DNA of 60,117 bases, taken from NCBI GenBank assembly GCA_017996215.1, contig JAGOHL010000017.1, positions 1 to 60,117 on the forward strand, read 5' to 3'. Source of the stretch: Nannocystaceae bacterium. Lineage in GTDB: Bacteria; Myxococcota_A; Polyangia; Nannocystales; Nannocystaceae. Position numbers and translations under genes: made by a program. How positions within the stretch are numbered: the first letter of the stretch is position 1; each line of letters starts with the position of its first letter. This document shows positions 1 through 60,117 of this stretch, piece after piece. A model generated the notes under the pieces. The model was not told where the DNA came from. It did not search any database and worked only from the letters and a program-made list of their open reading frames with translations.

Positions 1-428
1 CGCGTCAGCTGACGATCGAGCACGGCGCGGAGCAGCTGCGTTGCGTTCGCCTGAGCGAGAAGGGCCTCATGCGTTGGTACGCCGCGTGCTGTCGCACGCC
101 GGTCGCCAACGCGGTGTCTGGCAAGGTACCGTTCATCGGGGTCGCCAAGGCGATGCTGCCCGAGGTCGGCGACGCCGAGGTCGGAGCCGCGATCGGCATC
201 CACGGCCGACTCGCCCCCGGTGGCTGTCCGCCCGGCGTGCATCCGCGGGGTCCGCTCGGCCTGGTGTTGCACGCCTCGCGACTGATGTTGCGCTGGTGGT
301 GGCGTGGCATGGGCCAGCCGTCGGCGTTCTATGACGAGCACGCGCAGCCCCGCGTGGTGCCCGAGGTACTCGGTGCCTCGACGCGCACGTCGCTGGCCGA
401 GCGGGATCGCATCGCGACCCCGGCTTGA
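1..428 (+). CDS. Hypothetical protein, C-terminal fragment (gene begins upstream of the window)
   Basis: Open frame +3 runs from base 3 with no upstream stop, so the gene starts outside the window; the frame ends at the stop at 426-428. Cys pairs (CVR...CCRTP) and a W-rich tail. No confident family assignment. Confidence 0.45.
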   Translation, partial: RQLTIEHGAEQLRCVRLSEKGLMRWYAACCRTPVANAVSGKVPFIGVAKAMLPEVGDAEVGAAIGIHGRLAPGGCPPGVHPRGPLGLVLHASRLMLRWWWRGMGQPSAFYDEHAQPRVVPEVLGASTRTSLAERDRIATPA

Positions 429-563
429 TGCGCCGCGAAAGCCGTGCCGCAGGCACGTCGCCACGGCGCACATGGTGACGCCCCCGCCGGCCACGTGGCG
501 GCGGCGGCTCGGCGGCTGCCTTCGACTTCGTCGGTGCTCCACGGCTTGCATCGTGCTCGGACC

Positions 564-731
564 ATGAGCCGCGCCATCTGGAAGGGTCAAATCTCGTTCG
601 GGCTGGTGCAGATACCGGTTTCCCTCGTCAAGGCTGAGGAAACCCACGATCTCGATCTGCACCTCGTCGATCGTCGTGATCGTGCTCCCATCGGGTACGA
701 GTGCATCAACAAGAACACCGGCGAGCCGTGA
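564..731 (+). pseudogene. ku: Ku (NHEJ DNA-end-binding protein), N-terminal ~55-aa remnant, truncated
   Basis: MSRAIWKGQISFGLVQIPVSLVKAEETHDLDLHLVDRRDRAPIGYECINKNTGEP matches the conserved Ku N-terminus (MRAIWKG.ISFGLV.IPVKL....HD...H). The ORF stops after ~55 aa, whereas Ku is ~270-300 aa. The other two forward frames downstream do not continue Ku. A minus-strand gene ends at 806. Confidence 0.65.
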
Positions 732-805
732 ACGGATGAATGGGTGGGGACCCGCGACGTCCGCGGACCCCCACCAGGTTCGTCTGCTCCCGCTACTGCT
801 ACGCG

Positions 806-1957
806 CTACGAGCGGGTGTCCGCGGCGCGCGACGAACTCGTGCTCGTCTGCGCCGCGGTACTGCCAGATGTGCTGGTCGCGTTGCGACCGCTGTTCGCGC
901 CCGAGTCGCTCGACTGCGAGCCACTGGTCCGCAGCTGGTTGTGGCACTCCTTCACGCCACGGGCAGCGCACACACAGTCCTCGACCTGTCGCTTCACCGA
1001 GCGACCGCTGACGGTCCCCTTCAGCGTGACCTCGCCGTCCTTCACCGACACGTCGACGTCACTGGCATCGAGGCCCGAGTCCTCGAGCATCTCGCAGACG
1101 ATCTCACGGACTCGATCATCGGATCGGGTGAAGTTCTTGGGGCTGTACGTCTGTCGCTGTTCGCCGCCCATGTTGCCATGGGAGCCCCGCCCGTACTCGC
1201 TGCCGCTGAAGCTGCCCTGCTGGCGTCCGCCGCCGAAGTCATCGCGGCCTCCCAGGCGCTCGCGATCGTAGCGACCACCGCCGAACCGGCTCCCGCCGTA
1301 CTCGCTACCATAGGTGTGGCCATACGGGCCAGAAGGCCTCCCGGGCCAGTCGCCGCGCTCATGGCTGTAGTGCTGCGGGCTCGAATCGTACTGACGATGG
1401 TAGCGACCGCCATCCCACGGACTGTCGTCCATGCCGCGCCCAGCCGAGTAGCGGGCATCCCTGCCCGACGCCAGCGGTCGCTCGTCGAAACCACGCGACC
1501 TCCCGAAGTCGCGCGACCCGTAGTCGCGCGGACTGTACTCGCGCTGTCCATAGCTGCCGTCACGTGCACCCTGCCCGCGAGATCCGAAGTCGCGCTGCCA
1601 CGGCTCGCGCTGCCAATCCTCGGGCTGCCACGATTCGCGCTGCCAGCCCTCGCCGCGCCACGGCGTACGCTGCCAGCCCTCGCCGCGCGAGACGTCACGC
1701 TGCCAGTCGTCGCGGTGTTGCCAATCATCGCGCGAGGTCCTCGAGTCATCGCGCGAGGTCCTCGAGCCCCAGCCCGGCGCGTCGTCGAATTGACCGCTGG
1801 CGCCCCGCTGATATCGACCGCCGTCGCGATACTCGGAATCGCGATACTCGGAGTCGGGATATCCCTCGCGACCGCCGCGGTCGAACTGCGGACGCGACCG
1901 CATCGATTCGTCCTCGTACCTGTGCTGATGTCGGCGTCCATTCATGTCGTGTGTCAT
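806..1957 (-). CDS. BON domain-containing protein with long low-complexity (W/R/G/D/E/Y-rich) N-terminal repeat region
   Basis: C-terminal part (YSPKNFTRSDDRVREIVCEMLEDSGLDASDVDVSVKDGEVTLKGTVSGRSVKRQVEDCV) is an OsmY-like BON domain. Internal start MTHDMNGRR chosen at 1957, since the upstream extension of the ORF is junk-like. Repeats GEGWQRTPWRGEGWQRESWQPEDWQREPWQ are visible at the DNA level (~1570-1760). Confidence 0.7.
   Translation of the reverse strand: MTHDMNGRRHQHRYEDESMRSRPQFDRGGREGYPDSEYRDSEYRDGGRYQRGASGQFDDAPGWGSRTSRDDSRTSRDDWQHRDDWQRDVSRGEGWQRTPWRGEGWQRESWQPEDWQREPWQRDFGSRGQGARDGSYGQREYSPRDYGSRDFGRSRGFDERPLASGRDARYSAGRGMDDSPWDGGRYHRQYDSSPQHYSHERGDWPGRPSGPYGHTYGSEYGGSRFGGGRYDRERLGGRDDFGGGRQQGSFSGSEYGRGSHGNMGGEQRQTYSPKNFTRSDDRVREIVCEMLEDSGLDASDVDVSVKDGEVTLKGTVSGRSVKRQVEDCVCAARGVKECHNQLRTSGSQSSDSGANSGRNATSTSGSTAAQTSTSSSRAADTRS
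1570..1760 (-). repeat. Imperfect tandem repeats (~18-21 bp, ccagccctcgccgcgcca-like) encoding the W-x-R-x-x-G-E-G repeats of the BON protein
   Basis: Repeated ctgccagccctcgccgcgcca / ctgccaatcctcgggctgccacg motifs are seen directly in the sequence. Confidence 0.6.
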
Positions 1958-2690
1958 GGCCTGTGCTTTCTCTGTCTGCCAGCCGGCGAGCGGCATGGGC
2001 GAGTCGTGGAGTCGTCGATATGAGCCCGCGCGAGCGACGCGGGAGGCAGTTTCAAGTGCACGCGCAGTCCAGGAGCTTCGAGGTGCTCTTCCACGAAGTG
2101 AACGAGGCGATTCAGATCCTCGGTCCATGCGAGGTCGCTTCGAGCGAGGCCCGGATTTGCAACCCCCGAGCCAAGCCGTCTCCGCGGATCGAGGGCGTTG
2201 GATGGGTATGCCTGCCGCGCACGATTGCCTCCTCTGGTCCTCCGGAGATCGCCGGAGATCGCCGCGTACAGCGACTTGCGTCGCGGGCGATTTCGCGCGA
2301 TCGATTCGATCTGCACCGTGGCAAAGTCGTCAGCGAGAATCGTATGCGGCGGCGGACTTCGATCCGTCGACCACGATCGGCGCGGACGACCCGTCTGAGC
2401 GGATCCGCGGCAGGGTGGTGTGCAATGCGTGTGCCCCTTGGCCACGTCGGACGATGTGGCGTGCCGCTGGGCGTCGATCGGCTCCGATCCCTGCGCGCTC
2501 GCGCACGTCATGCTGCAGGCGTGATCTTCTTGTCGAGCCGCATCGAGTGCCATGGGCAAGTGTTCACGGCAAGCGACTGGGCAGAGATCAGCAGATGCCC
2601 CTATCCAATCGATCGGGGCTCGACGCTTTCGGGTCGCTGAATGACGACCTCGCTTGCGCGCCGGGCCGCGCGGCGCAGTCTGTCGACTCC

Positions 2691-3803
2691 ATGTCCACGT
2701 CCGACAACGTCCGATTCGCCGTCGTTGGCCTCGGCCACATCGCTCAGGTCGCGGTGCTGCCGGGCTTCGCTCACGCCGAGGCGGCGCAGCCGGTCGCGCT
2801 CTTCAGCTCCGATGCCGCGAAGCGCCGCGCGATGTCGGCGCAGTACGGTGTCGATCACGCGTACGACTATGATGAGTACGATCGCGTGCTCGAACAGGGT
2901 CTCGTCGACGCTGTGTATATCGCCCTACCCAATCATCTCCACTGCACGTACGCAGTGCGTGCCGCGGAGCGTGGCGTGCACGTGCTGGTCGAGAAGCCGA
3001 TGGCGGTCGATGCCACCGAGTGCTTGGCGATGATCGAGGCCGCCGAAGCAGGAGGCGTAAAGTTGATGGTCGCATATCGCCTCCACTTCGACCCTGCGAA
3101 CCTCGAGGTCATCGAACTGGTCCGCAGGGGCCGGCTGGGCCGCCCGCGACTGTTCTCCTCTGTGTTCTCGCAGGTCGTCGTGCCCGGCAACGTCCGGCTG
3201 GTAGGGAGCGATCGCGGCGGCGGGCCGGTCTATGACATGGGCGTCTATTGCATCAACGCCGCACGCTACGTCTTTCGCGACGAGCCGACGCAAGTCGTTG
3301 CGCTCGCGGCGTCGGTTGATGATCCCCGCTTTCAGGGTGTTCCCGAGATGGTGAGCGCCACGCTTCACTTCCCCGGCGAGCGCCTCGCGACGTTCACATG
3401 CAGCTTCGGCGCGGCCGACAGCTCGCGCTACGAGATACTCGGCGATCGCGGGCGCCTCGTGATGGAGCCCGCGTTCGAGTACGCCGAGGGCCTCCGCTAT
3501 GCGCTGCAAGTGCAGGACGCAGATCCGGAGGTACACAGGTTCGGCAAGCACGACCAGTTCGGGGCGGAGCTCCAGTACTTCAGCAAGTGCATCCTCGACG
3601 ACCTCGCGATCGAACCGGATGGGCTCGAGGGCCTCGCAGACGTCAACGTCGTGCAGGCGATCCATCGCTCGGCACAGGAGCGACGTGCAATCGCCGTGCT
3701 CCCGGTGCAGCGAGAACGGCGGCCCGAACACGCTCAGGCCTACCAGCTGCCGCCAGTCCCCAAGCCCAAGACCGTGAACACCCGATCGCCCAGCGGAGAT
3801 TGA
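2691..3803 (+). CDS. Gfo/Idh/MocA family NAD(P)-dependent oxidoreductase
   Basis: N-terminal Rossmann motif VRFAVVGLGHIAQ. ALPNHLHCTYAVRAAERGVHVLVEKPMA and the C-terminal alpha/beta domain are typical of Gfo/Idh/MocA. ATG at 2691 is in frame, giving 370 aa. Confidence 0.88.
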   Translation: MSTSDNVRFAVVGLGHIAQVAVLPGFAHAEAAQPVALFSSDAAKRRAMSAQYGVDHAYDYDEYDRVLEQGLVDAVYIALPNHLHCTYAVRAAERGVHVLVEKPMAVDATECLAMIEAAEAGGVKLMVAYRLHFDPANLEVIELVRRGRLGRPRLFSSVFSQVVVPGNVRLVGSDRGGGPVYDMGVYCINAARYVFRDEPTQVVALAASVDDPRFQGVPEMVSATLHFPGERLATFTCSFGAADSSRYEILGDRGRLVMEPAFEYAEGLRYALQVQDADPEVHRFGKHDQFGAELQYFSKCILDDLAIEPDGLEGLADVNVVQAIHRSAQERRAIAVLPVQRERRPEHAQAYQLPPVPKPKTVNTRSPSGD

Positions 3804-3842
3804 CCTGCCCGAGCGAACGACCTCGACGAGGAGAACGCCACC

Positions 3843-4277
3843 ATGCCCCGCGGATCCAAAGACGCCTACACCGACAAGCAGAAGCGACAGGCGGAACACA
3901 TCGAAGACAGCTACCTCGAAGAGGGTGTCTCGAAGAAAACCGCCGCGGCGCGCGCCTGGGCCACCGTCAACCGTCAAGACCACGGCGGCAAGAAGAGCGG
4001 GTCGGGCCGTGCCAAGCGGCGCACGACCAAGAAGACCGGACGCAAGACAGCAACGAAGAAGCGCCCGTCATCGAAGAAGCGTTCATCCACGAAGAAGCCC
4101 TCATCCGCGAAGAAGCCCTCATCCGCGAAGAAGCGTTCATCCGCGAAGAAGCCCTCATCCGCGAAGAAGCCCTCATCCGCGAAGAAGCGCCCGTCATCGA
4201 GGAAGCGTTCATCCGCGAAGAAGCGTTCATCCGCGAAGAGGCGCTCGTCCGCGAAGAGCCGCTCGGCTCACGGATAG
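3843..4277 (+). CDS. Small basic protein: conserved N-domain (MPRGSKDAYTDKQKRQAEHIEDSY...) fused to a histone-H1-like Lys/Ser/Ala-rich repeat tail
   Basis: Strong RBS (GAGGAGAA) lies 7 nt upstream of the ATG. The N-terminal ~60 aa resemble a widespread conserved small-protein family often annotated as 'plasmid stabilization protein' (from memory). The C-terminal (KKPSSAKK/KKRSSAKK)n tail resembles bacterial histone-H1-like tails (Hc1/AlgP-type). Confidence 0.8.
   Translation: MPRGSKDAYTDKQKRQAEHIEDSYLEEGVSKKTAAARAWATVNRQDHGGKKSGSGRAKRRTTKKTGRKTATKKRPSSKKRSSTKKPSSAKKPSSAKKRSSAKKPSSAKKPSSAKKRPSSRKRSSAKKRSSAKRRSSAKSRSAHG
4048..4262 (+). repeat. 18-bp tandem repeat (gaagaagccctcatccgc and variants), ~12 copies, encoding (KKPSSA)n
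   Basis: Direct repetition is visible in the sequence. Confidence 0.85.
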
Positions 4278-4427
4278 GGCGCGACCCGCCGGACCTGTCC
4301 GGCGCTTCATCGGAGGGTGATCCCTGAGGCCTGACGGCTCGCTCGCGCGGGGGTGGATGGCGCGTCAGAATCTCCGCCGAAGCTGGCCGTGACTTCGCGC
4401 GCGGCGTACCCTTGGAACTCGCTGCTC

Positions 4428-5603
4428 ATGGCCCTCACGACGACCAGCCACGACATGACACTGGCGAGACAGCTGGCCTGGCAGGCGGCGATCGTCGAAT
4501 CGTGCCCTGACGCGATCATCGGCATCGATCTCGACGGGGTCGTCGTGAGCTGGAATGGCGCCGCGGCGCGATTGCTCGGGTACGCGTTCGCCGACATCGT
4601 CGGGCGACCGTGGCGAACGTTGCTGCGCACCCACTCGGGCGAGGAGCCCTGCGCGCGCATGGCCGACTTGCTCCAAGGTGCCCCTGGCAGCACCATCGAG
4701 TTGATCGATCGCACCGGCGCCCTCGTGGACGGCGTTGCGACGCTGTCGCCGATTCGCGATCGCTCGGACGCGACCATCGGCGCGTCGATCATCGTGCGCC
4801 CACCGGGCCGATGCGGGCCAACCGCCGACAACGACGAGTTCCTCTCGACGCTATCACATGAGCTGCGGGCGCCACTGCACGCGATACTCGGGTGGGCGCA
4901 GGTGCTGGAGCACTCGGCCACACCGTCCATGCGGCACGGACTCGCGATCATCGAGCGCAACGCGCGACTGCAGGCGCAGCTGCTCGAGGACCTACTCGAC
5001 GTCGGGCGGGGGAGCTCGGGCAAGCTACGCCTCGAGATCGCACCGGTCGATCTCGGCACCATCCTCTCGGAGCGCGTCGACTCGATTCGGCCCGCCGCCG
5101 AGGCCAAGCGGCTCGAGCTCACGCTTCGAAGTCCTTCGTACCATTGTGAGGTGCTGGGCGACGCCACGCGACTGCAGCAGGTACTCTGGAACCTGCTGTC
5201 GAACGCGGTTCGGTACACTGCGCCGGGCGGCCGCGTCGAGGCTTCGCTGCAGGGTGGGCCAAATGGATTTCGAATCGAAGTGACAGATTCCGGTGTCGGC
5301 ATCGATTCCGAGTTCCTACCGCACGTCTTCACCCGGTACGCGCAGGCGCATGCACCGACCGGTGAGCAGGGCGGTCTCGGGCTCGGCCTCGCCATCGCTC
5401 GACAGCTGGTCGAGCTACATGGAGGCACGGTCACTGCCGCGAGCGACGGCCCCGGCCGCGGCTCCACCTTCACGGTGACACTGCCGCGGGTGCCCGAAGC
5501 CCCGCGCCCGCGCATCGATCGACGCTCGAGCGCACCCGCGACCGTGGGCGCTCGAGCGTCGGGCGCCCACGGCCAGGCCCGCAGCCGCCTGCGCCCCGCG
5601 TGA
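4428..5603 (+). CDS. PAS domain-containing sensor histidine kinase (HisKA + HATPase_c)
   Basis: H-box LSHELRAPLHAILGW. N/G1/G2 boxes LLSNAVRYT, DSGVGID, GGLGLGLAI. PAS-like N-terminal region (CPDAIIGIDLDGVVVSWNGAAARLLGY). Start is ambiguous: in-frame candidates at 4353, 4428 and 4455, with 4428 chosen. Confidence 0.85.
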   Translation: MALTTTSHDMTLARQLAWQAAIVESCPDAIIGIDLDGVVVSWNGAAARLLGYAFADIVGRPWRTLLRTHSGEEPCARMADLLQGAPGSTIELIDRTGALVDGVATLSPIRDRSDATIGASIIVRPPGRCGPTADNDEFLSTLSHELRAPLHAILGWAQVLEHSATPSMRHGLAIIERNARLQAQLLEDLLDVGRGSSGKLRLEIAPVDLGTILSERVDSIRPAAEAKRLELTLRSPSYHCEVLGDATRLQQVLWNLLSNAVRYTAPGGRVEASLQGGPNGFRIEVTDSGVGIDSEFLPHVFTRYAQAHAPTGEQGGLGLGLAIARQLVELHGGTVTAASDGPGRGSTFTVTLPRVPEAPRPRIDRRSSAPATVGARASGAHGQARSRLRPA

Positions 5604-5651
5604 GCGTTCGGCCGCTCCATCGCGGACGGACGCTGCGTGTTCATCCGCTGC

Positions 5652-6386
5652 TCAGCACAGGCCGATGCCGAGGTCGCAGACGCACACCATCGACACGCAC
5701 TCGGCGGTGCAGCTGTCGGCCTCGCTGCAGCCGATGACGCAATCGCTGCCGCACGTCAGCGTACAATCGCTGCCGGTGTGACAGCTCTGATTGCAGCTCT
5801 CGGCGCAGTCGAACGTGCAGTCGCCACCATCGCAGCTCTGCTGGCAGTCCGCGCCGTTGCAGGTGAAGTCACAGGTCGCCCCGGCATCGCAGTCCTGCGG
5901 GCAGCCGCCGCCGTCGCAGCTGAACGTGCAGGTCGCCCCGGCCGCGCACTCCTGCTGGCAGCCACCACCCGAGCAGGCGAAGCTACAGACCTGACCGGAA
6001 TCGCAGATCTGGCCGCACCCGCCGGCGGGGCAATCCTCGCCCGCACCGGTCTCGGCACCGGTGGGATCGGTGTCACCACTGTCGCTGGTGTCGGCGCCGG
6101 TGTCGGCGGTGGTGCCGGCGCTCGTGCCGGCGCTCGTGCCCGCGCTCGTGCCCGCCGTCGTCCCGGCGCTCGTGCCCGCCGTCGTCCCGGCGCTCGTGCC
6201 CGCCGTCGTCCCGGCGCTCGTGCCCGCCGTCGTGCCTGCGCTCGTCTGCGAGTCGCCGGTGTCACCGCCATCGTCGGCGTCGTCGCCGGTGGTCAACACG
6301 CAGCCGCCGGAGGGCACTGCAAGGCCGAGGGTGAGCAGGGCGGGGAACAGCAAGGAGTTCAGGGGAGCGCGCAGCTTGGATGACAT
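5652..6386 (-). CDS. Secreted lipoprotein with (SAGTTAGT)n low-complexity linker and four Cys-rich repeats (C..GATC.F.C.GG.C.Q.C)
   Basis: Signal peptide and lipobox-like segment LLTLGLAVPSGGC. 12/24-bp DNA tandem repeats at ~6100-6260. Four copies of a Cys-rich module. Confidence 0.7.
   Translation of the reverse strand: MSSKLRAPLNSLLFPALLTLGLAVPSGGCVLTTGDDADDGGDTGDSQTSAGTTAGTSAGTTAGTSAGTTAGTSAGTTAGTSAGTSAGTSAGTTADTGADTSDSGDTDPTGAETGAGEDCPAGGCGQICDSGQVCSFACSGGGCQQECAAGATCTFSCDGGGCPQDCDAGATCDFTCNGADCQQSCDGGDCTFDCAESCNQSCHTGSDCTLTCGSDCVIGCSEADSCTAECVSMVCVCDLGIGLC
6100..6260 (-). repeat. 12-bp tandem repeat (ggcgctcgtgcc / ggcgctcgtccc) within the lipoprotein gene, ~12 copies
   Basis: Direct repetition in the sequence encodes AGTS/AGTT repeats. 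Confidence 0.8.
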
Positions 6387-6444
6387 TGCCGCGCGGTAGA
6401 GAACCGAGCGGGTCGAATCGATTGCGCCGCCGGTGTGGCGGCCG

Positions 6445-6922
6445 TCACGACCCGTCGCAGGCGAGCGCCTGGGTCGAGGGCTGCCACGGGTCGGGGGTCA
6501 CCGTGAACACGCGCTGCGTGGCCTCGCGCGTGCGCAGCACCAGCTCGCGGAGCTCGTCGTCGTCGTAGCCCGCTGCGATCCAACGCGAGCGCATAGACCG
6601 TGCGCGCGTCATCGATCGCGACCGGCGCGACCCCGCCGTACCGCGAACCACCGAGGTCGTCCCACCGCGTGAGCTCGTCGCCGCTCTCGGCATCGATGAT
6701 GCTCACCCACCGATCGATCGCGGACTCGTCGTACCTCGGCGAGACCGAGCCCTCGTCGACGCCACCGACTACGAGCCAGTGGCCATCGGGTGAGGCGACC
6801 GTCCCGATTCGGGCGAAGGGGAACCACCGCACCCACGTCGCCTCCGGCTCGTCCGCGGGTGTGCGGCACGCCAGCAGCCCGAAGAGGGCGACGACCGCGA
6901 CACGCCGATCCTTCGCGCGCAC
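6445..6922 (-). pseudogene. Hypothetical lipoprotein, apparent +1 frameshift (or sequencing error) near 6600
   Basis: GTG start at 6922 gives a textbook lipoprotein signal (M)RAKDRRVAVVALFGLLAC. Protein-like sequence (...IGTVASPDGHWLVVGGVDEG...TVYALAL) then continues in a different frame (WIAAGYDDDELRELVLRTREATQRVFTVTPDPWQPSTQALACDGS*, ORF 6445-6693). Total length 478 nt is not divisible by 3. Confidence 0.5.
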
Positions 6923-6985
6923 GCAGCCATGGTCGCACGGCGCGTGGTCATTGACGAGCTGGCGGCGCTCGGGAAGCATCGAGCC

Positions 6986-7645
6986 ATGACGACGGTGACG
7001 CAGCGAGCTCGGTGGTTGATGGTGTTCTCCCTGTCGCTCGCCTGCGAGCGCGCGGCCACGACGACGCCGGAGCCGGCAACGACGGCGACCGGCTCGGGCG
7101 CGGCCGCCAGCAGCAGTCTCGACGCCGAGCTCGTCGCCATCGCGCGCAAGCAGGGCGTCGCGCAGAAGGCCAAGCTGCGCGTCGACGGCAGCGGCAACCT
7201 GCAGAAGCAGTCGCTCTACCACAGCGATGCCGCCGCGGTGCCCGAGGCCGCACGCGCGCTGGTCGAGAAGCGGTGGCCGGGCGCCAAGGTGCGCGGCTAC
7301 GAGTCCGAGCGCTACGCCGAGCATGGACGCGTCGACGAGATCGAGGTCACCACCGCCGAGGGTGCCGAGTGCGAGCTGGCCGTGAAGCAGGACGGCTCGA
7401 CGCTCTACGAGGAGTGCCGCATCGCGCTCGACGCGATGCCGCCCGCGGTCGCGAGCAAGGTCGCGGCGCTGTTCCCCGATGGCAGCATCCACGAGGCCGA
7501 GACCAAGAAGGGCGAAGGCGTCGACGAGCTCACCATCGAGGTCACCGCCGGCGGCAAGGAGTACTACCTGCGCATGCGCCCCGACGGCGAGGTGCTCGCG
7601 AAGCTGCTGCGGATCCCCGCCGTGCTCGAGGTCCCGATCGACTGA
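6986..7645 (+). CDS. PepSY-like (beta-lactamase-inhibitor-like) domain lipoprotein
   Basis: MTTVTQRARWLMVFSLSLAC signal/lipobox. Two PepSY-like modules (EIEVTTAEGAECELAVKQDGSTLYEE; ELTIEVTAGGKEYYLRMRPDGEVL). Confidence 0.7.
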   Translation: MTTVTQRARWLMVFSLSLACERAATTTPEPATTATGSGAAASSSLDAELVAIARKQGVAQKAKLRVDGSGNLQKQSLYHSDAAAVPEAARALVEKRWPGAKVRGYESERYAEHGRVDEIEVTTAEGAECELAVKQDGSTLYEECRIALDAMPPAVASKVAALFPDGSIHEAETKKGEGVDELTIEVTAGGKEYYLRMRPDGEVLAKLLRIPAVLEVPID

Positions 7646-7688
7646 CGCGCGTCCCCACCGCGCGGCGCATTCGTCTACATTGCGGCCC

Positions 7689-8366
7689 GTGCCCGACCGC
7701 ACCCGTGAGCTCCTCGTCGGACCCGCCCCTGATCGCCCGCGCACGAGCACCGGTGAGATCCTGCAGGTACCCGCGGGCTGGGAGCTGCTGCCGCCCGGCG
7801 ATGCCGGCCTCACGCGGCGCGTGAAGGCGGCAGGTCCGACATGGACGATCCGCGAACCCAAGGGTCGCAAGATGTTCTCGCGCGGACTGTGGGCCCCGCG
7901 CGAGACCATCGCCCGCGAGCGCGCCAAGCTCGATGAGGAGCGCGCCGATCCACGTTGGGCGCAGCGCCTCGAGGCCGATCGCCGCCGTCGTGACGCCGCG
8001 CAATCGGAGTACGTCGAGACCTTCTTCGCGGCGGTCTATCGATTCCTCGCCTTTGCCGACCGCCACCGCGAGCTCGCCGCGTTGGTCGCCAAGGCGATCA
8101 CCGATCACGCGGTGCCGGTCGGCAGCGGCACCGTCGCGCGCACGCAGCGGATCCCGATCGAGCGCCGCGCCGAGGCAGCGACCATCGCATGGCTGCGGCA
8201 CCAGACCACCGCCTATGACAGCATGTCGATCCCGCGGGTCCGTGGCATGCGACGCGAGGTCCGGCGCCTGCTCGCCGAGCAATCGCGACGCGTGCTCGGT
8301 CGCTATCGCAGCAGCGAAGCGGTCGACGAGGCCACATGCGTGCTGCGACGCGCCTTGCGAGCGTGA
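7689..8366 (+). CDS. DUF2293-like protein (hypothetical)
   Basis: Protein-like region from ~7680 onward. Motif AATIAWLRHQTTAYDSMSIPRVRGMRREVRRLL resembles the DUF2293 core (from memory). Start is uncertain (GTG 7689 or TTG 7680); the upstream part of the ORF overlaps the PepSY gene and is junk-like. Confidence 0.5.
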   Translation: MPDRTRELLVGPAPDRPRTSTGEILQVPAGWELLPPGDAGLTRRVKAAGPTWTIREPKGRKMFSRGLWAPRETIARERAKLDEERADPRWAQRLEADRRRRDAAQSEYVETFFAAVYRFLAFADRHRELAALVAKAITDHAVPVGSGTVARTQRIPIERRAEAATIAWLRHQTTAYDSMSIPRVRGMRREVRRLLAEQSRRVLGRYRSSEAVDEATCVLRRALRA

Positions 8367-8381
8367 CACGCGGACGCAGAG

Positions 8382-9758
8382 CTACCCGACCGGTGGCGGA
8401 GGCGGCGGCGGCTTGTCGTGGCACACGCTGATCTCGAGGATCATGTACAGCAAGATGAGCTCCTGCGGATTCAACCCGGGGTGGGCGACGCTGGAGTTCT
8501 CGAAGGTGCTGTACATCATGCGGCCGCAGCCCCACTGACCGCTGATCGCCATGGGGCGGATCTTCGTCGGGTCGCTGCAGCTCGTGCACGGGCCCTCGAC
8601 CCAGGTGTGGTGGCCGACGTCGACGTCCATGCCATCCTCGTCTTGCACGATGATCGGCGTGGTCGACTCGATGCCAGAGTAGTTGAGCTGCAGCTCGACG
8701 CTCGGCAGCGCGTTCAGTGTCGGGTTGCCGCCGCCGATGTCCTTCAAGCCAGGCGGCAGCGCCTGCAGCCACGCGAGCAGCTCGTCATCGACCACGCTGC
8801 CGTTCACGTCGTAGGCGGGCTGGATGTCCGGCATCCCCGGCGAGTGGAACTCTTGGTAGTCGGCGAACGGGGCCTCGATGTACTCGTTCGAGTGATCGGT
8901 GGCGTACCACTTGCCGCCGCCGGCCACGTAGTCGCGGATGTTCTGCGCGCGGAGGATCGGCACCGACGGCGCGCCCAGCCAGAACTTCGTCGCCGCGCAG
9001 GGCACGAAGATGATGTGGTACTGGCTCATGCCGATGAAGTCGTCCATGAACGCGCCCTGATCGGAATCCGAGATCAACGTGAACTGCTGCGTGCCGGGCA
9101 CGAGCTCGCCGTTGGCGGACACCTCGCCGAGCCCGAACTTCGCGAGCACGTTGAACACGCGATCGGGATCGGTCTCGTACACCGCGATCTTGGGGATCCA
9201 CATGCCCGCCGCGGGGTTCCATTCGCCGGGTAGGCTGCTCTGCTCGGCCGGCACCGGGTTGCCGCCCTCGACGACGTCGAAGTCGACGACGCGGAGGAAC
9301 TCGCCCTTCTGCACCACCAGCTGCTGGCCGGGGCCCGCGGTCGCCGGCAGCGAGAAGCTGCCGTCGGGCTCGGTGAGCACGAACGGCGTGTCGCACGAGA
9401 GCTCGACGCACGACGAGCAGTAGACCTTGTCGGGCACCGGCTCGACCTCGTCGTCGGTGAGGTAGACCAGCGCGCCGCTGATCGGGATCTGCATGTTGGG
9501 CGCGTAGACCGTGCCCGTGAGCGTCGCGTTGGACCCGGGCAAGGGCGGGCAATCGTTGCCGCCCTCCTCGCCACCGCCGGTCACACCCCCCTCGCCGATG
9601 TCGAAGCGCTCGCCGGTGTCCACCCCGATCGGGCCCGTGCTCGGGCTGCTCCCCGCGGTGTTGGCCGTGACGCTGACCTCGACGGGATCCTCGCGCACCG
9701 TGGTCCCACACGCCCCAAGCGACAGGGACACGACCGACAGCAGTGGCACGGCGCGCAT
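8382..9758 (-). CDS. Secreted lipoprotein with carboxypeptidase-regulatory-like N-domain, C-terminal poly-Pro tail; function unknown
   Basis: Internal ATG at 9758 gives MRAVPLLSVVSLSLGACGTT (signal plus lipobox). TGTVYAPNMQIPISGALVYL resembles a CarboxypepD_reg beta-sandwich. The ORF extension upstream of 9758 is junk-like. Confidence 0.7.
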   Translation of the reverse strand: MRAVPLLSVVSLSLGACGTTVREDPVEVSVTANTAGSSPSTGPIGVDTGERFDIGEGGVTGGGEEGGNDCPPLPGSNATLTGTVYAPNMQIPISGALVYLTDDEVEPVPDKVYCSSCVELSCDTPFVLTEPDGSFSLPATAGPGQQLVVQKGEFLRVVDFDVVEGGNPVPAEQSSLPGEWNPAAGMWIPKIAVYETDPDRVFNVLAKFGLGEVSANGELVPGTQQFTLISDSDQGAFMDDFIGMSQYHIIFVPCAATKFWLGAPSVPILRAQNIRDYVAGGGKWYATDHSNEYIEAPFADYQEFHSPGMPDIQPAYDVNGSVVDDELLAWLQALPPGLKDIGGGNPTLNALPSVELQLNYSGIESTTPIIVQDEDGMDVDVGHHTWVEGPCTSCSDPTKIRPMAISGQWGCGRMMYSTFENSSVAHPGLNPQELILLYMILEISVCHDKPPPPPPPVG

Positions 9759-9903
9759 GGTGCCGGCCACGTTACCCCAGGGCGCCCCGCGGTTCCTGAT
9801 CCGGCTAGGATTTCGTGTGGCGCTGGATGGGCTGAGGTGGTCAGGGACGCCGCGTCGGCGCGCAGGTTCGCGCGGCCGAGCGCGGCGGCCCACCCGCTGC
9901 GCG

Positions 9904-11208
9904 TCATAGACACGCGCAGAGGTTGATCGCGCCCGGCGACACACCGTAGGGACCCGCGTCGCAGTGGCTGATCGCGACCTTCGGGCCCCGCGAGTGCGCA
10001 CAGACCGAGGCCGGACACACGCCGAACGGAACATACACGCCACACGTGTCGAGCGGGAGCAGCTCGATGACGTCCTTCACCACGCCGGCGCCACCGATGA
10101 GTCCGCCGAGGCCACCGTCAGGGCGGGGCGCCTTCTTCGCTTCGGCAGCGATGGTGGTCGCGAGCATCTGCATCGGTTCGGTCGTGCCGCGGCCCACGAA
10201 CGCGTGGCTGCCGTCGTCGCCGCGAAACCACACGTCGCCGCAGACGGTCCGCATGTCGCCGCCGTCGAGTTCGTCGAGCAGCGATGCCGCGCCGAGGTTG
10301 AAGCGGTCGGCGGTCGTGAAGCTCGCGCCCGCGAAATCGATGGCAACGGTGAGGCCACCGGTGCTGTCGAGGGTTGCCGCTTCGTCGGCCGCGAGCCGTA
10401 CACCGATGCGGAACTCGGGCAGCTCCTGCAGCGGGAACGCAACGGAGTACAGGTTCTCCGCGGGGTCGAAGTCGCCGGGCGTCACGACGATCTCCACCGC
10501 CGTCGTGCCCTCCAGCACGTCGACGATCGATGGCGTCCGCTCCTCGATCGGCGATGCCGTCATCGTGCCGAGCGCACCAGGACGCAGGACCCAGCTCGCC
10601 TCACCCGCATCGGCATACGGCAGTGCCGACTCGTAGTTGCCCGCCGTGTAGGCAGCGACCAGGTCGCTGCTGTCGACATCGCCATCCCCATCGAAGTCGC
10701 CCTCGGCCCAGCCGACCTCGCCATCGACGTCGGGCGACTCGTAGTGCCCAGACTCGAACATCGCGACGAGATCGTCCGACCCGAAGCGACCATCGCAGTT
10801 CGCATCGCCCGGCTGCGGTCGCAGCAGCGTGATCTCTGCATCGACGGAGCCAGACACCGTCACGGTGTGGTAGCCCGGCGCGACGCCGGCGTCGGGCAGG
10901 ATGAGCGCGACGAAGCGCCCCGACCCGCTGGGCGCGAGCTCGAGCGGGAAGCCGTCGAGCGTCGCATCGAGCGCGAAGACGCCCGCCGTCTCCTCGACCG
11001 AGCCATCGAAGCCGACCGCCAGGATTGCGCCCTCCCCATGCGGGGTCCAGCAGTGCGGCGCGGCGAGGCGGCCGTCGAGCACGGCCGCCCAGGTCGCCGC
11101 AGGCGTCTGCGCCCGCGTGGGGTTCTCGAGCTCCAGGGCTGCGCGGGGACTCTCGTTGTCCGCGCAAGCAACGAGGACGAGCAAGGTCATGAGGTGATGT
11201 CGACACAT
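9904..11208 (-). CDS. Secreted lipoprotein with dockerin-like Ca-binding repeat pair and Cys-rich C-terminus
   Basis: ATG at 11208 (GGAAG 9 nt upstream) gives MCRHHLMTLLVLVACADNE. DANCDGRFGSDDLVAMF...GDFDGDGDVDSSDLVAAYTAG is a dockerin type I-like tandem. The C-terminus carries 8 Cys. Confidence 0.7.
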   Translation of the reverse strand: MCRHHLMTLLVLVACADNESPRAALELENPTRAQTPAATWAAVLDGRLAAPHCWTPHGEGAILAVGFDGSVEETAGVFALDATLDGFPLELAPSGSGRFVALILPDAGVAPGYHTVTVSGSVDAEITLLRPQPGDANCDGRFGSDDLVAMFESGHYESPDVDGEVGWAEGDFDGDGDVDSSDLVAAYTAGNYESALPYADAGEASWVLRPGALGTMTASPIEERTPSIVDVLEGTTAVEIVVTPGDFDPAENLYSVAFPLQELPEFRIGVRLAADEAATLDSTGGLTVAIDFAGASFTTADRFNLGAASLLDELDGGDMRTVCGDVWFRGDDGSHAFVGRGTTEPMQMLATTIAAEAKKAPRPDGGLGGLIGGAGVVKDVIELLPLDTCGVYVPFGVCPASVCAHSRGPKVAISHCDAGPYGVSPGAINLCACL

Positions 11209-11315
11209 GTTCATTTGCTTCCACCATCCGCGGCCGCCGGCCGCCATCGGGTTCGCAGATGGATTGCCGGTCGAGTCGAAACGGATGCATGATTTCGTGT
11301 GGTCGGGTGGGTGGC

Positions 11316-13865
11316 ATGACGGGTGGTGATGGCGACGACGCGGCGTTCGGCCGTGCGCTGGGAGACGTGCGGCAACTCGAGCTCGCGGACGAAGCGACCG
11401 TGCGCGCCGAGCTGTTCGCGCGGATGGGCATCGCTCCGATCGCCCCGCGCCTCGGAGGTCGCTACACACTCGGTCGTCGCCTCGGAAGCGGCGGTTCTGG
11501 GGCGGTCTACGCCGCGCGTGACGACAAGCTCGGTCGCGACGTCGCCATCAAGCTCGTGCGCGTCGGCGGCCTCGATGGCTTCGATGACTCGGCCTCCGAG
11601 GGTCGACTACGCCGCGAGGCGAGAGCCATCGCGCGTCTCGCCCATCCGAACATCGTCGCGGTGTTCGATCTCGGTCGCTACGACTTCGGCGAGCTCGGCT
11701 ACGAGCTCGCCGACGCTCCGGCGCGCGGCCTGTACCTCGTCATGGAGCTCGTCGACGGTGGTGACCTCGCCGGGTGGGCGGCCTCGGGGGCGAGCTTCGC
11801 CGCGCGCATCGAAGTCTTGATCGGCGTCGCCCGCGGTCTGCACGCAGCTCACGGCGCGGGCCTGGTCCACCGCGACGTCAAGCCGGCGAACGTCATCATC
11901 GCCCGCGACGGGACGCCGAAGCTCGCGGACTTCGGTCTCGCGCGCCCCCCGGCGGAGACGACCCGAGATGCCGGGTCAGCGGACGATGACGAGGCGCCGC
12001 GCGACGACGTGACGGCACACGGCACGGTCGTCGGAACGCTGCCGTACATGGCGCCCGAGCAGTTCGGCGGCAGCTCGAGCGCCGCAAGCGATCAGTACGC
12101 GTTCTGCGTCACGGCGGTGGAAATCCTGCTGGGTGAACGGCCGTTCGTCGGTGACGCGAGCGAACAACTCGCGGCGAAGCGCGCTGGCCGAGCCCCCGCG
12201 CTCGAGCGACTGCCGCCGCGACTGCGCGCTGCGCTGCAACGCGGCCTGTGCACGGATCCCGCGGATCGATTTGGGTCGATGCTCGAGCTGAGCGAAGCGC
12301 TCGCCCCGGCGCCACAACGGCGCTTCGCACTCGTCGGCGCCGCGGCGCTCCTCGGCATCGCACTCGCAGGGTGGATCGCCACCCCCGACGACGCCTGTGC
12401 ACCGCTCGCGCGGGCCGCCAGTGCGGTCGAGCGCATGCCGTCGGCGGCCGCACTCGCCGCGACACTCGAAGACGAGGCATCGCGCCTTCGCGCCACACAT
12501 GCGGCCTGCCTCACCCTCGACGACCCGGACACGCGCGCGTGCATGGGCCAGCGTGGTCGTCAGCACGAGCGCCTGCTCGCGAGTCTCGGCGACATCGATG
12601 CCCCTGCGATGCTCCGAGCGTTCCACGCGCTACCCCCCGCCGACGAGTGTGTCGCGCTGCGTGCGGTCGCGTCGGCACCGCCCGAAGCGCTCCGCGACGG
12701 TGTCGATGCCGTGCACGAGTTCGTCGTCACCGCACGAGCACTCGCCGACGCAGGCGAGCTCGAATCTGCAGCGGTCCAGGCGGGTCACGCCATCGCGACC
12801 GCACGGCGCCTCGACTGGCCGCCGGCGCTCGTCGAGGCCAGCATCGTGCACGCGCACGTCGAGTTCGGCCTCGGCCGGGTCGACGCCGCAGAGATCGAGC
12901 TCGTCGACGCCTACTGGTCGGCGGTCGAGCTCGGCAATCTGCCGGAGACCGAGCGCGCGGCTGAGCATCTCGCCCACCTGCACGGCCGTCCTGGAGGCGA
13001 CCGCGGCGAGGCGGAGCGCTGGGAGAAGCGCGCGAATGCCTCGCTCGACGGCATGGGCCGACCACCGTTCGTCGAGGCTCGCCTCGCCGCGATCCGCGGT
13101 GCGAACCGCAACGCGTGGCACGACGAGCCGGCAGCCATCGTCGAGTTCCGCCACGCGCTCGCACTGCTCGAAGCGCAGGGTCTCGACTACCGTCGACAGA
13201 TCGCGACCCTGTCGAGCAACCTCGGCGAGATGCTCACACGGACTGGCCAGCACGCCGAGGCGGAGCGCATGCTGCTGCGTGCGATCGAGCTCGGCGACCC
13301 GGAGGGCATCGCATCGGTTCCCGCCCTGATGCACCTCTCGACCCTGCGACGATCGCAACAACGCCTCGACGAGGCCGACGCGCTGATCCGCGACGCGATT
13401 GCGCGGCTCGACACGGCGGCACCTGCCGGCCATCCATGGCGCGGGCAGATCTTCAACAACCTCGGGGTCATCGCAACACTGCGGCCGGACTTTGCGTCCG
13501 CGGCCGACGCGTTCGCGACCGCGGTGCGATCGCACGAGCAGCTCGGCCTGCGCGACGCAGCGTGGGCGGGGTACCACAAGAACTGGGCCACCGCGGCGGC
13601 GCGCATGCACGAGTGGAGCACGGCGATCGAGCACTTCGAGATTGCGCTCGCGGTGCTCACGAGCGCCGACCCTCGCCGCGACCAAGCGCTCGTCGGCCTC
13701 GCCGAAGCCAACCTCGAACTCGGTGACGTCTCGGCCGCCGCGACCCGCCTGCGCGAGGTCGACCCGTCCCTGCTGGCCCGCGATGCGAGCATGGTGGCCG
13801 AAGTCGACGCGCTGCGCGCTCGCATCACCGCCGCCGAGGCCGAGCGGATAGGATCCCCCGAGTGA
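11316..13865 (+). CDS. Ser/Thr protein kinase (Hanks-type) with long C-terminal TPR/helical repeat domain
   Basis: Gly loop LGSGGSGAVYAA, VAIK, HRDVKPANVII, DFGLA, APE motif. ~590-aa C-terminal helical region. Start at ATG 11316 with GGTGG upstream. Confidence 0.9.
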   Translation: MTGGDGDDAAFGRALGDVRQLELADEATVRAELFARMGIAPIAPRLGGRYTLGRRLGSGGSGAVYAARDDKLGRDVAIKLVRVGGLDGFDDSASEGRLRREARAIARLAHPNIVAVFDLGRYDFGELGYELADAPARGLYLVMELVDGGDLAGWAASGASFAARIEVLIGVARGLHAAHGAGLVHRDVKPANVIIARDGTPKLADFGLARPPAETTRDAGSADDDEAPRDDVTAHGTVVGTLPYMAPEQFGGSSSAASDQYAFCVTAVEILLGERPFVGDASEQLAAKRAGRAPALERLPPRLRAALQRGLCTDPADRFGSMLELSEALAPAPQRRFALVGAAALLGIALAGWIATPDDACAPLARAASAVERMPSAAALAATLEDEASRLRATHAACLTLDDPDTRACMGQRGRQHERLLASLGDIDAPAMLRAFHALPPADECVALRAVASAPPEALRDGVDAVHEFVVTARALADAGELESAAVQAGHAIATARRLDWPPALVEASIVHAHVEFGLGRVDAAEIELVDAYWSAVELGNLPETERAAEHLAHLHGRPGGDRGEAERWEKRANASLDGMGRPPFVEARLAAIRGANRNAWHDEPAAIVEFRHALALLEAQGLDYRRQIATLSSNLGEMLTRTGQHAEAERMLLRAIELGDPEGIASVPALMHLSTLRRSQQRLDEADALIRDAIARLDTAAPAGHPWRGQIFNNLGVIATLRPDFASAADAFATAVRSHEQLGLRDAAWAGYHKNWATAAARMHEWSTAIEHFEIALAVLTSADPRRDQALVGLAEANLELGDVSAAATRLREVDPSLLARDASMVAEVDALRARITAAEAERIGSPE

Positions 13866-14473
13866 CGGAGATCGGTGACGAAGCGCTGCTCGCGGCATGG
13901 CAGGCCGGCGACAAGGCTGCCGGCGACGTGCTCGTGCGACGCTACTTCTCGCTGCTGTTCCGATTCCTCAAGCCGCGTGTCGCCGAGCACACGGCCGACC
14001 TCGCGCAGCGCACGTTTCTCGCCATCTCGCAGTCACACGAGCGGATCCCTGCGGGCGTCAGCTTTCGCGCCTGGCTCCTGGGGGTCGCGCGCAACCAACT
14101 GCTCGCGTTCGGGCGCGCGAGCGCAAGGCGCTCTCTCGTGGTCGGCGGCGCGCCGATCTCGGGGGTCGCAGGCGACGCGACGCCCAGCGAAGTCGTCGCG
14201 CACCGCGAGGAGCAGCGCGTCTTGCTTCGCGGACTGCGAACCCTCCCGATCGAGATGCAGCTCGTGATCGAGCTCTTCTACTGGGAGAACATGTCGCGGG
14301 AGGAGATCGCGGCGGTGCTCGGCGTCGAGACCAATACCGTCAAGTCGCGACTGCAGCGCGCCAAGGATCGCCTGCGCGAGCTGCTCCCGCGGCTCGATCC
14401 CGTGACCGGCAGCGTGACGGCGGCCGATCTGGAGCGCTGGGCGCAGTCACTGCGTCCGCCGGATTCGGCCTGA
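13862..14473 (+). CDS. ECF-family RNA polymerase sigma-70 factor
   Basis: GTG start overlaps the kinase stop (GTGA). Region 2 (RAWLLGVARNQLL) and region 4.2 (YWENMSREEIAAVLGVETNTVKSRLQRAKDRLRE) are present. Confidence 0.88.
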   Translation: MTEIGDEALLAAWQAGDKAAGDVLVRRYFSLLFRFLKPRVAEHTADLAQRTFLAISQSHERIPAGVSFRAWLLGVARNQLLAFGRASARRSLVVGGAPISGVAGDATPSEVVAHREEQRVLLRGLRTLPIEMQLVIELFYWENMSREEIAAVLGVETNTVKSRLQRAKDRLRELLPRLDPVTGSVTAADLERWAQSLRPPDSA

Positions 14474-14638
14474 CGCGAGTCCGTCGACGCCGCGAACCAC
14501 TGCGCCCCCGTTGCGAGTGTTCTCCTCCGGCCGCACCCGACGGTCGGGACACCGGTCGAACGATCGTCCGCTGCGCGCTACCGATCGATCACGCGACCTC
14601 GGGTTGCATGCCCCGCGTCGTCCGGCACCCTGTCCGCG

Positions 14639-16156
14639 TTGTCGAACGAGACCACCGCGGTGCGCAGCCTCGTTCCCGCGCGGATGGACCGCCTGCCGTG
14701 GAGCGGGTTCCACTGGCGGGTCGTCATCGCGCTCGGCATCACATGGGTGCTCGACGGCGTCGAGATCGGTCTCGCGAGCGCGATCGGTGACACGCTGCGC
14801 GACGAGCAGACGCTTGGCCTCGACGCCCAGACCATCGGCTTCAGCGCGGGGTTGTACCTCGCGGGTGAGGTCACCGGCGCACTGTACTTTGGTCGCAAGG
14901 CCGACGAGCTCGGCCGCCGGCGATTGTTCATCGTCACGCTCGCGCTCTACCTGCTCGCGAACGCACTGACGGCGCTGTCGTGGACGACGTGGTTCTTCGT
15001 CGCGACGCGCTTCTTCGCGGGCATGGGAATCGGCGGCGAGTATGCGGCGATCCACAGTGCGATCGACGAGCTCACGCCCGCGAAGTACCGAGGCCGGGTC
15101 GACATCGCGATCGCCGGCACGTACTGGGGCGGCGCACTCCTGGCCGCGACGGCGCAGCTGCTGCTGCTCGATCCCGAGCTCATTCCGATCGACCTCGGCT
15201 GGCGCCTCGCGTTGCTGCTCGGTCCCGTGATCGGCCTCGCGATCTGGCCGCTGCGCAGGTTCATCCCCGAGAGCCCGCGCTGGCAGCTCACACACGGCTA
15301 CGAACAGGAGGCCGAGGCCACCGTCGCGCGCATCGAGGCCGGCCTGCGCGACGCGGGCGTGCAGCTCGACGACGTCGATCCCGCGCACGCCATCGTGCTG
15401 CAGCGCCACGACCTCGGCCTCGTCGAGGTGGGCAGGATACTCGTGACGAAGTACCTGCGACGGTTGTGGCTCGCCGCGACGCTGATGATCACGCAGTCGT
15501 TCCTCTACAACGCGATCTTCTTCACCTACGTGCTGATCCTGCGCGACTTCTACGACGTGCCGAGCGCATCCGTCGGCTGGTACATCTTCGCGTTCGCCGG
15601 CGGGAATCTGCTGGGCCCGTTCGTGCTCGGGCCAGCGTTCGACACCATCGGGCGACGCAAGATGATCGCGGCGACCTACTGCACGTCCGCGCTCTTGCTC
15701 GCGATCACGGCGTGGCTGTTCGGCCGAGGCATGCTCACGGCGCAATCCCAGACGGTGCTGTGGTGCGTGATCTTCTTCATCGCATCGGCCGCGGCATCGT
15801 CGGCCTATCTCACCGTGAGCGAGATCTTCCCCGTCGAGATCCGCGCGCAGTCGATCGCACTCGTGTTCGCCGTCGCGCAGGGGGTCGGCGCCACGGCACC
15901 GGCGATCTTCGGGGCAATCATCGAGGCGGCAAAGGACCCCGCGACCGGTGCGGTCGTCTCACGTCTGCCGCTGGCGCTGGCGTACCTCGGCAGCGCGGCG
16001 ATCATGGCCGGTGGTGGCGTGGTGGCGTGGCTGTTCGGCGTCGATGCCGAGCAGCGATCGCTCGAAGACATCGCGCCGCCGATCACCTCGGTCGCGGTGT
16101 CGCATGCGACAGCCGCCGATGCGCCGGCCGGTCCGCCTCCGCCCGGCACCGTCTGA
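14639..16156 (+). CDS. MFS transporter
   Basis: 12 predicted TM segments. MFS signature around GRKADELGRRRLF (G-x-x-x-D-R/K-x-G-R-R). TTG at 14639 or ATG at 14684 (MDRLPWSG...). Confidence 0.88.
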   Translation: MSNETTAVRSLVPARMDRLPWSGFHWRVVIALGITWVLDGVEIGLASAIGDTLRDEQTLGLDAQTIGFSAGLYLAGEVTGALYFGRKADELGRRRLFIVTLALYLLANALTALSWTTWFFVATRFFAGMGIGGEYAAIHSAIDELTPAKYRGRVDIAIAGTYWGGALLAATAQLLLLDPELIPIDLGWRLALLLGPVIGLAIWPLRRFIPESPRWQLTHGYEQEAEATVARIEAGLRDAGVQLDDVDPAHAIVLQRHDLGLVEVGRILVTKYLRRLWLAATLMITQSFLYNAIFFTYVLILRDFYDVPSASVGWYIFAFAGGNLLGPFVLGPAFDTIGRRKMIAATYCTSALLLAITAWLFGRGMLTAQSQTVLWCVIFFIASAAASSAYLTVSEIFPVEIRAQSIALVFAVAQGVGATAPAIFGAIIEAAKDPATGAVVSRLPLALAYLGSAAIMAGGGVVAWLFGVDAEQRSLEDIAPPITSVAVSHATAADAPAGPPPPGTV

Positions 16157-16185
16157 TCGCCCGCATCCGGGGTGGCGCGATGCCC

Positions 16186-17172
16186 TCAGCGTGGGCGATC
16201 GTGTCGATGCACCCGGTGCGGCCGATGCCGCCCCGGCGGCTGCGCGCTCGCTTCGGCGACCGCGTCCTCGGCGAGGAAGCGTTCGGCCACGTCGACGTGC
16301 TCGTCGAAGTACTGCTTCTCCTGCGGAGAGCAGAACGCGAAGGTCTTGCCTGCCAGCGTCGAGGTCAACGTGGGATCGGCGTCCATCCAGCACAGCGGGC
16401 ACTTCGGTGCGGCCGAGCCGGCATCGGGCATGCGAGCGTACTCGCCGTTCGACGCAGCGTCGTGCCACCCCGGCCCTTGGTACTCCATGCCATCGGCGAT
16501 CGAACGAGCGCTGGACTCTCCGAGATATCTTGCGACCACGCGGAGTGCGAGGTCGATCCCCGACGAGATTCCGCCGGACGATGCGAGGTTGCCCGACTCG
16601 GTGAAGCGCGCCCCCCGAAGCACGGAGACCGCTGGAAAGTCGCCTGCCAGGCGAAAGTAGCCCCCGTGATGCGCCGTCGTCGCCTTGCCGTCGAGCAGTC
16701 CCGCGCGGGCGAGCACGAAGGCACCGTTGCACACCGACATCGTGACGTCGGTCTCGGGTGAGACGGTGCGGAGCCACTCCAGCATGTCGGGCGTCTCGCC
16801 GGTCAACGCGGGGATCACGACGACCTTGGGTGGCGGCGCGTCGGCGAAGGTGTAGTCGGGGATCACCTGCATGCCGCCGAACACACGCACCGGATCGCGC
16901 GTCTGCGCGACGAAGTACGGCTCGAAGAGCGGATGTCCATCCTCCGTCCACGCCGCCGCGAAGACCTCGAGTGGCCCCGTGAAGTCGAGCACTTCGGCGT
17001 CGGGCCCGAGCACGATCGCCAGCGGCAACTCGCCGCCGGGCGGGACCGGCAGCGGCGAGGGGACCTGCGTGGCCGCTCGCGCGACCGGCTCGGCCGCCGC
17101 GTCGAGCGGTGCGTGGCGATCCGATGGGCCGCGCGCGCACGCGACGACAGCAAGTGTGAGCGCGAGCCTCAT
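16186..17172 (-). CDS. DJ-1/PfpI family (class I glutamine amidotransferase-like) lipoprotein with C-terminal YHS domain
   Basis: Internal ATG 17172 gives MRLALTLAVVACARG. DJ-1/PfpI core around the nucleophile-elbow Cys (TMSVCNGAFVLARAGLLDG). C-terminal KCPLCWMDADPTL...KTFAFCSPQEKQYFDEH is a YHS/TRASH-type metal-binding module. The upstream ~2.9 kb of the ORF is antisense junk. Confidence 0.82.
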   Translation of the reverse strand: MRLALTLAVVACARGPSDRHAPLDAAAEPVARAATQVPSPLPVPPGGELPLAIVLGPDAEVLDFTGPLEVFAAAWTEDGHPLFEPYFVAQTRDPVRVFGGMQVIPDYTFADAPPPKVVVIPALTGETPDMLEWLRTVSPETDVTMSVCNGAFVLARAGLLDGKATTAHHGGYFRLAGDFPAVSVLRGARFTESGNLASSGGISSGIDLALRVVARYLGESSARSIADGMEYQGPGWHDAASNGEYARMPDAGSAAPKCPLCWMDADPTLTSTLAGKTFAFCSPQEKQYFDEHVDVAERFLAEDAVAEASAQPPGRHRPHRVHRHDRPR

Positions 17173-17469
17173 TCGCCCACGCCAGACGTCGATCACGGCG
17201 CCACCGTGAGTGTCACGTCTCGCAGCTGTGGGTCGGCTGCAATGTCGACCTCGCGGAAGGGGAAGTCGAACCACTCGCCCAGCGTCGAACAGAGCTTCGG
17301 TACGCACACGAGTCGTCTCACGCGATCGACATAACAGGGTCCGAACTCGACGAGGTGTGGTGAAACTTCGCAGCGTCACTTCGCGGCGGCCCGCAAGCAG
17401 CCCCCGCGCGAAAGCACCGCAGGTGCAGCCGCTCGACGCCCCAACGACGCCGCGGGTAGTGTCTGCGCG

Positions 17470-18564
17470 ATGCTCGATGCGTCGTTGCGGATCGTTTGGA
17501 TCGCGCTGCTCGCTGGTGGGTGTGCAGGCGCCATCCCGCCGCGCGAGCGCACAGCCCCGCCACCGCGCGACGAAGCCGACACGGCGGCAACCATCGCACG
17601 CACGCACGCGCTGTTCGACGCCATCGATCGCGGAGACACGGGCGCGGTCGATCGGCAGCTGGCTCCCGGCTTCTTCGTGCTCGACCGCGGCCGCCGCTTC
17701 GATCGACCGCTGTTCCTGACGGGGGTCGACCGGCACGACCGAGCCCCCACGAGCCCGCGAAGCTGCAGCCAGGAGGAGGTCCACACCCATGGCTCGACGG
17801 CAGCCTACGTCGCCGAGTGCAGCGAACCCGGTGCGCACTCCGATGGCCTTCGAGCGAGCCATCGCTACACCCTGCACTGGTCGCGCGACAGCGGCACGTG
17901 GCAACTGCTGAGCCTCCAGCTCGAGCGCGGCGGGGTCGAGGACGCGCGCGAGCTTTGGAATGACATCTTCTCGCAGCGAGCTGGCTTCTCCACCGAGCCC
18001 AACGCGCTGCTCACGAGCACCATCGCTGGGCGCACTCCCGGTCGAGCGCTCGATGTGATGATGGGACAGGGCCGCAACGCGCTCCAGCTGGCGGCCGCGG
18101 GCTGGGACGTGACCGGGATCGACATCTCCGACGAAGCGCTCCGGCAAGCCACCGAGGCCGCGCAGGCGCGCGGCCTCGCACTGCAAACCGAGCTCGTCGA
18201 CACCTCCAGCTTCGACTTCGGCCACGCTCGATGGGACCTCGTCGCGCTGATCTACGCCGGCGTCGAGCCCGAGCTGTTGTCTCGCGTCGAGCAGGCAGTC
18301 GCACCCGGCGGCATCGTGGTGATCGAGTACTTCGCGAGCGAGTCCGTGGTCGGCGACAACCTCGGTGGCGCGACGCCAGGCCAGCTTGCGCGGGCGTTCC
18401 GCGGCTGGAGCATCATCCGCGACGAGCGCGCGGAGGACGTTGCGGACTGGGGTCTGGGTCGGACGCTCCTCGCGCGCTTCGTCGCCCAGAAGCCGTCGCC
18501 ACCGCCACCGAGTTCCGGCCTTGGCGCCCCCACCGACCGCACGCACGGGGTGCGGCAAGATTGA
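17470..18564 (+). CDS. Fusion lipoprotein: SnoaL-like/DUF4440 (NTF2-fold) domain + class I SAM-dependent methyltransferase (TehB-like)
   Basis: MLDASLRIVWIALLAGGCAG signal/lipobox. NTF2-like N-domain (ALFDAIDRGDTGAVDRQLAPGF...HRYTLHWSRDSGTWQLLSLQ). Methyltransferase motif I LDVMMGQGRNALQLAAAGWDVTGIDIS and later motifs. Confidence 0.82.
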   Translation: MLDASLRIVWIALLAGGCAGAIPPRERTAPPPRDEADTAATIARTHALFDAIDRGDTGAVDRQLAPGFFVLDRGRRFDRPLFLTGVDRHDRAPTSPRSCSQEEVHTHGSTAAYVAECSEPGAHSDGLRASHRYTLHWSRDSGTWQLLSLQLERGGVEDARELWNDIFSQRAGFSTEPNALLTSTIAGRTPGRALDVMMGQGRNALQLAAAGWDVTGIDISDEALRQATEAAQARGLALQTELVDTSSFDFGHARWDLVALIYAGVEPELLSRVEQAVAPGGIVVIEYFASESVVGDNLGGATPGQLARAFRGWSIIRDERAEDVADWGLGRTLLARFVAQKPSPPPPSSGLGAPTDRTHGVRQD

Positions 18565-18603
18565 TCGCGTCGGCGAACGCGCGGTCGTGGTAGCGATCGA
18601 AGC

Positions 18604-20007
18604 ATGCCGTTGCTCGCCCTGCTGCCGCTCCTGCTCGCCGCCGACCACGAGCTCTTCGGCAAGCCCGTCTTCCGGCCCGCACCGCCCGAGCAGCAGACCC
18701 TCGAGACGCGACGTGAGGGCTTCGAGCGCATGCTCGACGAGCGCGGCTGGGTGCAGATCGACGATCAGGTGCGCCCCGCCGCCGAGGACGGCAGCTTCGC
18801 GCAGCCGATCATGCCGCAGGCGGCGTGGAGCTCTCCGCCGCACCGCTCGACGATCTTCCTCAACTTCTTCGGCACCGAGAGCCTCAAGCCGGGCACGAAC
18901 TCCGACCTCGACGAGTCGTCGTGCCTGCAGGGCGAGATGCCGTGGCCCGGGTTCGGCGGGACCGAGCAGCAGGCGCTCGCGCTCATCGAGATCTTCGAGG
19001 TCAAGATGGCGCCGTACGGCGTGCGCATCGCCTATGACGAGCGTCCGCCATCGCATCTGCCATACGCGATGGTGATGATGGGCGGCTCCCCCAACATGCT
19101 GGGCCTCGGCAACGGTGTGCTGGGCGTGTCGTGCAGCTCGGACTGCGGCGACTTCTGGTGGCGTGACACCACCTTTGCGTTCACCGATGCCATCAACCCC
19201 AACAACGCCGATGTGCTCGGCACCACGGCACTGCACGAGGCTGCCCACGCATTCGGTCTCGCTCACATCGACGATGCCACGCGGATCATGAATCCATTCG
19301 TCGGTAGCGGTGACGTCGATTGGGCCACCACGTGCACGCCCTACAACGACGCCACCGGCGGCATCAATTGCCAGCCGACCCACGACGAGTTCTGCGGCGG
19401 TGGTGCGCAGAACTCGGACGCCGAGCTCCTGGCCTACTTCGGCGAGAACAGCCCCGACATCGAGCCTCCGGTGGTCGAGATCCTCTCCCCGGCCGATGGC
19501 ACCGAACTCGAGGTCGGTGGCAGCGTGATGGTCGAGGCCGAGATCACCGACGATCACGAGGGCGTGGGCTGGAAGCTCGTACTCCCCGAGGTGGGGCAGG
19601 AGTCGGTGGCGTATCAGTTCGAGAAGAGCTGGCCGCTCGGCAACCTCCCCGCCGGCGTGTACACGCTGCGCGTCGAGGCCATCGACCACGATCGCAACGA
19701 AGCCTTCGACGAGGTGACGATCTACGTCGGCGTGGATGCTCCAGCCGGGACCAGCGGCAGCGGTGGCGACTCGGAGGGCGGCGGCGTCGACTCGAGCGGG
19801 AGCGGCGGTGGTGAGGACGGCACCGGCTCGTCGGATGCAGGCGCGACCACCGACGTCGACGGCGGCAATCAGGATGCCAGTACCGTGGACAAGGAGGGCT
19901 GCGCGTGCGCTGCCACGACGCCCTCGCCGCGGACCCCCTCCGTGCTGCTGGCGGCGGGCTTGCTGATGCTGCGCCGCCGCCGACGCTCGTGCGTCGCGGC
20001 GCGGTAG
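18604..20007 (+). CDS. Secreted zinc metalloprotease (HExxHxxGxxH metzincin-type) with Gly/Ser-rich linker and MYXO-CTERM sorting domain
   Basis: ALHEAAHAFGLAHIDD (HExxHxxGxxH). C-terminal ...GCACAATTPSPRTPSVLLAAGLLMLRRRRRS is a canonical MYXO-CTERM (GCxC + hydrophobic + Arg cluster). Confidence 0.85.
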   Translation: MPLLALLPLLLAADHELFGKPVFRPAPPEQQTLETRREGFERMLDERGWVQIDDQVRPAAEDGSFAQPIMPQAAWSSPPHRSTIFLNFFGTESLKPGTNSDLDESSCLQGEMPWPGFGGTEQQALALIEIFEVKMAPYGVRIAYDERPPSHLPYAMVMMGGSPNMLGLGNGVLGVSCSSDCGDFWWRDTTFAFTDAINPNNADVLGTTALHEAAHAFGLAHIDDATRIMNPFVGSGDVDWATTCTPYNDATGGINCQPTHDEFCGGGAQNSDAELLAYFGENSPDIEPPVVEILSPADGTELEVGGSVMVEAEITDDHEGVGWKLVLPEVGQESVAYQFEKSWPLGNLPAGVYTLRVEAIDHDRNEAFDEVTIYVGVDAPAGTSGSGGDSEGGGVDSSGSGGGEDGTGSSDAGATTDVDGGNQDASTVDKEGCACAATTPSPRTPSVLLAAGLLMLRRRRRSCVAAR

Positions 20008-20139
20008 CAGCGTCCGCGCGATCGAGCGTTGCGGCACCTGAGGCGGCGACGCATGCGTCCTCTCGCAGCCGGCTGCGGTGAATCACCACGGTCGTTCGAC
20101 TCGCCCGCGCCATCAGAGGCTGCTAGACCGCCGTCGACC

Positions 20140-21327
20140 ATGCGACGCACGCGGACCTCCGAGGATGCACACGACCAGACTCCGAACGCCGCTGCGCGCG
20201 ATGCAGACCAGCCCCCCCGCGTCTCATCGCGGGTCCTCGCACGCATGGTCCCGATCGCGCTGGTGCTGTGCGCAGCGCTCGCGGGGGGCACGGCGATGTT
20301 CCTGCGACACTATCGTGCCGAGGCCAGCGATGCCGATCGATTCGCCTCGCTGCATGGCGACCACGCGCGTCTCGAGTCGCTGTGGTCACTCCCGCCGTTC
20401 CAGCTGCGAGACCAACACGATCGCCCGTTCGGCCTCGCGGCGCTCCGCGGCCGCCCGTTCATCGCCGATTTCATCTTCACGCAGTGCACCAGCGTGTGCC
20501 CCACGCTGACCTCGAACATGCTGCTCGTGCGAGATCGACTGCACGACCGCGATGTCCAGTTCGTTTCGTTCTCGGTCGACCCTGCCCATGACACACCGGC
20601 CGTGCTCTCCGACTACGCCGCACGCTGGGGTGCCGTCGGCGACGACTGGACGCTGCTATCGAGCTCGTCGGCGCAGCTGAGCGACGTGCTCGCCGGGTTC
20701 CGCGTCGCTGCGCGCCCCACCGACGATCCGAGCGAACCGATCGTGCACACCAACCTCTTCTTCCTGGTGGACGCCACCGGCACCGTGCGCGGCATCTACC
20801 ACAGTGACATGACGTCCGATCTCGACGCGCTGGTCGAGGACGCCCGCGTACTGGCGGCACCGCGGGTCGGCAGCGACCCGGCCCCGCGCACCATCGCGAG
20901 CCTCGGATGCACCGGCTGTCACGCCTCACCCGCCATCGCACCACCGCTGGGAGGGTCGCTCGGCGAAACACGAATGACCGATGACGGACGACGGGTCACG
21001 GTCGACGCGGCGTACCTGCGGCGAGCGCTGCTCGATCCGCGCGCGGACGTCGTAGCGGGGTATCCCGGCGTCATGCCGAGCTACGCCGGTGTCCTCAGCG
21101 ATGCGGAGGTCGACGAGATCCTCGACCAGCTGCGGTCCATGACCGACGCGGCTCCGCCAGCGACGCCAGCCGCCCTCGCGATCGATCCCGTGTGCGGCAT
21201 GAAGGTGCGCGTCACCCCGGACGCGCACCACGCTCGCCACGACGGCGAGGATGTCTACTTCTGCGCCGAGGCGTGCAAGGACGCGTTCCTCGCTGCGCCG
21301 GCGCAGTACGAACGACACCGGCAGTGA
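20140..21327 (+). CDS. SCO1/SenC-family copper chaperone fused to a c-type cytochrome (CxxCH) module and C-terminal YHS domain
   Basis: TM anchor MVPIALVLCAALAGG. SCO1 CxxxC motif FIFTQCTSVCPTLTSNM plus downstream conserved His. Heme-binding CTGCH. C-terminal DPVCGMKVRVTPDAHHARHDGEDVYFCAEACKDAF is a YHS domain. Start candidates at 20140 and 20245. Confidence 0.82.
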   Translation: MRRTRTSEDAHDQTPNAAARDADQPPRVSSRVLARMVPIALVLCAALAGGTAMFLRHYRAEASDADRFASLHGDHARLESLWSLPPFQLRDQHDRPFGLAALRGRPFIADFIFTQCTSVCPTLTSNMLLVRDRLHDRDVQFVSFSVDPAHDTPAVLSDYAARWGAVGDDWTLLSSSSAQLSDVLAGFRVAARPTDDPSEPIVHTNLFFLVDATGTVRGIYHSDMTSDLDALVEDARVLAAPRVGSDPAPRTIASLGCTGCHASPAIAPPLGGSLGETRMTDDGRRVTVDAAYLRRALLDPRADVVAGYPGVMPSYAGVLSDAEVDEILDQLRSMTDAAPPATPAALAIDPVCGMKVRVTPDAHHARHDGEDVYFCAEACKDAFLAAPAQYERHRQ

Positions 21328-21385
21328 CGTTGGCGGCCTGACGTTCCGCATCCGACGGGGTGCGGTGTCGCGGCGGGCCCGTCAG

Positions 21386-22195
21386 ATGCGCGGCCGACGG
21401 ATGCAATGGTTTGCACGGCCCATGGCGTTCACGCGAAAGTTCATCCTCGTCGTCGTCGCGCTGGCGGTGGTCGCCGCGACCTGGATCGTCACGATCTGGC
21501 CGCGCGCGCGCGAAACGGAGCCCGACGGTCCTGCGCCCGTCGTGCGGCAGGAGCCGCGGAGCGCAGGCATGCACGGCACGACCGACGCCCACCCGCGTGC
21601 GAAGTCGGCCGCGCCCATCAGCCCAGCCGAAGCCGAGGCGCGACGCGTCGCGCGTGCCCGCTGGGAGGAGCGACGGGCCCGCATCCTCGCCGCCCACGCG
21701 ACGCCGGCCGAGCGCGACGCAGCACCGGAGACACCGAAGTGTGTCGGCGAGGATTGCCCGCCCGATCCGGCCGACTTCGGCGGCGACGTCGTGTTCGCGT
21801 CGTTCGTCGGCGAGACCCAGACGCTCACACGTGGCTGCGAGGAGCTCATGGGTGAGAAGCCGCAGTCGGTGCGGATCAACGCGCGGCTCGTCGGCGCGCC
21901 CGGGGTCGGCACCATCGTCGACAATGTCACCGTCACCGGCCCCGGCGAATCCATGGACGAGCTCACCCAGTGCCTCCAGCAGGGCATGTACACCCTCGAG
22001 CTCGGCGACGCCGCGGCGAACTTCGAACGCGACGCGACGCTGGTGCTCGGCCTACTCGACGAGGTCGCCGGTCAGCAGTGGCTGTCGCCGGAGGAGCTCG
22101 CGGGGATCCGGCAGCAGATGATCGATGGCGGACTCGACCCGGCCGCCGATCCGATGGTCTCGGTCAACGCCGGCGAGCCCGCCGCCGAGCCGTGA
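21386..22195 (+). CDS. Hypothetical membrane-anchored protein
   Basis: MRGRRMQWFARPMAFTRKFILVVVALAVVAATWIVTIW gives an N-terminal TM anchor. No recognisable domain. The rest of the ORF upstream is junk-like. Confidence 0.5.
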   Translation: MRGRRMQWFARPMAFTRKFILVVVALAVVAATWIVTIWPRARETEPDGPAPVVRQEPRSAGMHGTTDAHPRAKSAAPISPAEAEARRVARARWEERRARILAAHATPAERDAAPETPKCVGEDCPPDPADFGGDVVFASFVGETQTLTRGCEELMGEKPQSVRINARLVGAPGVGTIVDNVTVTGPGESMDELTQCLQQGMYTLELGDAAANFERDATLVLGLLDEVAGQQWLSPEELAGIRQQMIDGGLDPAADPMVSVNAGEPAAEP

Positions 22196-22311
22196 GTGCC
22201 ACGCTCGGCGCTTGGCCTCGCCTTCGCAGCGCGGGCGCGCCGCGAAGGCCGGGTCCGCATCTGCACTGCCCCCTTCCCGCGATTGGCGAAGTGCACGTAT
22301 CCTCGATCTCG

Positions 22312-23250
22312 ATGGTAGGCAGGACGTGGATGGTAGGGGTGTGCCCACTGCTGGTGATCGCATGCGGTCCGGTGGTCCTGGCCGGCGACGACTCGACCAC
22401 CGGTGTGATCGAGACGACCAGCAACAGCGCCGGCCCGTCGACATCCTCCGATGCCCCGCCGACGACGACGATCGGCAGCACGTCGAGCGCAGACACCTCG
22501 GCGTCCGCGACCTCCGGCGTCGAACCCGACACCGGGCTCGACAGTGCCGACTTCCTCATCGAGTACGACGTCGCCCGGCCGATCGAGTGCGACCTGTGGA
22601 ACGATGATTGCCCGCGCGGCGAGAAGTGCATGCCGTGGGCGAACGATGGTGGCAACGCTTGGAACTCGACCCGTTGCTCCCCGGTGGACGAAAATCCCCA
22701 CGCGGTCGGCGAGCCCTGCACGGTCGAAGAATCGCCGGTCAGCGGGATCGACGACTGCGTGGCGAACGCGATGTGTTGGAACGTCGAGGCCGGGACGAAC
22801 ATGGGCACGTGCGTCGGCTTCTGCACCGGCTCGCGTGCGCAGCCGCTGTGCCCGGATGGCTCCTCCTGCTCGCTGACGGGCGACGGCGTGCTGATCCTCT
22901 GCATCCCCACCTGTAACCCCCTCGCAAGCGATTGCCCGGATGATCAGGGTTGCTACCCGTACGTCAACGGCGAGTTCGCATGCTTCCTCGACGAGTCCCA
23001 TTTCGAGGGTTGGCCGGGCGCAGCGTGCGAGTACATCAATGCGTGTCAACCAGGCTTGTTCTGCGCCGACGGCGAGCTCGTACCCGGCTGCGCCGACACG
23101 GGATGCTGCTCGCCCTACTGCGATCGGAGCGACGGCATGGCGGACGCGACGTGCGATGCAGCGCTGCCGGGCACCACGTGCACCGCGTGGTACAGCGAGG
23201 GCGAGGCCCCACCCGGCCTCGAGAACCTGGGCGTGTGCGTGCAGGGCTGA
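22312..23250 (+). CDS. Cys-rich secreted lipoprotein (hypothetical)
   Basis: MVGRTWMVGVCPLLVIACGP lipoprotein signal. Ser/Thr-rich linker followed by a ~200-aa domain with >30 Cys. Confidence 0.68.
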   Translation: MVGRTWMVGVCPLLVIACGPVVLAGDDSTTGVIETTSNSAGPSTSSDAPPTTTIGSTSSADTSASATSGVEPDTGLDSADFLIEYDVARPIECDLWNDDCPRGEKCMPWANDGGNAWNSTRCSPVDENPHAVGEPCTVEESPVSGIDDCVANAMCWNVEAGTNMGTCVGFCTGSRAQPLCPDGSSCSLTGDGVLILCIPTCNPLASDCPDDQGCYPYVNGEFACFLDESHFEGWPGAACEYINACQPGLFCADGELVPGCADTGCCSPYCDRSDGMADATCDAALPGTTCTAWYSEGEAPPGLENLGVCVQG

Positions 23251-23376
23251 CGAGCTCGGCGCACGATTCGGGTCAAGCCAGCAGGCACCCGCCGAGCCAG
23301 TCGCCGTCGAGGACGCACGTCGTCGTCGGGTCGTCGCACGAGGACTCGTCTGCACCCGAATTCGTTGGCGCCCAAG

Positions 23377-24306
23377 TCACTCCTCGAAGTCGTCCACGCG
23401 AAAGGCTTCGCGCGCGCGCACCTTCTCCGCCACCCCCGGCGACAGCTCCACCGCTCGCGAGTACACCCGCGAGTCGCTCATGCAGCTCGCCGACTCGTAG
23501 CTCAGCTCGGCGATCCCGACGCCGGTCGCGTCGTCGACGAACACGCCCACCACCGCAGGGTCGCTGCGATCCAGCGTCATCTCTGGTTCTTCGCCGCGCC
23601 AGCCCGGCATGCGCGTCGACTGCAGCACCTGTGCACCCCGCACCCGCACGATGAAGTGGCCGCCGTGGTACAGCGCCTCGGCGGCTCGCTGGCCGGGCTC
23701 CGGCAGCTCATCGACGGGCGGCAGCTCGGGGCCGCTGCCGCGGTACCAGTACGGCTGCAGCGGCAGCGCTTGCATCGGTCGCCAGCCGATCGCGAGCTCG
23801 GCGTTGATCGACGCAATCCGCTGGGCGATCTGCTCCCGCTCGTCCCGGCACGGCCGACCCCAGGCCCCCTCGGTCGCCTCGTAGATCGCTTCGCCGTCGA
23901 GCACGATCGAGCGCGAGAGCACCGACTCGTCGCGGCGTCGCAGCTCGATCGCCAGCTCACCGACGAAGTCGGCGTTGCCACCATCGTCGCGGTCGACGGC
24001 CGCGATCGCACCGCCATCCAACCGCACCGCCGGAAAACCCTCGGCGAAGACCTCGTGCTCGCAGTCGCCGCTGCCGGCGGTTCGCGGCTCCAGCCGCAGT
24101 CGCGGTGCATCATCGGACGGGCGGATCGAACCCAGGGCGTCGATCACGTTGCCGTCGTCGTCGGGGATCGCAGCGCGCCGGACGGCGAGCTCCGTCGCCC
24201 GCGGCGCGACCTCCGGCGGCTCGTAGTGCGCCTCGACGGGCGGCGCCATGCAAGCACTGGACGAACCCAACACGAGCAGCACAGAGATCCGCCTCGGCAT
24301 CGTCAT
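23377..24306 (-). CDS. Hypothetical secreted lipoprotein
   Basis: MTMPRRISVLLVLGSSSACMAPP signal/lipobox. No recognised domain. Confidence 0.6.
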   Translation of the reverse strand: MTMPRRISVLLVLGSSSACMAPPVEAHYEPPEVAPRATELAVRRAAIPDDDGNVIDALGSIRPSDDAPRLRLEPRTAGSGDCEHEVFAEGFPAVRLDGGAIAAVDRDDGGNADFVGELAIELRRRDESVLSRSIVLDGEAIYEATEGAWGRPCRDEREQIAQRIASINAELAIGWRPMQALPLQPYWYRGSGPELPPVDELPEPGQRAAEALYHGGHFIVRVRGAQVLQSTRMPGWRGEEPEMTLDRSDPAVVGVFVDDATGVGIAELSYESASCMSDSRVYSRAVELSPGVAEKVRAREAFRVDDFEE

Positions 24307-24390
24307 CACTCGATGTGCCCGACGCGCGACCTGGCCGCTCGGATTCCCAACCCGCGCCCGGCCCGCGCAGCGCCGCACCGGGCGCTGGAT

Positions 24391-26655
24391 TCACAGCGGC
24401 GCGCAGCCGTCGATGGCGCACGCGAGGCGCCGCCGCACCGACTTCGCCTGCACGGCCTCGTAGCTGTGATCGCCGGCCCGCGTGGTGCGGAAGCCGTCGA
24501 TCGACAGGGCGCTGCCCGCGAAGCTCCCGTCGGCCTTGCCCGGGTAGACGTAGAGCACCTGCGAGGGGTGCACGGTCACGAGATCCGCACGACCGTCGCC
24601 GGTGACGTCGAGCGGCGCCAGCACGTCGAAGCCCTCGCCGTCGAACAGCGAGGTCGGCATGGTGCCGGCGAAGCTCTCGACGCGGGTGCCGAACACACCG
24701 GTGGTGGTGCCGAGGTACACGTAGGCGGTGCCGTCGGTGTGCAATGTGACGAGGTCGGCCTTGCCGTCGCCGTCGACGTCGCCGAGGCCGATCGGCTCGA
24801 AGCCCTCGCCGTCGGGCAACGCGGGATTCATGGTGCCCGCGAACGATTCCACCGCGCTGCCGAAGGTGCCATCGGGCTTGCCGGGGAACACGTAGGCGCT
24901 GCCGCTGGTGTGCAGCGTGACGAGGTCGGCGCGGCCGTCACCGGTGACATCGGCGACATCGATCGGGAAGTGCCCTTCGCCGTCGAAGGTCGCGGAGTCG
25001 AAGGTGCCGGCGAACGAGCTGCTCGAGCCGCCGAACCGCGCGTCGGCGAGGCCAGGGTGCACGAACACGGAACCGCCGCGGGCGCTCACGAGATCGCCGC
25101 GGCCGTCGCCGTTCACGTCGGCGACGGCGATGGGCTCCCAGCTCGCCGCGTCGGTCAGGCTCACCGGGTACGTGCCGGCGAACGACGAGACGCCGCTCGC
25201 GAAGGTGCCACCTGGTCGGCCGGGATAGACGTACGCGCTGCCGTCGTCGTATGCGGTGACGAGGTCGGCGAGCAGGTCGCCATCGACGTCCGCGACGTCG
25301 ATCACCAGGTGACCGGGCCCGCCGAAGATCGCCGTCGGCATGGTGCCGCCGAAGCTGGGTGGCGCGGGCAGCAGCACGCCATCGGGCGCGCCGAGGAACG
25401 GATACGCCGTGCCGTCGACCAGCGTGACGACATCAGCGATCTGATCGCCGTTGATGTCGCCGCGGGTGGCCTTCGACGGTGAGCTGCCGGCGTGGCAGTT
25501 GCCGCTGGCCTGGCTGTACGAGTTGCTGCCGACGAAGAGGTTGCCGAAGAAGTAGCGCTGGATGATCGCGGTGCCGGCCCCCTGCGACTGTCCGAAGCAG
25601 TTGTCGTCGATGTACGCCCCGACCTTGGGCTTGCCACGGATGACGATGCCCTGCTCGGTGCCGAGGAAGGTGTTGTGGTGGATGTCGATCACGTCGCCGG
25701 CCCACGGCGAGCCGTCGCCGTCGGCCTCGTCTTGGCCGTGCATGTCGAGCGCGTGGCCGTTGCGCGTGGCGCCGATGTGATTGTGGCGAGCCTCGTACGA
25801 GATGCCGAGCCGGCCGGTGCCCGCGATCGAGTGGCGATTGGCGTTGTACTCGTTGTACTCGAAGATGCCGTCGGCCTCGTGTACGAGCACGGTGCCGTAG
25901 CCGAGGCCCGTGCGTCGGTTGTGGTGGATCGCGTCGTGGTCGACGCGCGCCCGCACGGCGTAGTCGAGCAGGATCGCGGCGTGCGACCAGCCCGAGAGCT
26001 CGCTGTGGTCGACGCGCAGGCCATCGGCATGCATCGCGCGCACGGCCCGACACAGTGGCTCGCCATAGGCCGACGCCCCGATGTCCTGGTCGGGGCCGAG
26101 CAGTCGCACGCCGGTGACGCGCACACCGTCACCCCCGGCGTCGAACAACGACGGCGTATCCTGGGTGTTGGTGCGAAGGATCGCTCCGCCTGCGCCGCCG
26201 TTGCCACCGCCGCCCGACAACGTGACCTGCGGCGGGATCACCAGACCACTCTTGCCGCTGAGATCGAGATCGGCACCGGCCTCGATCTCGATCACCGAGC
26301 CCGGGGTCGCGATCATCAGCGCGCTCTCGAGCTCGGCGACGGTGCCGACCGGGAGCACCACGACCTCCGACGGCGGTGGCTCGACCGGCGGCAGCCCGGC
26401 GTCGCCGGTCGACGCGTCACCACCGGAGCTGTCGGCCGCGGTGCCGACGTCGCTGCCCGAGCTGCCCTCGATGCCACCGCTGGTGCCGTCGGCGGCGGAA
26501 GATGCCTCGCCGGCGCCCGTGCTCAGACCATCGTCGGTGCTGCCGGACGACCCGTGCGCCGGCGCATCGGCGCACGCGACGAGGAGCGCGGTCGGAAGCA
26601 GGATGACGAGCGATCGCACGCGATCACGCTGGCACGCTCGCGACGCCGCCAACAA
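24391..26655 (-). CDS. Lipoprotein with right-handed parallel beta-helix (pectate-lyase-like) domain and C-terminal FG-GAP/VCBS-like repeats
   Basis: Signal LVILLPTALLVACADA. Beta-helix-like segment (NTFLGTEQGIVIRGKPKVGAYIDDNCF...). Six or more repeats of the type DV.GDGRADLVT.H.SG.AYV.PG...GTF. Confidence 0.78.
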   Translation of the reverse strand: MLAASRACQRDRVRSLVILLPTALLVACADAPAHGSSGSTDDGLSTGAGEASSAADGTSGGIEGSSGSDVGTAADSSGGDASTGDAGLPPVEPPPSEVVVLPVGTVAELESALMIATPGSVIEIEAGADLDLSGKSGLVIPPQVTLSGGGGNGGAGGAILRTNTQDTPSLFDAGGDGVRVTGVRLLGPDQDIGASAYGEPLCRAVRAMHADGLRVDHSELSGWSHAAILLDYAVRARVDHDAIHHNRRTGLGYGTVLVHEADGIFEYNEYNANRHSIAGTGRLGISYEARHNHIGATRNGHALDMHGQDEADGDGSPWAGDVIDIHHNTFLGTEQGIVIRGKPKVGAYIDDNCFGQSQGAGTAIIQRYFFGNLFVGSNSYSQASGNCHAGSSPSKATRGDINGDQIADVVTLVDGTAYPFLGAPDGVLLPAPPSFGGTMPTAIFGGPGHLVIDVADVDGDLLADLVTAYDDGSAYVYPGRPGGTFASGVSSFAGTYPVSLTDAASWEPIAVADVNGDGRGDLVSARGGSVFVHPGLADARFGGSSSSFAGTFDSATFDGEGHFPIDVADVTGDGRADLVTLHTSGSAYVFPGKPDGTFGSAVESFAGTMNPALPDGEGFEPIGLGDVDGDGKADLVTLHTDGTAYVYLGTTTGVFGTRVESFAGTMPTSLFDGEGFDVLAPLDVTGDGRADLVTVHPSQVLYVYPGKADGSFAGSALSIDGFRTTRAGDHSYEAVQAKSVRRRLACAIDGCAPL

Positions 26656-26755
26656 GCCCGCGGCCTACGCAGGAATGCCGAGCGCTCCGTCTTCGGGGCC
26701 GGCGTCGCGCGTCCACGCGCTCGGCGACCCGATGAACGGGTGAGCCCCGCCGCGC

Positions 26756-27826
26756 TCAGGGCAGCGTGTGCTCGGCAAAGAAATCGAGCATGCGCTCGGT
26801 GGCGTCGACGGTGTCACTGTAGGGGCCGATGAACGAGTAGCACATCTCCGGCGTGCGGCCGGGCCAGCAGTGGCCCATCGGATCGAGGGTGCACATGCGG
26901 ACGTCGCCGTCGCCGTCGCAGTCGGTCCACGTGCGGCAGCTGCCGCCGTCGAGCTCCTCGACGATCGGCTCGGGATCGCAGCCGTCGATCTCGACCCAGC
27001 GATCGATCGTCGCGTTCGCGGCGGCGATCGGCACCAGGGGATCCTGCACGCCATTGAAGGCAAACACCGGCATCGGTCGCTCGGGTGTGCAGGTGTCGAG
27101 GGGGATCTGGAGCGACCCGACCACCGGCGCCACGGCGGCGAAGAGATCCGCGGCCTCGCAGGCGAGGCGGTTCGACATGAAGCCGCCGTTCGACAGCCCC
27201 GTGGCGTAGATCCGCTGGGGGTCGACGCACGCGGCCGACGCGATGTCGGCGACCACGGCGCGGATGAAACCGACATCGTCGACGCCGCCCGCCGACGAGT
27301 TGCCGCAGCACGCACCGGCGTTCCACGAGTTGTTCAACCCCTCGGGATGGGCGACGACGATGCCGCGAGGATCGGCGGCGTCGATCATCTGCGACCACTG
27401 CGACTGCATCGTCGGGTTGGACAGGAAGCCATGCATGTTGACGATGAGCGGCGCCGAGGACTCGGCGGTCGGCGAGACGTGGAGGTAGTAGCGTCGTTCG
27501 ACACCGTCGAAGTCGAGCGTGCGCTCGTAGTCGCCGGGCGCCAGGGGCAGCTCCACGTCGCAACCCGCCGCCGGCGGGCCGCTGTCCTCCGACGAGCTGC
27601 CGTCGCTGTCGCCCGCGCCGTCGGTGGTGTCGGCCGTGGTGGGCTCGGCCGTGGTCGCGCCGCCGGTGGTCACGCCACCCTCGGTGGAGGAACCCGCAGT
27701 GCTCGCCCCGGCCTCCGAGGAGCCGGAGCTGCCGGAGCTGCTGCCGTCTTCGCTCCCGCCGCCCGAACCACCCGTCGAGCCACACGCACCAAGCACCAAG
27801 CAGATCGATCCGACGAGAGTCCGCAT
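26756..27826 (-). CDS. Extracellular PHB-depolymerase-family esterase (LpqC-like), lipoprotein
   Basis: MRTLVGSICLVLGACGSTGG signal/lipobox. Gly/Ser linker. Esterase_PHB-like core with GLSNGG (G-x-S-x-G) nucleophile elbow. Confidence 0.78.
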   Translation of the reverse strand: MRTLVGSICLVLGACGSTGGSGGGSEDGSSSGSSGSSEAGASTAGSSTEGGVTTGGATTAEPTTADTTDGAGDSDGSSSEDSGPPAAGCDVELPLAPGDYERTLDFDGVERRYYLHVSPTAESSAPLIVNMHGFLSNPTMQSQWSQMIDAADPRGIVVAHPEGLNNSWNAGACCGNSSAGGVDDVGFIRAVVADIASAACVDPQRIYATGLSNGGFMSNRLACEAADLFAAVAPVVGSLQIPLDTCTPERPMPVFAFNGVQDPLVPIAAANATIDRWVEIDGCDPEPIVEELDGGSCRTWTDCDGDGDVRMCTLDPMGHCWPGRTPEMCYSFIGPYSDTVDATERMLDFFAEHTLP

Positions 27827-27954
27827 GAGGGTGCGCTTGGGTTGGATCCGAGGCGCGCGAGGTTCCGGCGATGCCCGCGACCACGGGCGACGCCGGCTCG
27901 GACCGCGTTCGTCGAGGCTTGTCCGGGGCGAGCGCAGTGCGATCGGGCACCGCG

Positions 27955-29097
27955 TCATCGCAGGCGCTTGCTCGCCTCGAGGCGCTCGCTCGCGTAGCCC
28001 CGCTGCAGCAGCCCGCGCACGAGCCGACTCCGGTAGATCCCGCTGCCGACCAGCACGTCCATCGCGTCCTGCACCGCCAGCCGCATGGCGCTGGGCACCG
28101 CGATGTCGGCGAAGCGCCGCCGCTTCATCTGCGCGAGCGCGGCCGCGGTGCCGCCGTGCAGCGCGGCCTCACCCGCGAGCATGCCGGTGTGCAGCGCCTG
28201 CCAGATACCCTCGCCCGCGAGCGGGTCGACGTTGTAGCCGGCGTCGCCGGCCACCAAGAGTCCGGGCACGGTGTGCGGCGCCGGTGGGACCGCCAGCGGC
28301 AACGCCCAGCTGCGCGTGCGACCGACCAGCTGCGCGTGTGCGAAGCGATCGCGGTGCGTGGCCTTGAACGCCTCGAACAACGCGACCAACGAGCGGCCGT
28401 GGGCGTGGAATCGATCCGCGCGCTGGTACACGCCGACGTTCGCGACGCCATCGACAGCTGGGAAGATCCAGCCATAGCCCGCCCGCAGATCGTGCTCGAA
28501 GAAGTGCTCGGCGGCGTCGGGCCACGCGCCCGGTTCCACGCCCGTCATGTACGCCGTGAGCGCGACCGCGAGGTGTCGGCCGCGACGGTACGGCTGCCCG
28601 AGCGCGCTCTGGGCCAGCGAGCCCGGCCCGTCCGCCGCGATCACGACGTCGGCATGCAGGCACTCGCCGCCGGCGAGCTCGACCCCGGTCACGCGCGCGC
28701 CGATGCGGCGCAACCCGGTCGCGCGGACCCCCTCGCGCAGCTCCGCGCCAGCGCGCTCGAGCCCGCCGCGCAGCGCGTCGTCCAACGCGAGCCGCGGCAC
28801 GATGTAGCCCGGCCGCGCGCCGAAGCTGCGGACGATCGCACCGGCCTCGGGCAGCAACGCGACGCCGGTGTCGACCCGTGCGTGGGGCACGGCCGCCAGC
28901 GCGCTCGCGGCATCGCGTGCGCCAGTGAACTCCGCGAACAGCTCGGCGGCGCGGTTCGAGATCGCGTCGCCGCAGGTCTTCGGCCGCGGAAATCTCGCGC
29001 GATCGATCACGATCACGCGCGCGCCGGCGCGCGCGACCACCGTGCCCGCCGCGCAGCCGGCCGGCCCGGCGCCGATGATCACGACATCGATGGGCAT
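27955..29097 (-). CDS. Geranylgeranyl reductase family / FAD-dependent oxidoreductase
   Basis: N-terminal FAD motif MPIDVVIIGAGPAGCAAG. GGR-family features (RPKTCGDAIS, GDAGYNVDPLAGEGI). The start lies 3 nt downstream of the arylsulfotransferase stop. Confidence 0.82.
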   Translation of the reverse strand: MPIDVVIIGAGPAGCAAGTVVARAGARVIVIDRARFPRPKTCGDAISNRAAELFAEFTGARDAASALAAVPHARVDTGVALLPEAGAIVRSFGARPGYIVPRLALDDALRGGLERAGAELREGVRATGLRRIGARVTGVELAGGECLHADVVIAADGPGSLAQSALGQPYRRGRHLAVALTAYMTGVEPGAWPDAAEHFFEHDLRAGYGWIFPAVDGVANVGVYQRADRFHAHGRSLVALFEAFKATHRDRFAHAQLVGRTRSWALPLAVPPAPHTVPGLLVAGDAGYNVDPLAGEGIWQALHTGMLAGEAALHGGTAAALAQMKRRRFADIAVPSAMRLAVQDAMDVLVGSGIYRSRLVRGLLQRGYASERLEASKRLR

Positions 29098-29100
29098 GCG

Positions 29101-30714
29101 TCAGCGGGCCGCCACGCCGACGAGGCGATCGTTGGCGGTCGTGCGGTAGATCCACCGGTTGTCGGGGGTGGTGAACGACCAGATGCGCGTGGGGTCGTGG
29201 CTCTCGTCGAGCTCGCGCACGCGCGCGTTGACCTGGCCCTGGGCGCCGAAGATCGCGGCGTCGGTCACCAGCAGGTGGCCACCGGCGATGCGATCGGCGT
29301 CGCCGGCGAAGATCACCTGGAACGGTGGCTCGTCGTCCTCCCACGCCACGCTCGCGGTCATGCCGACGTCGTCGAGTGCGTAGCGGACCGCACGGGTCTC
29401 GACCGCCAGCGGCGAGATGTACGGGTTGCCGTTGCCGTTGTCGAACAGCAACAGCGTGCCGTCGTCCTGCCACTGCGGCGCGTGCTGGTGGAAGAACCAC
29501 GTGTCGCCACCATCGAGGGCGAAGTCGCCTTCGTCACCCAAGCGCCACAGCACGTCGCCGGTCGCGTAGTCGATCGCGATGATCCAGTCCTGGTGACGCA
29601 GGGACATCGTGATCACACCGGTGGTCTCGTCGAGCAACACCGCGTTGGCATGGGTCCAGTCGAGCGCACTCTCGCCATCGACGGGATTGACGATGAGGTC
29701 CTCGCCGTTCTCGCGGCGCCGCTGCGGATCGAGGTGATCGAACGAGTTCCAGCTCCACACCACATCGCCGTCGAGGGTGAACTCGACGATGGTGTCACCG
29801 ACGGTGTAGCGGGTGCCGAGGTCGGGGTAGTCGACGTCGCGGAAGTCCTGCGAGATGGCCATGAAGTTGCCGTTCGACAGCTCGATGACGTCGTGGTGCA
29901 GCGTCGGCAGCCCGAGGTCGACGGCGTGGATCTCGGTGAGCACGTTGCCGAGCTCGTCGCGGATCCAGAACGTGTCGCCGCTGATGCCGAGGATCGTGCC
30001 GTCGGCGCGCAGCCGCACGGCCACCCACACCGCCGGCGGACCCACCAGGGTCGTGGGCGCCGAGAGGTACCAGCGGGTGATGCCGGCCGGATCGATCATG
30101 ATCGCACCCGCGAAGTCGCCGGCCGGCCACGGGTTCCAGTCCGACATGCGAAAGAGCGGCGCAGGCTCGACGTCGCTGGTCTCGAGCGCGAAGGCGCCGA
30201 CGAAGCCGTTCAACGCCGCCGGCGTCTCGAACTCGACCTCACCGCTCGTAGCCGCGCCGCCCTCGGTGGCCGCGACCTCGAACTGCAGCGTGTGCATGGT
30301 CGCCGGTGCCAGGCCACGCACGCGGAAGTGCAGGTGCGTGTCGTCGCCGCCCTCGGTCGCCGCGATCACCACGCCCTGATCGGTGGCGTGTGCGACGCTC
30401 GCCGAGCCGGCCGCGCTCAGCGTCAGCACGAGATCGGCGACCATCGGCTGGCCGTCGTAGGTGGTGATCTCGGCCTCGACCTCGATCGGCACCACGCCGC
30501 TCGAGCTGTCGGCCGCGCTGCTCGAGCTGTCGGCCGACGTGGTCGTCGCGCTCGTCATCGTGGTCGATGCAGTGGTGGTCGCGGTCTCGCTGCCGCCGTC
30601 ACTCGACGACGACGACGACGCGCCGGCCTCGTCGGCGGCGGCACCATCGTCGGCGCAGCCGGGGGCAAAGGGCACGAGCGCGAGCGAAATCCAAGTCTTC
30701 GTCAGGGCCTTCAT
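29101..30714 (-). CDS. Arylsulfotransferase (ASST) family protein, lipoprotein
   Basis: MKALTKTWISLALVPFAPGCADDG signal/lipobox. Ser/Thr-rich linker. ASST-like beta-propeller region (HHDVIELSNGNFMAIS...WTHANAVLLDETTGVITMSLRHQDWIIAID). Confidence 0.75.
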   Translation of the reverse strand: MKALTKTWISLALVPFAPGCADDGAAADEAGASSSSSSDGGSETATTTASTTMTSATTTSADSSSSAADSSSGVVPIEVEAEITTYDGQPMVADLVLTLSAAGSASVAHATDQGVVIAATEGGDDTHLHFRVRGLAPATMHTLQFEVAATEGGAATSGEVEFETPAALNGFVGAFALETSDVEPAPLFRMSDWNPWPAGDFAGAIMIDPAGITRWYLSAPTTLVGPPAVWVAVRLRADGTILGISGDTFWIRDELGNVLTEIHAVDLGLPTLHHDVIELSNGNFMAISQDFRDVDYPDLGTRYTVGDTIVEFTLDGDVVWSWNSFDHLDPQRRRENGEDLIVNPVDGESALDWTHANAVLLDETTGVITMSLRHQDWIIAIDYATGDVLWRLGDEGDFALDGGDTWFFHQHAPQWQDDGTLLLFDNGNGNPYISPLAVETRAVRYALDDVGMTASVAWEDDEPPFQVIFAGDADRIAGGHLLVTDAAIFGAQGQVNARVRELDESHDPTRIWSFTTPDNRWIYRTTANDRLVGVAAR

Positions 30715-30831
30715 GGGGGCCCTTGGAGCCTGCCACATCGGCGCGTGGCGAGCGTGGGACGGCGCTCGTGCGTTCTCACCCACCCTCGTCGATGCGTTCG
30801 TGGCACGGAACCACTGGTGTCGCGGCCAAGG

Positions 30832-31764
30832 CTACGAGCCTGCGTTGCAGCGACCCAGCACGCAGCGCGCCCCCGAAGGGCAGCCAGCATCGACGACGCA
30901 CTCGCGGTCGCCGGACAGGCACGCCCCGACCTCGCAGCGGGTGCCGCCGGGGCAATCGCCGTCCTTCCAGCAGTGGCGCGCGCCGCCGAGGCAGCGACCG
31001 AACTCGCACCGCGCCTCGCCCTCGCAGTCGAGATCGCGCTCGCACTCGCGCTTGCCGGTCGCGCAGCGGCCCATCTCGCAGCGACGCTCGCCGCCGCAGT
31101 CGCGATCGACCATGCACTGCCTCGTGCCCTCGGTGCAGCGATTGAACTGGCACCGCTTGCCGGCGGCGCAGTCGGCATCGCGCAGGCAGTCGCGACCGCC
31201 CTCGACGCAGCGACCGAACACGCAGCGACGCTCGTTGCTCGCGCCGCAGTCGACGTCGAGCAGGCACTCGCCCGCGGTCGCGACACAGGCCCCGAACATG
31301 CACAGCTGATCGCTCTCGGGGCACGCTCGTCCGTCGCCGCAGCTGCGCACACCTGGCAGGCAGGTCGATTGCTCGCAGCGCGCAGCGGCGCCGCAGTCGT
31401 CGTCCTTCTCGCAGTTGTGCTCGCCGTCGACGCAGAAGCCCCCGTTGCAGCGCTCCCACGGACTGCACTCCGCATCACGCTTGCACGTGGTCAGCACGAT
31501 CTCGCCGCCACCACCGGGCCCCGGTGGCAGACGGATCTCGTGGGGCAGCTCGGGCGGAGGTTGGGTTGTCGTCGCGTCGGGCGTCCCCTCGGATGCGACC
31601 GTGGGCGGCTTCGGACGCGGCGTCACGGGGCCGGGCGTCCGCGGCGGAGCGGGTCGCTCGACCCGCACCGCCGGCGTGGTCGTGCGCGGCCGGACCACGA
31701 CCCACGCAGTGGTCCCGACCACCGTCGTCGCCGCCGCCACCAGGGCCCATCCGACCAGACGCAT
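30832..31764 (-). CDS. Secreted protein with ~12 tandem Cys-rich repeats (D.DC....RC..G.C..G.R.C)
   Basis: TM/signal MRLVGWALVAAATTVVGTTAWVVV. Pro-rich linker. 12 or more copies of a ~24-aa module with 4 Cys each. Confidence 0.72.
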   Translation of the reverse strand: MRLVGWALVAAATTVVGTTAWVVVRPRTTTPAVRVERPAPPRTPGPVTPRPKPPTVASEGTPDATTTQPPPELPHEIRLPPGPGGGGEIVLTTCKRDAECSPWERCNGGFCVDGEHNCEKDDDCGAAARCEQSTCLPGVRSCGDGRACPESDQLCMFGACVATAGECLLDVDCGASNERRCVFGRCVEGGRDCLRDADCAAGKRCQFNRCTEGTRQCMVDRDCGGERRCEMGRCATGKRECERDLDCEGEARCEFGRCLGGARHCWKDGDCPGGTRCEVGACLSGDRECVVDAGCPSGARCVLGRCNAGS

Positions 31765-31916
31765 GCAGGTGAGCACGATGGTAGTGCATCGAGTGCGCCG
31801 TTGCGAACCCAACGCCCGGGCGTGGGTGCTCGCGATGCCAGTGTCACTGGTGTCGTTTGGGGTGTCGCTCGGGGCATCGCTCGGGGCGTCGCCTGGGGGT
31901 GCTACGATCGCGCGCC

Positions 31917-32711
31917 ATGTCCGGTTCCGATCGCGTCCTTCTCACCGTGACCGAGCACGTCGCCCACGTGCGACTGAACCGCCCCGACAAGCGCAACGGT
32001 CTCGACTTCGCGATGTTCGACGCGTTGGTGCGCACGGGGCTGTCGCTGCGCGATCGCGGCGACGTGCGGGCGGTGGTGCTGTCGGGCGAGGGCAAGGCCT
32101 TCTGCGCCGGGCTCGATTGGATGGCGTTCCTCGGCGGTGATGCCTCGCGCCGCGCCGAGCTGTTGCTGCGCGACGACGACAGCCCGGCCAACCTCGCCCA
32201 GCGCGCGTGCTGGATCTGGACCGAGCTCTCGATGCCGGTCATCGCGGTGGTGCACGGCGCGACCTTCGGTGGCGGCCTGCAGCTGGCGCTCGCGGCCGAC
32301 CTGCGGCTGCTCGCCCGCGACGCGCAGCTGTCGGTGATGGAGATCCGCTACGGCCTCGTGCCCGACATGACCGCGTCGCAGACGCTGCTCCGACTGGTGC
32401 GAGACGACCTGGCGCGCGAGCTGGTCTACACCGGCCGCGTGGTCGAGGCCGAAGAGGCGGTGCGCCTGGGGCTCGGCACCCGCGTGTGCGACGATCCGCT
32501 GGCCGAGGCACTGGCGCTGGCGCGCACCATCGCGGGCGCGTCGCCCTCGGCGATGCGCAGCGCCAAGCAGCTGTGCACGACCTCACCGCAGCTGTCGACC
32601 GCCGACGCGCTGCGGCTCGAGACCGAGCTACAGCTGGGCCTGCTCGGCACCGCCGAGCAGATGGAGGCGGTCAGCGCCTCGATGCAGAAGCGCGTGCCGG
32701 TGTTCGAGTAG
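31917..32711 (+). CDS. Enoyl-CoA hydratase/isomerase (crotonase) family protein
   Basis: VAHVRLNRPDKRNGLDFAMFDAL...VVLSGEGKAFCAGLD...AVVHGATFGGGLQLALAADLRL are classic crotonase motifs. Confidence 0.85.
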   Translation: MSGSDRVLLTVTEHVAHVRLNRPDKRNGLDFAMFDALVRTGLSLRDRGDVRAVVLSGEGKAFCAGLDWMAFLGGDASRRAELLLRDDDSPANLAQRACWIWTELSMPVIAVVHGATFGGGLQLALAADLRLLARDAQLSVMEIRYGLVPDMTASQTLLRLVRDDLARELVYTGRVVEAEEAVRLGLGTRVCDDPLAEALALARTIAGASPSAMRSAKQLCTTSPQLSTADALRLETELQLGLLGTAEQMEAVSASMQKRVPVFE

Positions 32712-32745
32712 CGACGGCGCACGCGGCCGAGCCTTCGGCCCGTGC

Positions 32746-33771
32746 TCAGGCCGGGCGCAGCAGCTCGACCGCGAACCACTGCCGCTCGTCGGTCCACGCG
32801 CGATCGACCCGCAGGCCCGCCGCGCGGGCCATCAGCGCGAAATCGTGGGGCCGGTACTTGTGCGAGTACTCGGTGACGATCGACTCGCCGTCGCGGAAGC
32901 GGAACCGCTGCCCGGCGACGGTGACGATCTGCGCGCAGGTCGATACCAGCGTCATCACCACCCGCGACTGTGCATCGTCGACGAACGCGCGGTGGCGGAA
33001 GCGCATCGGCTCGAAGTCAGCCCCGAGCTCGCGGTTGATGCGATGCAGCAGGTTGAGGTTGAACTCCGCGGTCACGCCGGCGGCGTCGTCGTAGGCGGGC
33101 TCGAGGATGGTCGGCGACTTCATCAGGTCGATGCCGATGAGCACCGCACCACCGGGGCCGGCCATGTGACGCATGCTCTCGAGCAGGGCGATGGCCCGCG
33201 GGCGCTCGAAGTTGCCGATCGTCGAGCCGGGGAAGTAGACCACCCGCGGGGCCGGCACCGCGGGCAACGGCAGCGGTCGCATGAAGTCGCCCGCGACCGG
33301 GAGGATCTCGATCGCGGGGTACTGTCGCCGCAGGCCGACCGCGGTGGCCTCGAGGTGCTCGCGCGAGATGTCGACCGGGACGTAGCTGCGCGGCCGATCG
33401 AGCGCATCGAGCAGCAGCCGGCTCTTGGTCGAGCTGCCGCTGCCGAGCTCGATGATGCTCGCGCCGGGGCCGATCGCATCGGCCATCGCGCCGGCGTACT
33501 CGGCCATCAGCGCCAGCTCGGTGCGAGTGACGTAGTACTCGGGCAGATCGCAGATCGCGTCGAACAGCGCCGAGCCGCGCTCGTCGTAGAAGAACTCGGT
33601 CGGCAGGCGCTTGTCGGGCCGCGCGAGCCCCTCGAGCACGAGCGCACGGAAGCGGTCGACACCGGCGAGCGCGTTGGCGGGCTCTTGATCGAGCACCGCC
33701 GTGGAGTCGGCGAACGCGTCGTCGCGGTCGAGGCCTTGCCGCGCGGTGCGGGGCGATGCTGGACGTGTCAT
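32746..33771 (-). CDS. egtD: L-histidine N(alpha)-methyltransferase EgtD (ergothioneine biosynthesis)
   Basis: LPTEFFYDERGSALFDAICDLPEYYVTRTE, IIELGSGSSTKSRLLL, YVPVDISREHL, VYFPGSTIGNF are diagnostic of EgtD. ATGA overlap with egtB. Confidence 0.88.
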   Translation of the reverse strand: MTRPASPRTARQGLDRDDAFADSTAVLDQEPANALAGVDRFRALVLEGLARPDKRLPTEFFYDERGSALFDAICDLPEYYVTRTELALMAEYAGAMADAIGPGASIIELGSGSSTKSRLLLDALDRPRSYVPVDISREHLEATAVGLRRQYPAIEILPVAGDFMRPLPLPAVPAPRVVYFPGSTIGNFERPRAIALLESMRHMAGPGGAVLIGIDLMKSPTILEPAYDDAAGVTAEFNLNLLHRINRELGADFEPMRFRHRAFVDDAQSRVVMTLVSTCAQIVTVAGQRFRFRDGESIVTEYSHKYRPHDFALMARAAGLRVDRAWTDERQWFAVELLRPA

Positions 33772-35066
33772 GGATCCCTCACGAGTCGAATGCCCGAGAA
33801 CTGCCAGCGTGCAGCCGGGTCGAAGAAGTTGCGGTACGTCGGGCGGACGTGCGAGCCCGGTGTGACACAAGATCCACCACGCAGCACGAACTGGTTGCAC
33901 ATGAATTTTCCGTTGTACTCGCCGAGTGCACCGGCGGGCGCGCGGTATCCGGGGTAGCCCCCATACGCGCTGGCAGTCCACTCCCAGGCATCGCCGAACA
34001 GCTGGGCGGGAAGCGAGGTCGCGGTGTCGCAATCCGTCACGGGGCACGGATGCAACCCGCCCACCTCGACGAAGTTACCGACCATCGGAGCGCCCGCCGC
34101 GATCGACTCCCACTCCTGCTCGGTCGGCAGGCGTGCGTCGGCCCAGCGTGCATAGGCATCGGCCTCGAAGTAGCTGACGTGGGTCACCGGCGCCGCGAGC
34201 TCGAGCGGGCGCTGGCCGGCGAGCGTGAACTCCTCGAAGCCATCACCGGTCGCGCGCCAGTACGCGGGCGCGTCCCAGCCGTGCGTCATCACGGTGTCGT
34301 AGCCGATCGACAGCCACAGCTCGGGCCGGCGATAGCCGCCGTCCTCGACGAATGCGAGGAACTCGCCGTTGGTCACCAGCCGCGAGGCCAGCGCGAACGG
34401 CTGCAAGAACGCGCGGTGACGCGGGCCCTCGTTGTCGAAGGCGAAGCCGCGGCCGTCATGGCCGATCTCGACCACGCCGCCGTCGTCGGGCAGCCATCGC
34501 AGCGGTGTCGTCGCGACCGCTGGCCGCGTCGGCTGTTCGCGGTACACCGGCGCGATCTGGTTGCACGCGAACGCATGCAGCAGATCGGTGAGGATCAGCT
34601 CCTGATGCTGCTGCTCGTGGTGCAGCCCCAGCTCCACGATCGCGAGCACTGCAGGCGGCAACGTGCCGGCCGCGAGCGCCCGATCGATCGCGTCGTCGAC
34701 GTGGGCGCGGAACGCCAGCACATCGGTGAGACCCGGACGCGAGAGCACGCCGCGGGACGGCCGCGGATGGGCCGGACCGACCGACACGTAGTAGGAATTG
34801 AACAGCGCGGCGTAGCGTTCATCGAGCGGTCGGTAGCGCGGCACGTGGGGCCGCAGCACGAAGGTCTCGAAGAACCACGCGGTATGGGCGAGGTGCCACT
34901 TCACCGGGCTGGCGTCCGGCATCGACTGGATCTGCATGTCCTCGGGCGACAGACCTGCGGTCAGCGCCGAGGTGGCCGAGCGCACCGCTTGGTAGCTCGC
35001 GCGGGGATCGTCGGCGAAGGCCTGCGTGAGCGCGCGAGGAGGCGGCACGTGGGACGCATTCGTCAT
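33768..35066 (-). CDS. egtB: Ergothioneine biosynthesis protein EgtB (hercynine oxygenase; DinB_2 + FGE-sulfatase domains)
   Basis: DinB-like N-domain (HLAHTAWFFETFVL, HHEQQHQELILTDL). FGE-sulfatase C-domain (VSYFEADAYARWADARLPTEQEWE...GDAWEWTASAYGGYPGY...RGGSCVT). Confidence 0.88.
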   Translation of the reverse strand: MTNASHVPPPRALTQAFADDPRASYQAVRSATSALTAGLSPEDMQIQSMPDASPVKWHLAHTAWFFETFVLRPHVPRYRPLDERYAALFNSYYVSVGPAHPRPSRGVLSRPGLTDVLAFRAHVDDAIDRALAAGTLPPAVLAIVELGLHHEQQHQELILTDLLHAFACNQIAPVYREQPTRPAVATTPLRWLPDDGGVVEIGHDGRGFAFDNEGPRHRAFLQPFALASRLVTNGEFLAFVEDGGYRRPELWLSIGYDTVMTHGWDAPAYWRATGDGFEEFTLAGQRPLELAAPVTHVSYFEADAYARWADARLPTEQEWESIAAGAPMVGNFVEVGGLHPCPVTDCDTATSLPAQLFGDAWEWTASAYGGYPGYRAPAGALGEYNGKFMCNQFVLRGGSCVTPGSHVRPTYRNFFDPAARWQFSGIRLVRDP

Positions 35067-35195
35067 CGGGGCCCGCGAGGTTACCGACCGCAGTCGAAAG
35101 CCGGCGCAGCAATCGACCCCGCGAACACGAGCACGCTCACGGCGAGCGGTGCGATCCTGCCCTCGGCGCGATCACGGTTACACGCGTGCAACACC

Positions 35196-36164
35196 ATGGC
35201 GGTGGACGTGGCGCGATCATCGACGCTCGTCGGCGTGCTCGTGCTCGCAGCCTGCGTGCCGCTCGTGGACGGCACGGTCGCGCAGTCCGAGCCGCAGAGC
35301 ACGGGTGAGCTCGGCGGCGACGCGCTCGACCCCTCGGCCACGAACGCCGAGTCCGGCGCCACCACGCCGCCCGATGCCAGCACTGGCGATGGCACCGACG
35401 GCGCCGGCACCACCAGGGGCTCCGACGCCGAGGGCAGCACGGGCGTGCACGCCACCGACGGCTCCGACGGCAGCAATGACAGCAGCGGCAGCAACGGCGA
35501 GACGAGCGACCCCGACGGGTCGTCGTCGACCACCGCGTCGCCGCCCGCCGAGCTCGCGCACTATCGCATTCGCATCGACAACACATGGTCGGAGCGCACC
35601 CACCCCGGCACGGATCCCAGCTTGGTGCCCGAGTACGCGCACTTCTCGTGGCTCGGCGGCGCGACCCACGACGACGGCGCGGATTTCTGGGAGCTCGGTG
35701 CGCTCGCGAGCCCGGGCATGGTCCAGATGGCCGAGAGCGGCCTGACGCTGGTGTTGATGGACGAGGTCCAGGCTGCGATCGACGGCGGCCATGCCGACGC
35801 CGCACTCAGCTGGCAGCAGTGGTTTTGTCCGCCCGCGACCGACGTGCCCGGCTGCGGCGAGCCCGAGGTCGAGATCGACGTCACGCAGGCCTTCTCCCGC
35901 GTGACGCTGGTGAGCATGCTGGGACCGAGCCCCGATCTGTTCATCGGTGTCGACGGCCTGTCGCTGTTCGTCGACGGCGCGTGGGTGCAGACCCTCGTCG
36001 TCGACCTGCACCCCTACGACGGCGGCACCCGGAGCGACCACGACTTCACGATGGATGGCGCGCTGCAGCTGCCACCGCTGCCGATCAGCGTCATCGCGTC
36101 GACCGACGACCACATCCTGGGCCCCGGCTCGCTCGGCACGATGACGTTCGAACGGCTGTGGTGA
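35196..36164 (+). CDS. Spondin_N domain-containing lipoprotein
   Basis: MAVDVARSSTLVGVLVLAACVPL signal/lipobox. Gly/Ser/Asp-rich linker. AHYRIRIDNTWSERTHPG...FSWLGGATH matches the bacterial spondin N-terminal domain. Confidence 0.78.
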   Translation: MAVDVARSSTLVGVLVLAACVPLVDGTVAQSEPQSTGELGGDALDPSATNAESGATTPPDASTGDGTDGAGTTRGSDAEGSTGVHATDGSDGSNDSSGSNGETSDPDGSSSTTASPPAELAHYRIRIDNTWSERTHPGTDPSLVPEYAHFSWLGGATHDDGADFWELGALASPGMVQMAESGLTLVLMDEVQAAIDGGHADAALSWQQWFCPPATDVPGCGEPEVEIDVTQAFSRVTLVSMLGPSPDLFIGVDGLSLFVDGAWVQTLVVDLHPYDGGTRSDHDFTMDGALQLPPLPISVIASTDDHILGPGSLGTMTFERLW

Positions 36165-36377
36165 TGGCCCCCGCACGCGGGGATGGTTTCGAGCGGGCGC
36201 CGGCGGCACATCGTTTGGGTCGATCGCGGGATTTCTCGACCTCGACGGGGGCAACGACGCGTCGTCGGTGATACACCTCGGCCCACGATGGGGGGTTCGA
36301 GCAAGCTTCGCCGCACACTCGCAACGCATCGCTCGCAGGGCCGTGGGTCCACGCGCGGGTTCTCGCCGTGGCGCACG

Positions 36378-37973
36378 ATGTCGATGGCGTTCGCGTTCGC
36401 GTTCGCGCTCGCTGGCCACGCCCATGCGGGCCCCGCGACCCCGGCGACCCCGTCCGAGAAGGCGGAGCAGGAGCCGATCGCCGCGCCCGACTCGCCGCAG
36501 GCGGTCGTCGACGCGTTCCTCGAGCTGGGCGATCGCGGCGAGTTCGAGGAGGCTGCTGCCTATGTCGATCTCGGGCGTGGCGACGCAGCTCAGGGCCCCG
36601 AGCTCGCGCGACGGCTGCACGCGGTGCTGTCGCGGTCCGCCTCGATCAACCCCGAGCTGCTGTCGGGCAAGCCCGAGGGCGATGTTGCCGACGGCCTGCC
36701 GCGCACGGTCGAGCGCATCGGGGAGATCGTCCCCGAGGGCGGCGACGAGGCCGAGGCGGTCGACGTGCTGCTGCAGCGTCGCAGCCGCGGGACCCCACGC
36801 TGGGTGTTCTCGCGCAAGACCGTGCAGAACGTCGATGCGTGGTACGAGTCGCTGCACGATCGCTGGCTGATCGACAACTTGCCCGAGCCGCTGCTGCGCA
36901 CCGGCTGGGGCGGCCTCGCGTACTGGCAGTGGCTCGCGCTGCCGGGCTGGCTCGCGTTGGCGTGGTTCGCCGGCTGGGCGCTGGGCCGCATCACGCGACG
37001 CATGGTCGGACCGCTGGTCGCGCGCACGCGGACCGAGGCCGACGACATGCTGCTACGGCGGTTCTCTGGCCCGCTCACGCTGCTGTGGACGCTGGCGGTG
37101 TGCCGCGTGACGCTGCCGCTGCTGTCGCTGCTGCCGCGCCCGGAGGCGCTGATGCACGAGATCTTCGGCGCGGTGCTGGTGCTGCTGGTGTTCTGGGGGG
37201 CGCTGCGCGCGGTCGATCTCCTCGCCGACATGGTCAACCGCTCCAGCTGGGCCGCGGCGCGCAGCGGCACCAAGGCCCTGCTGCCGCTGGCCTCTCGCAT
37301 CGTCAAGGTCGTGGTCGGTGCGCTCGCGATCGTCGCGGTGTTCGCCAAGCTCGACTACCCCATCGCGAGCCTGCTCGCGGGCCTCGGCATCGGCGGTCTC
37401 GCGGTCGCTCTGGCCGCGCAGAAGAGCTTCGAGAACCTCATCGGTGCGTTCGCGATCGGGGCCGATCAGCCCTTCCGCGAGGGCGACTTCGTGCGGGTCG
37501 AGGACTTCGTCGGCACCGTCGAGGCCATCGGCCTGCGATCGACCCGGTTTCGCACCCTCGATCGTACCGTCATCACGATCCCCAACGGCAAGCTCGCCGA
37601 CATGCGACTCGAGACCTTGGCTGCCCGCGATCGCCTGCGCCTGGCGTGCACGCTCGGCCTCACCTACGGCACCACCGAGGCGCAGATCCGCGAGATGCTC
37701 GAGGGCCTGCGCACGATCCTCGCCGAGCACCCCAAGACGTGGAAGGACAACATCATGGTCCGCTTCGTCGGCTTCGGCGCCTCGTCGCTCGACCTCGAGA
37801 TCATGGTGTGGTTCGCGACCTCGGACTGGAACGAGTTCGTCGCGCTGCGCGAGGACGTGCTGCTGGCGTTCATGGGCGTGGTCGAGCGCGCGGGCAGCTC
37901 GTTCGCGTTCCCGACCCGCACGGTGCACCTCGTGCACGATGCCGTGGGCGAGCGACCCGCCGGCCCGGGCTGA
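36378..37973 (+). CDS. Mechanosensitive ion channel (MscS) family protein with N-terminal periplasmic domain
   Basis: Signal MSMAFAFAFALAGHAHA. 4-5 TM segments. MscS core (PFREGDFVRVEDFVGTVEAIGLRSTRFRTLDRTVITIPNGKLADMRLETL). Confidence 0.85.
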   Translation: MSMAFAFAFALAGHAHAGPATPATPSEKAEQEPIAAPDSPQAVVDAFLELGDRGEFEEAAAYVDLGRGDAAQGPELARRLHAVLSRSASINPELLSGKPEGDVADGLPRTVERIGEIVPEGGDEAEAVDVLLQRRSRGTPRWVFSRKTVQNVDAWYESLHDRWLIDNLPEPLLRTGWGGLAYWQWLALPGWLALAWFAGWALGRITRRMVGPLVARTRTEADDMLLRRFSGPLTLLWTLAVCRVTLPLLSLLPRPEALMHEIFGAVLVLLVFWGALRAVDLLADMVNRSSWAAARSGTKALLPLASRIVKVVVGALAIVAVFAKLDYPIASLLAGLGIGGLAVALAAQKSFENLIGAFAIGADQPFREGDFVRVEDFVGTVEAIGLRSTRFRTLDRTVITIPNGKLADMRLETLAARDRLRLACTLGLTYGTTEAQIREMLEGLRTILAEHPKTWKDNIMVRFVGFGASSLDLEIMVWFATSDWNEFVALREDVLLAFMGVVERAGSSFAFPTRTVHLVHDAVGERPAGPG

Positions 37974-38185
37974 CGACGACCCTCGCGGACGGCACGGACC
38001 GGCGGGCCCGGCTCGGGCACGGTTCTCCCGCTGGGTCACGTAGCCAGCGCTCACGTCGGTCGCGGAGTCGACGATGCGTCAGCCGGTCATGTCCGTGCGA
38101 TGCATCGACGCGAAGGGTGCAACGAAGCGCCATCGCGAGCCGACCCGGGTTGCCGCAGCGGGACGACCCGCGCGGAGGATCCGTG

Positions 38186-38470
38186 ATGAAGACGCGAGAG
38201 TGGTTGCTTGGAGGTCTGTTGGTCGTGCTCGGTGCGTGCGCGAGCGCGGGCGCGGAGGACAAGGTCCGGCATCAGGCGGGCTACGATCTACAATGTGAAG
38301 AGGCGAGCATCGAGCTCACCAAGATCAGCGACGATCACAAGTTCATGGGCGTGAAGAACGCCACGTGGGGTGCACGCGGCTGTGAGCGGCAGGCGTCGTA
38401 CAAGACGTCGTGTGGGCTCGGCTCGTGTACCGTGCTCACGCAGTCGCAGGCCGCCGACATCGCCCACTGA
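38186..38470 (+). CDS. Small lipoprotein (94 aa), hypothetical
   Basis: Strong RBS GGAGGA 8 nt upstream. MKTREWLLGGLLVVLGACASAG signal/lipobox. Four Cys in the mature part. Confidence 0.68.
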   Translation: MKTREWLLGGLLVVLGACASAGAEDKVRHQAGYDLQCEEASIELTKISDDHKFMGVKNATWGARGCERQASYKTSCGLGSCTVLTQSQAADIAH

Positions 38471-38524
38471 CCAATCACGGTGGGACGCCGGCAGCGCGCG
38501 GCCCACTTTGCATCGACGGCGCCG

Positions 38525-39469
38525 CTACGACAGCGCGAGCATGCGGTCGATCGGCGCCTTGGCGGCCTCGCGCAGCGCGACCGGCATGTCGAGCTCGGGC
38601 GACATGTCACGCAGGCACACGTAGAGCTTCTCGAGCGTGTTGAGCCGCATGAAGGGGCACTCGTTGCACGCGCACTGGGCCTGCGGCGGCGCGGGCACGA
38701 AGGTCTTGTGCGGGGCCTGCTTGGTCATCTGTGTGAGGATGCCGGCCTCGGTCACGACGATGAATGTGGCGTGCGGCGAGTTCACGGCGTACTCGAGCAG
38801 CCTCGTGGTCGAGCCGATGAAGTCGGCCATCGCCAGCACCTGCGGCTCGCACTCGGGGTGCGCGATGACCTGGGCGGTCGGGTGCTCGGCCTTGAGCGCG
38901 ATCAGCTTTCGCTCGCTGAAGGTCTCGTGCACGATGCACGAGCCCGGCCACAGGATCATCTCGCGGCCGGTCTGCTGCATGAGCCAGCGGCCGAGGTTGC
39001 GGTCGGGTGCGAACAGGATCGGTGTGCCCTCGGGCACCGAGTTCACCACCTTCACTGCGTTCGACGAGGTGCAGATGATGTCGCTGGCGGCCTTCACCTC
39101 GGCGGTGCAGTTGATGTAGCTGATGGCGACCGCACCCGGGTGGCGCTCGCGCCAGGCCTTGAACCGATCGCCGGGGCAGCCGCTGGCGAGCGAGCAACCC
39201 GCGTCGAGGTCGGGCAAGAGCACCGTCCGCGTGGGATTGAGGATCTTCGCGGTCTCGGCCATGAAGTGGACGCCGCAGAACACGATGACGTCGGCGGTGG
39301 TGTCGCGCGCGGCCTGGGCCAGCTGCAGCGAGTCGCCGATGAAGTCCGCCAAGCCCTGGATCTCGCTCTCCTGGTAGTAGTGCGCGAGGATCACCGCGTT
39401 GCGCTCCCGCTTGAGGCGCAGGATCTCGTCCTCGAGATCGAGCCGTGGATCGACGTAGGGCTGTTCCAT
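38525..39469 (-). CDS. nadA: Quinolinate synthase NadA
   Basis: [41 protein letters not shown] are NadA hallmarks with [4Fe-4S] Cys ligands. Start at MEQPYVDP (39469); the upstream in-frame extension is Ala/Pro/Arg-rich junk. Confidence 0.88.
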
Positions 39470-39784
39470 CTGCGCGGGCAGTGTACTACCCGCCGGGCAC
39501 GCGGCCATGCGATCACACACGCGACGGCTCACCTCGTCGGGCGGTGGCGGGCGGGCGACTACGGATGCCCGTGGTTCAGCCGGCGCGGTGCCAGCGGCCG
39601 GTGACCCGACGCGCGACCGCAGCGCCCCGCTCGAAGGCCCGCGCGCACGGGAACCGTCCGGTATCGGCGCACGAAACATCCGGTCGCTCACCTCCGTACC
39701 TCGTCACGCGGCACGAGCGCGACTTGACGGGCAGCGTCGCTACGCTAAGGATTGACTGACCGTTCAACCAAAAACCCCCGCGCC

Positions 39785-40429
39785 ATGCCCCGCTCCACCA
39801 AAGAGAACGCCGAGCTCCGTGAGGTGCGTCGCCGCCACATCCTCGATGCGGCGCTGCGCGTGTTCGCAGCCAAGGGCCTCGCACGCGCGAAGGTGGCCGA
39901 CATCGCCCGTGAGGCGAACTTCAGCCACGGCCTGCTGTACCACTACTTCGCCGGCAAGGAGGCCGTGTTCGAGGCGCTGGTGGCCGAGGTCATGGAGCGC
40001 ATCGACGCCGATCTGGCCCCCACCACCGAGCGGGCGATCGATCGCATCACGGCCTCGATCACGCGGCGCTGCGAGATGCTCGATGGGCCCGACCCGGTAC
40101 GGGTCGTGATGCATGCGGTCTTCCAGGGCGAAGTCGGCACCCCCGAGCTCCGCGCGCGCCTGAGCAAGCACATGGTTCGCCTCCGTCGCCGCCTTCGCGA
40201 CCTCATCGCGCGGGCGCAACGCGAAGGTGACATCGATCCGAACATCGACGCCGACGAGATCGGCCGACTGCTGATGTTCCTCTTCCGCGGCCTGTCGATC
40301 GACGTGCCGCACCATCCGCTACCGCGCCCGGCCGCGGAGACCATTCTGCACCTGCTGGCCCCCGGCCGGCGCGGCGCCCCGCGCTGGGCCGCGCAAACCA
40401 CGACTCGTTCACGGCGAACCGGAACATGA
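39785..40429 (+). CDS. TetR/AcrR family transcriptional regulator (putative efflux-operon repressor)
   Basis: HTH region RRHILDAALRVFAAKGLARAKVADIAREANFSHGLLYHYF. The stop overlaps the start of the adaptor gene (ATGA). Confidence 0.85.
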   Translation: MPRSTKENAELREVRRRHILDAALRVFAAKGLARAKVADIAREANFSHGLLYHYFAGKEAVFEALVAEVMERIDADLAPTTERAIDRITASITRRCEMLDGPDPVRVVMHAVFQGEVGTPELRARLSKHMVRLRRRLRDLIARAQREGDIDPNIDADEIGRLLMFLFRGLSIDVPHHPLPRPAAETILHLLAPGRRGAPRWAAQTTTRSRRTGT

Positions 40430-41637
40430 CACGCACGTTCACCCTCGCGAGCGCAGCTCTGCTGACGACGCTCATCCTCCCGCTCGGCGGCTGCACCAAG
40501 GCGAAGACCGCCGAGGTGGTCCAGCGCGACGAGGCCGCGCCGGTCGACATCCACGTCGCGGCGGTGCGCAAGATCATCCGCCCGGCCGAGCTCGTGCTCG
40601 ACGGTACCCTGCTCGCCGACGAAGAGTCGCGTGTGACTTCGGTGGTCTCGGGCCGCGTGGTCGAGGTCTTCGTGGAGCGTGGCAGCCGGGTCGAGGCCGA
40701 CGCGCCGCTCATCCGCCTGCGCGACGTCGACTACGAGCTCGCGGCCAAGGCCGCGCGGGACCAGCTCGCACAGGCGCGCGCGCGCCTCGGCATCAAGGCC
40801 AACGGCGGCGCCCCCTCGCCCGAGACCCTGCCCGACGTGCAGGCGGCCAAGGCCGAGGCCAAGCTGGCACAGAGCGAGCTCGAGCGCAGCGAGAAGCTCG
40901 TCACCAGCGGCGCGGTCTCGGCCAGCGATCTCGATCAGCTCCGCACGCGCGCGGCGTCGGCACAGGACCGCTACCAGAGCGCGCTGAACTCCGCGCGCGC
41001 GCAGGTCGCCGCGGTCTCCGCCGCCAAGACCTCGCTCGAGCAGGCGCAGACCCAGCGCGACGAGGCGCTGGTGCGAGCCCCGTTCGCGGGCGAGATCGCC
41101 GACCGCCTGGTCTCGGTCGGCGAGTACGTCTCGCCGCAGACCGCGTTGGTGCACCTGGTCCGCGTGCAGCCGCTACGCATCGAGCTCGCGGTCCCGCAGC
41201 AGCACCTGCAGCAGGTACAGCCCGGTCAGAAGGTGACACTGCGCATCGACGCGATCGCCGAGCGTACCTTCGAAGCCACCGTGCGCTACGTCAGTGCGTC
41301 GGTCGAGCGCAACACCCGTGCGCTCACCGTCGAGGCGGTGGTACCCAACGACGACGGCGTGCTGCGCCCAGGCCTGTTCGCCACCGCACGGCTGCAGACC
41401 GGCGAGCGGCAGACCGTGAGCGAGCTGCCCGCCGAAGCGGTCCGTACCGCCGCGGGCGTGTCGCGGGTGTTCGTCGTCAACGGCAGCAGCATCACCGAGC
41501 GTGTGGTCTCGATCGCCGATCGCGTCGGCGACAAGATCATCATCGCCGAGGGCCTCGGCGAGGGCGAACGCGTGGCGATCGACGGCTTCGACAAGCTGGG
41601 CGATGGCGTCGCGGTGAACGTGCTGGACGCGGAGTAG
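40426..41637 (+). CDS. Efflux RND transporter periplasmic adaptor subunit (membrane fusion protein), lipoprotein
   Basis: Lipobox LILPLGGCTK. Biotinyl-lipoyl, coiled-coil hairpin, beta-barrel and MP domains (RVEADAPLIRL...RAPFAGEIADRLVSVGEYV...). Confidence 0.9.
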   Translation: MTRTFTLASAALLTTLILPLGGCTKAKTAEVVQRDEAAPVDIHVAAVRKIIRPAELVLDGTLLADEESRVTSVVSGRVVEVFVERGSRVEADAPLIRLRDVDYELAAKAARDQLAQARARLGIKANGGAPSPETLPDVQAAKAEAKLAQSELERSEKLVTSGAVSASDLDQLRTRAASAQDRYQSALNSARAQVAAVSAAKTSLEQAQTQRDEALVRAPFAGEIADRLVSVGEYVSPQTALVHLVRVQPLRIELAVPQQHLQQVQPGQKVTLRIDAIAERTFEATVRYVSASVERNTRALTVEAVVPNDDGVLRPGLFATARLQTGERQTVSELPAEAVRTAAGVSRVFVVNGSSITERVVSIADRVGDKIIIAEGLGEGERVAIDGFDKLGDGVAVNVLDAE

Positions 41638-41647
41638 GAACCGAATC

Positions 41648-44600
41648 ATGCAGTGGCTCGCACGCATCTGTGTTCGGCACCCCGTGTTCACGTGGGTGCT
41701 GGTGCTCGCACTCTCGGTGTTCGGCATCGCCAGCGTCTCGGAGCTCGGCGTCGACCGATTCCCCAAGATCGACTTTCCCGCGATCGTGGTGACCACGGTA
41801 TTGCCCGGCGCGTCGCCGGAGCAGATCGAGACCGAAGTCACCGAGCGCATCGAAGAGCAGCTGAACTCGATCGCCGGTCTCGACGAGCTGACCTCGAACT
41901 CGTACGAGGGCTTCAGCGTCGTGATGGCGCGCTTCGACCTCGAGAAGAGCCTCGGCGAGGCCTCCGAGGAGGTCCGCGACCGCGTCGCCCGCGTGGTCTC
42001 GACGCTGCCCGAGGGTGTCGAGCAGCCCCGGGTCGAGCGCATCGATCCCGACGCGGCGCCGGTCATGTTGGTCGCCGTCCGCAGCACCCGCTCGCTGCTC
42101 GAGGTCACCGACTACGCCGACCGCGTCATCCGCCGACGCATCGAGTCGCTCGGCGGCGTCGGTGGCATCTCGCTCTCGGGCAGCCGTGAGCGCGAGATCC
42201 AGGTGGTGGTCGATCCGCGCAAGCTGGCCGGCGTCGACCTCACCGTGCGCGACGTCCAGCGCGCGCTGGCAGCCGAGAATGTCGAGATTCCCGGCGGCAA
42301 CGTCGACCAGGGCGAGCGCACACTGCAGCTGCGCGTGGCCGGCCGCATCGCCGATCCCCGCGAGTTCGAGGCCATCCCGGTGGCGCTGCGCGGTGGCACC
42401 GTCATCCGCATCCGCGACGTCGCGGCGGTGCGTGACGTCGGCCGCGACCCGGAGTCGTTCGCCACCATCGACGGCGAGTCGGTGGTCGTGCTGAACGTGC
42501 GCAAGCAGTCGGGCGCCAACACCGTCGCGGTGGTCGAGGCCCTGCGCGAGCGCATCGCCGAGGTCGAGCGCGAGATCCCGCCGAGCTATCGGCTCGAGAT
42601 CGTGCGCGACGAGAGCGAGTTCATCTCGAACTCCATCCACGCCGTCGAGGAGCACCTCGTCATCGGCTCGATCTTCGCGGCGCTGGTGGTGTTGGCGTTC
42701 CTGCGCAACGGTCGCTCGACCATCATCGCGGCGCTGGCGATCCCCATCTCCATCATCTCGACCTTCACGCTGATCAACGCGCTGGGCCTCACGCTCAACA
42801 TGATCACGCTGCTGGGCCTCACGCTGTCGGTCGGTATCGTCATCGACGACGCGATCGTGGTGCTCGAGAACATCGTGCGGTTCATCGAGGAGAAGGGCTA
42901 CTCCCCCAGTCGTGCTGCGGTCGTGGCGACCCAGGAGATCGGGCTCGCGGTGCTGGCGACCTCGCTGTCGCTGATCGCGGTGTTCCTGCCGATCGCGTTC
43001 ATGAGCGGCATCATCGGCCGCTTCATGGGCAGCTTCGGCTTCACGATGTCGTTCTCGATCCTGGTGTCGATGTTCGTGTCGTTCACGCTGACGCCGATGT
43101 TGTGTGCGCGCTGGCTCAAGGGGCCCGTGCGTCCGCAGCACCCCGCCGGCGAGGCCGCACCGATGGCACCCCACGACGTCGGCCATCCCGTCGCCGCTGC
43201 GGTCACGGTGCCGCTCGACGACGACGACATGGGCTTCATCCCCGACCCGGCCCCGGGCGATCGCAAGCTCGAGCGGGCGGAGTTCCGCGCGTGGGCCCGA
43301 GGTGAGCGCACGGTCGCGCAAGTGCTCGCCGCCGGCGGCCACCAGGAGCACAACGGTCGCTTCTATCGCTTGCTCGAGACCGGCTACCTGCGCCTGTTGG
43401 CGTGGTCGATGCGCTATCGCTGGGCGGTCGCGATCGTGCTGGTCGCGGCCATGGCCTCGCTGGGCCCGCTCATCAAGGCCACGCCGAAGAACTTCCTGCC
43501 GAACGAGGACGAGTCGCGCTTCGAGATCACGATCCGCGCCCCCGAGGGCACCGCGCTGGCTCAGACCGCGCTGTTCGGTGAACGCCTGGCGCGGGCGGTG
43601 AAGACCCAGCCCGAGGTCACGACCACCGTGCTCACCGTCGGCGCACCCGCAGGTGACCTGTCGGGTCGCGGGCCCAACCAGGCTTCGCTGTACGTTCGCA
43701 TGATCCCGGCCGACCAGCGCGAGCTCTCGCAGGACGAGTTCATCGTGAAGGTCCGCGAGGAGGTGCTCGCGGGCGTGCTGCCCGACGACGTGACCGTGCT
43801 GATCTCGCCGATCGCCCCGTTCGGCGGCTCCGGCCAGCAGGCCGCACCGGTGCAGTACATCATCTCGGGCCCCGACATCGCGAAGCTCGACGAGTACACG
43901 CAGGAGATGCTGCGCCGCGTGCGGGAGATCCCCGGCGTGAGCGAGGCCAGCACGTCGCTCATCACCGGCCGCCCGGCGTATGCGGTCCGGGTCGACCGTC
44001 GGCGCGCCGCCGACCTCGGGGTCTCGATCGCCGAGGTCGCCAACGCGTTGCGTCTGCTGGTCGGTGGCCTCGCGGTCAGCGACTTCAGCGAGTCGGGCGA
44101 GCGCTACGACGTCATCGTCCGTGCCGAGCTCGGCGCGCGCGGTCGGCCCGAGCAGATCGCCCAGATGACGGTGGCGTCGCAGACCGGACGTCCGGTGCGA
44201 CTGTCCGACGTCGCGACCATCGAGGAGACCACCGGCCCGGCGGTCATCACCCACTTCGGCCGCGAGCGGCAAGCGACGATCTTCATCAACACCCTGCCCG
44301 GCTCTTCGGAGCAAGACATCATCGACGCGCTCGAGCGCATCCGCGTCGAGCTCGACCTCGAGCCCGGCTACCGCGGCCAGCTCTATGGTCGATCGCGCGA
44401 GCTCGGTCGCGCGATGCAGAGCTTCTTGGTGGCGGTGATCCTGTCGTTCACCTTCATGTACCTGGTGCTCGCGGCGCAGTTCGAGAGCTGGCTGCTGCCC
44501 GTCACGATCATGGCCTCGCTACCGCTGACGCTGCCGTTCGCGGTGTTCTCGCTGCTCGTGCTCGGACAGTCGCTGAACCTCTACTCGATGCTCGGCGTGA

Positions 44601-45085
44601 TGGTGTTGTTCGGCGTGGTGAAGAAGAACTCGATCCTGCAGATCGATCACATGCGGACGCTGCGTCGCAAGGGCCTCTCCCGCGCCGACGCCGTGATGAT
44701 CGGCAACCGCGATCGACTGCGGCCCATCCTCATGACGACGATCGCGTTCGTCGCCGGCATGGTCCCGCTGCTGGTCTCGAGCGGCGCGGGCTCGGGCACC
44801 AACCGTGCGATGGGCTCGGTCATCGCCGGCGGCCAGACGCTGTCGCTGCTGCTCACCCTGGTCGCCACGCCGGTCATCTACAGCTGGCTCGACGACCTCG
44901 CGCACTCGCGGGTCGCCGGCTGGATCGGCACCGGGCTGAGCTGGCCGTTGGTGCAGATCGATCGCCTGGTGAGTCGCAAGCCACAGCCGCACCCGGTGGT
45001 GACGCAGACGAGCAAGACCGTGCCGGCTCCCGCGGCCCCGCGGACGCGGGCGCATCGCCCCGAGCCAGACGATCGCGACGGCTAG
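41648..45085 (+). CDS. Efflux RND transporter permease (HAE1/AcrB family)
   Basis: 1145 aa with 12 TM segments and two large periplasmic loops. AcrB-like motifs (GIVIDDAIVVLENI, GGQTLSLLLTL). ~90-aa insertion after TM6. Confidence 0.93.
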   Translation: MQWLARICVRHPVFTWVLVLALSVFGIASVSELGVDRFPKIDFPAIVVTTVLPGASPEQIETEVTERIEEQLNSIAGLDELTSNSYEGFSVVMARFDLEKSLGEASEEVRDRVARVVSTLPEGVEQPRVERIDPDAAPVMLVAVRSTRSLLEVTDYADRVIRRRIESLGGVGGISLSGSREREIQVVVDPRKLAGVDLTVRDVQRALAAENVEIPGGNVDQGERTLQLRVAGRIADPREFEAIPVALRGGTVIRIRDVAAVRDVGRDPESFATIDGESVVVLNVRKQSGANTVAVVEALRERIAEVEREIPPSYRLEIVRDESEFISNSIHAVEEHLVIGSIFAALVVLAFLRNGRSTIIAALAIPISIISTFTLINALGLTLNMITLLGLTLSVGIVIDDAIVVLENIVRFIEEKGYSPSRAAVVATQEIGLAVLATSLSLIAVFLPIAFMSGIIGRFMGSFGFTMSFSILVSMFVSFTLTPMLCARWLKGPVRPQHPAGEAAPMAPHDVGHPVAAAVTVPLDDDDMGFIPDPAPGDRKLERAEFRAWARGERTVAQVLAAGGHQEHNGRFYRLLETGYLRLLAWSMRYRWAVAIVLVAAMASLGPLIKATPKNFLPNEDESRFEITIRAPEGTALAQTALFGERLARAVKTQPEVTTTVLTVGAPAGDLSGRGPNQASLYVRMIPADQRELSQDEFIVKVREEVLAGVLPDDVTVLISPIAPFGGSGQQAAPVQYIISGPDIAKLDEYTQEMLRRVREIPGVSEASTSLITGRPAYAVRVDRRRAADLGVSIAEVANALRLLVGGLAVSDFSESGERYDVIVRAELGARGRPEQIAQMTVASQTGRPVRLSDVATIEETTGPAVITHFGRERQATIFINTLPGSSEQDIIDALERIRVELDLEPGYRGQLYGRSRELGRAMQSFLVAVILSFTFMYLVLAAQFESWLLPVTIMASLPLTLPFAVFSLLVLGQSLNLYSMLGVMVLFGVVKKNSILQIDHMRTLRRKGLSRADAVMIGNRDRLRPILMTTIAFVAGMVPLLVSSGAGSGTNRAMGSVIAGGQTLSLLLTLVATPVIYSWLDDLAHSRVAGWIGTGLSWPLVQIDRLVSRKPQPHPVVTQTSKTVPAPAAPRTRAHRPEPDDRDG

Positions 45086-45115
45086 CAGCGAGAAGCGGCG
45101 AGCGGCCGCGCGCTG

Positions 45116-46417
45116 CTAAGCCTTGCGCTTGCGGAAGATCGCACCCACCGCGGCGACGATGCCAGCGCCCAGCAGCAGCAGCAGCTTCTTGCCCGCGAGC
45201 AAGACCTTGAAGAGGCCCGCGAGCAAGCCGGTCTTGAGCAGCACCTTGCCGGCGATGAGCCCACCGATGCCGTACGCCGCGACCTGGTCGATGTCGGGAT
45301 CGAAGTCGTCGTAGCGCGCGCCCTGCTCGAAGGTGACCTTGGCCAGCAGCGTCTCCATCGCGGGATCGATCTGCTCGAGCTGGTCCATGGTGCCGACCGC
45401 GTTCAGCGACAGCACGCCGGTGCGACCGAGCACGCGCACGTCGTAGTTGAGCGTCGCGGGTGCGTCGGGCGTGTGCAGCTCGCGGGCCCAGTACAGCCGG
45501 TGGTGCTCGGCGTCGTAGTGCGGCGTCTTGGCCCAGCCGGCGAGGGTCAGGGACGGCAGGCCGGCGGCCTCACGCGCGCGGTTGTCGGCGGCGTCCTGCG
45601 TGCGCATCTGTGCCAGGAGCTCGTCGTAGTCGATGTCCTCGGCGTCGTCGTCGTCGACGTGGCCGTCGGCGACGTAGGTCACGACCACGCCGAAGCCGTC
45701 GCGCGCCGACACACCCATGCCCGCGGGCACGATCATCCCGAGCGGCTTGGCGTCCGACGGCGGGTTCGACCACGCCTCGGTCAGCACGCGCTCGGCGTCG
45801 TCCGGCCCGAGGAAGCGAAAGCCCTCGCCGAGCTCGAGCGTGGCGCCGGCATCGGGCAGCGCGATGCTGCCGTGCTGGTAGCTCAGCTGGGCCTCGAAGG
45901 CAGCCCCGGCGGCGGCATCGAAGGCCTCGAGCAGCTCGCGGTCCTCCGGGCTCGCGGCGGCAGGGCCCTGCTCGATGAGCGCCTGCAACCGCGGCATCGG
46001 CATGGCCTCGATGCGGGCACGCAGCGGGGCCGGGAGCTGGGTCACCAGCGCAGCGAGCTCGGGGTTGGCACCGGCCGCCTCACCGACCGTCTGCACCGCG
46101 GTCATCAGCGCCACGACGGTCTCCTGCTCGTAGGTCCGGCTGTGCTCGGGCGTCATGAACGCGGCGTCGAAGGCCTCGGTCGTCATCGCCTCGATGCGCG
46201 TGCGCACCTCGGCGTCGAGCCGCGCGAGCTGTGCGGCGAGCACCGGATCCTCCTTGGCCGCCGCCGCGATGGTGCCTGCGGCGGGCTCCGGGGCCGCCTC
46301 GACGACCTCGGCCGGTGCCTTCGAACGCTTGGGCTTGGCCTGCGCGAGCGAACCCGCGGCGAGCACGAGGGAACAACCGACCATCCAGGTCGCGACGTTG
46401 CGCATGGTGCCGAGCAT
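45116..46417 (-). CDS. Membrane-anchored protein, DUF2167-like
   Basis: Signal MLGTMRNVATWMVGCSLVLAAGSLA. Ala/Glu-rich helical region. Conserved-looking core (SYQHGSIALPDAGATLELGEGFRFLGPDDAERVL). C-terminal TM plus KRKA. Family assignment is from memory and uncertain. Confidence 0.62.
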   Translation of the reverse strand: MLGTMRNVATWMVGCSLVLAAGSLAQAKPKRSKAPAEVVEAAPEPAAGTIAAAAKEDPVLAAQLARLDAEVRTRIEAMTTEAFDAAFMTPEHSRTYEQETVVALMTAVQTVGEAAGANPELAALVTQLPAPLRARIEAMPMPRLQALIEQGPAAASPEDRELLEAFDAAAGAAFEAQLSYQHGSIALPDAGATLELGEGFRFLGPDDAERVLTEAWSNPPSDAKPLGMIVPAGMGVSARDGFGVVVTYVADGHVDDDDAEDIDYDELLAQMRTQDAADNRAREAAGLPSLTLAGWAKTPHYDAEHHRLYWARELHTPDAPATLNYDVRVLGRTGVLSLNAVGTMDQLEQIDPAMETLLAKVTFEQGARYDDFDPDIDQVAAYGIGGLIAGKVLLKTGLLAGLFKVLLAGKKLLLLLGAGIVAAVGAIFRKRKA

Positions 46418-46563
46418 GGAGGATCGCAGCGGGCCTGACAACCTGACCCCGCGCGAACGAGCGAGGAACGTGGTCGACACGCACCCGTTCGTGTTCCAAC
46501 CGAAGTCACGCGCGCGTCGGCCCCGGCTCGCGGTGTGGACAGTCGCCCGCGCGGGCGCGTAGC

Positions 46564-47622
46564 GTGCGGGACGTGCGTCTTGCCTCGCTCGCACTCGCTG
46601 CCCTCGCGCTGGTCGCCTGCCACCGCGCGACGGCGTCCCCATCGACCACCACGCCGTCGAGCATGGTGGTGGCCATGCCAGCACGCGCGACGGTGGACCC
46701 GACGCCGGCGCCCACCGACGCGACGCCGCAGCCGATCCGCGTGGCGATCACCGTCGACGATCTGCCCTCGCACGGCCCGCGTCCCCCCGGCGTCACTCGG
46801 CTGCAGGTGCACGAGCGATTGCTCGCGGCGTTCGCGGCCCACCACGTGCCGCAGGTGTACGGCTTCATCAATGGCGGTCGCGAGGCCGACGGCGACGACG
46901 AGCGCGCGTCGCTGGCCGCGTGGGTCGCCGCCGGCCAGCCGCTTGGCAATCACACCTTCTCGCATCCGCGGCTGCGCGACATCGGCCTGGCGGCGTACCT
47001 GAAGGAGATCGACGCCAACGAGGCCGTGCTCGCGCCGCTCATGGGCGACGATCGCTGGCGGGTGTTCCGCTATCCCTACCTCTTCGAGGGCACCGATCGC
47101 GCCACCACCACGGCGATCCGCGAGCACCTCGCGAAGACCCGGCATCGCGTCGCCGAGGTCACGATCGACTTCTACGACTGGGCGTTCAACCCGCCCTACG
47201 TGCGCTGTCTGGCCAACCACGACGACACCGCCGTGCAGGCGCTGCGCGACACGTTCCTGCGCCACGCCATCCGCGTGCTGCAGTGGAACGAGGCCGCGAG
47301 CCGAGAGATCTGGGGCCGCCCGGTGGCGCACATCCTGTTGCTGCACGTCGGCGCGTTCGATGCCGAGATGATCGAGCCGCTGCTGCAGGCGTACGAGGAC
47401 CTGGGCGTGCAGTGGATCTCCCTCGACGAGGCGCTCGAGGACCCCATCTACGCGCACGTTCCGACCGCCGACGGCGTCACCCAGGGCACGCTGGTCGATC
47501 TGGCCATCGAGGTGGAGCACGCGCCGCATCCACCATGGTTCGAGCACCCCGATGCACTGCTGGCTGCGCTGTGCAAGGAGCCGCAGCCGCCCCAGCCGCG
47601 ACCCTCGAGCCGGCGTCGATGA
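46564..47622 (+). CDS. Polysaccharide deacetylase (NodB homology) family lipoprotein
   Basis: GTG start. MRDVRLASLALAALALVAC signal/lipobox. NodB motifs (VAITVDDLP, GNHTFSHP, FRYPYL). Confidence 0.82.
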   Translation: MRDVRLASLALAALALVACHRATASPSTTTPSSMVVAMPARATVDPTPAPTDATPQPIRVAITVDDLPSHGPRPPGVTRLQVHERLLAAFAAHHVPQVYGFINGGREADGDDERASLAAWVAAGQPLGNHTFSHPRLRDIGLAAYLKEIDANEAVLAPLMGDDRWRVFRYPYLFEGTDRATTTAIREHLAKTRHRVAEVTIDFYDWAFNPPYVRCLANHDDTAVQALRDTFLRHAIRVLQWNEAASREIWGRPVAHILLLHVGAFDAEMIEPLLQAYEDLGVQWISLDEALEDPIYAHVPTADGVTQGTLVDLAIEVEHAPHPPWFEHPDALLAALCKEPQPPQPRPSSRRR

Positions 47623-48899
47623 GCCCAAGCGCGGGGCTACGGCGCGTGGTCGGGATCCCCGGCGCCATCGCGATGGGCCTGGGCTCGATCGTCGGCACCG
47701 GCATCTTCGTGAGCATCGGACTGGCCGCCGAGATCGCCGGCGCGGCGGTGCTGCTCGCGGTGGTGCTGGCTGCGTGCATCGCCGCGGCCAACGGCCTCTC
47801 GAGCGCGCAGCTGGCCGCGGCCCACCCGGTCAGCGGTGGCACCTACGAGTACGGCCATCGCTACCTGTCGCCCGCCTGGGGCTTCACCGCGGGGTGGATG
47901 TTCCTGTGCGCCAAGTCGGCGAGCGCCGCCGCGGCTGCGCTCGCGCTCGCCGCCCACGTGCTGCAGCGACTCGGCCACGACGGCGCGCTGCCCCGCAGCG
48001 GACTCGCGCTCGGCGTCGTCGCGCTGCTGACCTTCGCGGTCGCCGGCGGCATGCGCCGCTCGAGTCGCATCAACGCGGTGATCGTCGGCACCACCGTGTT
48101 GGCCCTCGGAGCACTGGTCGCCACCGGCACGCCGGTCGCGCTCGCGCGCGGCGTCCATCCCGGCGTGCTCGACGATCTGCGCGCCGGCTCGGCGGCGTCG
48201 CTGCTGCACGCCACCGCGCTGATGTTCGTCGCGTACACCGGCTACGGCCGCATCGCGACCCTCGGCGAAGAGATCCGAGAGCCGGCGCGCGACATCCCGC
48301 GGGCGATCCTCGCGACCCTCGGGCTGTCGGCGCTGCTGTACACCGCCGTCACCTGGGTCGCGATCGCCACGCTCGGGGCCCCGGGGCTGGCGGCACACAC
48401 CCGCGACACCGCGGCCCCGCTCGAGGCGGTCGCGGCCGCGATCGCACCGGCGTGGCTACCCACGGTGGTCGCCGTCGGTGCGGTCGCGGCGATGGCCGGC
48501 GTGGTGCTGAACCTGCTGCTCGGCGTGTCGCGGGTGGTGCTGGCGATGGCGCGGCGCGGCGATCTGCCGACCGGGCTCGCCGCGGTCGAGGGCGTCCACG
48601 CATCGCCGGTGCGGGCGGTGCTCGCCACCGGGTCCGCGATCGCGGTGCTCGTCGCGGTGGGCGATCTGCACGCGGCGTGGAGCTTCAGCGCGTTCACGGT
48701 GTTGGTCTACTACGGCATCACCAACCTCGCGGCACTGCGGCTGCCAGCCCACGAGCGTCGGTTTCCGCGGGCGATTGCGGTGTTCGGCCTACTCGCATGT
48801 ATCGGTGTCGCGGTGTTCATCCCGTGGCACACCTGGCTCGTCGGCGTCGCGCTGCTCGGCCTGGGTGCGCTCGGTCGTCGACTCGCCCGTCGCACCTGA
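47619..48899 (+). CDS. APC family amino acid permease
   Basis: ATGA overlap with the deacetylase stop. 12 TM segments. APC signature region (GIPGAIAMGLGSIVGTGIFVS). Confidence 0.88.
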   Translation: MSPSAGLRRVVGIPGAIAMGLGSIVGTGIFVSIGLAAEIAGAAVLLAVVLAACIAAANGLSSAQLAAAHPVSGGTYEYGHRYLSPAWGFTAGWMFLCAKSASAAAAALALAAHVLQRLGHDGALPRSGLALGVVALLTFAVAGGMRRSSRINAVIVGTTVLALGALVATGTPVALARGVHPGVLDDLRAGSAASLLHATALMFVAYTGYGRIATLGEEIREPARDIPRAILATLGLSALLYTAVTWVAIATLGAPGLAAHTRDTAAPLEAVAAAIAPAWLPTVVAVGAVAAMAGVVLNLLLGVSRVVLAMARRGDLPTGLAAVEGVHASPVRAVLATGSAIAVLVAVGDLHAAWSFSAFTVLVYYGITNLAALRLPAHERRFPRAIAVFGLLACIGVAVFIPWHTWLVGVALLGLGALGRRLARRT

Positions 48900-48956
48900 C
48901 CATCCGATCATTTGACCCCGCGGGTCCGGCCGCGCGAGGCTTGGTGCAACCTGGGC

Positions 48957-51900
48957 ATGGACGCACCGCGAACACTGCGATCACTCGCGAAGGACCTCGG
49001 GCTGGAGTGGATCGACGGGCCCGCGACCGCCACGCTCGAGGCCGACATCGCCCGCGCGAATCGAGCGTTCGACAGGAACGACCACGAGAAGATCGGCTTC
49101 GGCGCCAGGGATGTCAGCACGGCCGGTGCGCTCGTGGGCGCGCTCGCGTCGCTGGTGCGCAAGCCCAACCTCGCGCCGATGCTCGCGCGCGTGCGTGCTC
49201 GCGTCGACGAGGTCACGCCGGCCGAGGGCGAGCCCACCATCGACGTCGGCGTCGGCGAAGCCATCGCCCGGGCCGCCCGCGACGACACCGACCGCGTCTT
49301 CGACGACCTCTTCCTCGCCCGCGCGCTCCTCGAGCAACCCGGCGAGCTCGTGCACGGCGGTCTCGCGCCGTTCGGGCTCTCGGCCGAGGCGCTACGGCGC
49401 GGGCTGGACGATGCACTCGCGCTCGAGCTCGACGGCGAACGCGATCGACCGCTCGCCGACAACCAACGCGAGCTCGACGACGCGGTGTTCCGTGCCGCCG
49501 GCCGTCGGCTCGGCGACCTCGGCGAGGCCGCGCGGTGGCTCGAGCGCGGCCACGACGGCGACGAGGCGATGTACGCCGCCGGTAGCCCGAGCGCGCGACG
49601 CATCGGCTCGCACCGCGCGCTGCGACGACACGCGCGCAGCAACGGTGAGCTCCGCCTGGTGCCGCGGTTGCTGGCCGATTTCGCGTTCTCGGACGCGGCC
49701 CGCGAGGTGCTGGGGCTGGCCGATCGCTTACGCGGCGATGCTCGACACGTCCACGTCGAGCACCTGATGGTCGCGCTCTACGACGCCAAGGCGAGTCCCG
49801 CCCGCGCGGCGTTCGATCGAGCCGGCGTCTCGCGCGACGCCATGCTCGCGCGGCTGCACGGCAGCGAGCTCGCCGAGCAGCGCTCGGCAACCTACGTCGC
49901 CAGCGAGCGCGTACCGCCGCTGTCGTCCCATGCCGCGCTCGCGCTGGTCCACGCCGCGCGGCACGCCGCGAACCGCGGCGATGCGACCCTCCGCGGTCGC
50001 GATCTGCTCACCGGCGTGTTCGCGGTCGAGGGCTGCCACATCGTCGAGAAGTTCACCGACGTCCGCGTCGCGCTGGCCAGCGGACCCGCGCCCGCGCGCG
50101 AGCCCGACGAGACTCGGACCCCCGCCGCGCCGCAGCATCCGATGGTCGTCGCGTCGAGCGTGGCGCGCTTCGGCGGCGACGGCCTCGACGGCCCCGACGT
50201 GCTCGGCTTCACGCTCGAGGTCGATGCGCTCGCGCGCTTGATTGCCTCGGAGGGCATCGATCCGCCGCTGTCGATCGGGCTCTTCGGTGAGTGGGGCTCG
50301 GGCAAGAGCTACTTCATGCGACGCCTGCGCGAGCGGATCGAGCAGCTCGCGGCCGCCACCCGCCGTCGCCGTGAGCGCGACGACGTGCCGCCACCGGCGT
50401 ACGTGGGCCACGTGGTGCAGGTCGAGTTCAACGCGTGGAACTACGTCGAGGTCGATCTGTGGGCGAGCCTGGTCGCGCACATCTTCGATCGGCTGCACGC
50501 CCACGTGATCGACGAGCCCGGCCTCGAGCAGCGCCAGTGGGAGAGCTTGCTGCACCGCCTCGACGACGCCGAGAACCGCCGCCACGATGCCAAGCAGGCG
50601 CTCGAGCTGGCGCAAGCGCGGCTCGACATGCGCCGCCGCGAGCAGGCGGCCCGCGAGCGCACGCTCGCCTATCAGATCGAGATCCTCCGCCGCCACGCCA
50701 AGCTCAAGCGACCGATCGCGGAGATCGAGGGCACGCTCGGCATCGCGGCCGCGCGCGAGTTGTGGGACGCGATCGTGCTCCGCAGCAGCCGCGCGACCGC
50801 GGTCATCAAGGCCATGCCCGACTCGCTGCGGGCGGCACGATCGCTGTTCACCGGTCCGGCAGCGTGGTGGCTCATGGCTGCGATCGTGCTCGTGATCGGC
50901 GGCTTGCTGCTGGCGCGCCAGCTCGAGTGGCTGCCCGATCTCGCGGCGGTGGCCGCCGCGATGCCGCTGCTGCTGGCGTGGGTGCGCAAGGCGCTCGGCC
51001 GTAGCGACGCGCTGCTCGCCGCCATCGAGGCGTTCCAAGAGGGGCTGCTCGAGCTCGAGCGCTCGAAGCAGGAGGTCGATCGTGAGGCACTCGAGCGCCT
51101 GCGCGACGACGCGATGGCGGTCGAACAGGCCCGCGCCGAGCACGACGCCGAGCGGGCGCGCGTCGACTCGTTGCGCGACGAGATCGCGCGGCTGTACCCC
51201 GGTGAGCAGCTCGCCGATTTCCTGGCCGATCGCGCGGCCAGCAGCGACTACCGCCGCCACCTCGGCCTGCCCGCGCTGGTGCGACGCGACTTCGAGCGGC
51301 TCGGCCGACTGGTGCGGCCGCACACCCACCGCCTACCACGCGATCACGTGACCGGCCTCGCACTGGCCCAGGCGCCGCAGCACCTACTCGACATGCTGCA
51401 TCGCCTCGAGCCCGACGCGACCGAACCGTTCGAGGTCGTGCGAGTCGAGCGGTCCGGCGACCGCGTGCGAGCGTTCGCACCCGACGGGCGCTGCGCGATC
51501 TTCAGTTGCTGCGAGCCGATCGAGGGTGACGAGCACCCTGCGCCCTACGAGATCGATCTGCGCTCCGTCGACGACGAGCCGCTCGGGGGCCCCCGCGACG
51601 AGCTGGGCCGCCTGGGTCGGCGCGTGCCGGAGCGCCTGGTCGACGGCCTGCGACCCGCGATGATTCCCGCGCGTCTCGCCGAGCTGCTGCGCCGCGATGC
51701 GCCGCTGCGGGGCGAGCGACTCGTGCACGACACCACCCTCGACCGCTGGGTGCTGACCGATCACGACGGCGCCCGCCGGGTCGAGATCGGCTTCGACGGC
51801 GAGCTCGCGATCGTCGAGATCGGTTGGCCGATGCACCCGACGATCGAGCGCATCGTGCTGTACATCGATGATCTGGATCGCTGCCCGCCCGAGCGCGTGG

Positions 51901-53006
51901 TCGAGGTGCTGGGCGCGGTGCACCTGCTGCTGGCGTTCCCGCTGTTCGTGGTGGTGGTGGCCGTCGACGAGCGCTGGCTGGTGGGCTCACTCGAGGATCA
52001 GCACGCCCAGCAGCTGCGACCCGCCGCGGCCCCGAACGCCGGCAACACGCTCGCGATGGGCGCGTTCGACGGTCTCGCGACCCCCCGCGACTACCTCGAG
52101 AAGATCTTCCAGATCCCGTACTGGGTGCCGCGCATGACCACCGCGTCGGCGCGCGACCTCATCGCCGACATGGTCGCGCAGGGCGAGCGCATCGAGCTGC
52201 CGCGCGCCGACCCGACCCGCGTGGTGTGGGTGGATCGCCCGCGACCGAGCTCGACGCCGCCGCCCGCGGACGGCCCCCTGCCCGAGGCCGAGACCGCGCC
52301 GGCCGAGGTCCCGGGCCCCGACGTGGAGGACGAGCCGAGCGGTGGCAGCGTCCCGGGACCCGACGTCGAGTCCAGCGAGGGTGACGACGGCGGCATGCCG
52401 GGCTTCATGAGCCTCGCCGGTACCGCGGTGAGCAACGCGGTCGAGGCGATCTCGGAGGCGTTCTCCGGCGCCGCCGAGCCCACCGCCGCGCCGACGACGG
52501 ACGACGAGTCGGGCGCCGACGACGAGCTGCTCCGCGTGCAGCCGATCTCGATCGGCGAGCGCGAGCGACTGGCGCTGCAGGCCCTGGTGCCGTTGGTGCA
52601 GAAATCGCCGCGCGCGGTGAAGCGCTTCGTCAACGTCTATCGCGTCATCCGCAGCACGCTCGGTGATCAGGCCGACGTCTTCATGCAGCACGACGACGAC
52701 GAGGTGCCGTTCGGACCCGCGACCGTGCTCATCGCGATGATGGTCGGCGACCCCGAGGCCGGCGCCTCGTTGATCGCCGCGCTCGAGCAGGACGGTGACG
52801 ACGACGGCTCGCTGCACGACAGCATGCAGCGGTGGATCGACGCCAAGCCGACGCTCGGCGAGGCCACGAGCATGGCGCTCACGCTCGCGCTGACTCGCGC
52901 CGGCTGGGCTCGGCAGCGTCGGGTCGATCTGCGGGGCGTGGTCGGTCGCGTGCGCCGCTTCTCGTTCGGCGCGCGCAACCTCGGCGTCGGCCAGCAGCGA
53001 CACTGA
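48957..53006 (+). CDS. KAP-family P-loop NTPase (transmembrane NTPase) with ~440-aa N-terminal Clp_N-like repeat module; 1349 aa
   Basis: Walker A LFGEWGSGKSYFMRRL. TM hairpin inserted in the NTPase domain (WWLMAAIVLVIGGLLLARQ...LAAVAAAMPLLLAWV). Walker B hhhhYIDDLDRC (RIVLYIDDLDRCPPERVVEVLGAVHLLLAFPLFVVVVAVDERWL). C-terminal KAP signature QKSPRAVKRFVNVYRVIRS. N-terminal region contains three Clp_N-like repeats (e.g. HVEHLMVALYDAKASPARAAFDRAGVSRDAMLARL). Confidence 0.85.
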   Translation: MDAPRTLRSLAKDLGLEWIDGPATATLEADIARANRAFDRNDHEKIGFGARDVSTAGALVGALASLVRKPNLAPMLARVRARVDEVTPAEGEPTIDVGVGEAIARAARDDTDRVFDDLFLARALLEQPGELVHGGLAPFGLSAEALRRGLDDALALELDGERDRPLADNQRELDDAVFRAAGRRLGDLGEAARWLERGHDGDEAMYAAGSPSARRIGSHRALRRHARSNGELRLVPRLLADFAFSDAAREVLGLADRLRGDARHVHVEHLMVALYDAKASPARAAFDRAGVSRDAMLARLHGSELAEQRSATYVASERVPPLSSHAALALVHAARHAANRGDATLRGRDLLTGVFAVEGCHIVEKFTDVRVALASGPAPAREPDETRTPAAPQHPMVVASSVARFGGDGLDGPDVLGFTLEVDALARLIASEGIDPPLSIGLFGEWGSGKSYFMRRLRERIEQLAAATRRRRERDDVPPPAYVGHVVQVEFNAWNYVEVDLWASLVAHIFDRLHAHVIDEPGLEQRQWESLLHRLDDAENRRHDAKQALELAQARLDMRRREQAARERTLAYQIEILRRHAKLKRPIAEIEGTLGIAAARELWDAIVLRSSRATAVIKAMPDSLRAARSLFTGPAAWWLMAAIVLVIGGLLLARQLEWLPDLAAVAAAMPLLLAWVRKALGRSDALLAAIEAFQEGLLELERSKQEVDREALERLRDDAMAVEQARAEHDAERARVDSLRDEIARLYPGEQLADFLADRAASSDYRRHLGLPALVRRDFERLGRLVRPHTHRLPRDHVTGLALAQAPQHLLDMLHRLEPDATEPFEVVRVERSGDRVRAFAPDGRCAIFSCCEPIEGDEHPAPYEIDLRSVDDEPLGGPRDELGRLGRRVPERLVDGLRPAMIPARLAELLRRDAPLRGERLVHDTTLDRWVLTDHDGARRVEIGFDGELAIVEIGWPMHPTIERIVLYIDDLDRCPPERVVEVLGAVHLLLAFPLFVVVVAVDERWLVGSLEDQHAQQLRPAAAPNAGNTLAMGAFDGLATPRDYLEKIFQIPYWVPRMTTASARDLIADMVAQGERIELPRADPTRVVWVDRPRPSSTPPPADGPLPEAETAPAEVPGPDVEDEPSGGSVPGPDVESSEGDDGGMPGFMSLAGTAVSNAVEAISEAFSGAAEPTAAPTTDDESGADDELLRVQPISIGERERLALQALVPLVQKSPRAVKRFVNVYRVIRSTLGDQADVFMQHDDDEVPFGPATVLIAMMVGDPEAGASLIAALEQDGDDDGSLHDSMQRWIDAKPTLGEATSMALTLALTRAGWARQRRVDLRGVVGRVRRFSFGARNLGVGQQRH

Positions 53007-53014
53007 CGCTGGCG

Positions 53015-53536
53015 TCACGCGCCCGGATCGAGCTCGCCGGGTGGCGGATCGGTGCCCGGCGGCTTGCTCGGCCCGCCTTCGCTGGGATCGAGCTGACCGG
53101 GGGCGCCGCCGCCGGGCGATGGCACCTCGACGGTGTGCAGCTGACACCCGCCGCAACTCTGGCCGTCGTCGGAGATGCCCGAGCACTGACCGCTGCAGGT
53201 GAGCACGCGGTCGCTGCCGCCCGCCTCGCAGGCCTGGGCCTCGCTGCACCCACTGGCGCAGCGACACTGGAAGCCGGTCACGCCGTCGTCGAGGTAGACG
53301 ACGCCGTTCTTCGGATCGATTTCGTAGTCGACGCCATCGGCGAGCACGATCTCGGTGGTGGACTTGACGGCGTAGGTCTTGGTCTGGGAGCCGACCTGCA
53401 CGACGTCGTCGTCGCTGCACTCGGTGACGTCGTCGAGCTTGCCGCCGCGTAGCTCGAGACTGTCGTCGTCGTCGAGCGCCGCGCAGCCGAGGCCGCCCAA
53501 GAACATCGAGAGGAGGATCGAGGTGGTGTAGCGCAT
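53015..53536 (-). CDS. Small secreted Cys-rich lipoprotein (paralog A)
   Basis: MRYTTSILLSMFLGGLGCAALDD signal/lipobox. C..GC/C.GC.G motifs. Pro-rich tail PGQLDPSEGGPSKPPGTDPPPGELDPGA. Clear paralogy with the downstream gene. Confidence 0.62.
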   Translation of the reverse strand: MRYTTSILLSMFLGGLGCAALDDDDSLELRGGKLDDVTECSDDDVVQVGSQTKTYAVKSTTEIVLADGVDYEIDPKNGVVYLDDGVTGFQCRCASGCSEAQACEAGGSDRVLTCSGQCSGISDDGQSCGGCQLHTVEVPSPGGGAPGQLDPSEGGPSKPPGTDPPPGELDPGA

Positions 53537-53552
53537 GGGTGCTGGCTCCGCT

Positions 53553-54062
53553 TCAGAACGTGGGGTCGACCGAGCCGGGTCCGGGGTCGCTGCCCGGCGG
53601 CTTGGGGTCGGGGGTGTTGGTGGGGTCGAGCTGGCCCGAGCCGGGATCGGCCGGATTGGGCGGTGGATCGGCGCGGTGCCAGCCGCAGCCCCAGCACGGC
53701 CGACCATCGCTGCTGATGGTGCCGTCGCAGGTGCCGGTGCAGATGGCGTCGATCGGGCCGGCGCTCACCTGGCAAACGCTGCCACCGCAGCCGCCGTCGC
53801 AGCGGCAGACGTACGTCGCCGCCTTGTCGATCGTCACGGTGGTGCCGCCCTTGTCGAGCTCGATCTCGTCGCCGAGCGACTCCAACCGCGATGGCGAGCT
53901 GATGCGCGCGTATTCGTCTTCGTAGGTCTGATACGCCGCGCCCGGATCGACGCACTCGAGCGCCTCCCCGCGGAACTCGTCTGCATCGCCGCGACTGCGT
54001 GCGACCGGATCGCAGCCGATCGCGAGCGCCAGCACCCCCCACGTCCATGGTCGTCGATTCAT
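53553..54062 (-). CDS. Small secreted Cys-rich lipoprotein (paralog B)
   Basis: MNRRPWTWGVLALAIGCDP signal/lipobox. YVCRCDGGCGGSVCQ...CTGTCDGTISSDGRPCWGCGWH plus the same Pro-rich LDP/KPPG/DPGPG tail as paralog A. Confidence 0.62.
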   Translation of the reverse strand: MNRRPWTWGVLALAIGCDPVARSRGDADEFRGEALECVDPGAAYQTYEDEYARISSPSRLESLGDEIELDKGGTTVTIDKAATYVCRCDGGCGGSVCQVSAGPIDAICTGTCDGTISSDGRPCWGCGWHRADPPPNPADPGSGQLDPTNTPDPKPPGSDPGPGSVDPTF

Positions 54063-54159
54063 GCGCAGCTAGACCCGGCGGCGAGGATTTCGATCGTGCA
54101 AAGTGCCCGCGACCCGCGGGGCCGAGAGAACCTTTGCCGCCAGCCGCTGTCCTCGCTTC

Positions 54160-55254
54160 GTGCGTCTTCGCCTGGCCACCTCGATGCTCCTGCTGCCGTG
54201 CTGCACGCCCGTCGTGGCCGCCCCCCGGTCGACCACCCCCGCGCAGACCACTCCCGCGCAGACCACTCCCGCGCAGACCGAGGCTGCTCCGATCGCGGCC
54301 GCCGACGACGACCCCGCGACGCCGCGCTGGTGCATCCCGAGCGCTCCACCGCCGACGCCACCCGGTCCGAGCGTCGCCCACTACGATTGCCAGCGTCACG
54401 CCACCGCGGTGGTCCGCGCGGTCGATGCCCGACTGCGCAAGCTGTGGACTCCCGCGCGCTCGCCCAGCCGGCTCGAGATCCATCGCACCTGCGATCCGCT
54501 CGCCGACACGATCACCCGCGTGGTGATCGAGAGTGGCTACGGCCACGGCTTCAGCCTGCACCTGTGGCAGCTCGAGCGCACCGACGACCGCGACTGGGCG
54601 GTATCGCGGCTCGACTACCGCGGCGACAGTGCCGATGGCGTCGCGAGCGTCGGTCGCGTCGGCGCACGCGTGATCGATCCGCTCCTCGCGGCCTCGCGCG
54701 TCGCGTTGGTGTCCGACGCGTTCGAGGTCACGCTGCCGTCGGAGGGACTCAGCCTGACCGCGGCGATGGGCTCCGGCGACTTCCATCGCGTCGTGCGCCT
54801 CGAAGACGACGACGGCGACGTGCTCGAGCGCCGCTTCACCGGCTACCCCGGCAACGGCCTCGAGGAGGCGCCCGTGGTGGTCGCCAGCGACGCGCTGCTC
54901 GAGGTGCTCGAGGCGGTGCCGCTCGCCGAGCGCCCCGCCGAGCCAGTCGATCGCGGGTTCTTCGTCGAGCGCTACGCCGCCGCCGCGCCCCACTTCGACG
55001 ACGAGTTCTTCTGGTGGGTCACCGAGCGCTACATCGTGATGGCGCGCTCGTTCGGGCAGGCCTCGCTGATCCCGAGCCTGGTCGAGCGCGCCACCAAGCC
55101 CGGCGAGCACTCGGTCGCGCGCGCGCGTGAGACCGCCGTCGCCGCGCTCGCGGCGGTGACGGGCCACGACCTGCGTGTCGGTGCCGACGGCAAGCCCCGC
55201 GCGCTCGAGCTCGCGGCGGCCGACTACGCCGCGGCATGCCTGCCGGTTCGCTAG
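54160..55254 (+). CDS. Hypothetical secreted protein with (TPAQT)3 repeat
   Basis: GTG 54160 gives (M)RLRLATSMLLLPCCTPVVAAP, a signal-like segment; alternative starts at 54103 and 54184. 15-bp tandem repeat cccgcgcagaccact x3. No known domain. Confidence 0.55.
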   Translation: MRLRLATSMLLLPCCTPVVAAPRSTTPAQTTPAQTTPAQTEAAPIAAADDDPATPRWCIPSAPPPTPPGPSVAHYDCQRHATAVVRAVDARLRKLWTPARSPSRLEIHRTCDPLADTITRVVIESGYGHGFSLHLWQLERTDDRDWAVSRLDYRGDSADGVASVGRVGARVIDPLLAASRVALVSDAFEVTLPSEGLSLTAAMGSGDFHRVVRLEDDDGDVLERRFTGYPGNGLEEAPVVVASDALLEVLEAVPLAERPAEPVDRGFFVERYAAAAPHFDDEFFWWVTERYIVMARSFGQASLIPSLVERATKPGEHSVARARETAVAALAAVTGHDLRVGADGKPRALELAAADYAAACLPVR

Positions 55255-55418
55255 TGACCCACCACAATCGCTGTGTCGAGGTACTAGTCGGGCTGCACGC
55301 GCGTCGATGGTGCGCCGGGCGGCGTGTCGGCCAAGCCGTGGGCCATCGGCCAATCTGCTGACCACTCGGCTGCCGGGCTGGCACCGCAGCACCATCCTCG
55401 TCTCGAAGGAGAGAGACG

Positions 55419-56147
55419 ATGACCATGGACATGCACGACGAGATCGCGATCGTCACCGGGGCGAGCCGCGGGCTCGGGCTGGCACTGTCGCACGCGCTGG
55501 CACGACGCGGAGCGAAGGTCGCCATGCTCGCCCGCGACGAGGACGCGCTGGCACGGGCGGCGCGCGAGGTCGGCGAGTTCGGCGAGGTGCTGGCGATCGC
55601 CGCCGACATCGGTGATCCCACCCAGGCGCCGTCGATCGCCGCTCGCGTCGCGGCGCGCTTCGGGCCGGCGACCCTCGTGGTGCACAACGCCAGCACGCTG
55701 GGCGCGGTGCCGCTGCAGCTGCTGGCCGACACCGACCCGCGGATGTTCGCCGCGACGATGGCGACCAATCTCATCGGCCCGTTCGCGCTGTCCCATGCCG
55801 TGGTCGGATCGATGGTGCTGCGCGGGCACGGCACGCTGGTGCACATCAGCTCCGACGCAGCGGTCGAGCCGTATCCGCGCTGGGGCGCCTATGCGGTGTC
55901 GAAGGCTGGCCTCGATCACCTCGCGCGCATCTGGGCCGCGGAGCTCGACGGCACCGGGGTGCGAGTGCTCGCGATCGACCCCGGCGAGATGGACACGCAG
56001 ATGCACGCCGACGCGATCCCCGACGCCGACCGCGGCACGCTGGCACGCCCGAGCGACGTGGCCGCGCGCATCGTCGCACTGCTCGGCCGAAGCGAGCGCG
56101 CCTTGCCCGTGCGCTTGCAGGCCGCCGACATCGAGGTGACGACATGA
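55419..56147 (+). CDS. SDR family NAD(P)-dependent oxidoreductase
   Basis: RBS GGAGAGAG upstream. TGASRGLGLALSHALARRGAKV (TGxxxGxG). NASTLG. Catalytic YxxxK (YAVSK). Confidence 0.9.
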   Translation: MTMDMHDEIAIVTGASRGLGLALSHALARRGAKVAMLARDEDALARAAREVGEFGEVLAIAADIGDPTQAPSIAARVAARFGPATLVVHNASTLGAVPLQLLADTDPRMFAATMATNLIGPFALSHAVVGSMVLRGHGTLVHISSDAAVEPYPRWGAYAVSKAGLDHLARIWAAELDGTGVRVLAIDPGEMDTQMHADAIPDADRGTLARPSDVAARIVALLGRSERALPVRLQAADIEVTT

Positions 56148-57196
56148 AGGCCCGCGGTACCCCCGACAAGGGTGGCGACACCCAGCGCCTGCTGGCGATC
56201 GACAGCGCCAGCGGCGAGGTCTTCGAACGCACCGTGGGCGAGCTGCCGCAGCTGCTGCGCGCCGGCGATCTGGTGGTGCTCAACGATGCCGCGACGATGC
56301 CGGCCTCGCTGCAAGCTCGGGCCAACGGTGCCGCGATCGAGCTGCGCCTGGCGGGCCCGCCCGAGCAGGGTCGCTGGCTCGCGGTGCTGTTCGGCGACGG
56401 CAGCTGGCGCGTCGACACCGACGCCCGACCGGCACCGCCGCGGCTGGAGCTGGGCGCACGCATCGAGCTCGACGGGCGCGTGCAGGCCCACGTGGTCGCG
56501 GTCGATCCCACGTCGACGCGGCTGGTGTGGCTGGCGTTCGACGTGCCGGAGGCAGCGGTCTGGTCGCTGCTGTATCGACGGGGTCAACCCGTGCAGTACT
56601 CGTACCTGGCGCACGCGCTCGCGCTGTCCGACGTGCAGACCAGCTATGCCGGGCGACCGTGGTCGGTCGAGATGCCGTCGGCCGGTCGACCGCTGACGAT
56701 CGCCACACTGTTGGCGCTGCGACGTCGTGGCATCGAGGTCGCGATGCTCACCCACGCCGCAGGGCTGTCGGCGACGGGTGATCCCGCGCTCGACGCCCGG
56801 TTGCCGCTGCCCGAGCGCTACGACCTGCCGGCGAGCACCGTCGTTGCGGTCGCGGCCGCGCGGGCACGGGGCGGCCGCGTCGTCGCGGTCGGGACCTCGG
56901 TCGTGCGCGCGCTCGAGGGCAGCGCGGCGCAGCACGGCGGCGTGCTGCGGGCCGGCTCGGGGCTCACCGATCTGCGGATCTCGCCGACGTTCACCCGTCG
57001 CGTCGTCGACGGCGTGCTCTCGGGCGTGCACGAGCCTGGCAGCAGCCACCACGCGCTGCTCGGAGCGTTCGCGGATGCATCGCTGCTGGAGCACGCCCAC
57101 GCGTGGGCGCTCGCCCACGACCTGCAGGTGCACGAGTTCGGCGACTCGACGCTGGTGCTGCCCGGCCTCGCCCACCGCGATCGGCTCGCGGCCTGA
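56144..57196 (+). CDS. QueA-like protein (S-adenosylmethionine:tRNA ribosyltransferase-isomerase family homolog)
   Basis: ATGA overlap with the SDR gene. Alignable to E. coli QueA blocks: GDLVVLNDAATMPASL ~ GDLLVFNNTRVIPARL; RGGRVVAVGTSVVRALE ~ RGNRVIAVGTTSVRSLE; DGVLSGVHEPGSSHHALLGAFA ~ [22 protein letters not shown]. Confidence 0.8.
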   Translation: MKARGTPDKGGDTQRLLAIDSASGEVFERTVGELPQLLRAGDLVVLNDAATMPASLQARANGAAIELRLAGPPEQGRWLAVLFGDGSWRVDTDARPAPPRLELGARIELDGRVQAHVVAVDPTSTRLVWLAFDVPEAAVWSLLYRRGQPVQYSYLAHALALSDVQTSYAGRPWSVEMPSAGRPLTIATLLALRRRGIEVAMLTHAAGLSATGDPALDARLPLPERYDLPASTVVAVAAARARGGRVVAVGTSVVRALEGSAAQHGGVLRAGSGLTDLRISPTFTRRVVDGVLSGVHEPGSSHHALLGAFADASLLEHAHAWALAHDLQVHEFGDSTLVLPGLAHRDRLAA

Positions 57197-57198
57197 CG

Positions 57199-58518
57199 TC
57201 ACTGCACGTCGAGCGTGTACATGCCACCGGCGGCCGCGGTGACGAACACGAACGCATCGTCCTGCGCGCCGACCTCGAGCGAAGCACCGCCGACCGGATC
57301 GACCACCGTGATGGTGTCGGTGATCGTGAACGCGCGCGCGCCGATGCCCGCGCCCGTGGCGGTGATCGTCAGCGGGCCGGGACCGATGAGGCGGTACACG
57401 TCGAAGCCACCGGGGTACACCGCGCCCGTGGCCCCGTCGCCCGCCACGAGATCGCCCTCGCGCGCGACCTCGCCGACGTCGAAGGTCTCGAAGCCGTAGC
57501 CGAGCTCGGGGCGGTCGGCGATCATCGCGACACCCATGTCGAGGAACACCGTGAAGGCATCATCGTCACCGACACTGGCGAGCGCGGCGTCGAGGCCGGC
57601 CCAGTCGTTGGCTGCCTCGGCCGTGATCGCGGTCATCAAGGGCGCGCCGCCGCGCTCGTAGAGATACGTGCCCCACAGCAGCCCCGCGCCATAGTTGAAG
57701 GTGCCGAAGTCGACGCCACCGGGGCCCCAGTCCTGGTCGGGGTCGAGGCGGAAGTCGTCGAGCCACTCGTCGTCGGTGAAGAAGCCGTTGGCGCTCATCG
57801 CCGCCTCGGCCATGCTCTCGTCGATCCACGCCACCTCGTCGGCGTCGTAGCCGCGATGGATGATGTGGTAGCTCTCGTGCGCTGCGATCGACAGCGCGTC
57901 GTCGCCGTCGAGCGGCGTGAGCACGGTACCGTCGAGGTGCAGCTGGGCATAGTCGCACCAGCTGCACAGGTAGCCATCACCCCCGCCGTTGGTGTCGACC
58001 ACGAAGATCGCGACCTTGCCCCCGGGCAGGCCCGCGGCATCGAGCGAGCCGAACACCGCCTCGTCGTTCACGATCACGCCCCTCTCCGGATCGATCGATC
58101 CCGCGGGCGTGAAGAGCTCGTAGCGATGCATGAAGCCGGCGACGTCACTCTGATCGATGCCCTGCTCCCAGAGGTCGTCGGCGACGATCAGGAAGGTGCG
58201 CTCGCCCTCGGCGCGGCAGGTACCGCTGACCGACGAGATCTGGTGGGTCTGCCCATCGTAGACCTGCGTCGAGGCCGGCATGCCGTAGCACGGCGAGTCG
58301 GTGTAGTCGGGCAGTCCGCCGGTGGTCGTGCCGCCGCTCGAGTCGGCCGCACCACCGGACGATCCGCCCGAGCTGCTACCGGTGCTGCCGTCGTGGCCGC
58401 CACTCGACGACTCGCCCGTCGTCGGGCCCGAGCTGCCGCTGCCGACGTCACCCCCACCTCCGGTGTCCGCGCACGCGAACAGCAGCATCGACACCGGCAC
58501 GCCCATCATCCGTCGCAT
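57199..58518 (-). CDS. Secreted lipoprotein with HExxH motif (putative zinc metallopeptidase), Gly/Ser-rich linker
   Basis: MRRMMGVPVSMLLFACADTGG signal/lipobox. AAHESYHIIHRG contains HExxH. No further family assignment. Confidence 0.65.
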   Translation of the reverse strand: MRRMMGVPVSMLLFACADTGGGGDVGSGSSGPTTGESSSGGHDGSTGSSSGGSSGGAADSSGGTTTGGLPDYTDSPCYGMPASTQVYDGQTHQISSVSGTCRAEGERTFLIVADDLWEQGIDQSDVAGFMHRYELFTPAGSIDPERGVIVNDEAVFGSLDAAGLPGGKVAIFVVDTNGGGDGYLCSWCDYAQLHLDGTVLTPLDGDDALSIAAHESYHIIHRGYDADEVAWIDESMAEAAMSANGFFTDDEWLDDFRLDPDQDWGPGGVDFGTFNYGAGLLWGTYLYERGGAPLMTAITAEAANDWAGLDAALASVGDDDAFTVFLDMGVAMIADRPELGYGFETFDVGEVAREGDLVAGDGATGAVYPGGFDVYRLIGPGPLTITATGAGIGARAFTITDTITVVDPVGGASLEVGAQDDAFVFVTAAAGGMYTLDVQ

Positions 58519-58638
58519 GCCGCGAAGCCTACGCCGATCGCCCGTGCCTGCGCGATCGGATTGCTCCGCGCGTGCCAGGGGGCTAGCGTTACGACGCGAA
58601 CGACCTCGCGCGCGGGCGCGAAGTCACATGTCTCCGAG

Positions 58639-59217
58639 ATGGCGCGCGCGCGACAGTTCGACGTCGAGATCGCGACCGATGCAGCGGTCGAGCTGTTCTG
58701 GGACCGCGGCTATACGGCGTGCTCGGTCCGCGATCTGTGCGAGGCGATGGCGCTGCAGCCCGGCAGCTTCTACGCGGCCTTCGGCAGCAAGCAGGCCTGC
58801 TTTCGTCGTGCACTCGAGCGCTACCTCGCACGGGAGGCCGAGCGCAACGGACTGCTGCGAGGCCCCGGGCCCGAGGCCATCCGCGCGTGGCTCGACACCA
58901 TCGCGTCGCCGCGCCGACGCCACCGCGGCTGCCTGCTGGTGAACACCGCCGTCGAGGGGCCCCACCTCGACGCACCGACCCGCGCGTTCGTGGCCGCGCG
59001 CATGGCCGCGATGGAGCACTTCTTCACCGCGTGTCTGGGCGGCGGCCCCGACGCCCACCGCGGCGCGGCCCTGGTGTCGAGCACGGTGATCGCGATCCAC
59101 GTGCTGGCCCGCGCCGGCACCACCGCCCCCCACCTGCGCAGCCTCGCCGACCAGACCCTCGGCACGCTGCAGCTGCCGCTGCTCGGCGGTTCGCGACGCT
59201 CGGCCCGGCGGGCTTGA
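58639..59217 (+). CDS. TetR family transcriptional regulator
   Basis: HTH region AAVELFWDRGYTACSVRDLCEAMALQPGSFYAAFGSKQACF. 192 aa. Confidence 0.85.
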   Translation: MARARQFDVEIATDAAVELFWDRGYTACSVRDLCEAMALQPGSFYAAFGSKQACFRRALERYLAREAERNGLLRGPGPEAIRAWLDTIASPRRRHRGCLLVNTAVEGPHLDAPTRAFVAARMAAMEHFFTACLGGGPDAHRGAALVSSTVIAIHVLARAGTTAPHLRSLADQTLGTLQLPLLGGSRRSARRA

Positions 59218-59247
59218 CGATTCTTGAGCGATCGCTCAAGAATCGTC
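59216..59247. promoter_or_regulatory. Perfect 32-bp palindrome GACGATTCTTGAGCGATCGCTCAAGAATCGTC: candidate TetR operator and/or bidirectional hairpin terminator
   Basis: Seen directly. It begins inside the TetR stop codon and ends 4 nt before the DUF1304 start. 16+16 nt perfect dyad symmetry. Confidence 0.6.
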
Positions 59248-59251
59248 GCCG

Positions 59252-59593
59252 ATGGCCGCCACCGTGATGACCCTGCTGGTCGCGTTCCTCCACATCGTCT
59301 TCATGGTGTTCGAGACGTTCCTGTGGACGACGCCCGGCGTGCGACGCCGCTTCGGCCAGAGCGCAGAACAAGCCGAGGCCACCCGCGTGCTCGCGGCCAA
59401 CCAGGGCGTGTACAACGGCGCGCTCGCAGGCGCGCTGGTGTGGGCCACCACCGCCGGCGACGTGCCGGCGACCCGCGTGCTGCTCGGCTTCGTGATCGTG
59501 GTCGGGCTGTACGGCGGCTTCACGGCCAAGCGCAGCATCTTGGTGCTGCAGGCGCTGCCGGCCGCGATCGCGCTGGCGCTGACGCTGGTCTGA
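59252..59593 (+). CDS. DUF1304 family membrane protein
   Basis: 113 aa with 3-4 TM segments. Sequence pattern (VAFLHIVFMVFETFLW...RRRFG...NQGVYNGALA) fits DUF1304 from memory. Confidence 0.7.
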   Translation: MAATVMTLLVAFLHIVFMVFETFLWTTPGVRRRFGQSAEQAEATRVLAANQGVYNGALAGALVWATTAGDVPATRVLLGFVIVVGLYGGFTAKRSILVLQALPAAIALALTLV

Positions 59594-59681
59594 CGAGCGC
59601 AGCCGCGAGCCTGCTCGCGACGGCCCAAATCGGTCCGCGGCTTGCCGCCCATGGCCACCGCGTTATCTCTCGATCGCGGCC

Positions 59682-60117
59682 ATGGCATCACTCGTCCAGC
59701 TCCAGCGCCGCCCCGGCGATTCCCCCGCGTCGTCACGTCCGGCCAAGGTGCTGCTCGTCTCGCCGCGCTACAGCTCGTCGTACTTCCCGATTGGCTTGGC
59801 CTACGTCTCTTCGTACATCCGCCAGTGCGGACACGAGGTCGTGGCGTGCAACCTCAACCACCACGATCACGACGCAGGTCGGGCCGAGCTGGCCCGGCTG
59901 CTGCGCGAGCACGCATTCGACGCCATCGGCATCACCGGGCTCACCGTCGCGTTCAACGCGATCGAGTCGTTGATCGAGTTCCTGCGCCCCCGCTGCGCTG
60001 CGCCCATCGTGCTGGGCGGCGGCATCACCTCGTGCGAGAGCGAGCTGGTGATGCGGACGCTGCGACCGGACTACATGGTCGTGAGCGAGGGTGAGCTGAT
60101 CTTCCGCGATCTGCTGG
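59682..60117 (+). CDS. B12-binding domain radical SAM protein, N-terminal fragment (runs off the window end)
   Basis: Open frame from ATG 59682 to the window end with no stop; it is not in the ORF track because it is incomplete. KVLLVSPRYSSSYFPIGLAYVSSYIRQCGHEV...FDAIGITGLT is the typical cobalamin-binding N-domain of class B radical SAM enzymes. Confidence 0.65.
   Translation, partial: MASLVQLQRRPGDSPASSRPAKVLLVSPRYSSSYFPIGLAYVSSYIRQCGHEVVACNLNHHDHDAGRAELARLLREHAFDAIGITGLTVAFNAIESLIEFLRPRCAAPIVLGGGITSCESELVMRTLRPDYMVVSEGELIFRDLL

Follow-up and report, generated by a model that had tools for sequence, protein, structure and literature searches.

A Hanks-Type Kinase Gene Conserved Beside the Gene of a Non-ECF43 Sigma Factor in Myxobacteria

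Introduction

The closest described systems in which a Ser/Thr kinase acts on an ECF sigma factor are PknS/EcfK of Xanthomonas citri and PknT/EcfP of Vibrio parahaemolyticus. In PknS, a protein of 833 aa, a kinase domain in the cytoplasm is joined by one membrane helix to TPRs in the periplasm. Its phosphorylation targets in EcfK are T51 and the linker residues T104, T106, S108 and S110, of which S108 and S110 are documented in vitro; one of the two residues T51 and T106 is enough (PMC13147305). In PMC8999054, which relays the work of Iyer et al. (2020), PknT is described as activating EcfP through phosphorylation of region 2.2, where EcfP carries STTA instead of DAED, a sequence that lacks acidic residues and in which only the Thr at position 3 is phosphorylated. 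EcfP belongs to ECF43, a group in which the DxxD motif is replaced by uncharged residues (consensus QTTA) and in which 88% of the members carry a Thr at position 3 (PMC13147305). Kinases also define, by synteny, the groups ECF59-62, ECF217, ECF267 and ECF283, and kinase-containing subgroups occur in ECF27, ECF40 and ECF210 (PMC7826278). Other kinase-associated groups are described as keeping a DAED-like acidic motif with Ser/Thr residues in or near it, their mechanism being open (PMC8999054).

Here we describe a kinase-sigma locus from a 60,117-nt stretch of Nannocystaceae DNA, which as a whole is called the window. The locus adds a well-supported example to a known design and is not a new kind of system: it is probably a kinase-controlled transcription switch of a known kind, the sigma factor of which lies outside ECF43, the one studied type.

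Sequence Sets

The EcfK query was rebuilt from published peptides, which leave seven residues beyond position 38 and about four further ones undefined. ECF43 membership was judged by two proxies, a full-length match to PF07638 and similarity to this rebuilt EcfK. A scan of a genome collection gave 80 loci, of which only three (L001-L003) were true members of the family, and a metagenome scan was added to reach enough synteny data. For the synteny counts, 27 related, non-redundant loci were used, each flanked on either side by 3 kb or more. The family is large and mostly myxobacterial: its profile matches about 1,400 clusters (50% identity) at E <= 1e-30, and those members that carry a name belong to the Myxococcota.

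Results

Gene Organization

The features of the locus are collected in Table 1. The kinase reading frame extends from the ATG at 11316 to the TGA at 13865. A second in-frame ATG, located upstream at 11259, would give a protein of 868 aa; codon-position GC shows a coding signal in this frame from about 11300 through 13865 and a switch of frame at the kinase/sigma junction, where positions 13860-13869 read gaGTGAcgga. The sigma start site is the same in homologues of 88-99% identity. An earlier note on this DNA had described an 849-aa Hanks kinase with a TPR-like C-terminus that overlaps, at GTGA, an ECF sigma gene starting with GTG, and all of its coordinates hold. This overlap suggests that the two genes are co-transcribed, and makes it probable that they are translationally coupled. 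Junctions of a similar kind occur in relatives (a 4-nt overlap in L081, an 8-nt overlap in L085, a 9-nt gap in L082), including one with reversed gene order (L084, 4-nt overlap), and same-strand junctions at the related loci with genes called are overlaps or gaps of 9-39 nt. Scans of positions 11000-14800 for sigma-70 promoters and intrinsic terminators returned no matches, the GC content of 70% making such scans uninformative. The same note had remarked on the lack of an adjacent anti-sigma gene, and indeed no gene within about 5 kb of the sigma gene encodes a recognisable anti-sigma domain (Pfam).

Table 1. Coordinates of the kinase-sigma locus within the window.
Feature	Position	Strand	Details and basis
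Hanks-type Ser/Thr receptor kinase gene	11316..13865	+	849 aa; ORF, codon-position GC, Pfam Pkinase + TPR
Cytoplasmic (predicted) kinase domain, residues 50-320	11463..12275	+	Pfam PF00069 (Pkinase), E 1.8e-34; catalytic motifs intact
Single predicted transmembrane helix, residues 337-355	12324..12380	+	FALVGAAALLGIALAGWIA; hydropathy window 1.86, sequence
Juxtamembrane four-Cys module, predicted extracytoplasmic, C361/C398/C409/C445	12396..12650	+	Conservation in adjacent kinases
TPR-like repeats, predicted extracytoplasmic, residues ~607-817	13134..13766	+	Pfam TPR_12
Shine-Dalgarno-like AGGA	13850..13853	+	Within the kinase 3' end, 8 nt 5' of the sigma GTG; read from sequence
GTGA overlap, 4 nt	13862..13865	+	GTG = sigma start, TGA = kinase stop; read from sequence
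ECF sigma factor gene	13862..14473	+	203 aa; Pfam Sigma70_r2 + Sigma70_r4_2, NCBIfam TIGR02937, AF2 model
Region 2.2 core-binding motif, residues 43-51	13988..14014	+	HTADLAQRT; alignments to SigL, SigE, EcfK
Sigma2-sigma4 linker, residues 95-109	14144..14188	+	With S100 and T107-P108-S109; AF2, family alignment
Sigma region 4, residues 120-173	14219..14380	+	Pfam PF08281 (Sigma70_r4_2), E 2.3e-13
Family-specific C-terminal extension, residues 183-198	14408..14455	+	GSVTAADLERWAQSLR; alignments A1, A2; AF2
MFS transporter gene, downstream of sigma	14639-16156		Pfam Sugar_tr, 7.7e-39

Kinase Architecture

The kinase is of the Hanks (eukaryote-like) Ser/Thr type, with a Pkinase fold and the P-loop, VAIK, HRDxKxxN, DFG and APE motifs all intact (GSGGSG at residue 57, VAIK at 76, HRDVKPAN at 185, DFG at 205 and APE at 246); its best matches among solved structures (PDB) are the kinase domains of PknA and PknB (E ~1e-38). 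The predicted membrane helix, which does not figure in the earlier note, is preceded by RR and followed by DD, so that the TPR part is predicted to lie outside the cytoplasm. TPR_12 matches this part in three stretches and above its gathering score (E 4.5e-13), and TPR_10, TPR_16 and TPR_19 give weak matches below theirs. With this predicted topology, the protein has the layout of receptor kinases of the PknS/PknT kind. In most of the full-length kinases adjoining sigma factors of the family, the kinase domain is likewise followed by a helix, at a distance of 250-315 residues counted from the start of the domain. Each of the four Cys residues is kept in 71-77% of 35 kinases next to family sigmas, which is consistent with a disulfide-bonded periplasmic module. 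Since most of them share the succession of kinase domain, membrane helix and long tail, together with the four conserved Cys just after the helix, the kinases adjoining the family sigmas form one subfamily.

Sigma Factor

The window sigma is an ECF (group 4) sigma-70 factor of about 200 aa that consists of sigma2 and sigma4 only. Sigma70_r2 is matched at residues 24-88 (27.1 bits, cutoff 24) and Sigma70_r4_2 at residues 120-171 (50 bits), and TIGR02937 is matched with 70.6 bits (cutoff 42.9). The AF2 model (pLDDT 82) confirms the sigma fold, with sigmaE, AlgU, SigL and SigW as the best fold matches, and shows a disordered linker and helical C-terminal segments.

The region 2.2 motif is equivalent to the canonical DxxDxxQE extended by one residue. 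Among 88 family sequences, position 46 is always acidic (Asp46 in the window) and Q49 is invariant. At position 50, that of the Glu of DxxDxxQE, about 87% of the 77 control ECFs have an acidic residue; in the family this position is Arg or Lys in 70% and acidic in 2%, and the window has Arg50. The following position is Ser or Thr in 100% of the family versus 34% of the 77 controls. The window residue, T51, is a single helical turn away from L47, an invariant residue that faces the core, and T51 may be buried and structural, not an acceptor. At position 45 (position 3 of DxxD), the window carries Ala and 81% of the family an acidic residue. An acidic residue at position 1 was considered as a marker of members without a kinase and gave no clean correlation, as Asp/Glu is found there in the kinase-less L003, L087 and L109 and also in the kinase-linked L124, L142 and L158.

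The family linker has the signature of a conserved Ser followed by [ST]-P-[ST]: S100 is Ser or Thr in 78% of the sequences, position 107 is Ser or Thr in 78%, P108 is kept in 84% and position 109 is Ser or Thr in 70%. Residues 95-104 have pLDDT values below 50 in the AF2 model (predicted disorder). In an HMM alignment, T107 and S109 of the window stand opposite S108 and S110 of EcfK, and the candidate sites share their location with T106, the functionally required linker phosphosite of that protein. S100 and T107-P108-S109 would therefore be the likeliest candidate phospho-acceptor sites. At the C-terminal end, the extension is predicted to form helices at residues 183-188 and 190-196 (AF2), and its Trp193 is near-invariant (W in 73 of the 74 sequences reaching that column).

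Comparison With Known Systems

The window sigma had been likened to the ECF43 type in the earlier note, a label that we do not retain. Against the family HMM, the rebuilt EcfK reaches 18.2 bits and ranks last among 78 sequences, whereas the other 77, ordinary ECFs, score 66-138 bits. PF07638 matches EcfK over positions 4-183 of 185 with 95.2 bits, and the window sigma with 26.7 bits in its region-4 part only; in BLASTP, only residues 1-32 align with the rebuilt EcfK. By these scores, the HTAD motif and Ala45 at the position of the phospho-Thr, the window sigma falls outside ECF43. With Asp46 retained, and with an acidic residue at position 45 in 81% of the family members, the reasoning that holds for ECF43, where region 2.2 has no charge left, does not carry over. 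T44 was also considered as an ECF43-like phospho-site and was rejected, since it occurs in only 6 of the 88 members and xTAD motifs are found in ordinary ECFs as well.

The likeness to PknS/EcfK lies in the kinase, 849 aa long and of the same layout, in a kinase gene that adjoins an ECF sigma gene without an anti-sigma factor, and in the Ser/Thr cluster of the sigma linker; in EcfK, too, position 4 of DxxD is acidic (QATE). However, EcfK belongs to a different ECF family, its T51 corresponds to Ala45, it keeps E56, the Glu of the Q/H-E pair, which is replaced by Arg50 in the window, it lacks an equivalent of the Trp-bearing C-terminal extension, and the window locus has no T6SS context. With PknT/EcfP, as PMC8999054 describes this pair, the locus shares an adjacent Hanks kinase in place of an anti-sigma factor and, in principle, the supply by phosphorylation of a negative charge missing from the core-binding face of region 2.2. 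Differently from EcfP, the window motif is HTAD, with Asp at position 4 and without Thr at position 3, and the charge that it lacks is that of position 8 (Glu to Arg).

Other kinase-associated ECF groups resemble the window family in having a kinase in a conserved neighbourhood, usually without an anti-sigma factor, and their description as DAED-like with added Ser/Thr (PMC8999054) fits it. They come from Planctomycetes or Actinobacteria, except for ECF267 and ECF210 from Proteobacteria, a label that then included myxobacteria. The hallmark of ECF267 is a FecR-like TPR protein at +1, plus a kinase (PMC7826278; bioRxiv 10.1101/2019.12.11.873521). At +1 the window has an MFS transporter, and FecR domains are absent from the window kinase and its neighbours (Pfam) and from the annotated neighbours of eight relatives, so that ECF267 identity was also rejected. 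Finally, the sigmaE/RseA, AlgU/MucA and SigW/RsiW pairs provide the best sequence and fold matches of the window sigma and its sigma2/sigma4 architecture, and they too co-encode a single-pass membrane protein as partner. In the window, however, this partner is a kinase with intact motifs and not a protein with an anti-sigma domain, and the family departs from canonical ECFs by the replacement of the Glu of QE with Arg or Lys and by the extra C-terminal extension.

Conservation of the Kinase-Sigma Pairing

A Hanks kinase gene lies directly beside the sigma gene in 24 of the 27 long-flank loci, in four gene orders: kinase then sigma (nine loci), divergent (nine), sigma then kinase (four) and convergent (two). 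When 31 loci are considered, a kinase is found within 3.5 kb of the sigma gene in 29, and no other neighbour is conserved, no other gene family occurring in more than six of them. Of 77 unrelated ECF loci taken as a control, no more than 3 carry a kinase gene within 10 kb. The adjacency persists down to 36% sigma identity and is more than chance; the earlier note had itself proposed conservation of this synteny as a check, and the synteny is indeed conserved. By the conserved adjacent kinase and the lack of a co-encoded anti-sigma factor, the window sigma belongs to the general kind of kinase-associated ECFs, of which activation as a direct substrate of the kinase would be a further trait. Since co-transcription is impossible in the divergent and convergent arrangements, adjacency in all four orders points to a functional pairing of the two proteins beyond shared expression.

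The family members without an adjacent kinase (L003, L109 and L087) retain R50, T51, the linker S-P-S and the C-terminal motif, so that either this signature is not tied to a neighbouring kinase or the kinase is encoded elsewhere. Co-evolution of the two proteins was considered and rejected: in a mirror-tree comparison, sigma and kinase-domain divergence correlate with a Mantel r of 0.73, but r falls to -0.01 for pairs below 60% sigma identity, which speaks for shared descent and co-inheritance only. A search for a shared ECF-type promoter (5-mer, N14-19, 4-mer), run at 43 loci with the sigma gene first or divergent and covering 220 upstream nt at each, gave no signal, the best dyads occurring in 12 loci versus 13 in the reverse-complement control and 7-9 in shuffles.

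Discussion

We consider it reasonably probable that the locus encodes a two-gene signalling module in which a kinase takes the place of the anti-sigma factor and activates the sigma factor by direct phosphorylation. The kinase would be a single-pass membrane receptor with its kinase domain in the cytoplasm, and its periplasmic Cys-rich and TPR region may sense an envelope or extracellular cue. Presumably co-transcribed with the sigma gene and probably coupled to it in translation through GTGA, the kinase, once activated, would phosphorylate the sigma factor directly, most likely in the disordered linker (S100, T107-P-S109). The added negative charge would permit productive binding to the RNA polymerase core and turn on the sigma regulon. 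The need for phosphorylation might stem from the loss, in this sigma family, of the acidic residue that ends DxxDxxQE (Arg50 in the window). In favor of this reading are the conserved and specific pairing, the single subfamily of adjoining kinases, the lack of a visible anti-sigma gene, the sigma signature with its predicted disordered linker, and the precedents of PknS and PknT. Against it stand the acidic residues kept at positions 45 and 46, the persistence of the signature in the kinase-less members, the possibly structural role of T51, a sigma-kinase correlation that vanishes below 60% sigma identity, and the lack of a shared promoter motif. A more far-reaching proposal, which we regard as tentative and rather doubtful, is that the family represents a class of kinase-dependent ECFs apart from ECF43, marked by charge reversal at the Glu of QE, by phosphorylation of the linker S...[ST]-P-[ST] and by a Trp extension with a possible docking or autoinhibitory role.

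The adjacency could also have another meaning. The kinase may be an output or a co-regulated partner of a sigma factor that autoregulates the operon; it would then phosphorylate other substrates, the sigma factor being controlled by its C-terminal extension, by transcription or by a distant anti-sigma factor. The Trp extension is indeed family-wide and is kept, like R50, T51 and the linker motif, in the three kinase-less members, short C-terminal extensions have been proposed as regulators in ECF groups without anti-sigma factors (PMC7826278), and the Ser/Thr kinases of myxobacterial genomes, many of which have TPR tails, number in the hundreds (PMC11032199). We nevertheless find this reading unlikely, as the adjacency survives four gene orders, divergent and convergent ones included, the adjoining kinases are one subfamily with a common Cys module, and phosphorylation is direct in the only kinase-ECF pairs that have been studied experimentally (PMC13147305, PMC8999054). 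That the pairing arose by chance in a kinase-rich genome has practically no credibility: although kinases are very abundant in Myxococcota (317 in Sorangium cellulosum, cited by PMC11032199), the difference between 24 of 27 related loci and 3 of 77 controls, together with an adjacency kept to 36% sigma identity and a kinase that is the sole conserved neighbour, refutes it.

Improbable, too, is a kinase that is itself a membrane-anchored anti-sigma factor, the cytoplasmic part of which sequesters the sigma factor until signal-induced phosphorylation of either protein releases it. Classical anti-sigma factors are membrane-anchored as well, the overlap of stop and start codons would yield the two proteins in stoichiometric amounts, as suits a binding partner, and no other anti-sigma candidate exists at the locus or among the conserved neighbours. 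However, the 336-residue cytoplasmic part is made up of a short N-terminal tail and a standard kinase domain, with no detectable anti-sigma domain, and the charge reversal on the core-binding face suggests a sigma factor that is intrinsically weak and not one that needs restraint.

In this sizeable family, a receptor kinase resembling PknS is paired with a sigma factor outside ECF43, and testable residues are at hand (R50, S100, T107, S109 and W193). If the activation by direct phosphorylation is true, the phospho-sigma principle would extend beyond ECF43, and myxobacteria, with their hundreds of orphan Ser/Thr kinases, would have a direct route from kinase to transcription.

Regarding the flanking genes, the MFS transporter had been put forward earlier as a possible target of the sigma factor; this suggestion found no support, as the gene downstream differs in every relative examined, including one at 88% sigma identity. 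Note also that two upstream proteins without Pfam matches are lipoproteins, encoded on the other strand.

The kinase and sigma factor genes

The gene pair at 11316-14473 is a genuine, strongly conserved kinase-ECF module of known design, carried by a genome that is probably myxobacterial and Nannocystaceae-like. The proposal of the earlier note that a kinase gene runs into an ECF sigma gene through a GTGA overlap is borne out by the ORFs, by the junction sequence (gaGTGAcgga, in which the stop and start codons share 4 nt), by Pfam and by codon-position GC, which in this window of ~70% GC follows the kinase frame at ~11300-13865 and the sigma frame thereafter. The sequence AGGA is found 8 nt 5' of the sigma GTG. 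The sigma factor carries Sigma70_r2 and Sigma70_r4_2 domains (Pfam). The kinase carries the full set of catalytic motifs, and Pfam places Pkinase at residues 50-320 (E 1.8e-34) and TPR_12 in three stretches (E 4.5e-13), while over residues 607-817 TPR_10, TPR_16 and TPR_19 match weakly, below gathering scores. The kinase also has one hydrophobic helix (residues 337-355), absent from the earlier note and flanked by RR on its N-terminal and DD on its C-terminal side, and the kinase domain is thus predicted to be cytoplasmic and the Cys-rich and TPR region extracytoplasmic. Four Cys lie right behind this helix and ahead of the TPRs, in a region that looks, from its sequence, like a disulfide-bonded juxtamembrane module.

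The 3' neighbours of the sigma gene encode an MFS transporter, a DJ-1/PfpI protein, a methyltransferase and a metalloprotease-like protein (Table). Pfam shows no anti-sigma domain in these or in the two lipoprotein-signal proteins encoded 5' of the pair on the opposite strand. No further kinase or sigma factor of the same type is present elsewhere in the window. Some of the surrounding proteins have features of their own: the nearer of the two divergently encoded lipoprotein-signal proteins contains two DxDGDGxVDxxD loops, dockerin-like or EF-hand-like, the DJ-1/PfpI protein has a C-terminal Cys motif unnamed by Pfam (CPLCWMD...FCSPQEKQYF), and a secreted protein combines a long (TSAGT)n low-complexity run with many subsequent CxxGxxC repeats.

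Table. Positions of the features discussed, in the window and in related loci.
Feature	Sequence	Coordinates	Strand	Remarks
Kinase ORF	window	ATG 11316 to TGA 13865	+	849 aa
Sigma ORF	window	GTG 13862 to 14473	+	203 aa
Four-Cys region of kinase	window	12396-12650		residues 361-445; no Pfam family
MFS transporter	window	14639-16156		first gene 3' of sigma; Pfam Sugar_tr
DJ-1/PfpI-domain protein	window	16189-17172	-	N-terminal signal-like sequence
Lipoprotein-signal protein	window	9904-11178	-	divergent from kinase; no Pfam match
Lipoprotein-signal protein	window	8382-9746	-	divergent from kinase; no Pfam match
Secreted protein	window	5655-6386	-	no Pfam match
Family sigma	L003	10001-10642
Family sigma	L087	2739-3353
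Sigma, ffh, sigma, kinase, sigma	L086	347-5774
317-aa sigma, kinase on opposite strand, family sigma	L088	1373-5722
'Control' ECF sigma	L052	10001-10573		Polyangia MAG

Conservation of the gene pair

A word-index search returned 26 clear relatives of the sigma factor (E 1e-123 to 1e-29), the named ones being from Nannocystaceae or Myxococcota MAGs. Among relatives on gene-called contigs, the kinase precedes the sigma gene with a 9-nt gap in P0008 (TPR kinase), a TPR kinase adjoins it with an 8-nt overlap in P0013, the sigma gene comes first with a 4-nt overlap in P0012 (TPR kinase), and sigma and TPR kinase genes are divergent in P0005; the adjoining kinase of P0025 is without TPR, and no kinase adjoins the sigma gene of P0017. 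In P0002 (88% identity), the gene upstream shares 4 nt with the sigma gene and encodes a product with 73.5% identity to the window kinase in the latter's C-terminal part.

A metagenome scan supplied 80 more family loci (sigma identity 35-54%). When the count was restricted to non-redundant loci flanked by 3 kb or more at both ends, a Hanks kinase ORF directly adjoined the sigma gene in 24 of 27, in the orders kinase-then-sigma (9), divergent (9), sigma-then-kinase (4) and convergent (2). The three others are L003, L109 and L111, the last with a kinase ~3.2 kb off. The same patterns also retrieved 77 unrelated ECF loci as a control, and only 3 of these had a kinase within 10 kb. The adjacency, whose absence from relatives would have spoken against the earlier note, is therefore kept, and an adjacency by chance is refuted. 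Clustering of the flanking ORFs of 31 loci also gave the kinase as the sole widely shared neighbour (29 loci); antisense shadow ORFs of the kinase cluster as well, and the next cluster is common to 6 of the 31. Since the 3' gene differs in every relative with called genes, the MFS transporter, put forward as a possible target, is not a conserved partner.

In most full-length sigma-adjacent kinases, a membrane helix follows 250-315 residues after the kinase domain begins and the tail measures 400-600 aa, and each of the four post-helix Cys is kept in 71-77% of 35 such kinases; this common layout and the conserved Cys indicate a single receptor-kinase subfamily. Note also that in some loci (L086, L088) a single kinase is surrounded by two or three ECF sigma genes, a hint that several sigma factors may share one kinase. 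A minority of family members, e.g. L003, L109 and L087, have no kinase within 6-10 kb; the L003 sigma gene is flanked by a CorA-like gene and a gyrB/gyrA-like pair.

Comparison with ECF43 and sequence signature of the family

ECF43 factors are distinguished by a co-encoded Hanks kinase, the lack of an anti-sigma factor and a region 2.2 in which the core-binding motif DxxDxxQE has uncharged residues (consensus QTTA) in place of its acidic DxxD, with STTA in EcfP of Vibrio parahaemolyticus and QATE in EcfK of Xanthomonas citri; the Thr at position 3, found in 88% of members, is phosphorylated (PMC8999054, PMC13147305). For comparison, ~94% of the EcfK sequence was rebuilt from the peptide tables of PMC13147305. 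EcfK matches PF07638 over its full length (95 bits), whereas the window sigma matches it only in its region-4 part (26.7 bits) and in its place has a match to the ordinary Sigma70_r2; BLASTP aligns the two over the first 32 residues only. Scored with an HMM built from 88 family sequences, EcfK reaches 18 bits, the lowest of 78, the 77 ordinary ECFs from many phyla scoring 66-138 bits. HMM alignment and alignments to SigL and SigE give the window motif as H43-T44-A45-D46-L-A-Q49-R50, and the equivalent of EcfK T51 is thus Ala45; of the 88 family sequences, 81% have an acidic residue at position 45 and 100% at position 46. T44 was rejected as an ECF43-like site, as it occurs in just 6 of the 88 and in ordinary ECFs too. 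The ECF43 assignment of the earlier note is therefore not upheld: by region 2.2 motif and by sequence membership, the two criteria tested, the latter with the PF07638 match and likeness to the rebuilt EcfK as proxies, the window sigma does not appear to belong to ECF43. Nor does the locus have the FecR-like protein with TPRs at +1 that marks ECF267.

Judged by its sequences, the sigma family is large and distinct from the characterised ECF43 group, with a signature of its own (88 non-redundant family sequences versus 77 control ECFs). Position 50, the Glu of QE, is acidic in 2% of the family and ~87% of controls, and is Arg/Lys in 70% of the family; position 51 is Ser/Thr in 100% versus 34%. 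Ser/Thr is found at position 100 (S100 in the window) in 78%, at 107 in 78% and at 109 in 70% of the family, and P108 in 84%. The same trends, looser, hold in 148 further representatives. Linker residues 95-104 are predicted to be disordered (AF2 model). T107 and S109 align opposite EcfK S108 and S110 in the HMM alignment, two residues downstream of T106, the linker site needed for EcfK function (PMC13147305); for EcfK pT106 a beta-prime pocket of positive charge has been described. Beyond region 4 an extension of ~25 aa (T..DLE.WA.SLR, window residues 183-198; family alignments A1 and A2, loci L001-L003 and L081-L168) has a near-invariant Trp, present in 73 of the 74 family sequences reaching this column. 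The extension, which could be a docking or autoinhibitory element, also occurs in members without a kinase neighbour.

Mode of control

The best-supported reading, in which we place moderate confidence, is a module analogous to that of PknS, the X. citri kinase, and EcfK, with the sigma factor phosphorylated directly; the earlier interpretation stands in principle, but not in its reference to ECF43 or in its choice of the MFS transporter as a possible target. The membrane receptor kinase would sense an extracytoplasmic cue and directly phosphorylate its cognate sigma factor, where the phosphate would offset a core-binding surface weakened, here presumably by Arg in place of Glu at position 50. 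The cluster in the disordered linker is the most plausible candidate acceptor. This reading fits a review statement that kinase-linked groups outside ECF43 keep a DAED-like motif with Ser/Thr nearby and may work differently (PMC8999054), and the family gives concrete access to the control of such sigma factors.

Several observations count against a confident claim. The kinase-less L003, L087 and L109 retain R50 and T51 as well as the S-P-S of the linker and the C-terminal motif; T51 may be buried; sigma and kinase gave no co-evolution signal beyond shared descent, and a promoter motif search found none. The kinase could instead be a co-regulated output, with the C-terminal extension as the real regulator; the kinase-less members, which keep the extension, speak for this and the persistent adjacency against it, and we consider it unlikely. 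A role of the kinase as an anti-sigma factor that sequesters the sigma appears more improbable still.

Size of the family

Among 1.84 billion cluster representatives, 1,406 match the family profile at E <= 1e-30, making the family a large one; the best 150 of these span the entire profile, including the C-terminal extension. The top-scoring 'control' ECF against the family HMM (138 bits), from L052, has QQ rather than QE in its region 2.2, and its locus gives two kinase-domain matches; it probably belongs, distantly, to this kinase-linked family as well.

Follow-up and report, generated by a model that had tools for sequence, protein, structure and literature searches.

Two YHS-domain fusion proteins encoded near each other in a Nannocystaceae bacterium belong to widespread, uncharacterised families

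The stretch of 60,117 nucleotides analysed here (the window) encodes two real YHS fusion proteins, a DJ-1/PfpI–YHS lipoprotein and a SCO1–cytochrome c–YHS protein, whose genes lie about 3 kb apart. Both belong to families that are widespread, uncharacterised and known to databases only by generic names. The first-pass annotation had suggested that the pair may form one periplasmic copper-delivery or redox pathway; judged by sequence comparison, this interpretation mostly does not hold, because each fusion is part of a large family and their side-by-side placement is limited to this lineage. The reading we favour, with somewhat better than even confidence, is that the pair represents two independent periplasm-facing metal-handling proteins: a self-contained copper-insertion chaperone and an exported Cys-dependent enzyme with a metal-binding tail. 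The sequences show directly which domains and export signals are present, how well residues are conserved, how large the families are and which genes surround them; the metal bound, the substrate, the way electrons flow and the identity of the client enzyme are inferred.

Layout of the locus

Four genes within 5 kb are concerned:

16186..17196, - strand: DJ-1/PfpI–YHS lipoprotein gene (GTG start at 17196 in the NCBI model; alternative ATG at 17172)
17470..18564, + strand: DUF4440/SnoaL-like–class I methyltransferase (TehB-like) lipoprotein (Pfam); a neighbour, outside any conserved unit
18604..20007, + strand: metzincin-type metalloprotease (HEAAHAFGLAH; HExxHxxGxxH) with Big_7 and MYXO-CTERM; a neighbour, outside any conserved unit
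20140..21327, + strand: SCO1–cytochrome c–YHS gene, 395 aa (Pfam; alternative start at 20245)

Both fusion genes and both flanking genes had been correctly recognised, with the one adjustment that the NCBI start of the DJ-1–YHS gene lies 8 codons upstream of 17172. All four products are predicted to be exported or membrane-anchored, and the expectation that both fusion proteins face the periplasm agrees with these predictions. The DJ-1–YHS gene is on the strand opposite to the other three, which are separated by gaps of only 40 and 133 bp. In the metalloprotease, Pfam gives 21.2 bits for Peptidase_M10 (below cut-off) and 29.2 bits for Big_7, and the MYXO-CTERM model TIGR03901 reaches 24 bits (cut-off 20). 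When all six reading frames of the window were translated and scanned with profiles, exactly two YHS-like domains appeared, those of the two fusion proteins. The window genes that were scanned include no oxidase or other cuproenzyme.

The SCO1–cytochrome c–YHS protein

The features of this protein are as follows:

20245..20307, + strand: single transmembrane anchor (MVPIALVLCAALAGGTAMFLR), from the translation; AF2 helix at residues 30-61
20389..20856, + strand: SCO1/SenC thioredoxin-fold domain (PF02630, 91.6 bits)
20485-20499, + strand: CTSVC of the SCO1 domain
20746-20748, + strand: His203 of the SCO1 domain
20896..21138, + strand: class I cytochrome c domain (PDB 1w2l match)
20908-20922, + strand: CTGCH of the cytochrome c domain
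21073-21075, + strand: axial Met312 of the cytochrome c domain
21178..21318, + strand: canonical YHS domain (DPVCGMKV…YFCAEACKDAF; PF04945, 37.7 bits against a gathering cut-off of 30.3)

The same 395-aa gene model is found in P0121, which is 91% identical; the alternative start at 20245 would drop the cytoplasmic N-tail. All three modules proposed in the first-pass annotation are borne out. The SCO1 domain matches PDB 4hde (E 6e-23; Foldseek TMt 0.80), and none of its residues C116, C120 and H203 varies in 103 homologues. The cytochrome c segment reaches just 18-22 bits against Pfam Cytochrome_CBB3 (cut-off 27), so that Pfam alone leaves it below threshold, but its best solved relative is the cytochrome c domain in subunit II of the Rhodothermus caa3 oxidase (1w2l, E 2.6e-11), and C257, C260, H261 and M312 are invariant in the same 103 sequences. 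The YHS domain likewise has D349, P350, C352, M354, F374, C375 and C379 invariant, giving a set of conserved motifs (CxxxC plus His, CxxCH plus Met, DPVCxM…FCSxxC) that spans the whole protein. The AF2 model (pLDDT 87.5, pTM 0.82) suggests that the three modules form one compact unit.

Held in the membrane by one helix and facing the periplasm, the protein could act as a self-contained chaperone. Its SCO1 domain, with CxxxC and His, would bind copper and exchange thiols and disulfides with a client cuproenzyme, the likeliest target being CuA in a haem-copper oxidase; the role of SCO1/SenC as an oxidase copper chaperone is established (PMC3817396, PMC6669012). The class I cytochrome c would supply electrons, probably so that copper stays in the Cu(I) state or the cysteines stay reduced. 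In subunit II of caa3 oxidase the cytochrome c domain lies beside the CuA site and gives electrons to CuA (PMC5668878). The C-terminal YHS domain, with its Cys/Met/Cys/Cys set, may collect Cu(I) and pass it to the SCO site, a hand-over that in other bacteria is left to separate PCuAC- or CusF-type proteins. Analogous loci support this putative donor role: a CusF–SCO1 fusion gene is followed by a separate CYECH cytochrome c gene in locus L025, a CusF gene is divergent from the SCO fusion in L005, and CcmH lies directly upstream of it in L007. Among the neighbours called in 21 SCO loci, the Pfam families found include CusF (2 proteins) and COX1 (1); the SCO fusion had no conserved neighbour.

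The DJ-1–YHS lipoprotein

The features of the DJ-1–YHS gene and its upstream edge are as follows:

17193..17276, - strand: penicillin-amidase gene remnant, last 27 codons plus stop (tblastn)
17137..17172, - strand: signal peptide with lipobox (MRLALTLAVVAC), from the translation
16474..17028, - strand: DJ-1/PfpI domain, isocyanide-hydratase-like fold (DJ-1_PfpI, 41.3 bits against a cut-off of 26.6)
16966-16968, - strand: Glu69
16729-16731, - strand: nucleophile Cys148
16264..16407, - strand: divergent YHS/TRASH domain, PKCPLCWMD…GKTFAFCSPQEK…H…RFLAED (hhalign; Pfam sub-threshold)

A protein of 336 aa, P0001, is 100% identical to the product. In the sister contig L088 a Thr codon replaces the ATG of the 17172 start, which favours the upstream GTG. 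The assignment as a DJ-1/PfpI lipoprotein stands on the domain score and lipobox; across the family, a crude pattern match found Tat-like RR motifs in 43 of 111 sequences and lipobox-like motifs in 36 of 111. The top Foldseek match of the DJ-1 domain is 3NON (32% identity, rmsd 1.9 Å over 191 columns, E 1e-16), and C148 is present in all of 111 DJ-1–YHS sequences, E69 in at least 90% of them.

That both proteins carry YHS domains was clear from Pfam for the SCO fusion only; the DJ-1 tail scores just 13.9-14.9 bits, under the 30.3 cut-off, and was confirmed as a divergent YHS/TRASH domain by profile comparison. The call holds despite the Pfam score because all 17 of the 17 homologous tails examined match PF04945 (best E 1.8e-11), because hhalign aligns the tail family with the SCO-family YHS domain (98.7% probability, E 4.6e-16), and because about half of the full-length DJ-1–YHS homologues among the matches listed have a precomputed PF04945 match. 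The tail motif is CPxC…FC[SAM]xx[E/H/C], with C258, C261 and C281 invariant in the 111 sequences. The AF2 model (pLDDT 89.8, pTM 0.84) is confident through the linker and the tail, the latter with pLDDT above 90.

Family size and annotation

The first-pass annotation had considered such fusions unusual, and the searches contradict this. The DJ-1–YHS query gave 3,622 matches, the best 120 of which are full-length with E <1e-101, and 328 matching stretches in species-representative genomes encode a relative. The SCO query gave 173 matches, which puts the number of relatives at 170 or more; PF04945 and PF02630 occur together in 108 of the 120 matches listed. The architectures are therefore common; many DJ-1–YHS relatives already bear the JGI label 'protease/amidase/YHS domain-containing protein', a generic name. 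The view that they are uncharacterised survives: no literature on either architecture was found, and searching full texts for papers that mention 'YHS domain' together with 'DJ-1' produced none.

Conservation of the neighbourhood

A single periplasmic copper-delivery or redox pathway, in which both YHS proteins serve the metzincin, the SnoaL–methyltransferase or both, would find some encouragement in the four exported or membrane-anchored products encoded within 5 kb and in the close spacing of the + strand genes, which makes co-transcription possible. The arrangement is nonetheless confined to two contigs, L087 and L088, that are 91-98% identical to the window. No M10 protease gene and no SCO–cytochrome c–YHS gene lies near a DJ-1–YHS gene at any of 79 loci, and neither DJ-1–YHS, methyltransferase nor protease genes occur at the 28 other three-domain SCO loci, about 10 of which are on contigs shorter than 4 kb. 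A similar methyltransferase gene is present at one of the 79 DJ-1–YHS loci and, among SCO loci, only in L088. Metzincins, moreover, are zinc enzymes and not copper enzymes. We consider the single pathway highly improbable.

One partial echo of the proposed copper neighbourhood was seen in L025 (Acidobacteriaceae), where the CusF–SCO1 gene, the cytochrome c gene and a TehB-like methyltransferase gene lie within ~3 kb of a DJ-1–YHS gene. This is the one locus of 79 with a related split SCO system; its likeness to the window counts towards a single pathway and makes a link between the two families a weak possibility.

The opposite orientation of the DJ-1–YHS gene also argues against a single pathway, as does its membership of a different operon (amidase, then DJ-1–YHS) in L088, 3.1 kb from the methyltransferase. 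Between these two genes L088 has an extra 2.8 kb that encodes a penicillin amidase (Penicil_amidase, 333 bits) and a lipoprotein. According to blastn, L088 positions 4322-7129 are missing from the window, with the deletion junction at 17278/17279. The amidase remnant, 96% identical by tblastn to residues 755-781 of the L088 amidase, ends in a TGA that overlaps the DJ-1–YHS GTG start (GTGA). The DJ-1–YHS gene of the window is what is left, at the 3' end, of an amidase–DJ-1–YHS operon that has lost 2.8 kb.

Gene partners and possible role of the DJ-1–YHS family

The recurrent partners of DJ-1–YHS genes do not bear out a copper theme for this family. An adjacent same-strand GlxA/AraC paralogue is present at 55 of 75 loci; many of these 55 are from closely related soil Verrucomicrobiota and are not independent observations. 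At 8 loci (L001/L002, L008, L019, L025/L026, L073, L076) the DJ-1–YHS gene is preceded on its own strand by a TonB receptor gene, 0-200 bp away. All seven receptors tested (six of these and a more distant one in L021) passed the TIGR01783 siderophore-receptor cut-off, with no copper-receptor model listed for any of the seven. The closest genome relative (L008, 77% identity) lies within a FecCD / Peripla_BP_2 / ABC / PepSY_TM island. These partners suggest that the family processes metallophores in the periplasm rather than delivering copper. The protein may be an exported Cys-dependent enzyme, with an isocyanide-hydratase-like fold and a Cys-Glu pair of DJ-1 type, to which a TRASH/YHS-like site of three Cys and a Glu/His would be rigidly attached; in the periplasm it could act on a small molecule or metal chelate brought in from outside, and its tail could capture or sense the freed metal. 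Neither a TonB receptor nor a GlxA regulator is encoded close to the window copy, to which this family-level role may therefore not apply.

Copper could still be the metal if the protein chaperoned or sequestered Cu(I) in the periplasm, or if it were an enzyme acting on copper-chelating isonitriles, with Cys148 and the YHS cysteines handling copper. Isocyanide hydratase is the closest solved relative, the Cys/Cys/Met/Cys set of the tail suits Cu(I), and a lipopeptide chelator is a conceivable substrate for deacylation by the neighbouring amidase of L088. Copper chelates, too, are taken up through TonB receptors, and copper binding has been reported for human DJ-1. The siderophore-type receptors, the iron-siderophore-like (Fec/Fhu-type) island of L008 and the rarity of copper genes (1 of 79 loci) weigh against this explanation, which we regard as unlikely. 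In addition, Asp17 and Thr102 of isocyanide hydratase are replaced by Glu and Asn in the window protein, and Asp17 is important in catalysis (kcat of D17N 490-fold lower; PMC12570138).

YHS/TRASH domains fall within the treble-clef zinc-finger family (PMC4999995), so the metal could be Zn, Fe or Cu and the DJ-1 tail could be purely structural. A structural zinc ribbon on an exported detoxifying enzyme (a glyoxalase, amidase or similar), with no part in trafficking, would suit the rigid packing in the AF2 model and a fourth ligand position that varies among E, H, C and D. The three Cys and the following Met are strongly conserved, however, the domain is kept in at least 6 phyla, and the recurrent operons with metal-chelate receptors would be left unexplained; this makes a purely structural tail rather doubtful.

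Comparison with known systems

The SCO fusion is closest to the bacterial Sco/SenC chaperones (BsSco, B. japonicum ScoI), with which it shares the thioredoxin fold, CxxxC plus His and a single anchor, and to Sco–cytochrome c fusions, in which a covalently linked c-type cytochrome serves as a built-in redox partner, as in the window protein. Banci et al. 2011 (J Biol Inorg Chem 16:391) reportedly concerns such a fusion protein. The window protein differs from both in adding a C-terminal YHS domain, for a total of three modules, and in having no adjacent oxidase operon. Foldseek found no solved structure that extends beyond the SCO part (TMq <=0.37).

Isocyanide hydratase of Pseudomonas fluorescens (ICH, PDB 3NON) is the best match of the DJ-1 domain in both sequence (E ~1e-19) and fold, and has the nucleophile-elbow Cys in common with it. 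Unlike cytoplasmic ICH, the DJ-1–YHS protein is predicted to be exported as a lipoprotein or Tat substrate, and it carries a linker of ~75 residues plus the YHS/TRASH tail. The GlxA/FtrA/GbdR-type AraC regulators, which combine a DJ-1-like sensor with a helix-turn-helix, are the commonest neighbours of the family; the best NCBIfam scores of the DJ-1 domain are to FtrA (78 bits) and GbdR (53 bits), far under the cut-offs. In contrast to these regulators, the DJ-1–YHS protein has a signal peptide and no helix-turn-helix, the metal-binding tail replacing the DNA-binding domain.

PfeA–PfeE is a system in which a periplasmic siderophore-processing enzyme is encoded beside its TonB receptor. The same order, receptor gene first and the gene of an exported hydrolase-like protein directly after it, recurs at DJ-1–YHS loci, where a comparable processing role is suggested by gene context; the enzyme superfamilies are unrelated (DJ-1/PfpI, not esterase), and the window copy lacks the receptor.

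Both window domains share motif and fold family with the YHS (PF04945)/TRASH domains of P1B-ATPases, NosL-related proteins and Campylobacter FetA, the last of which, in the fetMP-fetABCDEF iron system, is a precedent for a periplasmic YHS domain in metal uptake (PMC10783030). The DJ-1 tail departs from known YHS domains in having CPxC for DPVC and Glu/His for the last Cys, and in contrast to transporter-linked YHS domains, both window domains are fused to enzyme or chaperone modules.

Two YHS fusion proteins in one gene neighbourhood

The window (70% G+C) encodes unexceptional members of two fusion families, both widespread and uncharacterised, one joining a DJ-1/PfpI domain to a YHS-type tail (DJ-1–YHS) and the other joining SCO1, cytochrome c and YHS modules (the SCO fusion). 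The tail of the former and the C-terminus of the latter are the only two YHS-like domains in the 60 kb. Both fusions, which the first-pass annotation had proposed from the sequence, are real. The expectation that each would match the Pfam YHS family (PF04945) held for the SCO fusion, whose C-terminus scores 37.7 bits against a gathering cut-off of 30.3, and failed for the DJ-1 tail, which at 13.9-14.9 bits lies under that cut-off and is recognised through family-level profile comparison. The genes concerned are arranged as follows.

Gene order around the two YHS fusions (coordinates, strand, product)
11259-13865, +, Ser/Thr kinase
13862-14473, +, ECF sigma factor
14639-16156, +, MFS transporter
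16186-17196, −, DJ-1/PfpI–YHS
17470-18564, +, DUF4440/SnoaL-like–methyltransferase lipoprotein
18604-20007, +, metzincin with Big_7 and MYXO-CTERM
20140-21327, +, SCO1–cytochrome c–YHS

Genes without Pfam matches and then an FG-GAP protein lie 3' of the SCO fusion. A promoter and terminator scan of 16000-21700 returned nothing informative, and no copper enzyme that could be a client of the SCO fusion was found among the window genes scanned (~2.7 to 58.5 kb). The DJ-1 fusion protein is 100% identical to one recorded at NCBI from a metagenome-assembled genome of a 'Deltaproteobacteria bacterium'.

Other parts of the window hold genes of separate interest. An EgtD-like histidine methyltransferase (PF10017, 359 bits) beside an EgtB-like protein with DinB_2 and FGE-sulfatase domains (32746-35066, −) looks like an ergothioneine biosynthesis pair. 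The secreted protein at 35196-36164 (+) contains a Spondin_N domain (109 bits), otherwise familiar chiefly from the extracellular matrix proteins of animals. A KAP-family P-loop NTPase of 1,364 aa (48912-53006, +) and an RND efflux pair, comprising a membrane-fusion protein and an AcrB-type pump (40426-45085, +), are unrelated to the YHS fusions.

Conservation of the neighbourhood

The apparent copper/haem neighbourhood is a lineage-specific juxtaposition and not a system. Among loci with the SCO fusion, only the near-identical sister contigs L087 and L088 are collinear with the window, their proteins being 91-98% identical in sequence. DJ-1–YHS neighbourhoods were compared at 79 genome loci, taking in as much as 10 kb of each flank if the contig extended that far; the protease was near none of them, and a similar methyltransferase, an MFS gene and a SCO-type gene were each near one. 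The DJ-1–YHS gene, the methyltransferase and the protease were all absent from 28 other three-domain SCO loci, about ten of which are contigs shorter than 4 kb and little informative. A conserved cluster of DJ-1–YHS, methyltransferase, M10 protease and SCO–cytochrome c–YHS did not recur in the unrelated genomes examined. The genomic context is not conserved at either set of loci, and the earlier suggestion that a single copper pathway serves the adjacent genes is left unsupported.

No neighbour consistently accompanies the SCO fusion itself. Across 24 loci no family was seen in more than 3-5, and most such repeats are alternative-frame shadows. Hints of copper or haem function around these loci are scattered (CusF twice, COX1 once and CcmH once).

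The methyltransferase, protease and SCO genes are divergent from DJ-1–YHS, and the region upstream of the DJ-1–YHS start differs between the window and L088. L088, here 95-96% identical, carries 2,808 bp extra (L088 4322-7129) at window position 17278/17279, encoding on the DJ-1–YHS strand a 781-aa PvdQ-like penicillin amidase (333 bits) and a 195-aa lipoprotein. The window retains only the last 27 amidase codons (17193-17279, −), the TGA of which overlaps the GTG start of DJ-1–YHS (GTGA), and from this comparison it appears to have lost the 2,808 bp that L088 keeps. The amidase remnant and the GTGA overlap indicate that DJ-1–YHS is what remains of another operon. Penicillin amidase, considered as a possible recurrent partner, is absent from the 79 DJ-1–YHS genome loci.

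The SCO1–cytochrome c–YHS protein

Each module of the SCO fusion is recognisable. The SCO1/SenC assignment made earlier is borne out by PF02630 at 91.6 bits, and the predicted copper site consists of C116, C120 and H203 (CxxxC plus distal His), which are invariant in an alignment of 103 homologues; Foldseek supports the Sco fold (TMt 0.80 to 4hde). Although the middle module scores 18-22 bits against Cytochrome_CBB3, below the cut-off of 27, it matches PDB 1w2l, the cytochrome c domain of Rhodothermus caa3 oxidase subunit II, at E 2.6e-11. The CTGCH motif does therefore lie in a cytochrome c fold, as had been supposed. A haem c site is predicted there, with attachment and axial ligand residues C257, C260, H261 and M312 invariant in the same 103 homologues, and the module shows the features of a class I cytochrome c, namely CxxCH and a distal Met within the cytochrome c fold. 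In the YHS domain, D349, P350, C352, M354, F374, C375 and C379 are invariant across 103 sequences (DPVCxM…FCSxxC). The AlphaFold2 model (pLDDT 87.5, pTM 0.82) has an N-terminal transmembrane helix, and Foldseek returned no solved structure spanning all three modules.

A search with the protein gave 173 matches, with PF04945 plus PF02630 present in 108 of the 120 listed, and a metagenome scan added ~23 further three-domain loci. Among the Sco chaperones, SCO1–cytochrome c–YHS represents a compact form with three modules, widespread and so far unstudied.

The DJ-1/PfpI–YHS protein

The DJ-1/PfpI domain (PF01965) is matched at 41.3 bits (cut-off 26.6), and in a family of 111 sequences the nucleophile-elbow cysteine C148 is invariant and its acidic partner E69 is at least 90% conserved. 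Foldseek matches to DJ-1 and isocyanide hydratase (ICH) range from E 1e-12 to 1e-16, and the best solved relative is the ICH of Pseudomonas fluorescens (E ~1e-19 by sequence; 32% identity and rmsd 1.9 Å by fold). The possibility that the protein is itself an isocyanide hydratase was rejected because, of the ICH trio Cys101/Asp17/Thr102, only the cysteine is kept, Asp17 being replaced by Glu69 and Thr102 by Asn149. Asp17 matters for hydratase catalysis, as the D17N mutant of ICH has a 490-fold lower kcat (PMC12570138). An identity as a GlxA/FtrA AraC-type regulator was likewise rejected, with no helix-turn-helix match and an NCBIfam FtrA score of 78 bits against a cut-off of 425.

The window protein is predicted to be a bacterial lipoprotein from the motif LAVVAC at residues 7-12, which fits the lipobox pattern [LVI][ASTVI][GAS]C after a hydrophobic segment and is a motif match only. 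By crude pattern matching, Tat-like RR motifs occur in 43 and lipobox-like motifs in 36 of the 111 family members, and these motifs are consistent with export of the family. The AlphaFold2 model (pLDDT 89.8, pTM 0.84) is confident through the linker and tail.

The tail can be classed as a YHS homologue at the level of family profiles, though not by the Pfam cut-off alone. Aligned with hhalign, the tail family matches the YHS domain of the SCO family at 98.7% (E 4.6e-16), and 17 of 17 family tails match PF04945 (best E 1.8e-11). Residues C258, C261 and C281 are invariant in the 111 sequences. Where the canonical YHS domain reads D-P-V-C-x-M and F-C-S-x-x-C, the tail reads C-P-x-C-x-M and F-C-[SAM]-x-x-[E/H/C]. 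The TRASH motif, reportedly given by Ettema et al. in 2003 as C-x2-C-x19-22-C-x3-C, takes the form C-x2-C-x19-C-x3-E in the tail, and the fourth cysteine is found in a few members only (e.g. the homologous protein P0087). A profile of the tail matches 2,533 representative proteins at E ≤ 0.001, many of the best of which carry several matched stretches, consistent with putative YHS-repeat proteins; beyond corroborating that the tail belongs to the family, these matches contribute little.

A search with the whole protein gave 3,622 matches, the best 120 of which are full-length relatives (E <1e-101). About half of these best 120 have precomputed PF01965 plus PF04945, and many carry the JGI name 'putative intracellular protease/amidase/YHS domain-containing protein'. 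Scanning one genome per species yielded 328 stretches encoding a relative, nearly all in metagenome-assembled genomes, from Thermoanaerobaculia, Eisenbacteria, Planctomycetota, Acidobacteriota, Verrucomicrobiota and others; these 328 places are mostly in soil Acidobacteriota, Verrucomicrobiota, Planctomycetota and Myxococcota. To describe the two architectures as unusual was therefore an overstatement. DJ-1/PfpI–YHS makes up a large branch of the DJ-1 superfamily, with members that are probably exported. To our knowledge, the bacterial functions of this superfamily are largely unknown.

Gene contexts of the DJ-1–YHS family

Two contexts accompany DJ-1–YHS genes in other genomes. A GlxA/AraC regulator, with a sensor domain paralogous to the DJ-1 domain, is adjacent on the same strand at 55 of 75 loci. 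Many of these regulator-linked loci come from related soil Verrucomicrobiota, and an upstream regulator is also found in Eisenbacteria, Binatia, Gemmatimonadales, Terriglobales and Chlamydiota. The second context is a TonB-dependent receptor 0-200 bp upstream on the same strand.

DJ-1–YHS loci with an upstream TonB-dependent receptor
L001/L002, Anaeromyxobacter, with FecR and ECF sigma factor
L008, Thermoanaerobaculia
L019, Verrucomicrobia
L025/L026, Acidobacteriaceae
L073, contig labelled 'beta proteobacterium'
L076, Bryobacteraceae

All six upstream receptors tested, and a more distant one in locus L021, exceed the TIGR01783 siderophore-receptor cut-off. L008 encodes the closest genome relative of the window protein (77% identity) within a siderophore-uptake island (L008 766-16147) containing FecCD, Peripla_BP_2, an ABC ATPase, PepSY_TM and two TonB receptors. 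The window gene has neither the regulator nor the TonB receptor context.

Several further observations concern these loci. A gene for a RepA_C plasmid replication protein shares the 16.5-kb L008 contig, so the uptake island may be plasmid-borne. At L025 (6336-12320) a siderophore-type TonB receptor and DJ-1–YHS overlap by 4 bp; the opposite strand encodes TauE, a small cytochrome c (CYECH) and a CusF–SCO1 fusion, a TehB-like methyltransferase lies upstream, and this is the only other locus at which DJ-1–YHS neighbours a SCO/cytochrome c system. In the Verrucomicrobiota-type loci (most of L027-L084) the GlxA/AraC regulator is downstream and its helix-turn-helix region is 80-97% identical. This similarity extends to genomes labelled Nitrospirota, Alphaproteobacteria, Dormibacterota and Limnocylindria, a pattern suggestive of recent transfer or of contigs binned wrongly. 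At ~15 loci (L004 8941-9834, L032, L039, L040, L068 and others) a gene for a CPBP/Rce1-like intramembrane protease lies 1-2 kb from DJ-1–YHS, and in a Phycisphaerales genome it is directly downstream. Other recurrent neighbours, such as a peptidoglycan-binding protein and the CPBP protease, look like lineage-specific synteny, apparently within Verrucomicrobiota.

Proposed roles of the two families

As regards the window, the outcome is largely deflationary, and two leads remain, the SCO fusion family and the DJ-1–YHS family. The metals, substrates and clients of both are what we infer. DJ-1–YHS is probably a periplasmic enzyme whose substrate would be a small molecule or metal chelate taken up by the cell, with its TRASH/YHS site capturing or sensing a metal, iron or zinc being as likely as copper. 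The repeated placement of the family behind siderophore-type receptors and beside paralogous regulators makes for a testable functional hypothesis.

A bolder reading, which we consider rather improbable, takes DJ-1/PfpI–YHS as an unrecognised class of periplasmic metallophore-processing enzyme and, separately, SCO–cytochrome c–YHS as a single polypeptide that assembles copper sites. Once TonB-dependent import had brought in the chelator, the Cys-Glu active site would cleave or modify it, the metal set free would pass to the fused TRASH/YHS site, and the neighbouring paralogous GlxA-type regulator would respond to this ligand in the cytoplasm. The SCO fusion would, for its part, replace the trio of Sco, PCuAC and a reductase.

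On our main reading, the SCO fusion is probably a self-contained copper-insertion chaperone, in which the Sco site would perform copper and thiol chemistry on a client protein, the fused cytochrome c would supply electrons and the YHS domain would accept or donate Cu(I). Work on the family could show how the supply of electrons is coupled to the capture of Cu(I) and the insertion of copper. A domain related to its cytochrome c sits beside CuA in caa3 oxidases (PMC5668878). The reading of the SCO fusion as a chaperone finds support in the Acidobacteriaceae locus L025, where CusF–SCO1 is followed by a separate cytochrome c and the same three functions are present in a different arrangement. The literature search returned no paper on the DJ-1–YHS fusion or on the YHS-bearing, three-module SCO–cytochrome c–YHS fusion, whereas Sco–cytochrome c fusions as such have already been studied, reportedly by Banci et al. 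in 2011.

Follow-up and report, generated by a model that had tools for sequence, protein, structure and literature searches.

The locus around positions 26,756-31,764 of the window, i.e. the whole 60,117-nt stretch of a Nannocystaceae bacterium contig analysed here, is composed of a conserved gene pair, coding for an arylsulfotransferase-family lipoprotein (ASST) and a geranylgeranyl-reductase-family flavoenzyme (GGR), and a lineage-specific secreted-lipoprotein module, coding for an esterase and a β-helix/FG-GAP protein. As the best explanation overall we favour, with about even confidence, a conserved ASST-GGR pair placed in a polyprenyl-lipid/glycosylation context and accompanied by a separate esterase module. 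The conserved association of ASST with GGR appears to be new to description; the component families are ordinary. The four co-directional ORFs of the minus strand, for the Cys-rich protein, ASST, GGR and the esterase, are all real (Table 1), and the GC3 of the last three (0.89-0.92) is of the coding type. The families to which the initial annotation had assigned these three enzymes are confirmed by Pfam and NCBIfam profile matches, and their annotation is sound.

Table 1. Positions in the window, strand and profile matches of the features of the locus
Feature	Coordinates	Strand	Profile matches
Lipoprotein, right-handed β-helix region and FG-GAP/VCBS repeats	24391..26655	-	PF13517 (E=4.7e-33); PF13229 (weak, E=0.0018)
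Esterase lipoprotein, PHB-depolymerase/feruloyl-esterase (LpqC-like)	26756..27826 (longest ORF to 27958)	-	NF050058; PF10503 (E=7.6e-6)
Geranylgeranyl-reductase-family FAD enzyme (GGR)	27955..29097	-	TIGR02032 (197.7 bits, cut-off 158.8)
ASST-family lipoprotein	29101..30714	-	PF05935 (E=2.9e-53); PF17425 (E=8e-5)
Cys-rich repeat protein	30832..31764	-	Pfam DUF7107 (E=4e-13)

The ASST scores 181.6 bits against PF05935 (Pfam gathering cut-off 24.2) and is organized as a signal peptide with the lipobox Cys20, a Ser/Thr/Ala-rich linker, an Ig-like domain and a β-propeller. Its N-terminus begins with MKALTK and Cys20 is invariant in 30 homologues; based on the signal peptide and this cysteine, the protein is predicted to be exported to the periplasm. 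The residues H274, H355, N357, R373 and H411 (numbering from MKALTK) are equally invariant in 30 homologues. The first four align with the sulfuryl-coordinating His252, His356, Asn358 and Arg374 of E. coli AssT, and H411 aligns with the catalytic His436, the transiently sulfated histidine, in a register confirmed by the H436N mutant chain 4P04. Aside from the column of AssT Thr501, which corresponds to Ala470 in the ASST family of the window and lies in a weakly aligned stretch, the ping-pong catalytic set is intact as judged from these alignments, and sulfuryl transfer is predicted. The window ASST shares with E. coli AssT (PDB 3ELQ) and other PAPS-independent aryl sulfotransferases (PF05935) the two domains, the periplasmic export and equivalents of these five residues, but local similarity is only ~30%. 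Unlike AssT, it carries a lipid anchor on the lipobox Cys, a low-complexity linker and Ala at the Thr501 position; moreover, dsbL/dsbI partner genes are absent and the gene is coupled to a GGR-family gene instead.

The Rossmann fold of the GGR protein starts at residue 4 and no family member carries a signal peptide, in line with a predicted cytoplasmic location. The hallmarks of GGRs are the FAD-binding GxGxxG, a Cys near the flavin in PxxCGD/E, and YxWxFP. The corresponding G9-x-G11-x-x-G14, P37-K40-C42-G43-D44 and Y208-x-W210-x-F212-P213 are invariant in 27 homologues, and GxGxxG, C42-G43-D44 and Y208/W210/F212/P213 line up with Ta0516 residues in the 3OZ2 alignment. Known GGRs (Ta0516 3OZ2, Sulfolobus GGR 3ATQ, MenJ, BchP/ChlP) have in common with the window protein the FAD fold, these three motifs, a further GDA...DP..G.G motif and the cytoplasmic location. 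On the other hand, its identity to solved GGRs is 20-22%, it scores under the equivalog cut-offs of MenJ, BchP/ChlP and archaeal lipid reductases, and, unlike the known enzymes, it belongs to a Myxococcota-specific clade with its own neighbourhood. Structure prediction had been suggested in the initial annotation as a way to distinguish GGR from hydroxylase or halogenase. The AlphaFold model (pLDDT 91) has Thermoplasma GGR 3OZ2 as its top PDB match (E=3e-26, TM 0.79), but halogenases and monooxygenases come close behind and the fold alone is not discriminating.

Three other identities considered for this flavoprotein are not supported. Flavin-dependent halogenases are marked by a WxWxIP motif, whereas the corresponding stretch of GGR reads YGWIFP; PF04820 matches a partial region only (E=3.5e-5). 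With the model of the menaquinone reductase MenJ (NF045655), whose equivalog cut-off is 700, GGR scores 116.8 bits; with those of the tryptophylquinone maturases QhpG and GoxB it scores 84.5 and 35.6 bits (equivalog cut-offs 240 and 400), respectively.

GGR lies directly 3' of ASST in 15 loci whose ASST is 43-99% identical to that of the window, L168 being a sixteenth. The GGR start 3 nt past the ASST stop, as given in the initial annotation, is exact (TGA CGC ATG), and in seven of the eight measured arrangements, the window included, this distance is between -4 and +7 nt; in the eighth (L115), where the start codon is ambiguous, it is +5 to +20 nt. Such conserved spacing suggests coupling of the translational type. 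The flanks of the pair vary: a Cys-rich protein or an unrelated 408-aa lipoprotein is found on the 5' side, and GT-C, a histidine kinase or the esterase on the 3' side. The Cys-rich gene precedes ASST only in L081, L084-L087 and L091, that is in the closer relatives, and in another clade the helical 408-aa lipoprotein takes its place. The Cys-rich protein carries a membrane anchor or signal at its N-terminus (MRLVGWALVAAATTVVG...); a Pro-rich linker follows, and then nine repeats of 24 residues with four Cys each, which gives 36 Cys within residues 110-322 of the 326-codon ORF. At least 12 repeats had been announced in the initial annotation, whose strict motif matches just three times. The repeat had also been called myxobacterial; Pfam places it in DUF7107, and an NCBIfam profile search gave no match, including to the classical myxobacterial TIGR02232.

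Among related Nannocystaceae-like myxobacteria, a larger cluster has the pair at its upstream end, in the order (Cys-rich protein/other lipoprotein)-ASST-GGR-GT-C-UbiA-second membrane protein. In all nine GGR-anchored long contigs (L081, L083, L164-L170), a polytopic membrane protein of ~640 aa and a UbiA-family protein of ~270 aa are encoded after GGR, and seven of them also have a second, ~620-aa membrane protein. In L098, the genes for the lipoprotein, ASST, GGR, GT-C, UbiA and the second membrane protein are contiguous on one strand; in L092 the order differs (UbiA-GGR-GT-C-ASST), but all four genes are still together. A GT-C glycosyltransferase fold is predicted for the ~640-aa protein, since all 27 PDB matches of its model (pLDDT 89) with E<1e-3 are GT-C enzymes (STT3, AglB, DPY19, AftD, AftA, PglB, ArnT). 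The ~620-aa protein gave a sub-threshold PMT_2 match (E=4.5e-4) and no detectable homology to the ~640-aa one. The UbiA protein of the cluster bears no more than a remote resemblance to the decaprenyl-phosphate phosphoribosyltransferase (18.6 bits, cut-off 234) and scores 19.3 bits against MenA TIGR00751 (cut-off 102). Genes for a flippase (MATE or Gtr-type), a phosphatase, an epimerase or a sulfate donor were not identified in the cluster, which is Myxococcota-specific and unannotated, its products being 'hypothetical protein' in most sources. In the window, UbiA and GT-C homologues are absent within about 28-32 kb on each side (tblastn, E<=1e-5), and the second membrane protein too is missing within ±28 kb; a rearrangement directly past GGR has probably taken the GT-C/UbiA genes out of the neighbourhood in this lineage.

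Systems made of a UbiA-type polyprenyl-phosphoribose synthase and a GT-C enzyme have precedent (PMC11127046). Examples are the mycobacterial DPA/arabinan pathway and the three-component pentofuranosylation systems (PMC11127046). The relatives of the window resemble them in having adjacent, conserved genes for a UbiA-family membrane enzyme and a GT-C-fold glycosyltransferase. They differ from the 60-kb window, where both genes are absent, and from the cluster of the relatives, whose UbiA is only distantly akin to DPPR synthases and which shows no MATE/Gtr-type flippase, no phosphatase and no epimerase. GGR and ASST come in addition; neither is described for these systems.

It could be argued that ASST and GGR have no functional link and are neighbours by shared ancestry in one family, their tight spacing reflecting compact operon-style packing. 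Indeed, the linkage was found solely in one Myxococcota family (Nannocystaceae-like, marine-type myxobacteria), so that descent accounts for part of it, and the two products are predicted to reside in different compartments. Among ASST homologues with 37-54% identity, about half stand in unrelated contexts with no GGR nearby, and five of the nine GGR-anchored loci are devoid of ASST within 8-9 kb, which makes ASST a frequent but not obligatory member of the cluster. However, the pair is kept although both flanks change, and its spacing persists down to 43% ASST identity. Furthermore, the window retains the pair though its GT-C/UbiA neighbours are gone, and ASST stays with GGR, GT-C and UbiA in the reordered L092. 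We regard the absence of a link as unlikely, though it carries appreciable weight. The initial annotation would have counted an FAD protein that is cytoplasmic and unconnected to its secreted neighbours as evidence against its operon: cytoplasmic it is, by sequence, but its conserved spacing connects it to ASST.

The invariant GT-C and UbiA partners also bear on two narrower proposals. In one, GGR is a MenJ-like reductase of the menaquinone side chain, with ASST adding sulfate to the quinol head at the periplasmic face, comparable to mycobacterial sulfomenaquinone. MenJ is the second-best NCBIfam match of GGR (E=1e-33) and many homologues are labelled 'menaquinone-9 beta-reductase' by JGI; besides, M. 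tuberculosis makes sulfated menaquinone, and Plesiocystis pacifica, a member of the family of the window, is reported to contain dihydrogenated menaquinone. Nevertheless, the MenJ score stays below the equivalog cut-off, the linked UbiA protein is not MenA, the invariant GT-C partner has no role in quinone synthesis, and Pfam scans of the window ORFs revealed no men genes nearby, leaving this proposal a poor chance of being right. In the other, the flavoprotein acts as a maturase and modifies the ASST-like protein ahead of its export, much like LodB/GoxB and QhpG in the case of quinoproteins. In those systems the flavoprotein gene lies directly 3' of its target gene, and the pair is reminiscent of lodA-lodB in gene order and tight coupling. 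The QhpG (E=7e-24) and GoxB (E=5e-9) matches are near full length, but their scores are far under the cut-offs. The protein passes the GGR family threshold instead and has both the Cys and the YxWxFP motif of GGRs, its orthologues without an adjoining ASST always accompany GT-C/UbiA in the GGR-anchored long contigs, and ASST, with its standard set of catalytic histidines, needs no extra cofactor. A maturase is, in our opinion, very improbable.

The esterase scores 170.3 bits against NF050058 (cut-off 150) and carries the nucleophile motif GLSNG (GxSxG); its TIGR01840 score, 54.6, is below the cut-off of 107.85. The closest solved structures by sequence are the feruloyl esterases 9J07 and 8JH8 (E ~1e-18 to 1e-19). 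True PHB depolymerases typically carry a C-terminal polymer-binding domain; Pfam and NCBIfam profiles detected only the catalytic domain in the window esterase. It resembles short-chain PHA depolymerases and CE1 feruloyl esterases in its α/β-hydrolase domain with the GLSNG nucleophile elbow, but, unlike extracellular PHA depolymerases/CE1 feruloyl esterases, it has no C-terminal substrate-binding domain, appears lipid-anchored and falls short of TIGR01840. Its start is probably the ATG at 27826 (MRTLVGSICLVLGAC, lipoprotein signal), which leaves a 128-nt gap to GGR, so that only ASST and GGR are tightly arranged. The ATGA overlap at 27958 concerns the longest esterase ORF only and would place 44 residues before the signal peptide. 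The tight three-gene operon of the initial annotation thus finds partial support only.

Only L084 and L088, both of the same species as the window and 97-99% identical to it, also have the esterase downstream of GGR; it is a lineage-specific neighbour of GGR. L086 and L087 are 99.9% identical across 11.6 kb, but L086 has an extra 1,382 bp between the Cys-rich gene and ASST, in which an esterase homologue (38% identical) lies on the opposite strand. This homologue, missing from L087, is a 1.4-kb presence/absence polymorphism at another place in the locus. For the β-helix/FG-GAP lipoprotein, which adjoins the esterase downstream, tblastn found a match beyond the window in L084 alone; it is lineage-specific too.

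These observations weigh on the model of the initial annotation, which places ASST, GGR and the esterase in a single pathway whose substrate is aromatic, prenylated or a lipid, or else a secondary metabolite. A phenolic acid freed by the esterase, then sulfated and reduced, would be one example of such a pathway. In the window all three genes run in the same direction, the feruloyl esterases closest to the esterase release phenolic acids, phenols are typical ASST acceptors, and a second lineage (L086) also has an esterase homologue at the locus. Yet this homologue differs in strand and position and is lacking in the nearly identical L087, and the 128-nt gap, if the lipoprotein start is used, separates the esterase from GGR. 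Synteny, which had been put forward as a test, extends for ASST-GGR to many relatives, down to 43% ASST identity, and for the trio to the same species only. In addition, a cytoplasmic reductase cannot reach a product freed outside the cell unless it is re-imported, and core biosynthetic genes are missing: Pfam scans of 28 high-confidence ORFs, covering ~6.9-56.1 kb of the window, detected no PKS, NRPS, terpene synthase or PAPS-type sulfotransferase. By the content of these ORFs, the window holds no biosynthetic gene cluster. The single-pathway model is quite improbable, and the trio is not one three-enzyme pathway and should not be treated as a pathway or gene cluster of this kind. What survives of it is the ASST-GGR link, borne out by the syntenic pair, and the suggestion that the substrate is prenylated or a lipid, which agrees with the wider evidence; the shared role of the esterase and the secondary-metabolite reading, for which supporting genes are absent, do not.

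The preferred reading, a conserved pair in a polyprenyl-lipid/glycosylation context, can be outlined as follows. On the cytoplasmic side, GGR, whose family, fold and motifs are established, would saturate at least one double bond of a polyprenyl substrate. Gene linkage and the biology of UbiA + GT-C systems suggest that this chain is most likely part of a polyprenyl-phosphate carrier or of a prenyl lipid handled by the UbiA-type enzyme, and that the GT-C enzyme(s) would then use it, outside the cytoplasmic membrane, as a lipid-linked sugar donor. On the periplasmic side, ASST would take sulfate from an aryl-sulfate donor and pass it to a hydroxyl of the envelope glycoconjugate so formed or of another acceptor. 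The esterase would be an independently acquired surface hydrolase, which more plausibly partners the adjacent β-helix protein on a polymer substrate. The pathway context is taken from the relatives, since the window is devoid of UbiA/GT-C. In Haloferax, dolichol phosphate is saturated by a GGR homologue (Naparstek 2012, cited in PMC10821996). Cpz4 of caprazamycin biosynthesis, an ASST-family enzyme like that of the window, is pathway-dedicated and sulfates a sugar hydroxyl of a glycolipid-like molecule (PMC13426309). The two systems belong to different phyla, and the window, in contrast to the Cpz4 system, has no donor-making type III PKS or PAPS-dependent sulfotransferase and no antibiotic cluster. 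In its most specific form, ASST-GGR together with the GT-C/UbiA of the relatives would constitute a bacterial pathway in which an envelope glycoconjugate is built from a partly saturated, dolichol-like polyprenyl-phosphate-linked donor and then sulfated by a PAPS-independent ASST outside the cytoplasm; we consider this version quite unlikely.

What bacterial PAPS-independent aryl sulfotransferases do physiologically, and on which natural substrates, was described as poorly understood in a 2026 review (PMC13426309). The conserved link of an ASST lipoprotein to an apparently translationally coupled isoprenoid reductase, and in relatives to GT-C and UbiA, provides a concrete lead on ASST physiology and the hypothesis that an envelope lipid or glycoconjugate is what the enzyme acts on. 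A Myxococcota-specific GGR/GT-C/UbiA cluster is brought to notice as well. If true, the pathway with a dolichol-like donor would mean that ASST enzymes serve cell-envelope biogenesis as a physiological function, and would represent archaeal/eukaryote-style saturation of a carrier lipid in a bacterium.

Five consecutive ORFs occupy the minus strand between 24.4 and 31.8 kb of the window, whose G+C content is about 70%. In four of the five (the Cys-rich gene was not part of the tally), third-position G+C reaches 0.89-0.92, typical of real genes of this genome. The initial annotation had assigned three of them to an aryl-sulfate sulfotransferase (ASST), a geranylgeranyl-reductase-type flavoenzyme (GGR) and an esterase, and these family assignments were borne out by PF05935, the geranylgeranyl-reductase model and the PHA-depolymerase domain model, respectively; feruloyl esterases are the closest solved relatives of the esterase. 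The GGR start codon is located exactly 3 nt after the ASST stop, as had been noticed earlier. The tight three-gene operon initially proposed is, however, reduced to the ASST-GGR pair, since the lipoprotein signal of the esterase, MRTLVGSICLVLGAC, starts at a second ATG, 27826, and with this start the GGR-esterase gap is 128 nt. The Cys-rich protein carries nine 24-residue repeats with four cysteines apiece, instead of at least 12 repeats; they are seen only in the protein and are invisible to Tandem Repeats Finder at the DNA level. They match Pfam DUF7107 and not the classical myxobacterial repeat TIGR02232. Consensus scans over 24000-32500 gave no promoter and one terminator-like site, within the esterase gene, which is below shuffle expectation. 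Antisense to the entire ASST-GGR-Cys-rich block runs a 1,359-codon open frame, 27871-31950 (+), which failed the codon-composition filter; it is no gene but a shadow ORF, as is common in DNA with 70% G+C.

Features of the locus, its surroundings and the related cluster (L numbers are contigs of relatives; GT-C refers to a predicted fold)
Feature	Location	Strand	Model match or remark
ASST	29101-30714	-	Pfam PF05935, E=2.9e-53
GGR-family gene	27955-29097	-	NCBIfam geranylgeranyl-reductase family model, 197.7 bits (cut-off 158.8)
Esterase	26756-27826	-	Extracellular short-chain PHA depolymerase catalytic-domain model, 170.3 (cut-off 150)
Cys-rich repeat protein	30832-31764	-	
Beta-helix/FG-GAP lipoprotein	24391-26655	-	
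EgtB + EgtD pair	32746-35066	-	TIGR03440, 557 bits; TIGR03438, 384 bits; ergothioneine biosynthesis
Enoyl-CoA hydratase	31857-32711	+	Divergent, between Cys-rich gene and EgtB/EgtD
GGR-GT-C-fold protein-UbiA-second membrane protein cluster	L166:9157-13757; L098:12532-17193		Equivalents in L081, L083, L164-L170

In the window, 28 high-confidence ORFs between about 6.9 and 56.1 kb were scanned against Pfam. Their products include kinases, transporters, an RND efflux system, NadA and the ergothioneine pair EgtB/EgtD, whereas PKS, NRPS, terpene synthases and PAPS-dependent sulfotransferases are not among them. The lack of core biosynthetic genes among the scanned ORFs indicates that there is no biosynthetic gene cluster, and the secondary-metabolite reading put forward initially was therefore rejected. 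Among relatives, EgtB/EgtD is also found upstream of the Cys-rich-ASST-GGR block in L081 and L084-L086, and the enoyl-CoA hydratase in L081 and L084 only. Rfam detected no RNA family in the window. At 17087-17187 (-), ARAGORN called a tRNA-Asp (GTC) whose 101 nt exceed the usual length of bacterial tRNAs. Rfam at gathering threshold found no tRNA there, so the prediction may be spurious or may mark a disrupted gene. The gene at 48912-53006 (+) encodes 1,364 aa, including a KAP-family P-loop NTPase domain (E=6e-25), and is unrelated to the ASST-GGR locus.

To follow gene order in relatives, homologues of all window genes were located by tblastn in a synteny sample of 80 ASST-anchored metagenome loci and 9 GGR-anchored loci from long contigs. 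In 15 loci, GGR is the gene immediately downstream of ASST; the ASST proteins of these loci are 43-99% identical to that of the window. The spacing between the ASST stop and the GGR start is +3 nt (window), +7, -4, +3, -4, +5, +5 to +20 and -4; overlaps of the ATGA/GTGA type are a classic sign of translational coupling. The flanks of the pair vary between loci on both sides, with the Cys-rich protein upstream of ASST in closer relatives and an unrelated helical lipoprotein in another clade. In L081, a 72%-identical relative, synteny with the window extends over EgtB-EgtD-enoyl-CoA hydratase-Cys-rich-ASST-GGR and breaks directly after GGR. One MAG carries four genes inserted between ASST and GGR (L167:3947-8943), encoding an acyl-CoA dehydrogenase, an AMP-binding enzyme, an alpha/beta hydrolase and a 414-aa halogenase-like FAD enzyme, which could constitute a small tailoring module.

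The esterase, thought initially to share a pathway with the pair, comes after GGR in just two contigs, L084 and L088, both from the same species as the window. A 38%-identical homologue occurs in one further lineage (L086), where it is encoded between ASST and the Cys-rich gene, on the opposite strand. L086 and L087 are 99.9% identical over 11.6 kb, and a 1,382-bp segment of the former (L086:8572-9953), missing at L087:177-180, carries one complete PHB-depolymerase-family esterase lipoprotein gene and has TACTC at both edges; since L087 begins just 177 nt before the junction, an assembly effect is possible. The beta-helix/FG-GAP lipoprotein downstream of the esterase is equally lineage-specific. 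This restricted occurrence, together with the presence/absence difference, indicates that the esterase is a mobile or dispensable neighbour and not a conserved pathway member.

Both proteins of the pair retain the marks of their families. In a profile of 30 ASST homologues aligned to E. coli AssT, H274, H355, N357 and R373 correspond to His252, His356, Asn358 and Arg374, and H411 to the sulfated catalytic His436 (active-site residues as listed in PMC13426309); all five are invariant among the homologues. The lipobox cysteine is likewise invariant, and these proteins are thus predicted to be membrane-anchored, periplasmic or surface enzymes. A protein from a 'Deltaproteobacteria' MAG has the same sequence as the window ASST; the DNA comes from an uncultured Nannocystaceae-like myxobacterium, with Paraliomyxa, Enhygromyxa and Pseudenhygromyxa as nearest named relatives. 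No signal peptide was found in the flavoenzyme, whose Rossmann motif begins at residue 4. It shares its GGR hallmarks, Cys42 within P-x-x-C-G-D and Y208-x-W-x-F-P213, with 27 homologues, in which they never vary. The AlphaFold model (pLDDT 91) matches best the Thermoplasma GGR 3OZ2 (E=3e-26, TM 0.79), closely followed by halogenases and monooxygenases that share this fold. The halogenase WxWxIP motif is absent. A profile search of genome contigs with the GGR alignment caught generic FAD and CGD motifs; the matches listed are 26-36% identical GGR relatives from Actinobacteria and Archaea, with no orthologue among them.

In relatives, GGR belongs to a wider cluster. All nine GGR-anchored long contigs encode, immediately after GGR or within a few kilobases, a polytopic membrane protein of ~640 aa and a UbiA-family protein of ~270 aa, and seven of them a second membrane protein of ~620 aa; no homologue of any of the three is present within the 60-kb window. 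In most sources, the proteins of this conserved Myxococcota cluster are annotated as hypothetical. The ~640-aa protein has no Pfam match, and PDB profile searches with both large membrane proteins gave nothing even at E<=10. Its fold was assigned by structure prediction and Foldseek only: the model (pLDDT 89) matches at E<1e-3 exclusively GT-C glycosyltransferases, namely STT3, AglB, DPY19, AftD, AftA, PglB and ArnT. Since the two large membrane proteins show no homology by hhalign, a sub-threshold PMT_2 match is the sole basis for a GT-C label of the second. The UbiA protein has Asp-rich motifs, gives only marginal matches to PDB sequences and is only remotely related to characterised subfamilies, including MenA and decaprenyl-phosphate phosphoribosyltransferase. 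In a lineage where ASST is not adjacent, the gene after the cluster (L166:13779-16911 and L169:13962-15491) encodes a lipoprotein in which a beta-propeller accompanies the classical myxobacterial Cys-rich repeat (TIGR02232/DUF4215); this lipoprotein was rejected as an ASST analogue, its match to ASST being confined to the signal peptide. Next to it in L166 are an MbnB/TglH/ChrH-family gene and a 76-aa ORF.

That ASST and GGR are neighbours simply by descent is a serious rival explanation, as the partner is missing nearby for about half of the related ASST genes and five of the nine GGR loci, and all linkage evidence comes from one bacterial family. In a neighbour-joining ASST protein tree (no bootstrap), GGR-linked genes occupy at least three places, interleaved with unlinked ones, a pattern compatible with an ancestral as well as a repeatedly lost linkage. 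In L098, lipoprotein-ASST-GGR-membrane protein-UbiA-membrane protein are contiguous on one strand. Paraliomyxa miuraensis, a cultivable relative, has the genes in the order lipoprotein-ASST-GGR...GT-C...UbiA. In L092, the order is UbiA-GGR-membrane protein-ASST; that the members persist in a changed order is the strongest argument for counting ASST among the cluster genes. The composition of the cluster also bears on the flavoenzyme, which scores below the equivalog cut-offs of MenJ, BchP/ChlP, QhpG and GoxB. A MenJ-like activity or a LodB/QhpG-like maturase role is less likely, since the respective models score below threshold and the invariant partner of GGR, a glycosyltransferase, counts against either.

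GT-C enzymes work outside the cytoplasmic membrane, with polyprenyl-phosphate-linked sugars as donors. The most economical reading of the locus is that GGR would saturate the isoprenoid chain of a carrier or prenyl lipid at the cytoplasmic side, and that ASST would then act on the product at the periplasmic side. The data show the families of the genes, the catalytic residues, the signals for topology, the conservation of the linkage and the predicted GT-C fold; what the enzymes act on, where the sulfate comes from and the participation of ASST itself are inferred. Polyprenyl-phosphate-linked donors are made by UbiA-type enzymes in the arabinan pathway of mycobacteria and in three-component pentofuranosylation systems described recently (PMC11127046), in Haloferax the saturation of dolichol phosphate is attributed to a GGR homologue (Naparstek 2012, as cited in PMC10821996), and sugar hydroxyls can serve as acceptors for the ASST-type enzyme Cpz4 (PMC13426309).

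Collectively, the initial observation is partly confirmed and its interpretation partly supported. A full-text literature search for arylsulfotransferase with geranylgeranyl reductase or UbiA returned no paper mentioning arylsulfotransferase at all. The parts are ordinary members of known families, and it is their conserved ASST-GGR(-GT-C-UbiA) association that appears undescribed and gives a starting point for working out what ASST enzymes do physiologically.

Follow-up and report, generated by a model that had tools for sequence, protein, structure and literature searches.

The KAP NTPase gene with a Clp N-terminal module described here is found on a Nannocystaceae contig, within a 60,117-nt stretch of DNA that was analysed as a whole (the window). 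The ATG is at 48957 and the stop codon at 53004-53006, and the ORF between them is uninterrupted. The gene order is TetR, RND efflux, DUF2167, polysaccharide deacetylase, amino-acid permease, KAP, then SDR and QueA; the KAP gene lies 58 nt downstream of the deacetylase-permease pair, on the same strand. An earlier sequence-only reading placed two paralogous secreted Cys-rich lipoproteins downstream on the opposite strand, and these are present with 36% identity and lipobox-like signal peptides. The features are as follows:

48957..53006, plus strand: complete Clp_N-KAP NTPase gene, stop codon included, 1349 aa (ORF and translation)
48957..49241, plus strand: residues 1-95, fast-evolving lineage-specific helical head (HMMER profile search, dN/dS)
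49242..49631, plus strand: residues ~96-225, copy A, probably a degenerate Clp N-domain (marginal evidence)
49674..50090, plus strand: residues ~240-378, two-repeat Clp N-terminal domain, copy B (Pfam, family profile)
50187..50522, plus strand: residues 411-522, first half of the KAP P-loop core, carrying Walker A and the FNAWNY motif (motifs, invariant columns, AF2)
50523..51338, plus strand: residues 523-794, coiled-coil stalk and predicted transmembrane hairpin (AF2 helices, hydrophobicity, basic flanks)
51339..51836, plus strand: residues 795-960, beta-rich clade-specific insert just before the Walker B strand (AF2, length comparison)
51837..52187, plus strand: residues 961-1077, second half of the P-loop core, carrying Walker B LYIDDLDRC (nt 51858-51884)
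52188..52496, plus strand: residues 1078-1180, Pro/Ala/Glu/Gly-rich linker, disordered (AF2 pLDDT, composition)
52497..53003, plus strand: residues 1181-1349, C-terminal helical domain with KAP signature SPRAVKRFVNVYR (invariant residues, AF2)
53015-53536, minus strand: Cys-rich lipoprotein ORF 1 (lipobox-like signal peptide)
53553-54062, minus strand: Cys-rich lipoprotein ORF 2 (lipobox-like signal peptide)

The protein clearly belongs to the KAP family; the Pfam KAP_NTPase profile (PF07693), proposed earlier as a check, matches in two stretches with 88.6 bits against a cut-off of 20 (E 5.7e-25). The hallmarks listed by the sequence-only reading are all present: Walker A GEWGSGKS at residues 444-451 (nt 50286-50309), Walker B YIDDLDRC at 969-976 (LYIDDLDRC at 968-976), and the C-terminal SPRAVKRFVNVYRVIRS at 1217-1233, with the KAP signature at nt 52605-52643. 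Both Walker motifs are invariant in 40-49 relatives; G444, W446, G447, G449, K450, F491, N492, A493 and W494 are invariant across 40 family members, and the invariant residues of the C-terminal domain are P1218, R1219, R1223, N1226 and Y1228. The AF2 model showing the KAP core has a pLDDT of 76.5 and a pTM of 0.69, with ~90 for residues 411-522, ~80-90 for the helical C-terminal domain and <50 for the linker. The claimed hairpin inside the NTPase fold is recovered as a prediction: TM1 (635-653, nt 50859-50915) and TM2 (662-680, nt 50940-50996) both fall between the two Walker motifs, with positively charged flanks and an intervening loop of ~8 residues. AF2 places helices at 634-655 and from 663 onwards over this stretch at low local confidence; long helices at 523-577 and 663-745 are predicted to form a coiled-coil stalk with the hairpin at its tip, and nearly all of ~50 scanned family members have a hydrophobic segment 190-240 aa past Walker A. 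A third hydrophobic stretch, 984-1002, was rejected as a transmembrane segment, being a strand and helix of the NTPase core in the AF2 model. The hairpin is thus predicted to interrupt the NTPase domain and to leave the P-loop in the cytoplasm, as expected of a KAP protein; because the stalk splits the core, both ATPase halves and the whole N-terminal region would face the cytoplasm. The beta-rich insert contains eight strands (pLDDT mostly 75-93) and is without a Pfam match; this segment measures 182-238 aa in the relatives P0001-P0004, as compared to a linker of 11-47 aa in most family members. The protein had been called unusually large, which is not the case within a subfamily that spans 876-1503 aa.

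Three Clp_N repeats had been proposed over the first ~440 aa; of these a two-repeat domain at ~240-378 stands and a degenerate copy at ~96-225 is probable, whereas the head (1-95) falls away. Pfam Clp_N (PF02861) gives 17.4 bits on the full-length protein, below the threshold of 20.7; however, residues 1-443 alone reach 25.4 bits, and orthologues 31-37 bits. A family profile of copy B (~240-378 and relatives) matches Clp_N and the N-domains of ClpC, ClpB and ClpA at E 4.7e-9 to 1e-4 with dozens of Clp chains at the top. The alignment covers positions 3-138 of N-domains 130-155 residues long, and therefore the whole double repeat of two tandem ~70-residue units; the matches include 8ad9 and 9p2p, both ClpC2. 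The motif HVEHLMVALYD, given earlier as an example, is found at residues 266-276. By profile comparison residues ~240-378 are considered a genuine two-repeat Clp N-domain; the eight-helix fold is taken from sequence profiles only, because the AF2 model of 1-443 is unusable (pLDDT 44; 4+4 helices at 246-374, at low confidence). Repeat 1 of copy B keeps the xEH motif, with E268 and H269 at the ClpC E32 position and S245 at the T7 position, all invariant in five orthologues; the second pocket is not conserved, with R348 where E106 stands in ClpC. For residues ~96-225 the evidence is marginal: the 1-245 profile has as its top PDB match 1khy, a ClpB N-domain (E 0.01; residues 100-217 against 13-135), hhalign pairs residues 120-153 with repeat 1 of copy B (P=0.02-0.03), and the equivalent stretch of the orthologue P0002 scores 15 bits with Pfam Clp_N; this is probably a second, degenerate Clp N-domain. 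An exhaustive HMMER search of 1.84 billion representatives with the 1-245 profile returned only this Nannocystaceae family and one compositional false positive, and the head had no detectable relative outside the lineage in that search.

Full-length orthologues share 94, 60, 58 and 46% identity, and the KAP gene is under purifying selection, with a whole-gene dN/dS of 0.19 against the 94% orthologue. Purifying selection is strong in the core (0-0.13), and the C-terminal helical domain has a value of 0.04. The head displays 0.74 and residues 241-1349 display 0.11; when nonsynonymous and synonymous changes in the head are set against those in residues 96-1349, a Fisher test gives p=1.5e-6. The head value of 0.74 fits relaxed constraint equally well. 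The linker also has a dN/dS of 0.74, its identity being 93% to P0001 and 12-57% in more distant orthologue pairs, and the beta-rich insert changes faster than the core. A second independent close pair shows the same rate gradient along the protein, the N-terminal part of which evolves much faster than the genes beside it.

Among 40 subfamily members the N-terminal modules include TIR (9/40), Clp_N (7/40) and trypsin-like domains (2/40), as well as LRR, tyrosinase and papain-like modules; plasmid relatives carry WD40, HEAT-like and TIR-like modules. An effector-Clp_N-KAP order, the effector being TIR or trypsin-like, is seen in P0016, P0017, P0018 and P0025. The suggestion that the combination is not a described architecture holds for the literature, where a search for Clp_N-KAP fusions found no paper describing one, but not for databases, where at least 10 proteins already carry precomputed PF02861 and PF07693; the protein is an undescribed variant within the known KAP family, not a new kind of system. 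The subfamily is patchily spread over more than 10 phyla, and no conserved neighbour family was found among 252 neighbours of 49 loci. A handful of the 130 immediate neighbours of chromosomal relatives match defence models, a weak enrichment. The subfamily is present in 7 of 72,556 plasmid records and was not found in phages; all 5 inspected plasmid relatives are beside conflict or mobile genes, namely SIR2, 2-deoxyribosyltransferase, DarT with macro, VapBC, Fic/Phd, a restriction enzyme, NB-ARC, integrases or IS elements. Such module swaps, patchiness and plasmid contexts are typical of conflict systems.

What was observed is how the protein is built, the family to which it belongs, how selection acts along it and where it and its relatives lie in their genomes; it is hypothesized, at a probability of about 0.5, that the KAP protein is a conflict- or immunity-type NTPase switch that works as a single protein, is anchored in the membrane and is gated by a ligand. 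By likeness to the ClpC N-domain, the Clp N-type module would be the ligand-binding, auto-inhibitory part; the ligand may be a peptide or protein signal, possibly from a phage or competitor, and its binding would free the KAP core for NTP binding or hydrolysis and for oligomerisation at the membrane. Because no enzymatic effector domain is present in the protein, output would most likely proceed through the clustered membrane hairpins, by making the membrane permeable or letting ions pass, of which PifA and Tmn are reported examples; alternatively, an unlinked partner may provide it. For the family as a whole, the role of a sensor in defence or signalling has the best support: the N-terminal modules vary, no partner gene is conserved and plasmid relatives lie in conflict islands; the earlier proposal of a sensor or effector of an undescribed defence or signalling system is upheld to that extent, although this copy lies outside a defence island.

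The setting of this copy allows a tentative alternative without an immune role, in which a resident membrane NTPase of Nannocystaceae would serve as a scaffold or in signalling; its Clp N-type domains would bind endogenous proteins (e.g., unfolded or tagged envelope or transport proteins), and the protein would organise an NTP-dependent membrane complex, as the eukaryotic Kidins220/ARMS does. The KAP-SDR-QueA synteny is kept in two other Nannocystaceae at 58-60% KAP identity and, together with the housekeeping neighbourhood, suits a resident gene passed on by vertical descent and not a mobile defence island; the same-strand position 58 nt past the deacetylase-permease pair, the purifying selection on the whole core, the rarity on plasmids and the absence from phages are also in keeping with a resident role. 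No defence or mobile-element genes were found near the KAP gene, and PADLOC, proposed earlier as a check, matches elsewhere in the window only a generic Ser/Thr kinase domain 35 kb away. A resident role is harder to reconcile with the phyletic patchiness, the swapping of N-terminal TIR, protease, LRR and WD40 modules, the plasmid copies in conflict islands and an N-terminal part that outpaces the neighbouring genes; furthermore, the most distant orthologue (L007) has zero neighbours in common with the window. The sequence-only reading had named, as an outcome against itself, a conserved housekeeping gene without association to defence islands: there is no such island here, but a conserved housekeeping gene is not what is seen, because the family is patchy across phyla. 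The Cys-rich lipoprotein genes are missing from two more distant syntenic relatives; their products are therefore not considered partners of the KAP protein, and the conservation of this pairing that the earlier reading asked about is not observed.

It is improbable that the protein regulates Clp proteolysis or acts as a decoy for it, a reading by analogy only, with the Clp N-only protein ClpC2 of mycobacteria as the model, in which membrane-tethered Clp N-domains would compete with ClpA, ClpB or ClpC for adaptors, phospho-arginine or N-domain ligands. Both the full-length alignment of copy B to ClpC, ClpC2 and ClpB N-domains and the invariant E268, H269 and S245 would suit such a role; the unconserved second pocket, with its R348, would not, and no Clp genes were found near the KAP gene. 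In relatives the same module follows a TIR or trypsin-like effector domain, an arrangement that speaks for conflict and not for proteostasis. That the N-terminal 440 aa are a separate upstream gene joined by a frameshift, as the sequence-only reading had allowed, or that the ORF is a decaying pseudogene, is refuted, with no supporting point found: the start MxxPxTLxxxAxxL and its codon are common to orthologues at 46-94% identity, the same uninterrupted architecture recurs in 4 independent assemblies (94% identity) and in relatives at 46-60%, GC3 is 0.91 throughout the gene, and dN/dS is 0.19.

The proposed membrane-anchored NTPase switch can be compared with several known systems. The KAP family of P-loop NTPases was reportedly described by Aravind et al. 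in 2004, with Kidins220/ARMS and PifA among its members. With the family (PF07693) the protein shares Walker A GxWGxGKS, Walker B hhhDDLDRC, the C-terminal SPRAxKRFVNxYR helix domain, transmembrane helices within the NTPase domain, a cytoplasmic P-loop and variable accessory domains; it differs in the unusual length of the segment that separates the two Walker motifs (330-580 aa in this subfamily, with coiled-coil stalk and hairpin), in the ~170-aa beta-rich insert of its clade and in the tandem Clp N-type module at its N-terminus. Proteins that join a KAP NTPase to an uncharacterised region defend against phage, for which Walker B and the fused region are required (PMC13552941). These EF_KAP-type proteins and their metagenomic relatives, from Firmicutes and beside serine recombinases, are alike at the level of the KAP domain; however, their fused region is C-terminal and their one transmembrane helix N-terminal (PMC13552941).

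PADLOC matches of the protein at E<=1 are only QatA, PifA, PDC-S20 and PDC-S49. Membership in QatA was rejected, as NCBIfam QatA gives 68.8 bits against a cut-off of 600 over the Walker B region only; a Qat system was likewise rejected, the neighbours being a permease and small secreted proteins with no QatBCD beside the gene. For PifA the best PADLOC stretch aligns residues 414-466 with profile positions 17-69 of 720, and membership was rejected; PifA is reported to be without transmembrane helices (PMC13001434). A second, lower-scoring PifA stretch also exists. Tmn, which the sequence-only reading had counted among KAP NTPases, is assigned in recent work to the YobI family of NTPases, phylogenetically distinct from KAP, and is activated by a phage protein, with Mg2+ export and plasmolysis as output at the membrane (PMC13001434); no Tmn model is among the PADLOC matches, and membership was rejected. 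Tmn and this protein are both membrane NTPases encoded by one gene, and would have in common a pair of transmembrane helices within the P-loop domain and long helical sensor arms in the cytosol; the sensor of Tmn consists of C-terminal ARM/HEAT repeats, whereas that of this protein would be the N-terminal Clp_N module.

The AAA+-like core resembles Orc/Cdc6 and RADAR RdrA (PDB 8fnt, 8fnu; identity 13-16%). RdrA is a soluble protein whose partner is the adenosine deaminase RdrB; RADAR membership was rejected, since no RdrB-like gene, transmembrane hairpin or Clp_N is held in common. In ClpA, ClpB and ClpC the double-repeat domain matched end to end by residues ~240-378 is also N-terminal to an AAA+-like ATPase. 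Here, however, it is joined to a KAP rather than a Clp/Hsp100 core, and the protein therefore has no pore-loop unfoldase; it keeps one of the two phospho-arginine pocket glutamates of ClpC and stands in tandem with a degenerate copy. The ClpC N-domain binds adaptors, phospho-arginine and unfolded segments, and keeps the ATPase resting until a ligand arrives (PMC12583610). ClpN repeats are fused to vWA in the predicted NTP-dependent conflict systems of Kaur et al. 2020, in which KAP proteins are not treated (PMC7159879). With those systems and the STAND/Avs-type NTPases this protein shares a variable sensor or effector module on a conserved oligomerising NTPase, and its relatives share their TIR and trypsin-like effectors; it differs from both in its NTPase clade and in being membrane-anchored.

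The KAP gene is an uninterrupted ORF that runs on the plus strand from an ATG at 48957 to a stop codon at 53004-53006 and encodes 1349 aa; its GC3 of 0.91 is typical of a real gene, and the GC content of the window is ~70%. The motifs quoted in the sequence-only reading are all present in the protein: Walker A GEWGSGKS (residues 444-451), Walker B YIDDLDRC (residues 969-976), the KAP signature SPRAVKRFVNVYRVIRS (residues 1217-1233) and, in the N-terminal region, HVEHLMVALYD (residues 266-276). Its assignment of the protein to the KAP NTPases is borne out by Pfam, with KAP_NTPase scoring 88.6 bits in the full-length protein against a cut-off of 20, and its observation is largely right. A 94%-identical full-length copy in the same gene order is found in four independent assemblies; metagenome-assembled Nannocystaceae genomes supply further full-length relatives (60, 58 and 46% identity), which places the window in a Nannocystaceae myxobacterium, and the start MxxPxTLxxxAxxL is common to the 94, 60, 58 and 46% relatives. 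Due to this conserved start, the copies in four assemblies and a whole-gene dN/dS of 0.19 against the 94% orthologue (purifying selection), a frameshift fusion or pseudogene is excluded, and the earlier concern that the N-terminal extension might be a separate upstream ORF is dispelled.

The N-terminal region had been proposed to resemble Clp N-domains throughout. Pfam gives Clp_N only 17.4 bits in the full-length protein (residues 265-295), below the 20.7 cut-off; when residues 1-443 are scanned alone the score is 25.4 bits, and the N-terminal parts of orthologues reach 31-37 bits, with two matching stretches in one orthologue. A profile of residues ~240-378 (copy B) and the equivalent parts of six relatives matches the solved N-domains of a Clp_N protein, ClpC, ClpC1, ClpC2, ClpB and ClpA; the match spans the whole two-repeat domain (profile 3-138 against chain 4-133, E 4.7e-9 to 1e-4), and by these profile matches copy B is predicted to be a genuine Clp N-domain. 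Residues ~96-225 (copy A) are probably a second, degenerate one: the top PDB match of a profile of residues 1-245 is the ClpB N-domain 1khy (E 0.01; residues 100-217 against 13-135), hhalign matches residues 120-153 to the first repeat of copy B (P 0.02-0.03), the same level at which copy B's own two repeats match each other, and the equivalent stretch of the orthologue P0002 scores 15 bits for Clp_N. The proposal thus stands for one domain and probably for a second. The head (residues 1-95) and the degenerate copy are lineage-specific at the sequence level, as an exhaustive HMMER search of 1.84 billion representatives with the 1-245 profile finds only this Nannocystaceae family and P0053, a repetitive cadherin/VCBS-like protein dismissed as a compositional false positive. 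Only profiles detected the Clp N-domains; searching PDB sequences with residues 1-440 by phmmer gave no match. Protein-database queries with residues 1-405 or 791-966 returned nothing, not even the 94% orthologue, which is taken as an artefact rather than an absence of homologues. AF2 modelling of residues 1-443 from a 5-sequence alignment reached a pLDDT of 44, which is too low for a fold search.

The remainder of the protein is modeled better; AF2 with a 49-sequence alignment gives residues 401-1349 a pLDDT of 76.5 and a pTM of 0.69, with the following predicted order:

Residues 411-522: first half of the P-loop core
Residues 523-577: long helix leading outwards
Residues 634-655 and the start of 663-745: two hydrophobic helices
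After the hydrophobic helices: long helix leading back
Residues ~808-956: beta-rich insert, pLDDT mostly 75-93
Residues 965-971: Walker B strand, then the remaining core
Residues 1078-1180: disordered linker rich in Pro/Ala/Glu/Gly
After the linker: helical C-terminal domain with the KAP signature

By hydropathy, a hydrophobic segment lies 190-240 aa past Walker A in nearly all of the ~50 relatives scanned. The hairpin here has basic flanks and a short loop, from which both ATPase halves are predicted to face the cytoplasm. Specific to the Nannocystaceae clade, the beta-rich insert measures 182-238 aa there; most relatives have a linker of 11-47 aa at the same place. At 51339-51836 of the window (~170 aa, directly before the Walker B strand) the AF2 model folds it into two four-stranded meanders, and it has no Pfam match. 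Against the PDB, the KAP part gave only noise by sequence search and nothing significant by Foldseek.

Constraint is uneven along the gene when it and its neighbours are compared with the 94% orthologue.

dN/dS by region against the 94% orthologue
Neighbouring genes: 0.09-0.39
KAP core segments: 0-0.13
Residues 1-95: 0.74 (34 nonsynonymous, 17 synonymous)
Disordered linker: 0.74

The ratio of nonsynonymous to synonymous changes in the head departs from that in the remainder of the gene (Fisher p=1.5e-6), and a second independent close pair of orthologues, P0002 and P0003, displays the same gradient, with the head and copy A 72-78% identical and the core 94-98%. This gradient would fit a specificity-determining N-terminus; relaxed constraint is a realistic alternative explanation of the fast N-terminus. 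Synonymous divergence from the locus of the 94% relative is ~0.26 over the first 380 codons (48957-50096), 0.17 over the whole gene and 0.045-0.12 in the flanking genes, which hints at recombination or gene conversion of the N-terminal part with a more divergent allele.

Homologues retrieved with the full-length query are 876-1503 aa (the two weakest, marginal matches left out) and have in common the core, the long insert between Walker A and Walker B and the C-terminal domain. Their N-termini vary: TIR is found in 9 of 40, Clp_N in 7 and trypsin-like domains in 2, with LRR, tyrosinase and papain-like modules also among the 40, and copies on plasmids carry WD40, HEAT-like or TIR-like modules. 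Four members (P0016, P0017, P0018 and P0025) place trypsin and/or TIR before Clp_N and KAP. A family-specific Clp_N profile matches 10 of 100 members strongly and ~8 more weakly, and in every case the module lies between the N-terminus and Walker A. The Clp_N-KAP architecture is thus recurrent. The combination is already on record in databases as a Pfam pairing, and no description of the architecture was found in the literature; ClpN repeats fused to vWA do occur in conflict systems (Kaur et al., PMC7159879). The grammar of the subfamily is a variable sensor or effector, an optional Clp N-type module, and a KAP core interrupted by a stalk with its membrane hairpin. In one metagenomic Clp_N-KAP relative (P0015; L054 4484-10139) a gene for a 640-aa Amidase_2 protein of peptidoglycan amidase/PGRP type lies 17 nt downstream of the KAP gene and in the same orientation.

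The surroundings of relatives are diverse, with no conserved neighbour family across 49 loci; a conserved partner gene in the subfamily was discounted after all-against-all BLAST of 252 neighbours gave a single cluster, of three. Among 130 immediate neighbours there are two integrases and few matches to defence models (Cas3, a type II methyltransferase, an LmuB-like protein and two PDC candidates). The family was not found in phages and occurs on 7 of 72,556 plasmids; the surroundings of all five plasmid copies inspected are of the conflict type:

L055: KAP overlapping a SIR2 gene, then 2-deoxyribosyltransferase; IS66 adjoins
L057: KAP overlapping DUF2971; VapBC and an integrase nearby
Third copy: integrase, DUF4062, KAP, macro and DarT, SIR2
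Fourth copy: Fic/Phd
L058: restriction enzyme, second KAP, NB-ARC

The Rhizobiaceae plasmid copies (L055 6669-12417, L057 6681-11305) carry N-terminal Clp_N-like helical repeats. In both, the KAP stop overlaps the downstream start, of SIR2 ahead of the nucleoside 2-deoxyribosyltransferase in L055 and of DUF2971 in L057; such overlaps suggest versions of the system in which a second gene encodes the effector. The member on Nostoc PCC 7120 plasmid alpha (L058 3627-10520) is a 2297-aa protein in which HEAT/ARM-like repeats take up ~1400 aa ahead of the KAP core, and it adjoins the second KAP protein, the restriction endonuclease and the NB-ARC protein.

The main rival to an immune role is a resident, non-immune membrane scaffold, which is favoured by the conserved housekeeping synteny of the copy in the window. 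The Pfam content of the window is housekeeping, and the KAP gene starts 58 nt after a deacetylase-permease pair on the same strand. Downstream lie the following, then SDR and QueA:

53015-53536, minus strand: Cys-rich secreted protein, lipobox-like signal, Pro-rich tail
53553-54062, minus strand: paralogous Cys-rich secreted protein (36% identical), lipobox-like signal, Pro-rich tail
54103-55254, plus strand: 383-aa ORF

The three form a block that is kept in the 94% relatives, and none has a Pfam family. In two syntenic Nannocystaceae loci with KAP 58-60% identical (L005, L006), SDR and QueA directly follow the KAP gene and the block is not found between KAP and SDR; the Cys-rich lipoproteins are therefore neither conserved with the Clp_N-KAP gene, as had been raised, nor regarded as its functional partners. 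Scanning 46300-55500 for consensus promoters and terminators gave no match, which is an uninformative result in myxobacterial sequence of 72% GC. Elsewhere in the window PADLOC matches only the kinase domain of one 868-aa Ser/Thr protein kinase (11259-13865), 35 kb away; the matches (PD-T4-6, C3a189, mad6, MkoA) are judged generic, and the protein is probably one of the ordinary kinases of myxobacteria, not a defence gene product.

For the copy in the window we infer a function that is plausible by analogy. The best-supported reading is that a single protein, anchored in the membrane, would work as a KAP NTPase switch in conflict or immunity, with its Clp N-type module as the ligand-binding gate; recent work on ClpC offers the explicit analogy, as its N-domain binds adaptors, phospho-arginine and unfolded segments and keeps the ATPase resting until ligand comes (PMC12583610). 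A bolder proposal, considered unlikely at about one chance in four, holds that membrane-anchored KAP immune receptors form a new class whose ligand sensor is this module. The module would recognise a peptide or post-translational mark, such as a tag resembling phospho-arginine or a stretch of unfolded or foreign protein, and would gate oligomerisation of the KAP ring, with specificity tuned by the hypervariable head and the clade-specific beta insert. The same gate would control fused TIR or trypsin-like effectors in relatives; here, the role of effector would fall to the clustered membrane hairpins. If true, the logic by which Clp chaperones recognise adaptors and substrates would be carried over into prokaryotic immunity.

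A role of KAP NTPases in membrane-associated conflict was reportedly predicted two decades ago. Phage protection has been demonstrated only recently (PMC13552941). A well-understood ligand-binding domain sits exactly where a regulatory gate is expected, and therefore provides a concrete, testable entry point to KAP NTPase activation; the TIR-Clp_N-KAP relatives would offer an easy enzymatic read-out. Output of the switch would pass through the membrane hairpins, because the KAP protein contains no enzymatic effector domain and known systems act at the membrane: PifA causes membrane depolarisation and nucleotide leakage, and Tmn causes Mg2+ export and plasmolysis (PMC13001434). The protein belongs to none of Tmn, QatA, PifA and RADAR. 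The earlier interpretation was partly right. In its architecture the protein is a so far undescribed variant of a known family and does not amount to a new kind of system.
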